DNA of 63,776 nucleotides, filler included, from Folioceros fuciformis (lineage: Eukaryota): NCBI GenBank assembly GCA_049999805.1. It is 10 parts of 10 records of this genome, joined end to end, with 100 filler letters (N's around TTAATTAATTAA, not from the genome) between each part and the next. Parts side by side here need not be neighbours in the genome. Positions count along the whole stretch, not along the records: positions 10,277 to 23,055 come from JBNGIO010002619.1; 9 more parts are not named here. The stretch is one strand, 5' to 3'. The stretch's first letter is position 1; the number at the start of each line of letters is the position of its first letter. Of the stretch, positions 1 through 63,776 are shown in pieces. Below the pieces are notes generated by a model, which had not been told where the DNA came from, did no database searches, and was given only the letters and a program-made list of their open reading frames with translations. The position numbers were made by a program, and so were the translations under genes.

Positions 1-46
1 CTATCGTTTAAATGACGGGTAAACCCTAACGGGGTTTCTCCAAACA

Positions 47-1358
47 AAGAACTCCAAGTCACAAGATGCAAGTACTCTAAGTTTCCATGAGATAGGCAAC
101 CACTCTAAGTCCTCAAGTGCTTGGAGGCTTAAGGAAAGCAGCAAGATCTATGAGTTGCAAGAGGCAGGGAGACTCCCACGGTGGGGAGGTAGTGAGGCTA
201 CCAAGGGGGAGAAGAAACGCGACGGCTGCCATTCCTTTTGTATGTTTCCCTTCCGTGATCAAGGAGCAATTTGGAGGCAAGATCCTAGGGATCTGTGAGT
301 TGGAGGGGCATATGTTGCATGCGAGGCTGGCTGAAGCAGTGAGAAGGAAGGCTATGAGCGAACGGAGTGAAGAGCTGCCTCCCAAGAATCCTCTTTTCTC
401 TCTAACTTGCCATGCCTCCCAAGAATCCTCTTTTCTCTCTAACTTGCCAATCACGGGCAGCTAGTTTCAGTGGGGGTTTTTGCATCCCCCTGATCCGCTG
501 ATTTTAGTGTGGAGAGCAACGTGTGGAGCTAGCTAGGCTTCCTCTGGATTGCTACTCACAAGAGCTGATTGATGAAGTTGTGAGATCATTTCCACCACTG
601 ACTACTACGATCATTTCCATTGCTGTCTACAAAACACCCACCATGGACAAGGCGCTGCAAATAGTATCCTTCACTCGGTTTGTACTTGTCACTCACCCCC
701 TCCAATGCACACGTCTTGCTCTTCACCTCACTCCCACCACCCTTGTCGCCACTCTTGTAAATCTCACAACTCACACACAAAGAAGCACCAGCAAATGCAC
801 AACGTTTGCCATTTCCATCCCTCACACACTCAACTACATCAATCAGCTCTTGTGAGCAGCAATCCAGAGGGAGCCTGGCTGGCTCCACATGTTGCTCTCC
901 ACACTAAAATCAGCGGATTAGGGGGATGCAAAAACCCCCACTGAAATTAGCTCCCTGTGATCAGCAAGTTAGAGAGAAAAGAGGATTCTTGGGAGGCGGC
1001 TCTTCACTCCGTTCGCTCACAGCTCTCCTTCTCACTACTTCAGCCAGCCTCGCATGCAACCTATGCCCCCTCCAACTCATAGATCCCTAGGATCTAAGAG
1101 CCTCCAAATTGCTCCTTGATCACGGAAGGGAAACAGACAAAAGGAAGGGCAGTCGCTGTGTTTCTTCTCCCCCTTGGCAGCCTCACTACCTCCCCACTGT
1201 GGCAGCCTCCCTGCCTCCTACAACTCATGGATCCTTGCTGCCCACCCGTGTGCTCACAAACGGCTGCTTTCCTTAAGTCTCCAAGCACTTGAGGACTTAG
1301 AGTGGTTGCCTGTATCATGGAAACTTAGAGTACTTGCATCTCGTGACTTGGAGTTCTT
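47..1358. repeat. Long imperfect inverted repeat: arms ~47-582 and ~829-1358, ~245-bp spacer
   Basis: The arms are reverse complements along their length, e.g. gggggtttttgcatcccc(c)tgatccgctgattttagtgtggagagcaac (472-520) versus gttgctctccacactaaaatcagcggattagggggatgcaaaaacccc (891-938). ORFs 117..464(+) and 1094..1318(-), and 523(+) and 888(-), translate to near-identical peptides. Confidence 0.9.
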
Positions 1359-1702
1359 GCATGCTACTTGGGGACCTAGAGTGCCGGCATGCAATTTGGT
1401 GACTTGGAGTTCTTGCATGCACCCTGGTTTAGTAGGTCTCCTACCCAAACCTCTCACCAAACCTGCTAGTTTGGTACCAAACCACTTCTGTCCCCCTGAC
1501 ATATCTATCTCACTTCTATCCCTCGGACACATGCGTCTCCTTACCATCCGTGAACACCCCACTCACATATATAGCCACTGAGAAACAAAAATAGAAAGTA
1601 GAAACAAAACCAAATAGGAAGGAACCAACCTTCCTTATACTAGCCGCACTTGTACAAATTGTACCAAAATTGGGACACTGGCCTGAAATTCTATGTTTCA
1701 CA
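1270..1702 (+). mobile_element. 3' terminus of a family-A-related TG...CA element, ending ...TATGTTTCACA
   Basis: Colinear with 24110-24457. Similarity stops abruptly at the CA dinucleotide in both copies. Confidence 0.7.
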
Positions 1703-1899
1703 CATGTATATATATGTGTTGGTACCTATAAGTACGAATTTCATAAGCCATTCGAGAAGGACAAAGACGCCGCACGTTTCGCCCACACCACTTGACTCTA
1801 TTCTTGTTGCCATGATCAGTCTTAGTCTTGCAGGTCCATATCTCAATTTGGACAGGAATGGAGTTTACCCCAAGAGCATAGTGTTGTTCTATGAAATAC

Positions 1900-2800
1900 C
1901 TACACAATTGAGCACTGCCTACTCATGCATTCTTGTTATGCAACTGAAACAACCAATTGCCAGTTGTGAGTTGCCCTAGCCCTCACAACGATGTCTCTTA
2001 GTTCAAGCTTGACACGATGAAAGTAGCATCGTCAGCCTGTAAGCTAGCAAAGTCACATCTCCTCAAAATAAGCTAGTGGCTTGTCACCTGCTAGCACTAG
2101 TTTGTTTCGACGCCTACCATATGGAGAGAGAGCCTATGGCATGCCAAAGCAGACAGAGATTGTCTGCCCTTGTTTGCAGCATAAAAATCGTAACGAATGA
2201 CCGCTTTGGTGCCCAGACGGAAATTACCTCCTCGCCAAAGGGAACATATGCATTGGCACCAAAATACTAGAGCATTCTTGCAAGCAGATGAATCTCGTTT
2301 CCCCTTCTCTGAGCGAAAGCACTCCACACACCCATGCTATGATGGTTGTCCTTTTTTATTTGAAGAGTGTGATTCCTCCAGCTTCTTATGCCTTTGCACA
2401 ACCTGCCTCACTAGAAGGTAGATCGGGATGGAGGGGGCGATGCCTCACCCTCACCCTCGCCCTCGCCTCCACCTCCTCCTGCCTTACGGCTTGCACAGCC
2501 TGCCTCTATGAAAGGCAGATCGGGATGGAGGGGGCCGTGCCTCACCCTCGCCATGCCTCCACCTCCACGTGCATTATGGCTTTGCTAAGGGACCCTGCTC
2601 AAGATGTTTGTTGGGGACTATTAGGTGTGAGACGCACATACTGGGGAGCATGGAGGGAGATGCGGGCTGGAGAGGCACCTGGAAGGCAGGCCTATGGTTT
2701 TATATGCTTATGCAGATGCTTCCCCTTGTCGAACGCTAGATTGCCCAAGCCTGCACATGCCTAGAGGTGGCAAAAGAATGTGTAGAATCATGACTGCTCA
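1900..2800 (-). pseudogene. Highly degenerate PLS-type pentatricopeptide repeat (PPR) gene remnant
   Basis: Minus-strand fragments ACAGLGNLAFDKGKHLHKHI (~2700-2760), EKGK/EIHL (~2285-2310) and AYFEEM...LQADDATFIV (~2015-2075) resemble PPR motifs. They are broken by stops and frameshifts. Confidence 0.35.
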
Positions 2801-5800
2801 CAACTGTTGCATACGCAAGGCATAGGCTACTCACAGTCCACCAAACCACAGACGCATCCATATTCATCTAGCTACATCCATGTTCAACGAAAGCACGGCT
2901 CATAGCAAATCCATGTATGCAAAAAAGTTCACAATTCTGAGGAAGGCTTGCTCAAGAGTCCACTAGTCTACTGACAAAGCCATATTCGTCTAGCCTCATC
3001 CACGCTTAGGGAAAGCTCAGCTCATGGCAAATCAACGTACACAAAAAGGTTCACAAATCCGAGTAGCAACCACTTAAATTCCACATTTGCTACACCTCCA
3101 ATGTCTACAGGAGATGCAACAAGAGATGCAACATACTTGTCAGGAGGACGTGAGATCCTTCCTGACCTACGAAGCACTGGTGCCTCGACAGGAGCTGGTT
3201 GCACTCTCTCATCTTCTACAAATGGAGGAACTTGTTCCTGCACATCACGATGTTCAACCTGCGCGGGACGGTCAAATCCATCTACTTGAAAGACCCCCCG
3301 TCGCACCTCCATAGTTGGAGTAGGCTTCTTGTGCATCTTGGTCTCATTGAAGAACACGTCATTGTTGCGAACCATCCTCTTGGCCTCTGGATCCCACAGA
3401 CGGTATCCCATCTCACCAGATTCACCATAGCCAAGAAAAATACACTTTCTTGACTTGGGAGCCAACTTGTCCCGAAACTCTTTCGGAACATGGTAGTATG
3501 CCTCGCAGCCAAACACTCATAGATGCTTGTATGACGGCTTCTTTGCATACCACATCTCCTCTGGAACCTGTTCATCCACAGCCCTATTAGGAGATTTGTT
3601 AATAAGATACACCACAGTAACCGCTGCTTCTGCCCAAAATCCGTTAGGCAATCTAGAGTTTAACAACAAACTACGCATCCTCCCTTGGATGGTCCTGTTC
3701 ATCCGTTCAACCACACCATTCTGGGGAGGAGTATACGACGCAGTCAATTCTCTCTTGATTCCCTTGGAATCATATAATGACTGGAAAGCCTTCGAAACGT
3801 ACTCTCCCCCATTGTCTGTCTTTAGACACTTCAGTCGGAGGGCAGACTGATTCTCCACAAGGGTGACGAATTTCTGAAACACTGTCAGAACATCATCCTT
3901 TTTCCTCAAAGGATAAACCCATACCTTGCGTGAGAAATCATTTATAAAAGTGAAAAAATAGGATGCACCGCTGAATGATACAGTGGGCATCGGTCCACAA
4001 ACGTCACTGTGAACCAACTCAAGAGGTTTACTTTTGTGTTTACCTCTTGCTCCATGTGGTGACTTTGTCTGTTTCCCATACAAAAAGTGCTCACACACAG
4101 AGAAATCAGAGAAGTCAAAAGCAGGGACGTAACCAAAACGAGATGAGATCTTCATTCCTTTTTGAGACATATGTCCTAACCGACTATGCCACAAGGAAAC
4201 ATTTGGCTGTTCCGTTACACAAATCACATGAACCTTGACAGTGGTTACCTGAAGTGAGTACAAAGTGCCACACCTCGATCCACGAGCTAACACAAGAGAA
4301 CCTTTGGAGATCTTCCAAGAACAATCTCCAAACCAACAGTGGTAGCGAGCGTCATCCAACTGCCTTGCGCTAATCATGCTTTTGGTCAACTTCGGAACAT
4401 GCCTAACATCTTTCAGTACGAATGAAGATCCATTGTCGAACTTCAACCGCACATCACCAACGCTTGCAATCTCGCATGTGTAGTTATTTCCAAGCCGATC
4501 ACATCCTTTCCTTGTAGCATCATAAGTGCTAAACCACTCCCTACGTGGAGTAACATGGAAAGATGCTCCAGAGTCAATTATCCAATTAGAGAATAAGTGA
4601 CTCTCCACGGCTGTCAGTTGTGCAGAATCGAAGGAAAAAGAGATAAGAACATCTCCATCATCAACAGAGTTCACCTCGTCACGCTTGACACTCGGACTTG
4701 CCGTGTTGTCGCTCTACTTCTTCTCCTTGCCTTTGTCCTTCTTGAACTTCTCGTAGTCCCTTCTGATGTGACCCTTCTTGTGACAATGGTAACACTCAAT
4801 ATTGTTACGACCACGAGATTTACTACGAGAACGACTTCGCTCCTTGTACTTTCCCTTTGAAGTGGACCTTCCTCTCACCATGAGGGCATTGGAACCTTTC
4901 GAGGGTTCCATATTCTTCTTGTTCACCTCCTCTGTTAACAGGCTACCTTCTACATTTACAACGGTAAGACTACTGGCAGGAGCGGAATTACTCAGAGATG
5001 TACGAAAGGTGTCCCAGCTCTCTGGTAATGTGACCTACAAAAACATAGCTCTCACAGAATCTGGGAACGAGATACCTTGAGATGAGAGCTGGCTAAAAAT
5101 GGTATTGAACTCATTCAGATGATCGGACATCCACGTCCCTTACTTCATCTTCAAGTCTACCAGTTGCTTCAACCAATACACCTGAGAAGCTACACTTTGC
5201 TTCTCATACATATCACACAACTTCTGCCATAGGTCGTAACTTGTGGTCTTATCTTTCACGTTGAAGTAGACCGACTTCGACAATGTTAGCATGATGGTAG
5301 ACCTAGCAAGCTCATCTAGATCCTACCCCTCTTCTTGAGTCATGCTAACGGGTTTCACTCCTAGCAACTTTATCGGCTTGATCTGCTTTTTCTACGCTAG
5401 AACATTGTATACTTGTTCTTTCCAGAACGGGAAGTTAGTACCATCTAACTTCTCGATATTGAACATAACGTTTTCTGAGGACGTCATGATTCAGAAATCG
5501 ATGCAAATCAAGCAAAAGGCTAGTTACAAAATGTCGGCACGTAATGTAGATTTTATTACCCTCGTTCCGATTCGTCTGTCCACAATTTAGGTTGACACGT
5601 CGGGCCTAAATCCTCCGATTCAAATCTGGCCGCCTCGCGGTTGGGATCTCGGCTGGTACACGCCTTTGCTCTTGGTGTCGGTGCCACTTCGGCGTCCACT
5701 CTTCGTCACCCGGCGTCCCCGACGCTCGCGCCTTCAACACCTATTCCTGCGTCGTCACACCTCAGCGACCGCGGCGGTCGCGCACATGCCTCGGTGCTCT

Positions 5801-6449
5801 AGGGCCCACGTCTGATGGCGCCCCTGGGCCTAGCTGCGTCATGGTGCTCGCACATCAGGCGCGGTGCCCGTGGCCTGCACGGCGCCCTCGCGTTAGGCGT
5901 GGTGCCCGTGGCCTGCATGGCCCCCGTGCATCAGGCACGGCGCTCGCGCCCCGCACGTCCTAGCGACCTAGCCTGGCCGAGCGCCCCTGGAGGGGGCCTG
6001 CGCTACTCCTAGATGGGGCTGATAGCGCCCCGTCCTCGTGGCCTGGGTGCACTTGGCGCCCCGCTCGGGGTTTGGCATCCTGGCTGTCCCCCGGGCACCC
6101 GAGGTTCCCTACCTGGCGCCTTGCACCCGGCGCCCTGGGGCCTGATGGCCCGCCTGCGTCCAGGTCGGGGCCTGGCGGCACCCTCTTGCCGCCGCTGTGG
6201 CACCTTGCGGCTGGGGCGTCCGCCTGCTAGCTCCTCACGGGCTTGCTGTGCCCGCACCCCATGGGCTAGCGTACGGTGCCCCGCTCTCCTCGCGCTCGGG
6301 CTTCCGAAGCGTTCTTGGCACCCATGCTCTCGGAGCTCCATGCACCTATGGATGCTACACACGGCCACTCCCACTCTGATACCTCTCTCACAATCGACTT
6401 GAGCACCTTGTCCACACCGTCAGGGACATCACCATCTTACTCCAACCTA

Positions 6450-6461
6450 GCTCTGATACCA
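6450..6461 (-). promoter_or_regulatory. Primer-binding site (tRNA-iMet) of copia copy 1
   Basis: gctctgatacca is the reverse complement of TGGTATCAGAGC and sits 2 nt from the LTR end. Confidence 0.92.
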
Positions 6462-6463
6462 CT

Positions 6464-6793
6464 TGAACGATCGCTATAGGAGCTACATGGTGAAAGAGGA
6501 GAGGAGGAGACAAGGAGGAGAGGAAGAGGCAAGGAGGAGAGGAAGAGGCAAGGAGGAGAGGAGAAAGAGAGGTCACACTCTCACAATAAGTCTCAATATG
6601 CAAGGGAGCTCAAGGGGGTATTTATACCCTCTATAAGAGCTCCCTAGGAAGCTTCACAAGAAGCGCACAGGAAGCTGCGTAAGAAGCTTCCTACATATTA
6701 GCTTAAGCTAATCTAGAATAATGATACTTAAATAGACACTAATCTTAGACTAAACACATTAGTCTAAGCCCATTGGGCTTTATTAACCCTACA
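6464..6793 (-). repeat. Copia 5' LTR (~330 bp, TGTAGGG...GTTCA on the minus strand)
   Basis: TG/CA ends and adjacent to the PBS. A TATA-like TATAAATA lies at ~6619-6626 (-). Matches 9443-9717 and 57672-57751. Confidence 0.85.
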
Positions 6794-9442
6794 TTTCTTT
6801 TAGTTTGTTGAGAGATGGAGAAAGAGAGAGACTACGCTGTGGTACTGTGGTAAGGAATTTAAGGAGATGGAGCGTGAGGCTGCAGAGCAGTGCTTGGGAA
6901 GAACTTTGCGAAGAAGAAAGGGTGAGGGAAGACGTAGCCATTACGGGCAAGGGCAAGGAGCGCGCAGGGTGTTCGGGAGTTTCTAGGGCGCGAAGCAAGA
7001 AACCTAAAGGTCGTGTAGGGGCAGCAACTGTGCCCAGGGTCACAAAAGCTCAGCTTTTGCGACAGCTTGAGGAGCAAAAGGCGGAGTTGGAGATGCTCAA
7101 ATATGGCCTAAGCCCTAGGTTGGAGAGGCTTAGGGATGCAGTGACAAACGTGTGCAGGCCGCCTGTTTTGCCTTCGGTGACAAGTAATCCAGTGATAGCA
7201 ACGAGGTTGGGACAAGCAAAGGGTGGCGAGTCGGCACATCGTGAGCAGGGAGAAGGGGCGCTGGGCGATTGCGGCGAAGTTTTGTTGAAGGAAGGGTCAC
7301 CAGCGATGTGTGAGCAAGAGAGCGATGAGGAATTTGCAAGAAAGGCTTCGGCTGCAGTTCAGGGGGTTGAAGGAGTTGAAGCAGCACCAAGAAACGGGAA
7401 GGAGATAGGGCATGAGTCTAGAGAGGGGAGCGAGTCACAGAAGAGTGACGCGCCAGTAGCTCGCGAGACAGGAGATGAAGATGAGGAAGCTTTGTGGTAG
7501 AGCTATCGGCAAGAAAAGAAGACACATCTAGAAGAGGCGTGCTGTTGAAGGAAGGGAGTTGTGCAAAGAAAGACCTTTCGACGGCACCAGCAGTGAGTCA
7601 GGACGCCGCGTTGCCCAAGGAAAACCTTGTGGAGGTGCTGACAATGGAAGAGTAGGGCGCACCACCGAGGGACTCCGTGGCAGTTGCAGCAGTTGAAGCG
7701 GGAAGCGAGTTCTTGGAGAAAGTGTCGTCAGCGACGCCGGCGACTGAGAAAGGTGGCAAGTCACCAGTAGACGATCCTGTAGCAATGCACGCGGTGGAAG
7801 GAGGTTGGAGCCGCCAACGGAATTTACGCGTTCGGTAGTTGCACTTGCAGCGCCAGACACAGGGTGTGTGCGAGAGGGGGTGGCTTCGACAGCCCGGCCA
7901 AGGCCGAGATGAAAACGGTTGCTAGAATTTAGTTCTTCGTCTCAGGAGGTGAGCAGCGCCAGTAGGAAGCAGAAAGGGGAGGAGCAAAAAACAGTTACAA
8001 AACCGTCGAGGCCTAGAAGGATTAGGCAAGGTGCAGGACCAGGGCAGGAGGCGGGCCAATCGACATGGGAGAAAGAAGGAGTGCAAGACGCGGACAGTGG
8101 GGCACAGGAAGGATTTTGTGGTGGTGATCAAAACCCGCTGCCACCTCAGTGGAATTTATTGAAGACTCACACATTTTCCAGGGAGGAGCTGCGGAGGCTG
8201 CGACAAGAAACAGAGCGAGAGGTGGGGGAACTCTCGGCAGAGATTGTTGAACGAACAGCGGAAAGAGTCAGACTTGCAGTGTTGCTGAAGGACTTGCAAG
8301 CAAGAGAAGTGGAGAAAAGACGTCAACTCGAGGAAATTGTCTCCATAGAGTTACTGTCGGAAGGCGGGGCTACTTCTATCTTGAGTACCCTCAAAGGTAG
8401 GCAACTGGATGTTGCCTACGAGGTTATTACGAGGCAGTACCATCAACTCAAGAGGAGCGAGTCACCACAAGTGAAGAGTGGAGTGGGGAACAAGCGCAAG
8501 AGTTCGGAGGGGCCTAGACGAGTCGAGGACTATCATGAGTGTGACCCACCTAGGAGGAGCTCAAGCTACCAAGCTGGGAGAGGAAGAGTATACCGAAGGG
8601 CTATCATGAGTGTGACCCACCTAGGAGGAGCTCAAGCTACCAAGCTGGGAGAGGAAGAGTATACCGAAGGGGCTACACCTGATGGAAGGTTGGTGAGGGT
8701 GCGGTGACTGGGGACCTTCTTGTGAGAAGGTCCAAAAGACTTAAGCTAGAGAAGTTTGCTTCAGAAGCTACAGCGGAGAATGTTAGTGTGAAATTAATTG
8801 GTAGTAGCAGTGAGGGAGGTTCTGCGGCATAGAGGCAGTTTAGTAGTAAGACAGGGTTAAAGTTTTGCATGCGTGTACAAGTTTTTATCTTTGGAAATGA
8901 TAAACGGAACTTGCCATTTGGCTGTGTAGAGATAGCTGGTGAGTCTTTGTTGTTGTAAGAATGACGAAAGTTGTGTAGGAGGAACTTAACTAGGTGAGAG
9001 GAGTGAACTAAAGAAGAGCAGTTTGGAGAAATCAGAAGAGGAAAGGAGTTGGATGAGCAAATTTCGAAGGAGTATTGAGAGCTTTGTAAGAAGGAAGAAG
9101 AGCAAAGGGAAAGAAGACAGCAAAGTTTGCGACGCCTCATAATAGGGTGTTCACAGCCAAGTAGTTGGAGCCAGCTTCAAGCATTCTGTGATGATTTGAT
9201 AGTGCTTGAGCGACACTTTTCAGATGTGAAAAGTTTAGTGACGTGCTTAGAGAGAAAAGAGGGAGAAGTGAACTTAGTGTGGAACGCTACCAGGCGTCCA
9301 GTTTTAGAGCTAGTGTATTCCACACTGTATCCATGCTGGTTTGGATATAAACCAGTGTAAGACTTGATTAGTTGTAAAAGTTATTAGACTTTGGCGTGAC
9401 AATTTTTATTTCAACTGGTGCTTAACTTTTCAACATGAGAAG
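6794..9442 (+). mobile_element. Degenerate, probably transposon-derived ORF region (charged, coiled-coil-like), family unassigned
   Basis: Broken ORFs 6805-7500 and 7919-8707 are E/R/K-rich with no introns or recognisable domain, and lie between retroelement LTRs. Confidence 0.4.
8530..8671. repeat. Perfect 71-bp tandem duplication
   Basis: ctatcatgagtgtgacc...ataccgaaggg occurs at 8530-8600 and 8601-8671. Confidence 0.92.
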
Positions 9443-9717
9443 CGTAGGGTTCATAAAGCCCAATGTGCTTAGACTAATGCATTTAGTCTAAGATTAGTAT
9501 CTAGATAAGTACCATTGGTTTATATTAGCTTAAGCTAATCTGTAGGAAGCTTCTTGCGCAGCTTTCTGTGCACGTCTTGTGAAGCTTCCTAGAGAGCTCT
9601 TCTAAAGGGTATAAATACCCTCTTGAGCTCCCTTGCTATAGAGACTCTGTGTGAGAGTGTGACCTCTCCTTTATCCTTCTCTTTGCCTCTCCTCCTCTCC
9701 TCCTTCACCATGTAGCT
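9443..9717 (+). repeat. Copia-family LTR, opposite orientation to 6464-6793, interrupted by a family A insertion
   Basis: cgtagggttcataaagccc...caccatgtagct matches the reverse complement of ~6480-6793. Confidence 0.88.
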
Positions 9718-10176
9718 TGTGAACCTCCAAAGTTTGGGGTAGTGGTTTGTTTTGGTTGAAAAAGGGTTAATAGTGGTATGGTATGGTTTGGTTTTCTTTT
9801 TCTACCTATTTTTCCAAATTTTCCTTTATTTTTTGGTCATTTTTTCTATTTTTCCTTGTGCTAATTAGGTTAATAGACCAGTAAATAGTTGTTTTGGTTA
9901 TTAGAGTGGGTATAGGTTTGGTCGCAGACCCGGGAAGGTTTAGGTCCAGTACCAAACCATAGGGTCGGGAAAGGTTGAGTCTAGGTCTGGTGATTAGTTT
10001 AATATTAATTAAAGATATATAATATTAAATAATTAAGTAATAATAGAATAATATAAAATATAAAATAATAAGAGGAACCTAGGAATGGGAATATGTGGGG
10101 TATGGTATGTCAGAGTCTAACGTCAGGCTGGCTAGCCTAAACGGCTATGGAGGCTGTGCCCTAGCTAGGGCTAGAG
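9718..10176 (+). mobile_element. 5' terminus of a family A element (TGTGAACCTCCAAAG...)
   Basis: The same terminus and AT-rich body occur at 62811(+) and 45854(-). It starts with TG exactly where the copia LTR is interrupted. Confidence 0.8.
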
Positions 10177-10276
10177 NNNNNNNNNNNNNNNNNNNNNNNN
10201 NNNNNNNNNNNNNNNNNNNNTTAATTAATTAANNNNNNNNNNNNNNNNNNNNNNNNNNNNNNNNNNNNNNNNNNNN
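10177..10276. other. Assembly linker (N44-TTAATTAATTAA-N44)
   Basis: Identical artificial linkers also at 23056-23155, 26559-26658, 30835-30934, 45294-45393, 49414-49513, 57852-57951, 61407-61506 and 62667-62766. Confidence 0.97.
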
Positions 10277-13200
10277 CGGCTAATAACATTTTCAGTTTTG
10301 TTTGGTCTTGGTTTGGTAGGTTAGATGAGTGGCGATAATAAGGGGTAGTATTATAAAGAAGTTACCTTCTTTGGGATGGCTACCTATAGGGAGGTAAGCC
10401 CATGTACGGAGGATATCTATGTGGGAGGTAGTACCTAAATAAGAAATATAGTTGGGAAGGGCAAGCTACTTACAGAGAAGGGGACACCTGTGTAGGGTAT
10501 CTATTAAGGGCAGTTACTACATATAGAAGTATACCTATGACAAGAGGGTATTTAAAGGGGTCCCTGCCTAAGGTGTCCCATCAACGAAGGGTGCTCACCT
10601 CCATGCAGGGAGGAACTACATCTACCTACATAGCGGGGAATAAGGAAGTAGTTGTGCGACAAGACACCTACGCCGGGGACCTACTTGTTGTGACCAAGCG
10701 GACTCAAAGCGAGAGAAAGGGCTTTGCTGTGGTGAGAGTCATAGGGAGGAACGGTGCAGGGGACGTGAAATCAGCTGGACAGAAGCTGGGAGCAGTTGCC
10801 TATGGAGGTAGGGGTATAAACTTGCGTAAAGGAGGGCAATCGACATTCTTGGGGTTTTGTTCCATCAACTATGGCGCGGACCTCCAACAATACTCAGGTG
10901 GGTTCCAGCAGTAGGGGACGACCCACAAGGGCAGCCAGCTCTCCCCGAACTAATGTTCCGTCCTTTTCCTGCTTTGGGGGCCAACTGAACTCAAGGGATT
11001 TGATAGACCTACGGACTTGGGCATGTGACGCAAACGTCCAGCTTGACTCGATATATGGCAAACACTGGTCGTATGTTCATGAAGGCTTGGTGAAGGAGTG
11101 TTATACCAACCTATAGCAATCGAAGGAGGAGTTGGAAGCCCTACCTGAACGAAATGTGAGGACTGACCCTCGGTGTTGGATTGTCCGGAGCATCCAACAG
11201 GTGTATGGTAGGTCGGAAGAGGAGAGCGATGGTATTGGGATCCTGGATAAAACCATAGATGGGCGGAGGTCACCCAGCACGACCCTACCATCTGGGGCAC
11301 TAGAATTGCTGTTGGGAGGGGAGCTAGCAAGAACCAAGTACGGGTGCAGGACTGAGAGGGTCAAGGAGCTCAAATGGCGGTTGTTCACTAAGGTGGTTCT
11401 TGGATTGGTGAACTATCAACGCACCTTATATTTCAGCAATGCCTCCACTTCCTTTGGAGAGTGACTCAAGGAGCAAAGCCAGATTGGGGGCTAATTATGT
11501 ATGAGGCGTATACCTACTACAGGGAGAAGTTGCTCAAGCCAAACAGTAGGGAGGGGGGGAGTGCACGACCCTGCTACCTCTCGACTTACTTGGTGCACTT
11601 ATGGAAGACAGAAGGGTTGTTAACACAAGAGGAGTTGAAGGAGGCGGAACAACCTTTTGTAGTTGTCCTGTTGCAGGGGGAGGCTTTTATTTCCGGTGGA
11701 GTGTCGACCCCTCTTATGGATGAGGAGTCCCCACTTGATTTCGAATCAGCCATGGCAGCCTATGATGAGTCTGATGAAGATGACACCCCGTTGATACGGA
11801 GACCCAGGGAGCAGCAAAGGGACCGAAGGCTACCATCAGCCACCCCCCCCCCCCCCCGCAGCCCTAGATTCCACCACAACTGAGATGGAGACAGTGGGGG
11901 ATCCTGGACCAAGCCAGCCAATAGTTGAAGTAGGGTACCAAGTAGGGGATTTGGCAATAACACCAGTAGTGCAAGCACAAAGTGGAGCACCAGATTTGGG
12001 GAGAAGGAGCCCAATGAATTGGGAGGTAGCCTGGGGAGCACACGCCACAAGCCAAGGTAACGACACTTTGTTGGGAGTGTGGAGCAACATCATTCGGTGT
12101 GGCAAACAACTACAAAACATCAATTGGGGAGAGGCCCGTGCAATGATTGCAGCCCTACTACAGGAGGACATAAGTCGGGATGCAAACCAGGCACAACTAG
12201 AATCCAAAGTGCAGGAATTGGAAAAGGAGCGAGAACAGCATCTCCTCAAGGATGGTGAGCAAAGGCAAGGATTGGAGAAGTTGACCCAGCAGGTGACCAC
12301 ATTGCAGACCTCCCAACAAGGTTTATCCCATGAGATCATTGCATGTCGAAGGGACCTCACCCAGTTTGAGGAAACTAGGAAGGTGGTGGAGGAACAGCTA
12401 CGGGAATAAGTCTACCTTGCAAAGGATTTACAAGGCAAGCTAGATGAGTTGGAGGCACATAATGCTAAAGCGAACCAATAACTCCAGCAACGCCTTAAAG
12501 CAAGGCAACGAGAGCGAGTGGAGAGGGAACAATTGACCATCCAATTAGAAGACCTTCGGCAGGAGAAAGCACAACAAGAAGCTGAGCACCACACCAAGAT
12601 TCACAAGATGCTGGTGGTTCGAGCTTGTAGGTTTTGTGCAGACTATGCCTACTTGACGGGGTGCATGACCAAGTTTCATGCAACTCATCAAGAAAACCTT
12701 GACCTACTGTTGAAGGTAGGGGCAATGGAGGCTGAACGGGATATCTACAAGAGTAGATGCGAGGATGGGGATTGGGTTGTTCACATGGATACCATAGATC
12801 TAGCTCAACAGAATCGCAACCTCCACCTACACCAACGTCTACTCGCTCATCACAAGGAACTGGTAGCATTGGCAAGGCAAAGGTACCTTGGGCCACATGA
12901 TGACGACCGTGAGGCCCTGGAGACAGTGCCCCTACCAACAGACTTTCAAGAGGACAGCAGTATGGACCTGGAGAGCACGCAATGGGAACCTAAGGAACTG
13001 CTATGGGCTAGGAAGAGCACGCAACAAGGGATACCTACTCCTGTAGGGAACCTACCTATGAGAGGAGGGGAAGGAATGGTAGGGACCCTACCTACGGAGG
13101 CAGCAACAGGTACCATACTTACGGAGGAAACATTCCCACCCTAGGTAGAGAAGGAGCCTCAAGTTGAGGAACAAGGGGATCCCTCCCCTACCAAACTTGT

Positions 13201-14350
13201 AGGTGGTGGTGAAGGGATAGCCCAAGAGATCCACACAGAAGAAGGTACGGTGGAAGCTCGTGGATCCAAAAGAAGACGAATCGCAATAATGGAGGGGGGC
13301 CCAGTGGCTCAGCCTTCAGACTCTATCCCACTTCAGGAGCCATCCTAGCCATACCTTTTTGAAAAGGGGGTCAACGAATCTTTTATGGCGGTACCGACAG
13401 TCCTAATCTTCATCGGCACGTACTACCTTAGCAACTATTGGTAGGTCTTAGCCTCTTGGTAGGTGTGCGTAGTTAAAGCTGGCCGCGGCTAGTGGTAGGT
13501 AGGAAGCCGTCTGCCATCCTATATAAGTAGAACGAAGAACTTGAGCCGGAGGCCCCCGTTCTTTGATTGTAAGTGTTTCGTGACGAATAGACAACCAATT
13601 TTTGTAAGCCTACGTGGACATCCTGGCGGAAGGGGGAGCTACGAGTGCTCTTTCTGTTGCCGATCGTTAGGGTTCTTGTGATGTCTGGTTGGGAGTCTTG
13701 AACGTAGGGAAACGCGGAGTTGGATCGTGTAGAAGGTGTTGTGAGGAGACTTGTGGGGAAAGGTGCTGGGTGTAGGTAGTTGGAAGTTGGTAGGGGGAGG
13801 TAATAAGGCCCTTCCAAGTGAAGGAATGGTGCCTTCCTACTGACTGGACGTGTTGAAGGTACGCGGGAAAGGTTGAATGTCGTAGGGGAACGATAAACAG
13901 AGTTGGAGGGAGCGGGGTAGGCTCGGAGGAAAACTTGTTGGTCGTTGGGCGTAGGAGACGAGTAGCTAGATTGTGGGTAGAGGAAGGTGTTGTAGGGAGC
14001 CTTGTGAGGAAAAGATATTGAGTGTAGGGAGGTAGAAATCGGTAGGGGAAGTATTGGGGTCCTTCCAAGTAAAAGAATGGTGCCTAACTACTGACGGGAC
14101 GTGTTGCAGGATTGGTAGGAACGTGATTGGAAGGCAGAAATCCGTAGGGGAGGTACTGGAGCCCTTCCAAGTGAAGGAATGGTGCCTACCTATTGATGGG
14201 ACGTGTGGCCAGATTGGTAGGTACATGGTTGGGAGAGTTGACTAGTGTAGGAGAGCGATTCCGTGGAAGCCTACAATGACCGTGGGATTGATGTGGCCAC
14301 AATACATGTGAGCAGGTGCCTGGTAGGGATACCATACCCACTTGCCCACA
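10277..14350 (+). mobile_element. Family A element body with a disrupted ~800-codon ORF (10871-~13348; unnamed domain plus coiled-coil-like region)
   Basis: TATAAA at 10815 and ATG at 10871. Motifs VRTDPRCWIVRSIQQVYG, QGAKPDWGLIMY and PCYLSTYLVHLW, then Q/E-rich helical ORFs. A second copy lies at 57952-59551 and the 3' part is repeated at 23156-24105. Confidence 0.75.
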
Positions 14351-16450
14351 AACCTCTAGACGATCATTGGGCGAACGAACTGATTGTAAGGAGGATCCGT
14401 TCAAGATCCAGTACCTAACATCATACAGAAGGCAGGGTGTAACTGTCCCGGAGGGTTGTAGGCATGCCAAGGCCGCCGAGCATAAGATTTTACGCTGGCA
14501 TACGCCAGCCGATATGCCCCACTCCCCTCCCTCCCTTTCGGCACTCATCCTAAGAGTCGTTCTGACGCTCCGTTCTATGCCGTCCTCCATTGCTTCCACT
14601 CCGTCTTCCTATGACCTTCCTTCCTTTCTTGGCTCTCATCCACTGCGATGATTCCACCTACCCATGCCCTGTCGTGATTTTGTCAGCACTCTCCTCCTTC
14701 CTTTTTCCTGATTTGCGAACTCTTCTTCCCCATGGCTCTAGGGTAATTCCTTGAAGCAGGCAATGTATGGAAGTTCAACAAGGTGCATGTGCAAACCCAA
14801 CCCTATCCCAACTTCGCGCCCTGGATAGCGGAGGACGGGGACCCAATGGAGCAGTGGGAGTTGGGAATTTTCCGGTTTCCCTGGGAATCCATTTAACGGC
14901 CATCCTCCGAGAATTTGCCTGGGCTTTGTGGCACTAAGCTTGGGGCAAGCCGAAGTCCTCCAAGGTTCGTGACAATCCCACCTTGTGGACCATCCAAATG
15001 ATGTAAGAAGTCTACAACCGGCTGGCAGAGGAATGTAGAGGACTCTACCTCAATTCGTAGTGCAACAAGGAGCTGGTGAAGGAGGCAACGGCAGCTCTCC
15101 TCACAACGAACTCCACCAAGACTACCAACATGTGGTTGATTCACAATATTGAAGACTTGAGGATCAGAAGAGTGACTATGCTCATTGTCAACTAGTTGCT
15201 GGTCACCAAAACGAACCATGTAGCAGACAAAGTCTTGCTGCTACTCAATGGCTTGGCATAGGGGACCCCGGTGGACTAGGAAAAGGTGATAGCGCATTGG
15301 ATACAATCCGATGTTAGAAAGCTCAGGCATGAGATATAGTTCGATGTTAGAAAATCATGTAAGAGATACAATCCAATGTTAGAAAGCTCAGGCATGAGAT
15401 ATAGTTCGATGTTAGAAACTCATGCAAGAGATACAATCCAATGTTAGAAAGCTCAAGTAGGAGATACAATCCGATGCTAGAAAGCTCAGGCAGGAGATAC
15501 AATCGGATGTTAGAAATCTCAGGCAGGAGATACAATCCGATGTTAGAAAGCTCAAGTAGGAGAGGCCGCCCGCTTCAGGGTTTTCACCTTTTCTATTCCA
15601 CTATAAGGCTCTCACAGATTTAGAGAAGGTAGCACTTTCTCGGCAACCTCCTGCCCTGCCCTCCTCTTTTGCGGCTACAACACTGGCTCCGTGAAAGAAG
15701 GTTGTAGCGCCTCCTCTCAGCCGAAGGTGCTAACCATAGCAATGGTACCTTTGCCAATGTCGAATACTTTGGAGGATAGTTGCGGAGTCGTGTCGGAGTC
15801 ACCACCTATGGCCTTTTCCCCAACTCCCAACAAGCGCACCTCCAAAGATGCGCCACTGGCATAGGTCCTTCCACCGAAGCAGCAGAACATTCGAGCAATG
15901 TCCACGGTGGGCAAGTGGATCTCACTACAAAGTGCCCCACCACCCCCTAGCCTGAAGCCGGAGCTCATGGCCTAATCTCTCTTTACCTTCATGCTTCCGC
16001 AAACACCTCCCCCCACTCCCAAGATAGGCCGCTGCTTTAGGCTTCCTCCGCCCAGCTCAAGACACCTCGTTAGTGTTTTGACGGGGCACAACTAGGCTCG
16101 GAGGATTCAAAATTTCTACCATAGAAACAAAGAAGGACCACGACGCTCAAGGGATGCACCCGATGACCTTTGGCTACAATGATCAAGTCCGGCAAACCTC
16201 CAATGGTAAGTCCACGGCATCGAGTCCTAGGAGCTCTGTCGTAGGTCTGTTTTGGAACTGGCCTCCATCTCCCCCTCTCCTCTCTTCCTTGGCCACTATC
16301 TCAAGACAGGACCCGGAGTGGGTATAGGCTTTGCTCCTCGATCTTGTCACCCCCGGTCCGTCTTTTTCTCCCCTCTTGTACCACCGCTCGCCTCTGCTGT
16401 GTCAGCGCAGCACCCCATTACCTCCTCCCATCGAAAGTCCATTATCTAGG
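14351..16450 (+). mobile_element. Family B element, copy 1 (degenerate ORF from ATG ~14732)
   Basis: Colinear with ~17020-18330. Translates to ...PPCG/WTIQMM*EVYNRLAEECRGLYLNS...GTPVD*. Confidence 0.65.
15300..15561. repeat. Minisatellite: 8 units of 32-33 bp (gatacaatccgatgttagaaagctcaggcagga)
   Basis: The units are directly visible. The first four alternate between 33-bp and 32-bp variants. Confidence 0.92.
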
Positions 16451-16519
16451 TTCCATACTCACCATGCCTTCCCTCTGACTACTGCCTCCATCTCTCGCTA
16501 CTCCGCCGTGTTCAAGGCC

Positions 16520-16755
16520 TTACATTGATCAACTTCAAAAATATTTTGATCAATTGATACAGGCCACACAACACATTCGCGTTCAACTGCCAGTGCTATT
16601 GCTACACTCTTCTTCTTGAAGTCAAGGGAGTCTTGCAGTAAAACTCTCCAAGCTTGACACACTAATGAAAACCTGATTTGAATATCCCTCAATAGGTAGA
16701 GTACGATAGTCTCAATCACTTCATGTGCCAAATTTCTCCACACATTTGAAATCAA
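16520..16755 (-). pseudogene. F-box domain gene fragment
   Basis: VWRNLAHEVIETIVLYL...IRFSLVCQAWRVLL fits the plant F-box consensus (W..LP.E....I...L......R...VCK.W..L). It has no ATG start and the frame runs into repeat sequence. Confidence 0.6.
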
Positions 16756-17019
16756 ATTGAATGCAAGTGTGACCGCCTAGCTTCTCGAGATCTTTCGTTG
16801 TCAAGACTCCTTGGAGGCCAAGTTTGTACAAGGGGATGTACCAAACAATGAGTAGCCTCATTTGTCGCCATTTGCATGGTTTCCCGCTGTTAGGTCCGAA
16901 AATAATCACTAGAGTAGCACATCAGTGAACCACCAAACTCGTCTTGGGAGTGAGTGCAAACTTTTTTTTTTTAAATGATTATTTTTGGCAACCCCGGGTT
17001 CTTTGGAGTAGAAGGCATG

Positions 17020-20000
17020 ATGGACTGCCCGCTGAACAGACTGACAGTAAGGATGCTCCATTCAAAGTTCTAGTACCCGGACATCATGTAGAAGATGGGG
17101 CGTAACCGTCCCGGACGATTGCAGTGTACCAGGGCCGTCGAGGGTAAACCTTTACGCTAACATACGCCATTCGATACGCCCCACTCCACTTCCTCTCCCT
17201 CTCGCCACTCCTTCTGAGAGTTAGTCCGCCTTTCCCACTCCGCTCCGTTCACCTTTCGCTTCACTCTGTTTTCTAGCGCCCTACGACCTTCTTGCCCTTT
17301 GCTCATTCCTGGTATTCCTCCTTGTCTCCTCTCATACCACAGTGTTGCACCATCCTTTGCTATCTCCCTCCTTCGCTTTCAGCTCTCAAGACACCTTCGT
17401 CATGGCACCAGGACAGTTCCTCAAAGTTGGCAGCACCTTGAGACTCAACGTGGAGCAAATCCAAACGCGCTCCTATCTGAATTTTGCATCTTGGATAGCG
17501 GTCGCACGAGACCTCATAAAGCGGTGGGAGCTAGGAATTTTTCAAATTCCCTGGGCCATCAACTCAATGGTGATTGTCTAGGAATTTGCCTAGACCGTGC
17601 TGCAGTGTGCTCGGCAAAGATCAAAGACAATCCCACGTTGTGGACTGTCCACATGATGTGGGAGGTGTATCGGCATCTGGCGGAGGAATGCGGAGGGCTT
17701 TACCTCAACTCCCAGGGCAAAAAGGAGTCAATGAAGGAGGTAGCAGCCGCGCTCTTATCGGTGGATTTCGTCAAGACCACCAATGGGTGGTTAATCCATG
17801 ACATCGTGGACCTCAGGATCAGGGGCGTGGCGTGCTTGATTGTCAATTGGCTCCTGGTGACAAAAACTGACCATGGGGCAAACTGAGTGCTACTACTTCT
17901 CTATGGGCTGGCACAAGGCACTCTAGTGGACTGGGATTTGGGACCATTATAAGGTCCTAACGGATTTAGAGAAGGCATTGCTTTCTCGGTTGCCATCCGC
18001 CCTGGCCCCCATCCTCCGTTGCTCCTCCACTGGCCCCCAAGAAGAAGACTTCAGCGCCAACTATTTAGCCCAAGGCCATCCCTATTGCCCCGGTGCCTCT
18101 TCCAGTTTCGAATCCCTTTGAGGATAGCTGTGCAGCAGCACTGGAGTCGCCCTCCATGGTCTCTCCTCCCAACTTCCCGACCAGCTAGCCTCCAAAGTGG
18201 AAAGTAGGAGCACTACCGGCCCAAGCACCTCCGCTCAAGTGGCGGAATATCAGGGCCATGTCTACGGTGGGAAGACAGCTCCTACTGTAGAGTGCCCTAC
18301 CGCCCACTAGTCCGGAGTTAGAGGACTTCTTGGCTCCAGTACCAAGGAAAGGGGAGGCACCAAGGACTAGGGAAGAGGCGGACCGTATGGAACAGGTTCG
18401 GCTGGCTGAGCAACTGGACTTCAATGAGTGGCATACGATTGGGTTGTCTAGAGTCAAACGGCCATCTTCACCTCATGGGAGGAAGAAGGGGTGGGGGCCC
18501 CGTTCTCCTAGTTCGCCACCCACCGGAATGATCCCACCTCTGGCATCCAAACCAGCTCCGAATTCGGCCCAGGAGGAAGTCGATAATCGCAGGGCATTGC
18601 CACGGTCCATAGTCTTGGAAGACATCATCGACGGGTGAGTTATAGACCCAAATGCCATGAAGAAGGCTATATGAACATCCTTCGGAAGGGTGTATTTGCC
18701 TCCCAACTACCGATTCTACATCAAAGCTACGGCAGAAGGAGTCACATAGGTAGCCCAAGGAATCATCACCAGCTTGGTGGAGGGCCTAGCGTCGTCCTTC
18801 GGACAGGTAGCAGCTCGAGAGGGTGAAAACGTCGCCCTCCGAAGAAGGATGATTGAGTTAGCAACTCAATTGTCCGCCCTAAACTAACAACCGGACATAA
18901 CTTCAAACTTCAAGGAGGAGTCCTGCAAATTCTAAGAGGAATGGGACAAGTGCCAAGACAAGCATGGAGGAAGCGAGAGACGAACGCTTAGGAGGCCTGT
19001 CGGCAACACATAGAGGACTGGGATCCCTACCGTAAGGAGCAAAACCGAGTCCTTGAAGAAGAGAAAGATGCCTCCTGTGAGCTGACCGAGGCAGTTCGGC
19101 AGGTGGAAGAGCTGTGAGGCAGACTCCAGGCGGTGCAACCCGAAGAAAAAGAAGCCCAACAAGAGGTGTGGACCTTGAAGTCCGATCTCGCACGAACTCG
19201 TGAGACCATGCGAAGTCACGCGCAAGTATGGGAGGAAGAGCTCAAGAACCTAGTGGAGCGTGTCAATGGTTTCCGGGCCAAGGGAGAGGAGCCGTAGTCT
19301 CAATTGGCAGACTTTGAGACTTAAGAAGATCAACGTGAGGTGGCCTTGCTCCGAGCCCAAACGAAGGCTGTGTCTAACCTATGACCAAGAAAGTCAGCCA
19401 CTATCACCTCCACGGCCCTTGAAGAGCTCCGGAGGTACGTCGCCATCGCCGCCACATAGCACGCCGACCTACTGGAGGCTAGGTGGCGACCGAAGTATGA
19501 GATGGTCCGAAGGATGGTAGTGGACCTCATCCAGCAACTAGAAGACAACCACGAGTTCTTCCATGGCGAAGTCATTCAGGTCTTGACCAAGACCGCAGAG
19601 GTCGTAGCAACTTCACCAACCCCTGCACCTCCTACCGGCAAATGCACGGCACCAAGTAGTCTGGAGCCCCAGGCTACTGGACCCATTTCCCTAGACCTCC
19701 AACTACTGGTCCAGTCCCTGTAAGCTGGCTCTACCGACCTACCTACCGCAATCGACGGAGCGGAATCTTCCCCCGGACCCATGTCACCCGTAGGAATACC
19801 TCTAGCATCATCCTCCCTCGGCCCTACGCCACCCACACTGCCACCTTCCCATTAAAGGCACAGTGATAGTAGTTAGCTGGCTCGGCTTCGGAGTCCCGTT
19901 TTGCTTGCTATTCTTCCCTCCAATCTCCTTCTCTGCCCCTCGTGCCTCTCCACACCCACAGGCGGATTGTTGTACTGCCTCCCTTTCCCCCTACTCCATT

Positions 20001-20470
20001 TAGAGAACCTTGAGCGGATGCCCTGCAAGGCTCACTCGAATGCGGAGAGCCTAATCACTTCGTCTCAAGAACGCAGAAGGACCAAAACGTTTGAGGAACA
20101 AATCTGGTGACTCTAGCTACAACAACTAGACCAGCGAACTAACTGTGGTGAGTACCTGGTGAATGAAGGCCTAAGACCACCATCGGCAGCTTGGTTGAGG
20201 CTGATTGCTTTCCTCCCTTGTCTCTTTCCCACGTTTTCCACCCTTCTCCTACTCCATGTTTGATACCCCTCCTGACGGTCGGACCGAAGTCGTCCATGGA
20301 CTTGCCCGTGAATAGGATTGCCCTATCTGACCCCTTCCTCCACCCTTGTCCTCTCATCCCCATTTCATCCACCTCCGCTTACTTGCTCCAATATGCTGTC
20401 AACGTGCTGGAATCGGCCTTACTAGGTCCTCCGCCGTCACTCTCTTTCAACTTCGCTTCCCCGCCAAGTT
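17020..20470 (+). mobile_element. Family B element, copy 2 (disrupted ORF ~17402-19855)
   Basis: Motifs IKDNPTLWTVHMMWEVYRHLAEECGGL, TTNGWLIHDI and AQGTLVDW, followed by a Pro-rich then coiled-coil-like region. Boundaries are approximate. Confidence 0.65.
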
Positions 20471-22522
20471 TAACCACTAAACCCGTTACTCGTAAGCTTG
20501 AGATATCACTAGACAATGTATGGTTGTGGCTGTGAGGCCCCTATTCTTGTTAGGGGAGAAAGGAAGTGACACCTTTCCTTTCTTGGAGGTAGCAGCTTCG
20601 TCAACTTTTTGGCTTTATCCATGTTGTTCAAACATCCTAGCTTAGTTTGGTCCTCCAAAGATATTATAAGACTTTTGATTTTTGCTAAATCCTTTTGTTA
20701 CCTTCCATGGCAAACATTCATTCCTGCAATAAAGAAACAAAAATAGTTTGTCATTTTTTGTCTCATCCCTTACTAAGCTCATTTAATAGAAGAAGAAAAC
20801 GTAGAACTCACCAATGGTTGGTTGGTCCACCACTACTTCCTTGTGCTCACTCCAAGCCAAAATCCAGCAAGGCCTCAATCCAAGCCTAAGCCTGGGTACT
20901 CATCAAGGTTGCCATGGAAATAGAACAAAGATGGTTGTCTTTTCATCACAGGGGTGAAAAGGGTTTAGGGTTTAGCAAGGGAAAGGTGTCATGTGTGTCA
21001 CAACATTATTTGGTATCTTCGGTTTCTTTCTTAGAGGTAGTGTCTTTGTCAACTTTTTGGTTTTATCCATGTTATTCAAACATCCTAGCTTAGCTTGGTC
21101 CTCCTAAGATGTCCTAAGGTTTCTAGGCAAGGTCATGTTTCATAAAATGGTATATACCTTATATTCTTCTCTTATGATGTGTGAGAGATTAAGTTCATTT
21201 CTAGATGAGCTCTTGATACCTCTAGACATTTTGAATTCATCTCATTTGAGGCTTTGGGTTCCATTCAACTCTTATAGAAAATGATGCTTGCTCGGCAAAA
21301 ATGGAGTAAGGCTAAAACGATGTGTGGCACACTTTCATTGTCTTATGGAATTGAATGAATCACCTCACAACCCCTCGATCTTGTGCAAGTGGTTGGTTCT
21401 CTCCTCTAGCTAATTAGTTCTTGTATCTTATGTTGAGAAACAACTCCAACTTGATAGGAATATCCTAGGATCGCAATAAGAACTTTATTGACAAATGGCT
21501 TAATAGCACATGCGAAACAACAACATTCTAGAGAGAGCTAGGGGATCTAACAATAATGAAACAAGTATATTAGAGGCTTTTGTGTATGCTAGGAAGACAA
21601 TGCTAATATAATGTGTTGAATTCGTAGATTAACATACAAGACGTTGCAACACAATATAGAGAGCACAAGATATAAGAATTATGGGAGGAGGGAATTAGCA
21701 AACCCTATGCATGAGATGGAGGGACCTAAAGTTGTTTTATTGGTCATGGGTTTTGTAGATATATATCAATATTGAATAAGATGGTAGAAGTTTATAATAC
21801 ATTTTCTAAACTTTACTTTAGGTGTTGGGAAGGGCTCATTAGTTTGTCAAAATCAAGAATCCCAGATCCAATACTATTACAAGAAATTTCTATTCCAATA
21901 GTTTATTTTTTTCATAAAAGATGCTCTTCAATCAAATTGTGGAATGTTCGTGGTTTGTAAGTCTCCCCTCTCTTGGAGATACGGGCCCTGTGATGGTGGA
22001 AAATCGTCACTACTACGTTGAAGAGAAGAAGCTGTAAGACTGACTGCAGCGGGTGGAGCTGGGAACCAATGAGTGAACATAAACGAAGTCCTCTTCGGTT
22101 TCAAACTACATATGTTCATGTGGCACTCCGACTTCCGTGACCGACCCACCCTCACGCGTCCAATTAGTTTCCTGTGGAACTCCGACTCCCGTGACCCAGG
22201 GACCAGACGGCTTCTTGGATCCCAGCACTGAGTCTCCCTAAGGAAGATACAAAGTCAAGAGACACGGAGAACGCCGCAAATCTGGCCGTTATTTACCATA
22301 ACTCTGGCCTTCCTATAGTACAATGGGCAAGCGCAGCTAGTGGATCAGGCGCACTGTTCCACGCTGCAAATAATGATTCTGAAGTCTGTTCAAAGCTGGA
22401 AGGAAAAAATACGATGTAGCTTCAGCTGAATGGGAATATTCTCAGATACCCGAACTCCACGAAGGCGCTACGTAGGACTCAAATCTACAAAATCTCCCAA
22501 CACTACTTGGATTCCCAGACGC

Positions 22523-23055
22523 TTATAAGAAGTAGTCAGGAGCAGGCTTTTTGGAAGGCACGCCCCTTGCCTCCTAAAAGTAACAAACGTTTCTCACGTC
22601 AGCCAGGGCTTGGCAATGTAGAGCACGAAATCAAATAAAGCACTGACGCAATAAAAGACTGCAGATTCTAGGTGATACCTGGGGGGCTGCTTCAAACACC
22701 GTGAACTTCTTGTTCAGATGCTCGTCCAGCTCCAAAATGGCAGCCACATTCCCACACCTGTGGATAAGGCAAACTTTGTGACTCATGTCAACAACAGACA
22801 CAAAACGTACGCAAGACCCGTTGCACATTGTATGTACCTGTAGCAGTAATTTGGCGCTGACCAGACCGTCACAAGCTGATTATTGAACATCCCCTTGTAC
22901 CCCTCCATTACAAGCTGATGGGCACGACATATCAACTCAATTTTATTTGTATGGTTGAACGTTGTGACAACGTTTCCACCAAACAAGTAACCAGCCCCCC
23001 GAGGACTTAAACCCCACCCCTCAATTTCCTCAGGATCGGACCACAGAAGGTCACA
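22523..23055 (-). CDS. PPX: Ser/Thr protein phosphatase 4 catalytic subunit, 3' part (exons 23055-22838, 22757-22679, 22573-22523; 5' end lost in the gap)
   Basis: [29 protein letters not shown] and [20 protein letters not shown], with the C-terminus [11 protein letters not shown] typical of PP4. GT-AG introns of 80 and 105 nt. Confidence 0.9.
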
Positions 23056-23155
23056 NNNNNNNNNNNNNNNNNNNNNNNNNNNNNNNNNNNNNNNNNNNNT
23101 TAATTAATTAANNNNNNNNNNNNNNNNNNNNNNNNNNNNNNNNNNNNNNNNNNNN

Positions 23156-24457
23156 TTAGCAACTATTGGTAGGTCTTAGCCACTTGGTAGGTGTGCGTAG
23201 TTAAAGATGGCTGTGGCTAGTGGTAGGTAGGAAGCCGTTTGCCATCTTATGTAAGTAGAACGAAGAACTTGAGCTAGGGCCCCCATTCTTTGATTGTAAG
23301 TGTTTCGTGACGAATAGAGAACCAATTTTCGTAAGCCTGCGTGGACATCCTGGCGGAAGGGGGAGCTGCGAGTGCCCTTTCTGTTGCCAATCGCAAAAGG
23401 TTCTTGTGATGTCTGGTTGGGAGTCTTGAACGTAGGGAAACGTGGAGTTGGATCGTGTAGAAGGTGTTGTGAGGAGACTTGTGGGGAAAGGTGCTGGGTG
23501 TAGGTAGTTGGAAGTTGGTAGGGGAGGTATTGGGGCCCTTCCAAGTGAAGGAATGGTGCCTTCCTACGGACTGGACGTGTTGAAGGTACGCGCTGGGAAA
23601 GGTTGAATGTCATCGGCGAACGATAAACAAAGTTGGAGGGAGCGGAGTAGGCTTGGAGGAAAACTTGTTGGTCGCTGGGCGTAGGGAGACGAGCAGCTAG
23701 ATTGTGGGTAGAGGAAGGTGTTGTGGGTAGAGGAAGGTGTTGAGTGTAGGGAGGTAGAAATCGGTAGGGGAGGTACTGGGGCCCTTCCAAGTGAAGGAAT
23801 GGTGCCTACCTAGTGACGGGACATGTTGTAGGATTGGTAGGAACGTGATTGGAATGTAGAAATCGGTAGGGGAGGTACTGGGGCCCTTCCAAGTGAAGGA
23901 ATGGTGCCTACCTACTGATGGGACGTGTGGCCAGATTGGTAGGTACGTGGTTGGGAGAGTTGACTAGTGTAGGGGAGCAATAGATGTAGCTGACTAGGCT
24001 CAGAGGGGAGCGATTCCGGGGAAGCCTACAACGACCGTGGGATTGATGTGGCCACGATACATGTGAGCGGGTGCTTGGTAGGGATACCATGCCCGCTTGC
24101 CCACAGAGTTCCCGCATGCCACTTGGGGACTTAGAGTGCTTGCATGCAATATGGGACTTAGGATTCTTGCATGGAGCCCGGTCTAGCAAGTTCTTGCCCG
24201 GACCTCTTACCAAACCTTCTGGTTTGGTACCCAACCACTTATGCCCCCCTAACAGATCCATAAGACTCCTATCCCTCGGACAAATTCTTCTCCTTACCAT
24301 GCGTGAACACCCCACTCACATATATAGCCGCTGAAAAAAATAAAAATAGAAAATAAAATCAAAACCAACTAGGAAGGAACCAACCTTCCCTATACTAGCC
24401 GCATTTGTACAAATTGTACTAAAATTGGAACACTGGCCCAAAATTCTATGTTCCACA
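23156..24457 (+). mobile_element. 3' part and terminus (...TATGTTCCACA) of a family A element
   Basis: 23156-24105 matches 13428-14350, and 24110-24457 matches the segment ending at 1702. Contains ~100-bp internal repeats (gggcccttccaagtgaaggaatggtgcct). Confidence 0.8.
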
Positions 24458-26558
24458 CCCTCATACTAAAATCTTTCACATCCACATCCAACACGTCAAA
24501 TGATTGCAGATACCTCCAGCCTTCTACCAACAATCTTCCATGATCCTCATTCTGACCTCCAGACCTTGTGTTGTGCTTTCTCTGTACAACTTCTACTTCC
24601 AATCCTTCTTCCATGTTCACCTCAGAAACAAACGCATCCAATTGAAATTCTTTATAAGCCTCCTCCTCCTCACTCCAGCCCTTCCTTTTCTCCATTGTTT
24701 TAACTTCCTTGATCTTGACTCTGCTATTCTGGATGCTAGCCACCCTCAATCTATCAATTTCAACTTTTAAATTTGCTATATGTAACTCCAACAATTTGTG
24801 AGACTTCTCCACCCGACTTTGACCACCCAAGTAATCTCCACTAGATCCCCCAAACCGATTTCCTTCTGCTCTTTGCAAATGCTTAACATTCTTAACATTT
24901 TGAAACCCTTCCACATTCATGACAGGCTTCATATACTCGTTGTCCACTCTTGGCACATTTGTTTGCTACTGCCAATTTGGTCTTCATCTTGGCAAATAAT
25001 TATGTCAAGGAATTGCTACTAAAAATGAACCTCCCCTTCTATCTGTTTCAACTTTTCTTCCCATAGCCTTTAGCAACGCTCTAGCCTACTCATGCTTCTC
25101 TACAATTAGAAACATCTGATCCAATGTATATGTCTTACTATACAACAACGTTAACTCTCTAAAGACATCCTCCTTAATGTCCTCATCCAAATTACAAATG
25201 TACTTAAAGCACACTTCCATCTCGTTATGCATCGTCATATTTGTCACCAATTGGCTAGTCCAATTATAAAACATGAGTGTCGTTTCATCAGACCTTCTCC
25301 TCAAGTTTGCTAACTCCTCTATCTTCATAGCATTAACCGATGGAAATCTCATTTCCAACCGAGTGAAAAATTCTTTAAGAGGCTCAACGTGCTTACTAAT
25401 TACTACCAAATCTATAAAATTTCTTAAATAAAATTTGTAAGCATCACCACACATCAAGTTTCCTAACAAAGTAAATTCGTATCTAGGATCCAATTCAATA
25501 TCCTCACCTCCACACTCCTATAACTTGATCATATAACACATGCACATTAACTGATTGATGGACATTGACGACTTGGGGTGCCTTGAATACTTCTTACTTT
25601 TTGCAGGCAACACCACTCCACTTATGCCCTTCCTCTCCAGTCCGAAGCTTTCTCAACTGACAAACTCAACATTTGACTATTTGGTCTTCCACCAGCTCTC
25701 TTGCGCCATCTACTTCCCTTAACTGCCCTTGCACTCCCATAGGCTCTACAGTTCGATTTTGTACGTCCATAACAAGTTCTTTACCTTTGATCACAAACCC
25801 TCTCTCCTTGCATAAATGTCTCCATTCCTCATTTGACAGTTGCAGTCTCTCTTCTCTTGCTTCTACCCCTTCAAATATTTTATGCCTCTTACTCGTATCC
25901 CCATCAAGATCTACACTCTTGTGGAGGCAAAACCCCGGGCACTGATTGCCGACGGGTTCCACCTTTAGTGGCCACACTTATCCCACTGTCGTTGAGACAT
26001 TGGGTTTCGTTCCCACGAAGGAGCGATGGGGTTCCTTGCTGCTGTGGATGGAGGGTCGGACTTGATCGACTCGATGATGGATTCGAGGGCTCCCCTCCAG
26101 CTCCGATCAGGCGTAGGACAGGCCTCGCTGTCCGGCGGTCAGCTTCACCTCTCTCGGTGCCCACAAACTCACTCCAGTCACTACAACGACCCTAAGGCCT
26201 CAAACATGTTGCTATCCGTTCCGTTCGTCTTCACGGGACGGGACTGGTTGTGGGTACCCCTAGGTCTGGTGACCTAAGTCGGGTTCCGGCGGTGGCTGCA
26301 GGGCTCTGTCTCCTGGTCACGACTGGTGGCGGCTGTATGGCTCAGTCTTCTAGTGTCTTCTCTTGGCTTCAAGTTGGCGATGGTCATGAATCTCCTTCTC
26401 ATGGCTTTGGCTGCAACTGCATGGCGTCGTCTCCAGGCTTTGGGCCGTCAAGGGCTGGTGGCTCCTGGCGGTCGTAACAATGGGTGATTGTTATCTAGGA
26501 ATTCATGCTAGGGAGAAATAGTGCAAGAAAGTTTTGCAAGCCTCGTATTGTCCTTTCA
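24458..26558 (-). mobile_element. Degenerate LTR-retrotransposon gag-like region (probably Ty3/gypsy type)
   Basis: ORF 25086-25493 (...LEMRFP...LANLRRRSDETTLMFYN...FKYICNL) resembles a retrotransposon gag capsid. Multiple stops. Confidence 0.5.
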
Positions 26559-26658
26559 NNNNNNNNNNNNNNNNNNNNNNNNNNNNNNNNNNNNNNNNNN
26601 NNTTAATTAATTAANNNNNNNNNNNNNNNNNNNNNNNNNNNNNNNNNNNNNNNNNNNN

Positions 26659-29600
26659 CGTCCTCCAGTCTTTCCTCTTGAACTGATTCCGTCGGGATTG
26701 CTCCAGGGCTTCTGCTGCTATCACTAAATGCTCCCATATGCGCAAGAGCAAAGCTTTCGGCGAGGCCGACTTTTGTCCACCATAAACCACCTCGGACTAG
26801 TTGGCCCAAAGGTGAAAGAGACACGAAGACCACAGTAAGCCCCACCATTGGGTTTTCAGGAGAGGCTTGCCCGAGGCTGCGTCCAACCCGAATAGGGATG
26901 ATTGACTCATGATCCTGAGGTTAGCACTAGGAAAGATCAATCAAAGCCACCTGCCCAGCTCCCTCCACATCTCTTGAGCAAAACTGCAGTGAAAGAATAT
27001 GTGTTGGCTCTTGTTCGGAGCCCCCTCGGTGCACTGTCGACACACATCCTCACCCACTGGAGCTAATAGCCCATACCAGCGATCCGCATTAGGCAAACAC
27101 GCTTGAAAGAAACACCAAATCATAAACCTGACCTTGGGTGGGACTCCTATGGACTTCCATAGGAGCTTGATGGCTTCCCTTTGTCGTCGTCTAGCTAGCT
27201 GCAGTTGGGGCGCAATTGGTTGTCTTTGCTTGACTTTCTGCGCTCGCACCAACTAGAGGAACAGATCCGCCGTTGGGAAGTTGAAGAAAGATCGAGAAGT
27301 ATCCTTCTTGCACCCCGGACGCTTGGGCCACCTGTAAAGATCTAGTCTAAAGGTCAGAGCCCAGTTCTCACCTAATCGGAACCAACACTGAACCTTTGTT
27401 TTATCGGAGGTACGTGACTCAATTGGGCATTCGCCTGCCATGTACCATCGCCCTGCCCAAGCGGATTTACAGAGGACAGTGATAGCCCGCAGCTCTCCCG
27501 CTCGGCTTTCCCCATCGTCCTACCCTGCACTTCCAAAGAACCGTCAGGAGCCACGACCTGGAACGACTCCAGCATCTCTTTGCCATCAGCTCTTGCAAAC
27601 CAGATCGCCCTGTCCAGATCCACTACTTCGTCATGCTCATCCTCCTGTTCTGACTCGCTTCCCCTACTATCCATGGAGTAAGCGTACCACCCTTCCTCTC
27701 CCATGGTAGATTTCTGCCTTAAGAGCTGTTGCACCTTTTCCTCTAATCCCTCATGCAACCATGAAAAAATGAACCTGACGTGCCGGGCCCCAATGCCAAA
27801 CTCCCCTTTGACCTCCGCTACTTCCTTCCAGCGGGACTCAACTCTGTTCCATAAATGTCCAAGCCGGATAACGCCTTTCCGACAAGCCAGCCCGAAGATT
27901 TGTGACCGATATACCCTAGACCTGAAGTCTTGTACCCATAATCTCGAGAAGCCCTGCAAAGGGATACCAAGAACATCATCCACATGGGAGAAGTTGCTCG
28001 GAAGAACATAATGTTTGACCTCTAGATAACTACTCCAAATAGACTTAAAAAGCAGGGAGCAATCTGTAGTATCCAATAGCGGTTTGTCGGCCAGAATGTT
28101 ATCTATATGCCTCCTACCCCTGGGGACAACTTGGGTGCAATCCAAGTGCTGTGTTAGAAGGCTCTTCCAAGGATAGTATGCCGGATCAGCTGCCCTAACA
28201 ACCCACTGCGCATGCAAAACTTTCATCTTGGCAACCGGGTCCACCACCCCAAGACCCCCCAATCCATGCGGCTGAATAATATGCTGCCAAGACACCTTAG
28301 AACACCCTGCCATACTATCTTCCGAACGCTTCCACAAGAAAGAAGTCAGCACCTGTTGTAAGCGCCTCACCTCTGACTTAGAAGGGGCCCACAAAAACAA
28401 ATAGTACCAAAGAGTTGCAGTTAGGATATGGTTGATCACCACCAACCTACCTGCCAAATTCAGCTCCAACAATTGTAAACCACTCGCTTTTCGAATGAAC
28501 CTAAGACAGACGTACTTACCTATCTCCCCATTCTCATCCCCTTCTTGGAAAGGAAGCCCCAAATATTTGTGAGTAGACCCCAGGGTCACTCGACTGATGT
28601 GGTTAATACACTGAGGGGGCTCTCCCTCCATGTGAAGACACATCATGCGCGTCTTGTTCCAATTCACCTTGCAGCCCGAAAGCTCACCAAAGACCTTAAC
28701 CTGTTGGAGCAACGCTTTTAATGAGGCCTCCTCTGCGAAGGAAAAAAGAAGAGTATCATTTGCGAATGCAGAAACCCTTAGCTGTGTCTCATCTGAGTTC
28801 CGAATACCCACCACTGCCGGGTTTTGCTTGACAACTCTAAGAAAGAAGTCAGTAACGATAATAAATAAAAACGGAGCAAGGGGGCATCCCCGACGTACCG
28901 ACCGGGAGATTTCGAAATGCTTTGTAAAAGAACCATTGACAGCTACCTTCGCACCTGCGTCTTCACACAAAATGGCTATCCATCTGCAGAAGTTATTCCC
29001 AAAGCCAAAACTACGTAGGCATCGCCATAAGAAGTGCCACTCAATTGAATCATAGGCCTTGTAGAAGTCAAGGGAAATGAAAACAACAGCTTTCTTCTAT
29101 ACCTGTGCGTTGTATTTAGCCTCCCTCAAAAGAAGTAGGTTGTCCAGGATGCACCTATTTTGAATGAATCCTCTCTGTACTTTCTCAATCCAATCATCAA
29201 GAAATGGAGTAATTCAGTTAGCCAGTACCTTAGCAATCACCTTGTACGTGGTAGTGAGTAAGGTAATCAGGCGCCAGTTGGATATTGACAAACTTGCGTC
29301 TTGCTTAGGCAGTAGGGAGATAACCCCCAAATTGAACCAACCCCCCATGCTACCCTCCTCCCAGCACGTGTTAATCGCCTCCATGAATAGCGGCTGCATA
29401 AATTCCCACCCCTAGAGTAGGAATTCGGGGGGAATACCATCATGCCCTGGATTTATCCCTCAGCATCCCCTCCAGAGCCCGGAACACCTCATTGGCAGTT
29501 ATCAGCTGATCCAGAGCCCTGCATTGGTCTTTGGACGCTTTGGCCGAAAACGCACCATATGTCGAAGACCAAAGCCGTTCCCACCCTGCCATCTTCCCAA

Positions 29601-30834
29601 GACTAGAGAAAATGCCAACAAAGAAGAGGGTAATAAGGGCTTTTAGACCTTCAAGCGACTCTTGCACCACGCCATGCGCGTCTGGGAGGGCTGGGATTCG
29701 CGTCCTATGCCGGTTAGTAGCCACCTTGTTGAAGAAGAATTCAGAGGGGCCATCCCCCTCCCTTACCCACTTCACTTTGGCCCGCTTAAACCATCCTCTG
29801 GCCCTGTCTTCTTCCAGCTTAGCCAAGGCACATTGCACCTCCGTTCTTCGAACCTCTTCTGCACTTGTGAGGTCCCGGCCCTCACAGCTCCTTTGTAACC
29901 AGCCCGAGTCCTCCCTCAGAAAACATTCTTGCTGACGTTGCTCTCTTGCTCGTTGAACCCCTCGCCTCCGCAGGTACCTAGTCGCTTCCTTGTTAGCACG
30001 CATCAATTTGATCACCGCATTCTCTTCTTCTTGTGCCACTCCCTGCCAAATGGTTTTGATATCTTCAAAGACACCTTTCTCCTTCAGTAAGGAGGTGTTC
30101 ATCCGAAAATGTTGCATGAGTCTCCTTGGGCGCTCTGACCCAAGAGCGAGCCTCAAATGCAAACTAATAGGGTGGTGGTCAGAAAGTATCGTACCAGCAA
30201 GGATACTGTACGACTCAACGAAAGCCAACCAACCTGCCGGTAAATAAAACTTGTCCAACCTGCGTGCTCCCAGATTCTGGTGTTGTTGGTTGGACCAGCT
30301 GAACATCAAGGACTGTGGTTGGCAATGCGCCGGAAGGGCCACCCAAGGATCCTGCACTGCTAAGACTGTATCTCTCAGCTCCTGCCAAGACATAGGCACC
30401 GCCCGGACATCAACTGGACTATCGCCACAAATGTCCTCACGGCTTTCAACAAAGTTGAAGTCACCAGCCAATAGCCACGGAATCTGCACATCAAGCTGCG
30501 CACCAAGCCTGCACTAGAGAAAATTCCTATCGACAGCAGCATTAGGCGCGTAAATATTGCAAATTCCAACCGGACCTTGAGAAGTTTGTAACACCAGCCA
30601 CACAGACCTCCCATCCTCATCCTGCCCCAATTCTAGGATGTTATGAGTTTGCTCAGGGTGAACTGTAATGGACACTCCGCCACGGGTCGCTGAAACTCGT
30701 TGAAAGGGGATCTGACCCCCGCTTGTCTCTCCTACTCTAGCAGCTGCCCAAACCGTTCTCCCATGAAGAAAGATTTTCTTCACTTTCTGAATATGCTCCA
30801 GTGATAGTTTATGCTCTTGCAAGCAAACCACATC
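26659..30834 (-). mobile_element. Non-LTR retrotransposon (LINE, L1-like) ORF2, degenerate
   Basis: AP endonuclease motifs VCLQEHKL, NIYAPN, AGDFN, RLDKFY and SDHHPI. RT motifs NWRLITLL, DFYKAYD, VRRGCPLAPFLF and FANDTLLF. C-terminal zinc finger CRQC...HIFFHC. Several in-frame stops. Confidence 0.93.
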
Positions 30835-31554
30835 NNNNNNNNNNNNNNNNNNNNNNNNNNNNNNNNNNNNNNNNNNNNTTAATTAATTAANNNNNNNNNN
30901 NNNNNNNNNNNNNNNNNNNNNNNNNNNNNNNNNNCGCCAATCCACCCTCGCCCTGGCCTGGATTCCCGCCTTGTCCTCATCTGCCTCACCACAATTCACC
31001 GCCATCCCCCGACCATCTTCCTCTCAGGCTGTGTGTGTGGATTTTTGTTACCGCCTTCTCTGCGCGCACGGTAGGATTTCGTTTGCGCTACACATTCTCG
31101 TTTTTCCACTAGGGAAGAAACCGGCTGCACAAAACCATTTGTCCCCGTCCGTTTCCACGACTCTTGGAGTGGTGTGAGCTTTGTCGTCTTGGTTTTCAGG
31201 TGTTCGATAGTTCTACTCTCTGGGAAGAGGAAAGTAGGTCGCGGTAAGATCAATTCCTTGCATTGCGACCTTCGGTCAAGGTTCGGTCATTCTCCACAGA
31301 TAGATTGCTACAGTGTTTGAAAGGATTTCAGAAAACAGAGATACAGTGCGTATCGGAAGTTCGAGTTTTCTTCGAATCGTGTGTTTGTGCACAGCTCAAC
31401 TGGCACGGGTTTTGAAAAATTCACATTTTCAAGCGGAGCAGAAAGACGGTGCTGCAGGGAGTGGCGTGTTCGTGGGAGGATGAATCTGGGGCGTTACAGG
31501 ATGTGAAAAGGGCCGGGTGTTGAGACAATTGAGGGAATCTGGGTGAGCAGCATC

Positions 31555-33699
31555 ATGTACGGTGGCAGAGACAGGGACAGTCCTTCCGTGCCTTTACTAC
31601 GGAATGGTTATGCAGGGCGCAGAACTCTTGCTTTCGAGCCCTTCGCGGCTGAGGAGGAGGAGGAAAGGGCGTATGAGAAGTCTGAGCAAATTGATGTTGC
31701 GGCGTATGACAAGGATGAGGCGGAGGATGAGAATGCAGACTTTTTGCCCAAGTTTTCCTGGAAAAAGCTTTGGATCTACACGGGGCCAGGGTTTCTCATG
31801 AGCATTGCGTACCTTGATCCCGGAAACATTGAAAGCGATTTGCAGGTTGGAGCTCAGGCCGGGTATACATTGCTTTGGCTTTTGATGTGGGCCACGGTGA
31901 TGGGGCTGCTGATTCAATTGCTTGCAGCTAGGATCGGGGTGGCTACGGGTCGTCATCTTGCTGAGCTGTGTAGAGACGAATATCCTGTGTGGGCCAGGTT
32001 GGTGCTATGGGTGTTGACAGAGTTTGCCATCATCGGGGCAGACATCCAGGAGGTGATAGGCAGTGCTATCGCTTTTCGTATTTTGTCCAACGGGAGGATA
32101 CCCCTTTGGGCAGGTGTGCTCATCACTGGAATCGATGGGTAAGCTTCTCGATGTTCTGGTCAAATAGTCTGTGTCCATTGATGTGGCTGAGGCATCAGCA
32201 ACAAGACGGTAACCTTGTGCGGTTCCCCTGTGTGCAGATTTTTGTTTCTGTTTCTGGAGAGCTTTGGGGTGAGGAAGCTGGAAGCTCTGTTTGGGGCTTT
32301 TATCTCCATTATGGCCGTTTCCTTTGCTTGGATGTTCTTCGAAGCGAAGCCTGATGCGGGGGCGACCATCTCGGGTGAGTATTGCTCTCTAGAGTTTCTG
32401 GGGATGGCTCTCTTAGTCGAAGCTAGTCCTTGAATGAACGTTATCTGCATATCAGAGAGTGCTTGCAGTTGGAAGCAAAACGCATCGCCTAACGAGCCTT
32501 GGATATGCAGGTCTCATCATCCCAAGAATTCCAGGCCAGGCTTTGGACAAAGCAGTGGGCATTGTAGGGGCAGTCATCATGCCTCATAATATCTTTCTGC
32601 ACTCTGCTTTGGTGCAGTCGCGTGCTATTGACTCGAGTAAGAAGAGCAAAGTCCGAGACGCCCTCAGATACTACTCCATCGAGTCCTCCATCGCTCTCTT
32701 CATATCTTTTATTATCAACGTGTTCATCATGGCAGTGTTTGCCAAAGGTTTCTATGGGAAAGCGGAGGCTGATTCGATTGGTCTTCTAAACGCTGGTACA
32801 AATTGTGTGCTTATGCTGTCGTCACTCTATTTAGCTGTACCTCCTGCCATGTAGGGCTCATGGTTGTTTTGTTGACTGCTTGAAGGAGAATACCTACAAC
32901 GGGAGTACGGTGGTGGGTTTTTTCCCATTCTGTACATATGGGCTATAGGGCTACTGGCAGCAGGTCAAAGTAGCACGATGACTGGTACCTACACTGGGCA
33001 GTTTGTCATGGCGGGGTTTTTGAATCTTAAAGTGAAGAAATGGATCCGTGTTTTCATCACCAGGAGTGTGGCCATCATCCCAACAATCCTAGTTGCTCTT
33101 CTTTTTGACAACTCGGAGAATGAGCTGGACCTTGTAAATGAGTGGCTCAACGTGTTACAGTCTGTCCAACTGCCATTTGCTTTGATTCCTCTTCTCGTCC
33201 TCGTTGCTAACGAAAGAATCATGGGAGTGTTTGCAATCGGGATGTTGACAAAGGTGAGAGAGCCGTCCTCTCCACGTGAAATTGCATTATCTTTCTTCAC
33301 AGTTAACTTGACTATTGTCCCTGCAATTCACAAACTGAATGACGTGCAGGTGGTCGCTTGGTTAATTGCGCTTCTTGTGCTTCTGATCAATGGCTATCTT
33401 TTGGTTGCCTTCTTCCTGCTCGAGAAAGTCGACACACCACTTGTGATCGCCCTACTCCTCTTTGGCGCGGTTGTATATGTGGCTTTCATCTTGTACCTGA
33501 TACTTGAGCCGCTGCTAAAGGACGGTGGCTTGAAGTTTCTGAGTTGGAAGGCCTCCATTCCAGGGTTAGTGCTTCAAGAGTGAGCCGCCCCTAACTGGAT
33601 CTCCATCGTCTCAGTTCTCAAATCTCTCGCTTTCTTTGCAGGGACAAGGAAAACAGTGCGGGTCACGAGACAACGAACGACTTGCCAACTGCCTCCTAG
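31555..33699 (+). CDS. NRAMP: NRAMP divalent metal transporter, NRAMP2/3/4-like (exons 31555-32138, 32238-32374, 32511-32795, 32886-33253, 33350-33564, 33642-33699)
   Basis: [51 protein letters not shown] and [16 protein letters not shown] introns keep the frame. The last short exon is less certain. Confidence 0.95.
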
Positions 33700-35833
33700 G
33701 GACCTTCCACCATCACATCTGCTCATCATAACCATATCCCACGGTACTAACTGACTTGTAACCGCGGGGATACAGTAAAAAAATGTAGAGTCACTGGAAA
33801 CGACTATTTAGATTGAGGCAGTCGATGGCTACCTCAATCTGAATACTATCTGGATTCGGTACTAAGTTGGGTCGGGGGTCAGCTGGGTGAGTTGTACCGT
33901 TGAACACCTGATACTTTTATTCAGTTAAAGCCGCAATCCGGACGTGTGAGAGGTTTGTACACTGCTGTTATGACTATTACTGGAGAGAAAATACTATTCC
34001 TATTATGCTACAAATGCTGCATCGGTTGAGTGTGAAGTACTCGCTCACTTCAAAGGATCTTCTGAACAGTATCTTCATCAGAAAAAGGAAACCAAATAAC
34101 TCATCTGCTGACTTTAGCAACCCCATGTAGATCTGGAGAAGGGTGCCAAGCTTGTCGGGTACCGCCCACAGTCAGCGCGCTGGCCTCCCTCTTCAAATCT
34201 GTGGGTGGCAACTCCTGTTTAACAACAAACAGGAATCTTGCCAACCTTGCAAGATGTCCGATGAGCATGCGGCTGCTGGGAGCAGTCTCTTCTGTTGGGA
34301 TGAAACAGTGTGTTACATAGAGGAATCATAACCCTTGCGGAAGATTCTTTTCCCAGGTTTGTTTTGAATACTTTAAAAAATATTAAAAAACATTTCGATT
34401 AGGTGAGAAGATGTATATGCTTTCAATTATCAAATTGTGAGGATGATAGTTATCCAATTGGTCAGTATGCCTAGTTGAGAAGGGAGTAGATCGGTCATTT
34501 GGCTTCGGCAGGGCGGCTGGAGCACGGAGCTTGGCGCCTGGTTGGCAGGTAGTGGTTTACCTCTTGCTACCACTTGGTGTGATTTGTAGCAGCTTGAGCT
34601 TGAGGTTTGATGGAAGTGATGTTTTGGCTGTGCGGGGCATTTGCATGCGTCTGAGAGCGACCTTTGTGCTCACGTCCTTTGCGCTTTGAAGAATTTTGAA
34701 AGGCTGCAGACTGTCTGTCCTACATGTCAAGCCTCAGCTGCCGTGGTGCTCACTGGACGGTCCTGCGGTCCTCTTTCCGCTTGTTCTAGGGTTTCTGTTG
34801 CAGTTAGATTCCATACATCCTTCAATCTCGTGCGTTAACGTTTGGTTGCTTGTTCAGGTGTGGAAAGTTGCAAATGTAGATGTTTAAGGGCCCGCCCTTC
34901 ATGGCCCGTAGGCTGCCTTGGTCATCCCTGCTTTGGCAGGGACTTTTGTGGGTCTCCGCGTACATCTTTGTGGCGCTGATTGCAGCATTTCCTGGGGTCT
35001 ACAGAGCGGTGATCGTCTTTCTCGGATGACGGGAATCTTCTCCTCTTTACGCCTGCCCTCTCTAACAGAATTTGGGTTGTTTCGTTTTACTTCTGAAAGG
35101 ATTCCTCGCTCACAACCCGAGTCTGAGAGGACCTGAATCCACGACACGGGCGCTTTTCGGCGCTGCTGTTTTCTGTTGTTCCTCCTCCTCTTTGGAGGGT
35201 AAGGGAATTGTTCTCAGTTTGAGACTCTTGACTGTACAGTGCAAAGCAGCAGCTTTTTTGGAGTTGTGGTACAGTTCTTGACTAACTAACCAGTTGCGCT
35301 ATTGTGATGGGTCTGAGGGCACGAATAAAATCGGGTCCACAGTTTGGACAAATTTTGCTACTGACACTGCAAAGTGGAATTGATCACATTCGCGCAGCAC
35401 CAGGTAACATCCCACGGTTCGGCAGGCATCCATGCACACGTTTGCATCTATCAGAGATGGAGATGAGAAAATCGGGTTTTCAGTTGCCGGCCAGTCTCAC
35501 CTGGTGCCTACTCCTCCATACCGTCGTTGGACATCTGTCTAGCTAGAGCATCAAAAGGATTGCTTTGACAAAGGATAAGCCAGATCATGTACTCTTGTTG
35601 AGAGGAAAAAAAAAACTTGGAAGGCAGTCCAGGATACAGACAAGGATACAGAACCAGTTTCCGTACTTGGAAGTCCGCCATCAAGAGAAACGAGGCTGCA
35701 TCCAATACCAGTTGAAAGTGTGAGCTCACATCTGTTTTGCAACAATGTTTTGTAAGGATACAAGCGACAACAGTGAGGCCATCTCTGCGGTCCGAGGAAG
35801 ACGTAAGGCCAGCTGACACGAGGATGGACGCTT

Positions 35834-38800
35834 TCAGTCCTGTTCCTGTTTGATCCATTCCCTACTTTTATAGTGACTAGAATACCTACTCTGATAATAT
35901 GTGGAATCCAGCTCCCTGTCCACAGTACCTTCCCACCTGTCTTCTCTCCTCACAGAGTTGTCGTCTCGAAGGTGGTGACTGCTTCTTCCCGGTGATCTGC
36001 GGCCCTGTTGTTCAGGGCGTCTGGTCTTTTCTGTTCTCTGTCTACTAGAACTTTCATAGTTCTCAAAGCGAGAAAGATCATGGGCTGTGCCATCCCGACT
36101 TCGACTCTGCTTGTCATGCCGGCTTTTCTGGTGTCCAAGGTCACCATCGCCGGTCTCAACTGTTCGTGCCATATATTTTCCAGTGTCATGTCTGCTGCAT
36201 AGAGAGAAACTCCTATTCCGGTGCGGCCTTGAACCAATTGGCTCCTGTGTTGAAGTTTCAGACTTAGGTTCTTGCTGAGCTCTTTGAGAGGAACGCCTGT
36301 CCCGGTGTGGCCTTGACTCATTTAGATCCTGCGTCAAAGTTTCAGCCTTTGATTCTGGCTGCACTCTTTGAGAGGAAGGTCTATCTCGGTGTGGCCTAGA
36401 ATCAGGCTCCTTTGTCACAGTTTCAGCCTCAGGTCCTTGCTGAAATCTTTGAGAAAAACTTCTATCCCGGTGTGGCCTTGAATTAATTGGCTCCTGTGTT
36501 AAAGTTTCAGTTTTAAGTTCTTGCTGAACTCTATGAGAGAAACTTCTATCCCGGTATGACCTTGAATCAGTTGGCTTCTGTGTCAAAGATTCAGCCCAGG
36601 GTTCGTGCTGAACTACTAATTCAGCATTCACAACTCCTGCAAGCTCCTTCAAACTGGATGAAGGGCTACTGACAACGCCATTCTTGACAAAGCAACCAAT
36701 ACCACCTACATCCATGATTTCTTGCATATGCCCATCAATTATATCACGCAGCACCTGTTAAGAGAGATAAGAAATTGTGAATAAGAACATATTGCCATGA
36801 GCTAGAAACCCAGCGATAATACAAAGTACATTTAGAAGAGTCAATCAAATTCATGCACCTTCTGTTTTGAAAACTTTCCACAAACTCACCTGGGTAGGAG
36901 TTCTTCGGACCTTCTTCCCCTTGTATGACATCCGCCTCCTCTTGTAATCTCTTTCCTCAGCTAGGAGCTCCTCCTTTGTCTTCCTCTTTTTAGGGTCCTG
37001 ATAGATAACAGAAGCTCACAGAACAAGTTAGACAAAGAGGTCATCAAACCTACAACACATACATCAAGGTCTACATAGACCAGTACCTGCTGCTGGTTGC
37101 GGTTCCAAATCAGACCATCATGCTGTAACACAGGTCTGATGAAAGGCCGCTTAAGCCGCTCAGCAGCAGCACAGTTCACAATGCCATCGTACTCCAGCAA
37201 CCTACAAATGACAAGCTTAGGTCACAGGGGGTTCTACCTATTGAAAAAGTGATAAGTCTGCACTGTTAGCACTTACAACTGAGCTCTGGAATTATCCTTG
37301 TCTTTCATAAGCGCCATCAACGTCCGTTCAAGACCTGCACGTTCCTCAAGAGCAGACACAGCAGCTACCACCATCGGTCTCCTCACCGTACCCTCCAAGA
37401 TACTACGCCTCTCCTCGTCATCTATGCTAACATTCCCCGCCTGTACTGCTTCAAGTGTATCATTTTGGAAATGACTTGCTGTCCTCTGTGCAAGGGGCTT
37501 GTTCTCTACTCCCTCGTCACACTCTGAACAATTTCCTGCATATGTCTTCACTACATCCATTGCTACTGGTGTCTCCTGGTCACTTTGCAAAGAGAGAGGG
37601 TCTTCCTTTGCTACCCCTCCGCTTAATCTGAAATAAGAAGATGCCAGCTTGCAGCCAGAGCAGATGACAGCACGGCTGAATACCCCTAAGGTAATTGACT
37701 TCGCACTCGCTTTACTATACACAATTTCCAGTAGAGAAGCTAACCAGTTCCCAGCAGCTTCAAACATGTCTGAGTGGAGATCCTGTGAATACTGGATCCC
37801 TTGTCCTGGTAAGGGCAGTCCCCGTGACTCCCGGTGAAGGGCTCTGAAGCAAACAACCACAAGGCGAGAAATATGCCTCACCATATCCATGTCAAGAACG
37901 AGTCCGTAATACGGGGAATTCATAAGCAGCCATTGAATAATATCCCCACATTTCACCCCGTGCAAACAAAGAAGAGCTTTGTGCACCGGCGCCGAGTATG
38001 CTTTGGGAAAGTCCTTCCAGCCTCCCACTTCCTTCTTCAACGCCCATAAACTTGAAGGAAGAAGATAAGCATCCTCTTGGTCATTGCTCCTGATTTGTCT
38101 TGTCGACTCCTCTTCTGCATCTCCGAGGCAATCCAAGACCTCCACCTCCAACTCTGACAATAAGAAATCCGGGAGAGGTATTGAACTGCTTGTCAATCCA
38201 GGGAGCATGTCTGATTGGCCAGCCCGTACAACAGCAGGGGCATCGTCATACAGATAGTGCCCACCCCAAAGATCAAGAATCCGGTGCTTTCCAGATGCAG
38301 GGTCTGAGCTAGTCTCCCCATCGGTAAGGTCCAACGTAGCCTGCTCACGACCCGTATATTTCAACTTCGAGAGCAAAGAAGATCCGTCTTGCATAAAGCT
38401 TAGGGGAGAAGAAGGGCAGCGGAATATGTGCTCAAAAAGCAAACCAGGAGGCATACGGTGTTGAGGGTCCGACGGGCAAGTTACCATACAAGGCAACTGT
38501 GCAGCAGACTCCAAACCCACAACCTTCAATGCTTGGGACAAAACCTTTTCAGCACGCTCAATGCTTTTCTGAACCTCCGCCACAACATCCTTCAGATCAA
38601 CATCCCTGTCACTGTGTGATTGCCCTCCAGATGCATCTTCATCAGCATTGCCAAGGCCTGCATGACCCAAATCAGGTAACTCTATCAACAGCTGACCATT
38701 CCCTGTCGCGGCTGACGAACACGCTGCAGCAGTCGGTGGCAAGTTCCCCGGTGGCCGCAAACTTCCTTGTGGGCCTTCCCAGCTCTGGAGCCCAAATCCC

Positions 38801-39204
38801 CTTGCCCACTGGCTCATCTGAGGGCCAGGAGGAGGATGGCCATACAGAGGAGGTCGGAATTGGGTCGGTACAAAGCGTTGGACCGGTGCAAACCCTTGAG
38901 GACCCCAGGGCACGTAGCCTGCGTAGCTTCCGCCCGCTTGCCGAGATCCTGGATACCCATGCATCATCATCTGCTGCTGCTGTTGCTGCAGAGGAGGAGG
39001 AGGAGGACGCGTCATCCCACCTGGAAACTGCGACCTTGGATCTTGGAATGGAAGCGCGAACTGTGGCTGCTGCTGTGGCACGTAATGCGGTCCCTGGAAT
39101 CCATGAGGTCGAAAACAAGGGGGAGGGGGAAGGGAAGGATCTGCCATCGCTCCTGCTGCTGCTACGTCGTCAGTGCTCCTCCAAGCAGGCCATGTTGGGT
39201 CCAT
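35834..39204 (-). CDS. SNRNP48: U11/U12 snRNP 48 kDa protein (exons 39204-37277, 37201-37087, 36997-36890, 36754-35834)
   Basis: CHHC zinc finger CPSDPQHRMPPGLLFEHIFRC, conserved KTKEELLAEERDYKRRRMSYKGKK...TQVLRDII, and an RS/RD-rich C-terminus. GT-AG introns are in frame. Confidence 0.9.
36203..36595 (-). repeat. Coding tandem repeat: ~5 units of 81-84 bp (27-28 aa, ETLTQEP.SRPHRDRSFSQR.QQEP)
   Basis: Visible in ORF 35834-36754. Confidence 0.88.
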
Positions 39205-39642
39205 GTCATTTGAAAACAGAAATTTCCCCTTCCGACTAAGCTGAGTTCGTTTGTCATGCTTCTACTAGCGGAAGAATGTTCTCATGAAGCCAACTTTCCT
39301 CCGCCCTGCCCTTTCCCTCAGAACGTCCTTCCTCTTCCCGCCATCAACACTTCATTCCAACTCATATTTGCTTTGCAAACCATTGGCACCGAAGCCTTCG
39401 AAGGCGAGGAATAAGAATCCTACCTCGCCGTGTGAACGACCACCGGTCAGACATCGGCAAAGCGAAACCCGAAGAGGAGAAAGTAAAAAGGACTTTGTAG
39501 TCCACGGTAACCAAGCAAGAGCTCAAGAAGGGAGGCCACGATTTTAGAGTTGCTAAAAGTGAAATAAATAGGATTTTTCAATTCTCGGAACGGAACGACA
39601 GATGATGGGAGGATACTTTTGGGTCAACATGAATGAAATCCT

Positions 39643-39668
39643 AGACCCTGAAACCCCTAAACCCTAAA
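39643..39668. promoter_or_regulatory. Telo-box-like cluster (AAACCCTA) upstream of SNRNP48
   Basis: agaccctgaaacccctaaaccctaaa lies ~450 bp upstream of the start codon. Telo-boxes are common in promoters of plant RNA-processing and translation genes. Confidence 0.4.
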
Positions 39669-40118
39669 TATAATAAAATATTTTAAATAAATAGATTCGC
39701 ATTGTACCTAGAAATAACTCGAATGTCACACGGAGGATGGCAAAGAGCGCGAGAAGACTGATATACTTATATACTTATATACTTATATAGGTGAGCCTTG
39801 CTTCGTTCATCCCAGACCAAACATTCTTGGGCGGTAGACGATTTTGTGATTGGCACCCTGAGTGCTAAATTGCTAGGCTATAGACCTTCCTCCAAGAGCC
39901 AGACTAATCTGACTCTTGGAGGACGGTCTGTCCAGCCGCAAGGTAGCTGACAAAAGGTGAAGCAGATCGTAAGCGAAATCAAGGCTTCTCAGATCTGCTC
40001 CTAGATCCTGATGATGATTCTAAGTCCTCTGGACGCGCACAACGCAAACAGGCCGGGAGAAAATGGAAGCTTCTCAGATCAGCTCACGGAGCCCACATAT
40101 TGAGGCCGAGCACCGACC

Positions 40119-40195
40119 TCAGTAGGGTCGCTGTCCTATGAAGTTCCCTGGTGGATTGTAGCTGCATATATGAAGACGGAAGAATCTAAGCAATC
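40119..40195 (-). pseudogene. Duplicated, frameshifted last-exon fragment of a PR-1/CAP gene
   Basis: CLDSSVFI/CSYNPPGNFIGQRPY* parallels CKDSSIFIICSYNPPGNYIGERPY* at 41122-41200, with a 1-nt deletion. The downstream motif gcttctcagatc.gctc is also duplicated. Confidence 0.75.
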
Positions 40196-41121
40196 TTTTA
40201 AGAAGGTCATCTTGTGTGGGTACAGGGTTTTTATCTTCTTCACGCTTTCCACAACCACCACACCAAGAGAAAAGAACGTGACACCTTGCACTGTATTCCC
40301 CAAGGCGATAGAATTCTTCTTCTTCTTCTTCCTCTCTGCAATGCAGGGAAGCAGCATTGAGGAGGTAGGCAGTCCATGGTGTGGGTAGGTAGGCAGGATG
40401 TCCGCTTGAATTGGATGCCCACACGAAGGACGAAGCTGATTTGATCCATACAACTATGAGAACATATGGAGAAAGCTCATCTAATGAAAAACCCACGAGG
40501 GATACATTTTTACTCATCCTAGAAACAACTCAAATCAATGCGTAGCACTGAATGGTCGCAAGCTTGAAAGGATAAGACAAGGCAAGCGGAAGCTTACCAT
40601 AAATGCTCTAGACTGATCAAGCTAATTCTAGAACTTTTTCCTTGAGGGACACATCGTGGAAACAACTCAAATCAGTGCACAGCACTGAATGGTCGCAAAA
40701 TTGCCAGCATGGTCACAGCACCATTGAAGCTTACCTAGTGTACATGCATCAATGCGAGCAGATTGGCTAGCCCCACTAAACTAACATCTAGACTTTCGGA
40801 CGATGGTCTTTCCCTCTTTACGCTGAGTTAGGGTAGCAGACGAAGACCTTTGGCAATTCCAAGCCCAAAGAATCACCAAGTTCTAACCTCTAACAATGTA
40901 GGTCGACCACAAGGAATGTGTGGAAACAAGTCTTGTCAAGCACAGAGCGAATAGACCGGAAGCAAAATGAAAGCTTCACAGATCTGCTCACACTCTGGGC
41001 CCAATAGCAATCTGGGTCCTCTGAACCGGCAAGCGCACAATGCATGTGAAAGCAGACCGGGAGCAAAATCGAAGCTTCTCAGATCTGCTCACATACTCAA
41101 ATGCCGCGCACTGCTCTGAAT

Positions 41122-42352
41122 TCAGTAAGGCCTCTCTCCAATGTAGTTCCCTGGTGGGTTGTAGCTGCAAATGATGAAGATGGAGGAATCTTTACACTTG
41201 ATTGTAGCACATCCGAGATGGGTGGTAGATTTCCACACAACCTGCAGCCGTCCAACAGGTAAATGCATGTGACAGAGGAATGTGAATTCAAGCAGGCTTG
41301 AACTAGATTTGCAACAAAAAGTTGCCGAATGCAATCTAGCAGAAGCGATTGCGTGAAGCCTGTAGTACCTGAGTGTAATGCCCACACATCTGGCCTGCCG
41401 CGCAGCTGTTGGTGGCATGGTTGTAGTACTTCTCCTCGTTCGTCCAAGTCCATACTGCATCACCCGCGTTGTAGGGAGCTCCAGAGCCCCAGAACAGATT
41501 CTCGCCGTATGGCCCATCAGAGTGCACCAGATTGCAGTTATCCCTGTCCCGCTGATGGTTCCCCCACCGCCGCGCGTAGTTTTCCAGCACGCGGTCCCAT
41601 TTTAGAGGAGGAAGCGACTTCTTTGCTCGGGCAGCATTGTGCGGCTCCAGAAAAGAACGCTGGTGAGCGATGTCCGACGAAGAAGACGAGGACGGCGCAT
41701 CCGCCCGGGAAGCTCTAAGAGGTGGTGGTCTGGACCGAATCCTGTGGCCTCCACTCACCTCCCTGCTGCTGGGCTTCTTCTGCGCTGGCTCTGGAGCAGG
41801 AGCAGATGCAGAAGCAGGAGCCGCAACAGAAGCAGGAGAAGGAGCAGGAGCAGGGGCAGGAGCCGGAGGCGTTCTGGGCTCATTAGCCGGATGGGGAACA
41901 GGAGGAGGAGATCTAGAGCTCCGAGGACCGTAGACCGGTGGTGGTGATCTCAAAGCCTTGGGATCACGGCGATGGAATTTCTTGCTCCCGATCTTGCGGG
42001 ATTTGAAGTATTGCTCACCGTGTCCGGACGTCTTTATCTTCAGATCGCTGGGGAGCAGTTTCGGCTTCGACCTGGGCCTCAACTTGGTCTGCTTCCGGGG
42101 CCCCAAGTCCTTGTACCCTTCGTACATCTCGGAACGCGTAAGCAGCGATCGGTGCAACAACGAGTCGGAGTCGCCGGCACGATCTAGCTCGTGCCCTGTG
42201 GGCGCCCGATGCTCCGTTACAGCATCCTCAGACAGGGTGTAGAGTCCCTGGGTCTCCTGCGAAGCTGTGATGCCGGATCCATCCACGCCGACCGCAAGCG
42301 GCACTAGCAGTCCCAAAGCCAGGGCAGCGAGGGCGGAGAGGGAGCTCCTCAT
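41122..42352 (-). CDS. Secreted PR-1/CAP (SCP) domain protein with long basic and Pro/Ala-rich N-terminal extension (exons 42352-41369, 41241-41122)
   Basis: Signal peptide MRSSLSALAALALGLLVPLAVG. CAP motifs FLEPHNAAR, PLKWD, HSDGPYGENL, CGHYTQ/VVW and CSYNPPGNYIGERPY. One GT-AG intron. Confidence 0.92.
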
Positions 42353-44264
42353 GGTGGGCGGTACTGAATTCAGGAGATTGAGCCTCTCAGATCCGGATCG
42401 CCATCCACCAGACACACCAGTCCCCAGTCCCGGCCCCTGGAGCAGCAGCAGGAGGGAAGGACAGCAGAGGGAAGAAGGCCAATTGAATGCAGGTGGAGAG
42501 ATGCGGCTGGATTTAAAGGCATGAGCAGCGGATGGCTCGGCAATGCAATGCAATCACTGCACCTCGTCCTTCATCGTGCGGTCCGGTCCTGTCTTCGGGC
42601 GGAATTGGCAGCAGGGTGGCTCGGCTGCTCCCTATTCTCAGCCTCAGACGACGTTCTGGCCGCCGTGCAGGAAAGAGAATAATGGTATTTCCGAGCACAA
42701 GGGATAGATTCCGTACCATCTCATTCTGTCTTCCTTGGGACCTCCCAGTGCGTTCCTGTTGCACCGCCCCCCAAGGGCGGGTAATAGACATCGCGCCAAG
42801 CAAGAGCGAAAAAGACTCTACAGTCATCTCGCCAAGCAACAGCCGCATCTTGCCAATCCGGAGTCAAAATGAGGAGAAGCCAGTGCATGTGCCAGGTATG
42901 AAATACCGATACGGTCAAAGGGTTGTTTTATAGAATGTTTTGTCCCTCCGTATACGGTCCAAATGTTTGAGCATCATCCCGCATCGTAGTCGGGAGCCAT
43001 TTGGGCGTCTAGATGGAGACAATGCAGCCTATGCTAAGGATTTGCCTAGCTTTTGAGCGGCTGTCAGGTGTTTTTCTTTCTGACATGTCTGTATCCTAGG
43101 CACCGGAAGCTCGCAAGGAAGAGCGCCCTGTTTTGAGAAGGAGAGTATTCAGGTTTAGGTCTAGTCCACGACGTGCATACCGGCACACTTACAAAAGCAA
43201 CATGGTTCCTCTATACAGCTACCCTATGTGCATGCACCTGAATCATGCATTCCTAAGGAACCAGCCTCATATAGTCTTTCTTGTGAAACTACAAACACAA
43301 ACTTTATGCTTCAAGTGCTTCTCAAAATCCACTTCATGCATGGAAAAAGCTCTCACGGGTTTTGGAATGTCCAAGGATTTCAGGCCGCTTACATCCCCAC
43401 TAAACAATCATTTTCAAGCCTGCATTTCCATCATACTATAACTTGAGGTTGCTCCATCAGTTTTGCTGCAAATGACAGCTTAAGAATTGTAGGTAAAAGA
43501 AGCCACTTGTAATTGCTGCTCTTACGGGGTTCACAAAAACATCAAGTTCATTAAGCTGGACCGCAAAGGCAAGAAGGCAACCTACAACACCTTCCATAAA
43601 ACATCTACAAACTATCAGCGCTGCTGCTACAAGATCAGTCTACCAATAGCAAATTCAAGAAAAACTCTAGAGGTTCACCATCTCTGTAGCACCAAGGCTT
43701 GTGCCTCTAACCTGCCTATACCTCCAGACCCTGCACGCCACATGCATCCCTAAACCTTGCAATCCTTAGCACGAGAGGCAGCCTCCACATCTGTTGCACA
43801 GTCACGTATGTTTGCCCTCAGCTTGCGCAAATTACTTTCTAGCGACTCCACCAAGCCTAGGCTGTTGTGCAAAGCATGCACTGCGTCTACTAGGGTGTCC
43901 GAGACATTGCCTCCGTTGTTGCCTCCTTTTGTTGCACGTCGCCCTTGTCTGCCACGAGCGAACCTCGCCGTGGAGGCACATAACAAGTTGTGCGCCTAAC
44001 TGTCGTATTCCGCCAAATTGGGCTTCGGGTGATTTATGTGTTATTTTTCGTGGCACATATCCATGATTCATGCTATTTGGTGTGGAAGACCCCCAAATGT
44101 ACAGAACAACGGTCACGACGAACTTTGTATTCATCATGTTTACCCAGAAACTAGGTAAAATTACAGGTCGCCAGCAGTAAAATTCCTTGATACTATCCAG
44201 TTCCACGGTTGGTCTGACACTACTGACTGCATCTAGACGGGACAATAATTTCCGAAATCGGAAT

Positions 44265-45293
44265 TACTAGAAATTGAAAAATGTTAAGGGTTTTTCAATA
44301 TCCACCATTTACGCATAGACGAAAGAAGTGCGCCGGTCTACTGGCGCACTCCTTGCTTCACTCCGCCGGTAGACCGACGCACTCCTTCAGGAAGTGTACT
44401 GAGTAGCTGGTGAACACCTGGATTGGGTCTGGGGAAAGTGCAACACAACTATTCAAAATGGTTCGCCGATAGGCAACGCACACACAGGCCGAGTTCGTCG
44501 CGATATATGCGCACTCCCACAAGGGTACTTATCAATAGCCAACCACAGCTCTCTGCAAACAATGTTTATATATATGAAGTGTGATATACATGAAAGTACT
44601 TAACCAGTATAGTCTAAGTTTCTGCAAGTTGGTCATCGATTTCATCTCGATGATTTTCTTGATCCCGCTTAAGCACATACAAGTTCTTTCTTATAAGGTT
44701 TCGAGTGCGAGCGTGCAGCTGTTTTTGACGAGTCAACTCAAATCCATACGCTAAAATAAACGTGTTCGCGATAGATATTGTGTCAATATGCTTCCGAAGT
44801 CTTCTGCTTGGCTGTCGCTTACGTCCTCGTCTAGAACCCATGGGAGGTTCTTCATTCAGCAATATCATCTCCTTTTGATATCGTCCTTCAAATGCATCTG
44901 AACATTTCGTGACCCACCAATGGACTGTGATACTATAAGTGTCATTTTCCTTCTGTGTGTCCAACAACACTTTGGCAATCCAAAAAGGCCTATTGTCTTC
45001 GTATGTCTCGCATGGGACAGCAATCATGTGCCCTACTTCTATCTCTAATACATCTCTACTGAAGCTGTCAACATCATTGCGAACGTGTGTGTCTCTTCTA
45101 TACGAACCCACATACATATCTCTTCTAGGAACTTCTCGTATCCTCGGGTTTTCCAAAACCACAGCATCTGGCACGAGTAACGGGGTATTCAACAACTCTA
45201 CCTCGTCGCGATTATACCATCGTCATGGCCACAAGAGGTCTTGCTACACACCCAAATTTATTATTTGAACGATGGCCTCTTGCTCTGCCCAAA
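44265..45293 (-). mobile_element. Probable DNA-transposon end with subterminal inverted repeats and an ORF fragment (44614-45195)
   Basis: A TACTAGAAA (CACTA-like) end at 44265 is followed by short palindromic repeats (agtgcgccggtctactggcgcact). The intronless ORF has PFWIAKV...ITVHWW. Cut by the gap. Confidence 0.45.
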
Positions 45294-45393
45294 NNNNNNN
45301 NNNNNNNNNNNNNNNNNNNNNNNNNNNNNNNNNNNNNTTAATTAATTAANNNNNNNNNNNNNNNNNNNNNNNNNNNNNNNNNNNNNNNNNNNN

Positions 45394-45854
45394 CCTCTAG
45401 CTCTAGCTAGGGCATGGCCTCCACAGCCGTTCATGCCAGCCAGGCAATCAGCCAGCCTATCGTCAGATCCTGACCCCTGACACTGACATACCCAGATACC
45501 CGTTCCTATGTTCAAACCATTATTATATTATTTTTAGTATTTAATATTATTATTATATTATTTAATCATTTAATATTATATATCTTTAATTAAAATTAAA
45601 CTAATCACCCAACCCTATGGCCTGGTACCAAACCTAAACCTTCCCAGGTCTGGGACCAAACCTATACCCACTCTTATAACCAAACCAACTATTTCCTGGT
45701 CAATTAACCTAAATAACACAAAGAAAAATAGGAAAAATGACCAGAAAATCAAGGAAAATTAGGGAAAATAAGTAGAAAAAGAAAACCAAACCATACCACT
45801 ATTAACCCTTTTTCAACCAAAACAAACTACCACCCCAAACTTTGGAGGTTCACA
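45394..45854 (-). mobile_element. 5' terminus of a family A element, reverse orientation
   Basis: Reverse complement of 9718-10176, ending ...tttggaggttcaca at 45854. Confidence 0.82.
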
Positions 45855-46587
45855 GTATGTGACTAAAGCGTGGGGATGTGCGAGTGAACGTGAGGAGTCT
45901 GGTCTGGGGTTACGAGTAGAACGCGGCAGTGGTGAGGGCGCGTTGATTGATTGAGAGCCGTGTATGTATGTGTATGTACGTTTATGTGTGTGTGTGGGTG
46001 AACTAAGCGCCTTCGATTTCTGAGAGGGGCAGAGAGTAGACGTGAGTGGATGGAAGGGTGTGTGTTGTGAGGGAAGGGTGATCGCCAGTACGAGAGAGAG
46101 GTCCGCGACGGATCTCGACCATCATGAGGCATAAGCTGGAAAAGTAAGTCGTGGGGTAAGTAGAGAGAGAGAGAGTACAAAGAGAGAGAAGGAGGAGAGA
46201 GTGGACCCCACCAAGGTAGCCGATTGGGCAACCGTCGTTGAAGGGCAACGGAAGTAGCGGAGCGTAGTGGTAGCCGTAGGGACGATGGAGTAGCCGAGAG
46301 TCAGTAGTTGGAGTGGCACGCCACCCGGTAGTTGAGTAGATCGTCAGGTAGCCCAGGGTTGTGGTAGTTGAGGGGCGACGGTGGTAGTTGAACCGCGAGA
46401 GGGTCAAGGTAGCCGAATAGGGGATTGGTAGATGAGTAACCCTGACCTTGGGTAGTAACTAACTTTGTGAGAAAAACTTGTGTTATTTAACAGAACTCAT
46501 TCCCTTGGGATCAAATCCCAGTGCTTAGCAACATAGAGGGTTTGTGTGGACCTCGCCGCACCCCCGGGTGCAATATTCTCCCCCACA
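45855..46587 (+). mobile_element. Family C terminal fragment ending ...CCCCACA, opposite orientation to the adjacent C copy
   Basis: 46470-46587 is the reverse complement of 59552-59670. Confidence 0.7.
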
Positions 46588-49367
46588 CCCCGCGAGTTCA
46601 CACCATCACACCCGCTCACTTCCGCTCGTTTCCCACAACTCTCGACCCACCGATGTCAAGGCTTACACACACAACAGTCACCAAGAAACCACCCCAGTTG
46701 CCGCACACACACACACTCACTTAGAACCCACGCTCACCAAATTCGCTCCACTATCACGCAACTCTTCAGTCCAAACACCACAGCCCTCCCCTCACTCACA
46801 CACTTCAGTCAAGAAACTCAGGCCGGTTCACCACCGCGACCTGCTCACATCCACACCCCAGTCCCACAACAAACTCAGGCTGGAACTCCGCTCACCTTTT
46901 CCACAGCTCGTTAGACCCACATACAATCAAACACGCCTTCAAGGCTCCAACTCACACACCCACAACGCACAACCACTCCAGCTCTTCGGTCTCTCAGGTT
47001 CTACTATACTCCAATCACCTCGCCATCGCCTACGTCCGCAACTCCGCTTTCACACACTCAGAGCTCGTAACATTAGCTACTCAGGCCCGCTCTCACATTT
47101 CACACACACATCGACCCTCTTTCTTCCTCTTGCTCACAATTCCCTCTGGTTCACTGTTCACTTACTTGACTCTCAACAACCTGAGCCTCTCGACTCTTCG
47201 TCCTCCAACTCGCCCCTCCAGGGCCTTCTCCTCTTCTCCGTATTTGGGGGAATGGTGGAATCGCCAAAGGCTAAGGGAAGGGTTTGCCACTTCCACTCCG
47301 AACTCGCGGATTTGGCCTCTTTCGCTCTCACCACCCTACGCGACAGTAACGGGGATAGCTAGGGAGCGCGGCTCCCACTCGGCGAGGCTCCTCCTCTTGA
47401 TTCATTCCCGAAACCTCCGTCATGGAGCAGCCACCACCTGCACACCACACCCTCAGAACACTACGTGCGCTCGCCTGCCTGGACCTCCCTGTCCAGCTGT
47501 GGCCATTGCTAGGCTTCCGCAAGGTTGGAATGTCGGGCTAGTTTTTGCTGAATTTTTTGAGGCACCAAACCGGCCTCTTGTACATGCTAGTGGAGGGTTC
47601 TTTCCACCATAAAGTCTGTCAGGGGTCAGTCAGCGCTCTTAATTTCTGAGTGGCTGAGGTCTAAGCAAAAGCAACCTAAAAAAAACTATCCTAGGATGCA
47701 ATTACTGTCGCCTCTCTCCTCGCCGCGGTCACCTTCCTCCTGGCCGTCGCGCTCCTCCCCTCACTAGCCCGCCTCTGGCCCTCCTACCTCGCTGTTGGTT
47801 GGGCAGATCCTCCCAGAGGAACTCCACCTCGTTGCTGCTGGTCCTGGCTGGCGGTGGCGTAGGTGGGTCCCATCGAAGGGGACTCCTCTCCTCCCTTCGT
47901 CACCGATTGCTGAGGATGAGGACGGGTTCCCACTCAACCCAGTGCTGCGCCTCCTCCTCTGTCAGCTCCTCCAGGATTGCCTCGGAATAGCAGTGAGGTA
48001 GTCCCCACACCCGCTAGCGGTAGTAGTAGGACCCCCTACGGGTCCTCAGTTGCAGGCCGTAGCCCCGCGTCCCTCCTAAGCCCATACGGACATATAAAAA
48101 CACTTTCAGAACTCGGGCTCTTTCCACATAGAGGCCTGGCACATAAGTGGCCTCCTTCTCATACTGCAGCACAACCTGACCCTCTGTTGCAAAGGAAGTG
48201 CTTACCCCTTCCTCCTTTGGGCTACCTCGGGCTCCCTGCCCTCTGCTCTCCTGGGGTACTGGAGGATCCTTTGCTCCCCCAGTTGCTGCTTCCCCTTGCT
48301 CAACCCTCCTGGCGCGAGTAGCTCTTCCAGAATGTTGGGTCGCAGGCGCCTCCACTACCACCTCTTTGGCTATCGAGGTCGTGGCTTCCGCTACCGACGT
48401 TGTCTCTCCTCTACCGGTAGCCTCTTTGACTACCTCCGTTGTCGCTTGGCTACCTCATCGGGTTTTCCCCTTCACCCGCTCTTTGGCCTCGTCCCGTTCT
48501 CGCTTGTACCTATCGGCCAGTTTCTGGGCCTGCTCCACCGAGACCGCTTCCTTCTCCTGTGCCATGGCTACCTCTTGTTGCATCTCCAAGTTAGTTCCAT
48601 GGGCTTCCCTCACCTGAGGTAGGAGCGACTCCTGCTGCTCCTTTAACGCCTGAACTTCTGCTCTCGCCTGGAGGGCCTCTTCCTCCACTTGTGCCTTGGT
48701 TGTGCTCAGGGACTGCTGCTTTTCCTCCAGGAGTCGCTGCGCCATTTCGGACTCCGCCAACTTTCTCCTGGCCTCAACCTCTTTTTCGCGGGCTTCTGCC
48801 TCCTTACCCCGGGCATTGCCGAGGTCAGTCCAAGCAAGTCCACCTCCCACGACTCCCCCACCGGGACCATTCCCCTGTTCGTGATCTGCCTCCCCAGCAA
48901 CGTTTGTAACCTCTCCAGGTCTCCTGCCTGCAGCTTGTCCACCATAGGGATCCTCCTAAAAATTTCTTCCCATCCTGGGAAGGGTTCCTGTTTCGGAGCG
49001 TGCCCTAATTTGCTCATCACCTCAGGTGGGCCCACTTCTATATTTGGCACTTACTCCTGAGGTGCCTCTGGCTCCTCCTCGGCATGTCCCTGCTCTGTTG
49101 GCTCCTAAACAATCTCCTGCTCCTGTTCAATCTGTTCCGGGGCTGCTTCCTCTGGCGCTAACCCGCTTCCCCTCCTGGTGACCTACCCACCAATTTGCCT
49201 CCTTTTGGTAGGAGTCCTCTTCCCTGTCCCCGCCTTCCTCTTTTGCTTGGTGGAGTTTCCTCCTCTGAGCTGTCCTCGCCTCCCGATTCCCAGCTGTTGG
49301 AGTCGGCTTCCTTTGGCTTTGCGGGCTTCCACTTAACCTCCCTTAGTGGCTTTGTGGAGACCACATG
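46588..49367 (-). mobile_element. Family C element, partial copy
   Basis: Colinear with 49700-52010 and 60500-61400. Shared peptides include VKWKPA.P..ADS.SW.SG, WEEIFR.IP and GQVVLQYE.EA.YVPGLYVE. Confidence 0.75.
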
Positions 49368-49513
49368 GTAGATAGGTGTCTTAAAAATGGGTAGTATTTG
49401 TTTTTTTTGGAGTNNNNNNNNNNNNNNNNNNNNNNNNNNNNNNNNNNNNNNNNNNNNTTAATTAATTAANNNNNNNNNNNNNNNNNNNNNNNNNNNNNNN
49501 NNNNNNNNNNNNN

Positions 49514-52500
49514 GCGGCTTCCACCATGCAGCCATCTCGTGTTTCTGCCACCACTCTTCACCTCTCACATACACACTCCAGTCGCGTGGTCTTGTCATGA
49601 CGACCGTTCAACATCTCGCACTCACACTCGCTGCCTCTCTTGATCTCTCTTCATCGCTTGTTCACATTTTCTCGACTCCATACTTAGTCCTGCCTTTCCG
49701 ACCTTCTCCTATGGAATTAAGGAATGTTGAAACACCAGGGCCAAGGGAAGGGATACCCACTTCCACTCCGAACTCGCGGATTCGGCCCCGACGTCCTCAC
49801 CACTCCACGTGATCGCCCCTAGGATAGCTGGGGAGCTCGTCTCCCACTCGGCGAGGTTCCACCTCCCGATTCGTTCCTTGGCTCAATCGCGGAGCGTCCA
49901 CCACCTGCACCCACACCCCCAGGTTGCTACGTGCACGCGCTTGCTTGGACCTCCTGTCCGGCAACGGCCATCGCTAGACTCCTGCAAGGTTGGGTGGTTG
50001 GGCTGATTTTTGCTAATTTCCCAGGCCTCAAACTGGCCTCTTATACACGGTGGTGGCGGTCTTTCCGCTATAAAGTCTGTCAAGTGTCAGTCGGCGCTCT
50101 TAAATTCCAAGCGGCTCAAGTCCAAGTAAAAGCATTCCAAAAAAAACGCTATCCTAGCCTGCAATTACTATCTCCACTCTCCACGCCGCTAGCGCGCGTC
50201 TCCTCTCACTGGTCCCCCTCTTGCTCTTCTACCCCTCCGCTGATCGAGCAGATCTTCCCACAGGATCTCTAAGTCACTACTACTGCTGGACCTTTCTGGC
50301 GGCGGCACAGGTGTGCCCCGCCGCTGAGAACCACTGTTCCTCCTCCTCCTCTGGTTATTGAGGATGGCAACAGGCTCCCGTTCTACCCATGGTTGGGCCT
50401 CTTCTTCCATCAACTCCTCCAGAACTGCCTCTGCGTAGCAATGGGGCAGGCCTGTCATCCACCAACTGTAGCGGTAGAGTCCCTTGCGGGTCCTCAGATG
50501 CAAGCCGTAGCTCCGCGTCCCTCCTGTGCCCATACGTACACTCAGAAACAGTTTAAGAACTCTGGCCCCTTCCACATAAAGACCTGGCACATAGGAAGCC
50601 TCCTCCTCATACTGCAGAACAACGGGACCTTCTGTCATAAAGGAGGTGCTTACCCCTTTCTCCCTTGGGCTACCGTGGGCTGTTTATCCCCCATCTTTGT
50701 GGGGTACCTGAAGGTCCTTCAACCGTCTAGCTGTTGCTTCCTCCGGCTCTGTCCTTCTGGTGCGGATCAATCTCCTGGAGTGCCTAAGCTCAGGCGCCTT
50801 CGCTGTTTCTTCCTTGGTTCCCAGGGCTGGTCCCTCGATTACTCTGGGCTCAGTCGGGCTACCGGTAGCCCTGGCGACTACTCGGCTACTGGTAGTCCAC
50901 TCGATTACCGGTTCCCCTACTCGACTACCGGTAGCCTCTTCAGCTACCGGGGTCGCCGTTTAACTTGGGCGCCCAACCTTACCCTTCCCCTTCACTCTCT
51001 CTCTGGCTTCGTCTCTCTCCCGCTTGTACCTGTCAGCCAGCTTCTAGGCCTGTTCCACAGCTACTATCTCCAGCTCTTGCGCCTTGGCCATCTCTTGCTG
51101 TATCTCCAGGTTAGTCTCATGGGCCTCCCTCACCTGAGCTAGTAGGATCCCCTGTTGCTCCCTTAGCGCTTGGACCTTGGCCTTCGCCTGGCATGCCTCT
51201 TCCTCAGCCCGTGCCCTCTCTTTATCCAGGACTCGTTGTCTCTCCTCCAGCTGTTGCTGCGCCGCCTCCGATTCTGCCAGTAGCCTCCGGGCTTCAGCCT
51301 CCTGCTAGCATGCCTCTACTTCCTTCCCTCGGGCCTCGGCTTCCTGTTTCGCCTGCACACTCAGCCAGGTCAGTGCCCTAGCAGCCTGGTCCAGGAGATC
51401 TGCTTGGGCCTGTACCATCGCGGCAGTCAGCCCTGGCAGATCCACCTCCTGCGTTTTTCCAACAATCATTCCTCGCCATAATCTGCTTGCCCAGAAACTC
51501 CCTCAGCTTCTCCAGGTCTCCCACCTGCAGCCTATCCTTCTAAGGAATGCTCCTGAAGATTTCCTCCCATCCTAAAAAAGCTCCTTGCGCCGAAACGTGC
51601 CCTAATTCGCTCTCATGCATGGGAGGAATTAACTCGGCGACTAACGTCTGCTCTTGAGACCCCTCTTGCCCTACTTCATCCTGCCCCTGCTCTTCCAGTC
51701 CTTGATCCATAACCCCCTGATTAGCGAGCTCCTGTTCTACCTCCTGTTCTTGTAAAGCCTGCTCCTCTGTCTGACCTTCGGTTCGCTCCAGGGCTGTCTC
51801 CGGTGTCTGCGGCCTACTCCCTCCTCTCGTGCTCTGCCCGCTGACCCATCTCTTGGCAAGGGTGTTCCCCTGAGCTGCTGTCCTCTTCTTAGGCCTGACG
51901 GGAACCTCCCCCTCTGAGCTGTCCCCACTCCCCGACACCCAACTGCTAGAGTCAGCCTTCACTGGCTCAGCAGGCTTCCATTTTACATCCCTGATTGGCC
52001 TCCACATGTGCAGTGAAGCCAACACCTCCAGTTCCAACACCAAGTTAGCATAACTATAAATATGCACTAGAAACGGGGAAATCATCGAGGGCTGAGGAGA
52101 TGGCAACTTCTGCCTCTCCTCATCCATCCTGGCATACAGAATTTTTCCCCAATCAATCATGGTCCCCTTCACTACCTCATGCACAAACAAGAGCCTCTAG
52201 TCAGACAGATGTTTGTGAACCTGGAGAAAACTAAGAAACCACCTGGCCAGACCCATCAGCTGCGGGCTCGCCATGTCGCGAACCAACCATCTGTTAGCCT
52301 CCTTCTTCGTGCCTGGTTTGAGCAGTCCTTCAGCGTCTCCTGTACCCCCCCGTTTCCTCAGGGACTCCAGCACCAATCCTCCCTCTTCTCGCTAGTCACG
52401 GCCATACACCCTCCTCACTAGCTCCAAGTTCCACCCCTGCGGTCTGCCTCTGATCCCCTTCTCACGGACAGGTTCCCTCAACCTTTGGGTGCACTCCCTG

Positions 52501-53202
52501 ACCAACTGTGGCGCTGCGTTGTTCCACCTCTGGGTGATGAAACCCAGACCCAATTCATCCACCAGCCCTCCTGCTCTGACCCTCCAATGCTACATGTTGG
52601 GCCACAAGAGTAGGTCGATCCGGGGAACAAGAGGTTCCCCCTCCTGCTCGGGTACTCCAGGCAGCAGTTCAAGGCATGACCTCATCCTACCAATCTCCTC
52701 CTCGTGCTCCGGCTTCTGCAGTCCCTCCTCTCTCTCGTTGAGCACTCGCTGCTTGCCTCGGCCCGTCCTGTTGGGTCCTGTTCTGCTTCCCTTCCAGCCG
52801 CCTTTACGCTCCCGGGAACCTGCCCTTCACGTTTCGAAGACTAACTTAATTCCCCTCCATACGTCCCTTTAGGGTTTTTATACTGGCCGTTTTCTTCTCT
52901 CACTATTGCCAGTTAGACTACCACCAATCGTCCTTTTTGCGACGGTTGCCCCACTGGCCACCGTCACCCAGTCACCTCAACCCATCCTTTTTCCTAAATC
53001 CACAACTAGCTAGCCCCCTTCCCTACTCATTTCTATTCCTTATTTCCAAAAGGGGGGGGTATATATAACCTCCTAAATGCCCCCGAACCACCAAGGCCCA
53101 AGGACACCCTCACTCACTCACTTCTAGATCGTGGTCTTCGGTATCCCAAACACCCAAAGACCAAGGCCATTTTTGGGTATGAATACCCCCATCTTATTCA
53201 CA
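49514..53202 (-). mobile_element. Family C element with a disrupted ORF (~52832-50150; unnamed domain plus coiled-coil-like region)
   Basis: On the minus strand it starts TGTGAATAAG at 53202, with TATAAAA at ~52882. Motifs IRGRPQGWNLELVRRVYG, NRWLVRDM, KGTMIDWGKILY and SPFLVHIY. Confidence 0.75.
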
Positions 53203-56200
53203 TACTAAGCCGATTTGCTCGTTCCTTCACACAAAAAATCGCAGCCTGCTCATTCTGTCACTCAAAATGGGAGTGTCAAAAGTTTTTTTCCTCTACATAC
53301 TCCCCTTCTCACTTGTTGGCGTCCTCGCCAACCTACACATAATACTTTTTCACCCGCCAACCATTCACCCTGGTTGGCAACAACTGTCCGTCCATCGTCG
53401 AAAGTTTTTTTCCTCTACAACCTTGATCCCCAAATCTCCCACTAAACGAGCAAGCCACATGGCTTTCTTGCATGCCTCAATTGCTGCAACATACTCAGCC
53501 TTTGTGGTACATAGCGTTATGCATGATTGCAAACGAGATCGCCATGAGACTGCCCCTCCTATGCACATGAAGACATAACCTTATGTGGACCTCCTTTTGT
53601 CCATATCTCCTGCATAATTAGCATCCGTATATCCCACAACAGATGCATCTTCACTACCAAAACATAAGCACAAAGCTTTTGTACCATTTAAGTACCTTAT
53701 AACTCCTTTTACTGCCTCCCAATGCTTCCTGCCAGGGTTTGACATAAACCTGCTAACCACTCCCACTTCAAAAGCAATGTCAAGACGTGTAGCAATCATG
53801 GCATACATCAAACTCCGTACAGCTGATGAGTATAGAATTTTCTTCATTTCAGCTTTGTCCTCCGCAAAGCTTGGGCAATCCTTGCTCGATGGTTTCACAT
53901 ATGGAGGCAACAAAGTACTCAATACCTTCCCCTTCTCCATATTGAAACGGTGAAGCACCTTGTTAATGTATTCAGTCTGAGACAAGTAAAGCAAATGCTT
54001 TTGTCTGTCTCAACGAATATGCATGCCAAGAATATGGCTGGCCTCTCCCAAGTTTGTCATGTCAAAACGACCATTCAACTTTGACTTCAACGCTGAAATC
54101 TCATCACTGTTAGTCCCAGCAATTAGCATATCATTCACATAGAGGACCAAAATGAGCAAGCTTCCATCCTTAGCTTGCTTTGTATAGAGGCAATGATCCT
54201 CATCGCTTTGTTTGTAGCCTTGAGAAAGCATAAATGAGTGGAACTTGAAATACCACTCCCTGGGTGCCTGCTTCAAACCATAAAGGCTTTTCTTTAACCA
54301 GATTCTCTTTGCCCTTCTCAATGAAACCCTCTGGTTGCTTCATGTATACCTCTTCCTGGAGATCACCATGCAAAATGCCGACTTCACATCCATGCGGACA
54401 AGTTTCATGTCGTGCCTCGCAACCAGACCAAGAACACATCGCAAGGTGGTCATTTTAACAACTGGCGAGAAAATCTCTTCAAAGTCCATACCTTGCTGTT
54501 GCTTAAAACCCTTAGCAACCAATCGTGCCTTATACTTGGGTTTGCCATAATGGGGTATGTCCTTCATCTTAGGCCCCTAGGCAACCGAACCAACTCCCAA
54601 GTTTGGTACTTATGGAGCGAATCCATGTGCGACTGCATCGCCTTTTCCCACTTGTCCTTGTCAGTCACTGACATGGCCTCTTGATAACAACAGGGCTCCC
54701 CACAATCCGTCAGCATGACATAATCAAGAGATGCAACATACCTGTCAGGAGGACATGAGATCCTTCCTGACCTACAAAGTACTGGCGCCTTGACCGGAGC
54801 TGGTTGCACTCTCTTCTCTTCTACAAGTGGAGGAACTTGTTCTTGCACATCACGAAGTTCAACCTGCGAAGGACGGTCAAGTCCATCTTCTTGAAAGACG
54901 ACCCGTCACACCTCCACAGTTGGAGTAGGCTTCTTGTGCATCTTGGTCTCATTGTAGAACACGCAATTGCTGCGAACCATCCTCTTGGCCTCTGGATCCC
55001 ATAGACGGTATCCCATCTCACCAGATTCACCATAGCCAAGAAAAATGCATTTCTTGGACTTGGGTGCCAACTTGTCCCGAAACTCCTTTGGGACATGGTA
55101 GTATGCCTCGCAGCCAAACACTCGTAGATGCTTGTATGACATGACGGCTTCTTTCTAGACCACATCTCCTCTGGAACCTGCTCATTCACAGCCCTATTAG
55201 AAGATCTGTTAATAAGATGCACCGCAGTAACCACTACTTCTACCCAAAATCCGTTAGGCAATCTAGAGTTTGACAACAAACTATGCATCCTCTCCTGGAT
55301 GGTCCTGTTCATCCGTTCGGCCACACCATTCTAGGGAGGAGTGTACGGCGCAGTCAATTCTCTCTTGATTCCCTTGGAATCACAGAATGACTGGAAAGCC
55401 TTCGAGACATACTCTTCCCCATTGTCTGTCCTCAGACACTTCAGTCGGAGGCCAAACTGATTCTCCACAAGGATGACGAATTTTTGAAACACTGTCAAAA
55501 CATCATCCTTTTTCCTCAAAGGATAAACCCACACCTTGCGTGAGAAGTCATGAATGAAAGTGACAAAATAAGATGCACCGCCTAACGATATAGTGGGCAT
55601 AGGTCCACAAACATCACTGTGAACCAACTCAAGAGGTTTAGTTTTGTGTTTACCTCTTGCTCCATGTGGTGACTTCATTTATTTCCCATACAAACAGTGC
55701 TCACACACGGAGAAATCGGAAAAGTAAAAAACAGGGACGTAACCAAAACGAGGTAAGATCTTCATTCCTTTTTGAGACATATGTCCTAACTAACTATGCA
55801 ACAAGGAAACACTTGGCTGTTCTGTTACACAAATCACATGATTCTTGATAGTTGTTACCTGAAGTGAGTACAAACTGCCACACTTCGATCCATGAGCTAA
55901 CACAAGAGAACCTTTGGAGATCTTCCAAGAATGATCTCCAAACCAACAATGGTAGCCAGGGTCATCCAACTGCCCTACGCTAATCATGCTTTTGGCCAAC
56001 TTCGGAACATGCCTAACATCCTTCAATACGAATGAAGATCCATTGTTGAACTTCAGCTGCACATCACCAACGCCTGCAATCTTGCATTCGTAGTTATTTC
56101 CAAGCCGAACACATCCTTTCCTAGTAGCATCATAAGTGCTAAACCACTCCCTATGCGGAATAACATGGAAAGATGCTCCAGAGTCAATTATCCAATTAGA

Positions 56201-57457
56201 GAATAAGTGACTCTCCATGGTTGTCAGTTGTGCAGAATCGAAGGAAGAAGAGATAAGAACATCTCCATCGTCAATAGAATTCACCTCGTTATGCTTGATA
56301 CTTGGACTTGCCTTGTTGTCGCTCTGCTTCTTTTCCTTTCCTTTGTCCTTCTTGAACTTCTCACAGTCCCTTCTGATGTGACCCTTCTTGTGTCAATGGT
56401 ATCTCTCAACATTGTCACGACCACGAGACTTACTACGGGAACGACTTCGCTCCTTGTACTTCCCCTTTGAGGTGGACCTTCCTCTGACCATGAGGGCATT
56501 GGAACCTTTTGAAGGTTCCATATTCTTCCTGTTCACCTCCTCTGTTAACAGGCTACCTTCTACATTTACAACGTAAGACCACTGGTAGGAGCGGAATTAC
56601 TCAGAGTTGTACAAAAGGTGTCCCAGCTCTCTGGTAATGTGACCAACAGAAACATAGCTCTCATGGAATCTGGGAACGAGATACCTTGAGATGAGAGTTG
56701 GCTAAAAATGGTATTGAACTCATTTAGATGATTGGACATCCTCGTCCCTTCCTTCATCTTCAAGTCCACCAGCTGTTTCAACCAATACACCTGAGAAGCC
56801 GCACTTTGCTTCTCGTACAGGTCACACAACTTCTGCCGTAGCTCGTAGCTTGTGGTCTTGTCTTTCACGTTGAAGTAGACCGACTTCGACAATGTTAGCA
56901 TGATGGTAGACCTAGCAAGCTCATCTAGATCCTGCCACTCATCTTGAGTCATACTAACAGGTTTCACTCCTAACAACTTTATCGGCTTGATTTGCTTCTT
57001 CTACACTAGAACATTATACACTTGTTCTTCCCAGAATGGGAAGTTAGTACCATCTAACTTCTCGATATTGAACATGATATTTTCTAAGGACGTCATGATT
57101 CAAAAACGATGCAAATCAACTAAAAGGCTAGTTAGAAAATAGTCAGAATGTAATGTGGATTCTCAAAGTTACCCTCACAACTTGTTCCAAATCGGATGTC
57201 CACAACTTGGGCCTTGGTCGCTCACAATTGGAATGTCTCCCGTCGTCCGATCGAGATCCTGACTTCCACGGTCAGGGTCAGTTCGGCGCCTGTTTGGCGC
57301 CCGGCTGGAATCTCGCCTCACTAGCGCCCCGCTGGCGAACGGCTGCAGCCCGGGTGATGCCTTGCTGGCGCCCAAGTGGCACCTCGCTAGCCCCCAAGTG
57401 GCGCCCCGAGGTGCCCCGTTGGCGCCCAAGTGGCGCCTGGCTAGCGCCTCGCTAGTG

Positions 57458-57562
57458 CGCCCTAGCCGGCGCCCTAACTGTCGCCCTAGCCGGCGCCCTA
57501 GCCGTCGCCCTAGCCAGCGGTTGTACCCTAGCCGGCGCCCTAGCTAGTGCCCTAGCCGGCGG
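57458..57562. repeat. GC-rich ~12-bp tandem repeat (cgccctagccgg) in the copia leader
   Basis: About eight imperfect units are visible. Confidence 0.75.
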
Positions 57563-57657
57563 CCGGCATCCTTGCTCCTCCTAGATGTCCATCTTCTTGC
57601 CTCGTGCCTCCGTCTTTAGCACCTACAATAGACACAACCATCTTGCTTCACACCCTA

Positions 57658-57669
57658 GCTCTGATAACA
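57658..57669 (-). promoter_or_regulatory. PBS (tRNA-iMet, one mismatch) of copia copy 2
   Basis: gctctgataaca, adjacent to the LTR that starts at 57672. Confidence 0.8.
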
Positions 57670-57951
57670 CTTGAAGGATCGCTATAGGAGCTACATGGTG
57701 AAGGAGGAGGCAAGGAAGAGAAGAGAGGTCACACTCTCACAATAGAGTCTCTGTTGGATAGATTAGGTTCGCACCTCGTAATTAGGTTTATATATATATT
57801 AGGTATAAAACATATAAATAAATATATTAATGTAGTTTTCGTTTCGAGTAANNNNNNNNNNNNNNNNNNNNNNNNNNNNNNNNNNNNNNNNNNNNTTAAT
57901 TAATTAANNNNNNNNNNNNNNNNNNNNNNNNNNNNNNNNNNNNNNNNNNNN

Positions 57952-59551
57952 TAATTATGTATAAGGCGTATACCTACCACAGGGAGAAGTTGCTCAAGTC
58001 GAACAGTAGGGAGGGGGGGAGTGCACGTCCCTGCTACCTCTCGACTTACTTGGTGCACTTATGGAAGACAGAAGGGTTGTTAACATAAGAGGAGTTGGAG
58101 GAGGTGGAACAGCCTTTTGTAGTTGTCCTGTTGTAGGGGGAGGCTTTTATTTTCGGTGGAGTGTCGACCCCTCTTACGGATGAGGAGTCCCCACTTGATT
58201 CCGAATCAGCCATGGCAGTCTATGATGAGTTTGATGAAGATGACACCCCGTTGATACGGAGTCCTAGGGAGCAGCAAAGGGACCGAAGGCTACCATCAGT
58301 CACCAACCCCGCAGCCCTAGATTCCACCCCAACTGAGATGGAGACAGTGAGGGATCCTGGACCAAGCCAGCCAATAGTTGAAGTAGGGTACTAGGGTTTA
58401 GGGTAAACCCTAAACCCGAGATGACACCAGTAGTGCAAGCACACAGTGGAGCACCAGATTTGGGGAGAAGGAGCCCAGTGAATTGGGAAGCAGCCCGAGG
58501 AGCACACGCCACAAGCCAAGGTAACGATACTTCGTTGGGAGTGTGGAGCAACATCATTCAGTGTGGCCAACAGCTACAACACATCAATTGGGGAGAGGCC
58601 CGTGCAATGATTGCAGCCCTACTACAGGAGGACATAAGTTGGGATGCAAACCAAACACGACTAGAATCCAAAGTGCAGGAATTCGAAAAGGAGCGAGAAC
58701 AGTATCTCCTGGAGGATGGTGAGCAAAGGCAAGGACTGGGGAAGTTGACGCAGCAGGTGACCATGTTGCAGACTCCCCAACAAGGTTTATCACATGAGAT
58801 CATTGCATGTTGAAGGGACCTCGTCCAGTTTGAGGAAACTAGGAAGGTGGTGGGGGAACAGCTACGAGAACAAGTCTACGTTGCAAAGGATTTACAAGGC
58901 AAGCTAGATGAGTTGGAGGCACAGAATGCTAAAGCGAACCAGGAACTCCAACAACGACTTGAAGCAGGGCAACGAGAGCGAGTGGAGAGGGAACAATTGA
59001 CCATCCAATTAGAAGACCTTTAGCAGGAGAAAGCACAACAAGAAGCTGAGCACCAGACCAAGATTCACAGGATGATGGTGGTTCGAGCTCGTAGGTTTCT
59101 TGCTGACTATGCCTACTTGACGGGGTGCATGACCAAGCTTCATGTAACTCATCAAGAAAACCTTGACCTACAGTTGAAGGTAGGGGCGATGTAGGCTGAA
59201 CGGGATATCTACAAGAGTAGATGCAAGGGTGGGGATTGGGTTGTTGACATGGATACCATAGATCTAGCTCAACAGAATCGCAACCTCCACCTACACCAAC
59301 GTCTACTCGCTCATCACAAGGAACTGGTAGCATTGGCAAGGCGAAGGTATCTTGGGCCACATGATGACGACCGTGAGGCCCTGGAGACAGTGCCCCTACC
59401 AACAGACTTTCAAGAGGACAGCAGTATGGACCTGAAGAGCTCGCAATGGGAACCTGAGGAGCTGCTATGGGCTAGGAAGAGCACGCAACAAGGGGTACCT
59501 ACTCCCGCAGGGAACCTACCTACGAGAGGAGGGGAAGGAATGGTAGGTACC
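57952..59551 (+). mobile_element. Family A element, second copy of the ORF region
   Basis: Colinear with 11492-13090 and interrupted at 59552 by family C. Confidence 0.85.
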
Positions 59552-61406
59552 TGTGGGGTTAAAATATGGTACCCGGGGGTACCGCGAGGTCCACACAAGC
59601 CCTCTATGTCGTTGTAGCTCTGGGATTCGATCCCAAGGGAATGATTTGTGTTAAACTACACAGGTTAGCTTCTAAAGTCAATTAACACCTAAAGCTCGAC
59701 TGACCCACACACACACGTCCAGTGCTCGGACCTTACCAAACCCCCTTACTTCTCCCACCAGACGACCCCTCAACCACCTAGTTGCCCCAGGGACTACCCC
59801 CCTGGACTACTCTTGGTTGCCCACCGGGCCTCCCTCCGTTCCCCAATGGACTACTACCGTCGCCCCCTGGACTACCTCCGTCATCTTTCGGGCAACGGTC
59901 GCCTGACGCTCTACCGCTCGTGAGTCCCACTCTCTCTCTCTCTCTCTCTCTCTCAGTTCCCTCTCTCTAGGGTTTTCTCTCCCTATGGTTTCCTCTCTCC
60001 CTTCGGGTTGTTCCTACCCCACTGATAACCTCCTGCCCGCGCATCCCCTTTTGCGCTTCCCTTCCTTGGTTCACCACAAAACCGCCTCACTCACCTCAGG
60101 AACAAGCGCACGCACACATGAACAGCAGCAATCTGTTGAACGCCTTCCACCCGCGTGATCTCACACCTTAGATACACCCCCTGCGATCTCAATTCAGCTT
60201 CTTCACAGCCTCTCCAGTCTCATCGCGACCAGTCACACATACACACCACGTCTCGTTGTACCCCACACACATTACTCACCTCGCCTCCGGGGTTTCCCTG
60301 GCTTGGTTCTCTCTTACCCCACTCACCAGTTCTCTGTATACATTCTGCCTGTCTTAACAGTCGTCGAATCACTTCCACTCTGCTTCACTTCCTGCTTCCA
60401 CTCCTTCTGGCTTCCTTTTCGCATTCGCTCTTACCCACTACTCGGCCACTCGCTCCTCCTCCTTCTCACACACGCGCACTCTCGCACTCTCCTTTCTCCG
60501 GTTCTTCAGTCTTCTTTCTCAGCGATGCCCTTCCTGGGCTCCTATTAAGGTTGAGGAATGGTGAGGTACCGGGGCTAAGGGAAGAGGAGTCCCTTCCACT
60601 CTGAACTCGCGGATTCGGCTCCGACACCCGCACCACCCCACGTGACCACCTCGAGGATAGCTGGGGAGCTTCTCTCCCACTCGGCGAGGCTCCTCCTCCC
60701 GATTTGTCCCCGGACATGATCACGGAGCGCCCACCACCTACACCTGCACCCCAAGTTGCTACGTGCGCTCGCTTGCCTGGACCTCCTGTCCAGCAACGGC
60801 CATCGCTAGGTCCCTGCAAGGTCGACTGTTCGGCTGGTTCTTGCTGATTTCTTAGGCCTTCAAACCGGCCTCTTGTACATGGTGATGGCGGTTTTTTCCG
60901 CCATAAACTCTGTCAGGCAGGGGAGCTGAGCTCTTAAATTTTGAGCGACTTAGGTCCAAATAAAGCACGCTAAAAAAATCCTATTCTAGCCTACATTTAC
61001 TATCGCCCTTTCCCACGCCGCTGGTGGCTTCCTCCTGGCCTTCGCGCGTCACCCCTTGCTGCTCCTCCTCTCGCTCTTCTGCCCCTCCGTTGGTCCGGCA
61101 GATCCTCCCAGAGGATCTCCGCATCACTGCTGCTACTGCTGGACCTGGCTGGCGGCGCAGGTGGGTCCCGCCACTGTGGTCCACCATTCCTCCTCCTTCT
61201 CTGGTTGCTGAGGACAGCCACAGGCCCCAGTTCTACCCAGCGCTAGGCCTCATCTTCCGTCAGTTCCTCCAGAACTGCCTCCGCATAGTAGTGGGGCATA
61301 GCAGTCCGGTAGTCCCGTGGACTACCAGATTACCGGTAGTCCCCTCGACTACCGTTCCCCTGGTACGGCTACCGGTAGCCCCTTCTGCTACCGGGGTCGC
61401 CGGCTG
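59552..61406 (-). mobile_element. Family C element, 3' terminal part, inserted in family A
   Basis: Begins TGTGGGG (+) exactly where family A similarity stops. 60540-61400 matches 49730-50450. Confidence 0.78.
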
Positions 61407-61506
61407 NNNNNNNNNNNNNNNNNNNNNNNNNNNNNNNNNNNNNNNNNNNNTTAATTAATTAANNNNNNNNNNNNNNNNNNNNNNNNNNNNNNNNNNNNNN
61501 NNNNNN

Positions 61507-61643
61507 CGGCAACACGCTGCCCGCGATCCTACCAGACACTGTACAGCCGGCAACACGCTACCTGCAATCCTACCAGACACTGTATAGCTGGCAACACGCG
61601 GCTTGCGATCCTACCAGACGTTGCACAGCCGGCAACACACTGC
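61507..61643. repeat. 41-bp tandem repeat, ~3.3 units
   Basis: cggcaacacgctgcccgcgatcctaccagacactgtacagc is repeated; probably inside an LTR because a PBS follows. Confidence 0.85.
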
Positions 61644-61869
61644 AGGTCCTAAACCAAGCAGGGACAGGCCACAAGAGCTCATGAAGATAAAGGAAATTAT
61701 GTTAGTTTAGGTTAGTAGTTTCATAATCAGTTATAACTACTCTTTTAAAATACGCATATATACTCTTTTTCATTTTTTTTTCTTTAATAACAACGATAAC
61801 TACCTTTGCCCCTCGTGCCTCGTGCGCTCTCGCTCCCGTGCTCTCTCCCACAATTCACACAACGCGAAA

Positions 61870-61881
61870 TGGTATCAGAGC
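61870..61881 (+). promoter_or_regulatory. PBS (tRNA-iMet) of a further truncated LTR retroelement
   Basis: Exact TGGTATCAGAGC, followed 1 nt later by an ATG; TATA-like tract at ~61756. Confidence 0.7.
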
Positions 61882-62766
61882 CATGGCAATCGATTTGACT
61901 CACTTGCCCGATCTGAAATTGTGATTAGAAACATGGCTTTCATGCCTATTTTATTAATTTTATGAAGTGTGGAGAATCGCGAGGAGGTAGATGGCTGCTT
62001 CGGCCTGAAGGCTCAACCCGAAACTGTACAGGGGATGGAGAAGGCAGCCTGCAACGATAATTCCAGTCCGCGGCGTGCGATCTCAGCATTTCGTCTTGTG
62101 ATTTCCCATCGGCATGCTGCGGCCTGAAGCGCGTACAACAAAAGGAGGGCTTCGCATGGCAATTTGAAGCCGGGCAGTGGGAGCAGATGATAGCCCCATG
62201 GCTGCACGCACCCTGAATCAAATCGTCCACCAGGGACGCCTAGCATGCAATCCGGTTGGCGCTCTCTGAGGCGCAGTTTGTAGATGGGAGCACCCACAGG
62301 CTCTTTGGATGTGAAGATTTCTGTGGGTAGACGATGGTGAAGGTGCCAGCCTGATATCTGCACGCCTGTGCCTTCCAAGCCCTATCGCGGCAGTGATGCT
62401 AGCATAACCCGATCAGATGCCAGATGTTTTCCACGTGCTGGGATGGAGATCGCAGCACCAAAGCGCGCCATACCCTGATCCAGATTTCCAGCAACCTATT
62501 GCCGCGATGCATTTTTCTGGTTTGGCAGGATACACGGATTGCGGCGTTTCGTGGCCCGGTGTGAAGTTCTTGGCAAGAGCGTCATAGATGTTTGAGATCC
62601 AATTGCAAATTCTGAGGCACTCACGGTCTGAGGATTCAGGACATTATAACGCTGATTTGCAGCCGCNNNNNNNNNNNNNNNNNNNNNNNNNNNNNNNNNN
62701 NNNNNNNNNNTTAATTAATTAANNNNNNNNNNNNNNNNNNNNNNNNNNNNNNNNNNNNNNNNNNNN

Positions 62767-62810
62767 ATAAGCAAGGATGTGGTATTTGATGAGTTAGCCT
62801 CCTGGTATAG
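62767..62810 (+). mobile_element. Short copia pol fragment
   Basis: Translates ISKDVVFDELASWY, the copia post-integrase SRDVVFDE motif. Confidence 0.6.
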
Positions 62811-63776
62811 TGTGAACCTCCAAAGTTTGGGGTAGTGGTTTTGTTAGAGTTTTCTAGAGCGGAGAGCTTGAGAAAATCAGAACAATGGTAGGCAAAAGAA
62901 TAATACATTACAATTAACAAAAATGTTTAAATACGTAAGTAAAGTGTCTCTTCATATTAGGGCTAATTAATCAAGGCTAATTATGGTAAATATATTATCA
63001 ACCCTAATCTAATGACGTGGTTACCAAGACCTGGTAGGTCTCTTAACAGGTTTGTTTTGGTTGAAAAGGGGTTAATAGTGGTATGGTATGGTTTGGTTTT
63101 CTTTTTCTACTTATTTTCCCTAATTTTCCTTTATTTTTTTGGTCATTTTTCCTATTTTTCCTTGTGCTAATTAGGTTAATAAACTAGTAAATAGTTGGTT
63201 TGGTTATTAGAGTGGGTATAGGTTTGCTCCCAGACCTGGGAAGGTTTAGGTCCGGTACCGAACCATAGGGTCAGGAAAGGTTGAGTCTAGGTCTGGTGAT
63301 TAGTTTAATATTAATTAAAGATATATAATATTAAATGATTAATAATGGTAGAATATATTAAATAATATAAAATATAAAATAATAAGAGGAACCTAGGAAC
63401 GGGCATATGTGGGGTATGGTATATCAGAGTCTAACGTCTAGCTGGCTGGCCTGAACGGCTATGGAGGCCGTGCCCTAGCTAGGGCTAGAGGCAGGGGTTG
63501 CGGCCGCCCCCATCTCCCTCACTTCCTCCCTTTTTTTCTCCCTTCCTCCTCCATTCTCCTCTTCTTCCCCCCCTTCCTCTTCTTCCTCCCTTCCTTCTCA
63601 ATCTCCCCTCCCGCTTCTTCTTTTGGATGTAGATTGCAGGTAGGGGGAGGGACCCCCGAGCATTGGGAGTGAAGGCCACTACATGAGGACCAGGAGCTGC
63701 GACCTTGCTCACCCCCCGATTTCTAGATTCCAGTTGCTGATCTATCTTCCTGCCTTGTTCCCGCTGCCTCGCTTCC
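62811..63776 (+). mobile_element. 5' terminus of a family A element
   Basis: TGTGAACCTCCAAAG start, colinear with 9718-10176 apart from a 207-bp insertion. Confidence 0.82.
62842..63048. mobile_element. 207-bp solo LTR with a 5-bp target-site duplication (GGTTT)
   Basis: TGTTAGAG...CTCTTAACA ends, GGTTT at 62837-62841 and 63049-63053, and absent from the paralogous copies at 9718 and 45854. Confidence 0.88.

What the first reader, a model, noticed from the sequence alone, without database searches (positions are those of the whole stretch)
11132..11640. One unnamed protein domain shared by three nucleotide-divergent repeat families
Seen by manual alignment. A: VRTDPRCWIVRSIQQVYGRSEEESDGI...KYGCRTERV...QGAKPDWGLIMY...PCYLSTYLVHLW. 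B (~17620-17935): IKDNPTLWTVHMMWEVYRHLAEECGGL...TNGWLIHDI...QGTLVDW. C (~52460-52055, -): IRGRPQGWNLELVRRVYGRD.REEGGL...ANRWLVRDM...KGTMIDWGKILY...PSMISPFLVHIY. Motif order is the same, spacing is similar, and each is followed by a low-complexity linker and a long coiled-coil-like region. No RT, integrase or DDE motif is visible. Inference: an ancient TE-borne accessory protein kept under selection, for example for anti-silencing or chromatin targeting, by analogy with plant mobile domain and Transposase_28/32-type extra ORFs.
Basis: partly seen in the sequence, partly recalled or inferred. Interest (0 to 1): 0.7.

Follow-up and report, generated by a model that had tools for sequence, protein, structure and literature searches.

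The report
Dead copies of VANC-like transposon protein
Three diverged repeat families in this plant-like DNA are broken copies of one large gene family absent from Pfam, whose helical domain most resembles the DNA-binding part of a plant transposon protein that blocks silencing.

Summary
A (11042-11661), B (17620-17949) and C (52556-51993, minus strand) share one ~200-residue domain. Shuffle tests give z 5-21, and a profile built only from outside proteins finds all six window copies and nothing else. All copies are dead. Reads of the same organism show that four of A's lesions are absent from some or all other copies.

The domain belongs to a large family with no Pfam name: 419 proteins at E<=10, and 140 of 141 members have no Transposase_32 hit. 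Members share one build: helical domain, acidic disordered linker, long helices.

Best reading: a diverged branch of the PMD / VANC / Transposase_32 group of plant transposon accessory proteins. DNA binding and anti-silencing are inferred. The carrier element and the host species are unknown.

The parts
11042..11441 (+). Copy A, N-terminal two thirds of the domain. It sits in the frame of 11117 and has an in-frame TAG at 11114-11116.
   Evidence: translation; outside-only domain profile, iE 1.8e-8, profile 30-86; shuffle tests against B, B' and C.
11443..11661 (+). Copy A, C-terminal third of the domain (QGAKPDWG...YLSTYLVHLW), in a different frame. The break is at 11441, where part of the other copies in the organism's reads have 4 more letters.
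   Evidence: iE 2.1e-11, profile 142-199. table 4: 267.5 of 636.8 and 484.9 of 1049 depth. I first placed the break at 11398, which was wrong.
11662..13144 (+). Copy A, acidic and proline-rich linker followed by the long-helix / C-terminal region. It has a frame change at a poly-C run (11846) and TAA stops at 12407 and 12479.
   Evidence: translation, stops; weak coiled-coil Pfam hits, E 0.003-0.05; other copies lack 7 letters at 11846 and read C at 12407 and G at 12479 in all laid depth; linker charge -6.
57952..59551 (+). Copy A', 92.5% identical to A 11492-13087. It is cut by the contig start, so only the last part of the domain is kept (57954-58121). After 59551 another repeat interrupts it.
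   Evidence: iE 4.5e-5.
17402..17578 (+). Copy B, probable N-terminus (MAPGQF...ELGIFQIPW...) in another frame than the domain.
   Evidence: My reading against the family's N-terminal motif. Not tested statistically.
17620..17949 (+). Copy B, domain with an in-frame stop at 17884-17886. The stretch between 'VDW' and 'HY' (last helix region) is lost and the frame changes there.
   Evidence: B-C z 21; iE 5.6e-4.
17950..19720 (+). Copy B, proline-rich linker and helical region, broken into several frames.
   Evidence: weak match to profile positions 287-407 at 18830-19330, iE 0.027.
14373..15951 (+). Copy B', about 66% nucleotide identity to B. The domain at 14965-15294 has 4 in-frame stops. A 33-nt minisatellite (15300-15563) sits inside the domain, and the SPFLFHY motif follows it at about 15575-15600.
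   Evidence: iE 6.7e-5.
51993..52556 (-). Copy C, whole domain in one frame with two in-frame TAG stops (52392-52394 and 52197-52199).
   Evidence: iE 1.9e-16. PF20167 E 0.0031, 17.9 bits, protein 13-171 against profile 3-168 of 177.
49910..51992 (-). Copy C, acidic linker (net charge -13), helical region (51334-50972) and conserved C-terminal region (50890-50279).
   Evidence: dN/dS against C' 0.08-0.34.
47444..49352 (-). Copy C', linker, helices and C-terminal region only. The domain is lost at the contig end.
60551..61402 (-). Third fragment of the C-family C-terminal region, 77% identical to 49717-50448.

Best explanation
The three stretches, plus three more copies in the window, are pseudogenes of one multi-copy, probably mobile gene family of a plant-like eukaryote.

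Intact members encode proteins of about 450-700 residues with four parts:
- a short basic N-terminus;
- a helical globular domain of about 200 residues;
- an acidic disordered linker;
- about 160 residues of long helices, then a disordered tail.

The globular domain has no Pfam name. It is most likely a far-diverged branch of the fold group that holds the DNA-binding part of VANC21 (the anti-silencing factor of VANDAL21), the plant mobile domain (PMD; MAIN/MAIL), Transposase_32 and ATHILA ORF-1.

Inferred working: the domain binds DNA or chromatin, the long helices join several chains, and the protein helps the element that carries it by targeting or by countering silencing.

What is shown: homology of A, B and C; the family and its build; the fold match; the decay of the window copies. 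What is inferred: DNA binding, oligomer formation, the role, and carriage by a transposon.
For: - Homology of A, B and C: shuffle tests z 5-21, and an outside-only profile finds all six copies.
- Size of the family: 19 representatives at E<=1e-3 (one of them spurious), 17 at E<=1e-3, and 419 at E<=10 with the best 120 all below 1e-54.
- Build: the AF2 domain model has pLDDT 89.2 and pTM 0.84. The full-length model shows the domain at 12-225, a disordered stretch at 227-296 and helices at 299-461. The linker has a median net charge of -9 and the domain +4.
- Links to Transposase_32 / ATHILA: 22 of the 30 nearest Atlas clusters carry PF20167 and 4 carry PF03078. A second subfamily member gives TM 0.61/0.56 over 185 residues to a PF20167 cluster. 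Copy C gives E 0.0031 along profile positions 3-168 of 177.
- Past selection and present decay: dN/dS is 0.10 for B-B', 0.08-0.34 for C-C' and 0.69 for A-A'. Two stops of copy A are absent, and 7 extra letters at 11846 are lacking, in all laid depth of the organism's reads. The 4 letters missing at 11441 are present in 42-46% of the depth. 254 and 289 variant contigs were laid.
- Literature (passages read): VANC binds short DNA motifs of its own element (PMC5735166). VANC is structurally homologous to the PMD protein MAIN, and VANC and the Athila domain are predicted to join through coiled coils (PMC13547354). PF20167 sits in a sunflower Athila extra ORF (PMC11728184).
Against: - No sequence-level link to VANC21: the family profile does not find it among PDB sequences at E<=10.
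- Pfam membership fails. Only 1 of 141 members touches PF20167 (E 0.03). Of the window pieces only C does.
- The Atlas scores are leads: 0.91 for the first member, 0.85-0.86 for the second, and shared features are under 170.
- No transposase, RT or integrase and no terminal repeats were found around any copy, so carriage by a transposon is not shown.
- The domain's net charge is only mildly positive, and 0 or negative in A and B.
- dS is saturated (about 2) for the old pairs, so their dN/dS values are rough.
Confidence: 0.6

Rival explanations
1. It is a host multigene family and is not carried by any transposon. It would be a chromatin or transcription regulator like the genic PMD-B/C proteins, which has multiplied and left many pseudogenes.
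For: - No transposition enzyme and no terminal repeats lie next to any copy.
- Genic PMD families exist (PMC5418596, passages read).
- Many outside members lie on large contigs of up to 1.4 Mb.
Against: - There are six decayed copies on four of ten short contigs, nested among other repeats and next to a truncated copia.
- Hundreds of variant contigs were laid at high summed word depth in the organism's reads.
- 90%-identity clusters hold up to 68 member sequences on 1-5 kb contigs.
- A and A' are 92.5% identical over 1.6 kb up to an abrupt end.
Confidence: 0.2
2. It is a structural protein of a retroelement, in a Gag-like or Athila-ORF1-like particle or RNA-packaging role. The helical domain would be a capsid-type module and the long helices would drive assembly.
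For: - ATHILA ORF-1 clusters are among the nearest Atlas neighbours.
- Outside contigs of 3-5 kb hold little more than this one ORF, as in gag-only non-autonomous elements.
- Long helices would suit assembly.
Against: - There is no zinc knuckle and no Gag Pfam hit in any real member. The one zf-CCHC hit, P0007, is a repetitive spurious match.
- No capsid chain was listed by the full PDB fold search, which is only weak evidence.
- The copia elements in the window have their own Gag, Retrotran_gag_2.
Confidence: 0.12
3. The resemblance among A, B and C is chance or compositional.
For: tblastx found only one marginal A-C pair and no A-B or B-C pair.
Against: - Shuffle tests: 0-1 of 2000 shuffles reach the observed scores.
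- Outside-only profiles hit each copy co-linearly.
- The tree puts all of them in one starred group.
Confidence: 0.01

Closest known systems
[quoted passage not shown]
   Different: There is no detectable sequence similarity. No MULE transposase lies nearby. VANC is described as dicot-specific (PMC13547354). I could not map which VANC Pfam domain lies at 289-537. DNA binding is untested here.
Plant mobile domain (PMD, PF10536): MAIN/MAIL1/MAIL2 and the Gypsy-borne PMD-A
   Same: It is reported as a structural relative of VANC (PMC13547354; bioRxiv 10.1101/2024.09.27.615353, passages read). It is found both in transposons and as host genes, and is linked to chromatin and DNA-motif targeting.
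   Different: PF10536 did not appear in any Pfam output I saw (in one search only the first 25 of 60 families were listed). No PMD structure or sequence was available here for a direct comparison.
Transposase_32 (PF20167, 'putative plant transposon protein') and ATHILA ORF-1 (PF03078)
   Same: These are the nearest named neighbours by language-model features and by predicted structure. Copy C aligns along profile positions 3-168 of 177. PF20167 is found in an extra ORF of a sunflower Athila element and is said to be related to PF03078 (PMC11728184, passage read).
   Different: Scores are far below the curated cut-off: 17.9 and 14.6 bits against 45. 140 of 141 members give no PF20167 hit at E<=1. 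No LTR element surrounds the window copies.

Membership tests
Pfam PF20167 Transposase_32 | Whole-protein score at or above the curated cut-off (45 bits) | tested here: not met
   C read-through scores 17.9 bits, E 0.0031. P0012 scores 14.6 bits, E 0.03. 1 of 141 members hits at E<=1. The A and B pieces give no hit.
Pfam PF20167 Transposase_32 | Co-linear match along the whole profile, or a shared predicted fold | tested here: inconclusive
   C residues 13-171 match profile positions 3-168 of 177. The Atlas structure search gives TM 0.61/0.56 over 185 residues to a cluster in which 87% carry PF20167. 22 of 30 nearest clusters by features carry it. All of these are below the tools' own bars for naming a family.
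Pfam PF03078 ATHILA ORF-1 | Profile match | tested here: not met
   PF03078 appears in no Pfam output (and the first 25 of 60 families). It appears only as an Atlas neighbour: 4 of 30 clusters, score 0.86 and TM 0.46-0.53.
Plant mobile domain PF10536 | Profile match to the PMD model | tested here: inconclusive
   PMD is not listed. In one search only the first 25 of 60 families were shown, and PMD was not among them. No profile-profile tool against Pfam was available.
VANC / DUF1985 anti-silencing proteins | Fold of the DNA-bound VANC21 domain | tested here: inconclusive
VANC / DUF1985 anti-silencing proteins | Sequence kinship | tested here: not met
   The family profile against all PDB sequences does not list VANC21 at E<=10.
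VANC / DUF1985 anti-silencing proteins | Encoded in a MULE next to a MuDR-type transposase | tested here: not met
   0 of 92 further ORFs of 75 aa or more in the four carrier contigs hit any Pfam family at 1e-3. The contigs are short, so an element larger than a contig is not excluded.
VANC / DUF1985 anti-silencing proteins | Sequence-specific DNA binding and loss of methylation at its own element | not testable with these tools
   This needs EMSA or DAP-seq and methylome assays.
Extra ORF (aORF) of an LTR retrotransposon | Lies between the LTRs of an element with gag-pol | tested here: inconclusive
   C lies just downstream, on the same strand, of a copia pol that breaks off at about 53365-53400. 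No LTR pair was found. The second copia copy (3120-5591) has no such ORF after it.
Retroelement Gag | Gag Pfam domains or a zinc knuckle | tested here: not met
   None in the window copies or in real family members.

The most novel reading that the evidence does not exclude
This family is an old, non-Pfam branch that ties two sets together. One set is Transposase_32 / ATHILA ORF-1, the extra ORFs of retrotransposons. The other is PMD / DUF1985-VANC, DNA-motif-binding regulators of silencing. Together they would form one superfamily of multimeric, sequence-specific DNA-binding proteins that transposons use against silencing. If the host is not a flowering plant, the family would also place that invention before the angiosperms, where PMD has been described so far.
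Probability: 0.25. Interest if true: 0.7.

Novelty: new variant of a known kind. Interest (0 to 1): 0.45.

Why it matters
How transposons fight silencing is known in molecular detail for very few proteins, and VANC is the main plant example. The origin of the plant mobile domain is stated to be open (PMC5418596, Discussion passage read).

The family found here is large, has many intact members outside this window, gives a confident model, and has the same domain-plus-long-helix build. That provides concrete proteins on which to test two questions. One is whether DNA binding and anti-silencing are general to this fold. The other is whether the Transposase_32 / ATHILA extra ORFs belong to the same group.

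The window copies themselves are dead and have no function of their own.

Tried and rejected
- Word-indexed protein search with copy C (residues 40-205): 324 candidates, none at E<=0.01.
- The listing of cluster members: the database was switched off, so names and accessions of family members could not be had.
- The search for related loci: the alignment had no conserved stretch. With P0026, 2 of 91 stretches passed, both matching only in the helical region (28% and 50% identity), so they gave no useful context.
- The genome search: no genome is held for the window or for L001. I therefore could not obtain true Transposase_32, PMD or VANC sequences for a profile-profile comparison.
- Sequencing runs: no RNA holder is listed.
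- Complex prediction on two copies of the helical region 297-463 of P0019: no verdict (0.53 against a control at 0.42).
- Foldseek against BFVD viral models: 0 matches at E<=0.001.
- Rfam and tRNA scans of the window: 0 and 0, so no hint of the taxon.
- Earlier findings of the scan: nothing.
- The VANC21 structure paper (doi 10.1266/ggs.25-00096) is not held.
- My first placing of A's frame break at 11398 ('SWIGEL' aligned to 'NWLLVT') was wrong. One search puts it at 11441. The A C-part rows in alignments A2 and A5 therefore begin with about 15 out-of-frame residues.
- My guess that B keeps 'PSALAPIL' as the PFLVH motif is rejected (z 1.8, 132 of 2000). B has lost that stretch.
- C as a 3' extra ORF of the neighbouring copia: not favoured. 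By my reading, the copia pol breaks off before its usual end, and the other copia copy lacks such an ORF.
- Paper search for PMD in bryophytes, ferns or gymnosperms: none of the 12 papers listed holds the phrase 'plant mobile domain'. This one search does not show that nothing is in print.
Full report
**What the window is.** The 63,776 bases are not one locus. Nine spacers of the form N44-TTAATTAATTAA-N44 join ten short contigs: 1-10176, 10277-23055, 23156-26558, 26659-30834, 30935-45293, 45394-49413, 49514-57851, 57952-61406, 61507-62666 and 62767-63776. The content is plant-like. There are copia gag, integrase and Pol_BBD domains, an RVT_1 ORF, split Nramp exons and a CAP domain. No genome is held for the window, and the organism is only given as a code.

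**The observation.**
- Copy C is one reading frame (52589-51543, minus strand) with two in-frame TAG stops.
- Copy B is one frame with a stop at 17884-17886.
- Copy A is in two frames.
- tblastn and tblastx within the window found three further copies: A' (57952-59551, 92.5% nucleotide identity to A), B' (14373-15951) and C' (49352-47444). Between families they found only a marginal A-C match.
- Read through the stops with X, the families align well. Against 2000 shuffles each: B-C scores 125 (z 21); the A C-part against C 81 (z 12.7); the A N-part against B' 57 (z 8), against C 54 (z 5.8) and against B 46 (z 5.1). The A C-part does not match B or B' (z 1.9 and -0.7). This fits the anatomy. 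B has lost the stretch between 'VDW' and 'HY'. B' has a 33-nt minisatellite (15300-15563) there, followed by SPFLFHY.

The domain also starts about 40 residues earlier than stated, at a W..LV[KR]EC motif in A and C.

**A large family outside the window.**
- A profile of the window copies, searched against 1.84 billion representatives, gave 19 proteins at E<=1e-3, the best at 1.1e-7. One of them (P0007) is a spurious zinc-knuckle repeat.
- A word-indexed search with P0013 residues 25-215 gave 17 proteins at E<=1e-3.
- A profile of 22 rows gave 419 proteins at E<=10. The 120 listed are all below 1e-54, and most lie on ENA contigs of up to 1.4 Mb.
- None of the listed proteins has a precomputed Pfam domain.
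- A profile built from 141 outside proteins alone finds every window copy and no other place in the six-frame window: C 1.9e-16, A C-part 9e-7, A' 4.5e-5, B' 6.7e-5, B 5.6e-4, A N-part 8e-4. A domain-only outside profile gives 2.1e-11 and 1.8e-8 for the two halves of A.
- In a tree of 21 rows the family splits into two starred groups (97/95). A, B, B' and C lie together on one side of a branch (89/78, and 93/89 with the other half of A), inside the group of P0005, P0006, P0008, P0010 and P0020. Paths between them are 2.6-3.9 changes per site. One A row was left out of each of the two builds, because the two halves of A do not overlap.

**Build of the protein.** With 141 sequences as alignment, AlphaFold2 models the 217-residue member P0014 at mean pLDDT 89.2 and pTM 0.84, as a mostly helical domain. 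The 526-residue member P0019 shows four parts:
- the domain at 12-225, with pLDDT about 90;
- a disordered stretch at 227-296;
- long helices at 299-461, with block pLDDT 58-85, mostly 73-85;
- a disordered tail.

Across 30 full-length rows the median net charge is +4 for the domain, -9 for the linker and -2 for the helices. The window copies have the same order. Their helical parts give weak Pfam coiled-coil hits and weak matches to the outside profile.

**Is the domain known?** By Pfam's rules it is not.
- The nine window pieces gave no family match over the domain at E<=1; the only hits were weak coiled-coil-type families on the two helical pieces and one stray hit (Thi4, E 0.21) on the B piece.
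- The 18 real first hits gave none at 0.01.
- Of 141 members scanned, only one (P0012, E 0.03) touches PF20167 Transposase_32.
- The one stronger signal is copy C read through its stops: PF20167, E 0.0031, 17.9 bits against a cut-off of 45, with residues 13-171 on profile positions 3-168 of 177.

Three other lines point the same way.
1. In the ESM Atlas, 22 of the 30 nearest clusters to P0014 carry PF20167 (score 0.91) and 4 carry PF03078 ATHILA.
2. For a member of the other subgroup (P0010, residues 75-290), the nearest named clusters by features are ATHILA (0.86) and PF20167 (0.85). By predicted structure the first row is a PF20167 cluster, at TM 0.61/0.56 over 185 residues.

**What the literature adds (passages read, not whole papers).**
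- VANC proteins of VANDAL transposons bind short DNA motifs in their own non-coding regions and remove silencing. They carry the DUF1985 and DUF287 domains (PMC5735166).
- VANC is structurally homologous to the PMD protein MAIN. [quoted passage not shown]
- PMD-C proteins sit at specific DNA motifs and oppose Polycomb silencing, and their domain resembles the DUF1985 domain of VANC (bioRxiv 10.1101/2024.09.27.615353).
- PMD is described as ubiquitous in angiosperms, with PMD-A on Gypsy elements, and its ancestry is called open (PMC5418596; also PMC7156037).
- PF20167 was found in an extra ORF of a sunflower Athila element and is called related to PF03078 (PMC11728184).

None of the passages I read joins Transposase_32 / ATHILA with PMD / VANC. 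My data suggest such a link but do not prove it.

**State of the copies, and selection.** Every window copy is broken.
- A has a TAG at 11114, a frame break at 11441, a frame change in a poly-C run at 11846, and TAA stops at 12407 and 12479.
- B has a frame change before the domain (my reading), one stop and an internal loss.
- B' has four stops and the minisatellite.
- C has two TAG stops.
- A' and C' are cut by contig ends.

Contigs of two DNA runs of one sample, with the same coded organism label, were laid on A at 85% likeness or more. That gave 254 and 289 short variant contigs. In them:
- 4 extra letters at 11441 are present in 267.5 of 636.8 and 484.9 of 1049 depth;
- 7 letters at 11846 are absent in all laid depth (10.7 of 10.7 and 246.7 of 246.7);
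- C replaces T at 12407, and G replaces T at 12479, in all laid depth.

These four lesions are therefore absent from some or all other copies, and the family is multi-copy and varied. Depth here is not a copy number.

dN/dS (NG86) is 0.69 for the young pair A-A' (466 codons, dS 0.079) and 0.10 for the B-B' domain. For C-C' it is 0.08, 0.20 and 0.34 in the three parts, with dS near or above 1-2 and so saturated. This fits long purifying selection in the active lineages and neutral decay after insertion.

**Is it transposon-borne?** This is not shown.
- In the four carrier contigs up to 53400, 0 of 92 further ORFs of 75 aa or more hit Pfam at 1e-3.
- No long terminal or inverted repeats bound the copies.
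- C follows a copia pol on the same strand. By my reading the pol breaks off at about 53365-53400. This looks like nesting rather than one element.
- Multi-copy state, nesting among repeats and abrupt ends of homology favour mobility. A multiplied host gene family remains a real rival.

**Mechanism, and how likely.**
- That A, B and C are homologous pseudogenes of this family: about 0.97.
- That the family has the domain-linker-helices build: about 0.95.
- That the domain belongs to the VANC / PMD / Transposase_32 / ATHILA fold group: about 0.7.
- That it binds DNA or chromatin as a multimer to help its element (targeting or anti-silencing): about 0.35-0.4, by inference from VANC and PMD-C only.

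The test of self-association of the helical region gave no verdict.

**Verdict.** This is a real, significant shared domain. It is unnamed in Pfam, but it is most likely a diverged variant of a known kind of plant transposon accessory protein, not a new fold. The window copies are dead. The interest lies in the outside family and in the possible bridge between Transposase_32 / ATHILA and PMD / VANC.

Noticed in passing
window 10177-10276 and eight further places (23056, 26559, 30835, 45294, 49414, 57852, 61407, 62667): Nine spacers of the form N44-TTAATTAATTAA-N44 join ten separate short contigs. Distances and neighbourhoods across these points mean nothing.
   Followed up: yes
window 15300-15563: A 33-nt minisatellite (about 8 copies, also read as a 65-nt period) sits inside the domain of copy B', between the 'VDW' and 'SPFLFHY' motifs. 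Copy B has a loss at the same place.
   Followed up: partly
window 13428-14350, 14030-14232 and 23156-24105: Another repeat family (89% identical between the two contigs) with 102-nt tandem units lies directly upstream of copy B'. VANC targets are tandem short motifs (PMC5735166), but no link was tested here.
   Followed up: no
window 3120-5591 and 54725-57211 (minus strand): Two copies of one copia element, 90.7% identical, with Retrotran_gag_2, Pol_BBD, gag_pre-integrs and rve domains. By my reading, the copy next to C breaks off in its RNase H region at about 53365-53400.
   Followed up: partly
window 27375-29096 (minus strand): A 574-aa open frame with RVT_1 (E 1.3e-22), probably a non-LTR retroelement. 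The neighbouring 357-aa frame at 29443-30513 has no Pfam hit.
   Followed up: no
window 31507-33580 (plus strand): An Nramp metal transporter gene split into exons. The Pfam Nramp N- and C-parts lie in separate frames. It is an ordinary host gene.
   Followed up: no
window 37276-39261 (minus strand): An uninterrupted 662-aa frame whose only Pfam hit is a U11-48K-like CHHC zinc finger (E 9.5e-5, residues 259-283). It is a long intact ORF of unclear kind.
   Followed up: no
window 41339-42553 (minus strand): A 405-aa frame ending in a CAP (cysteine-rich secretory protein) domain (E 5.5e-12).
   Followed up: no
window 59552-59666 and 46475-46587: A short repeat (83% identical, inverted) starts exactly where A' stops matching A. 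It is probably the end of an element inserted into A'.
   Followed up: no
window 11846-11852: The run of C at about 11843-11857 is 7 letters longer here than in all contigs laid from the organism's reads. This could be a real length change or an assembly error of a homopolymer.
   Followed up: partly
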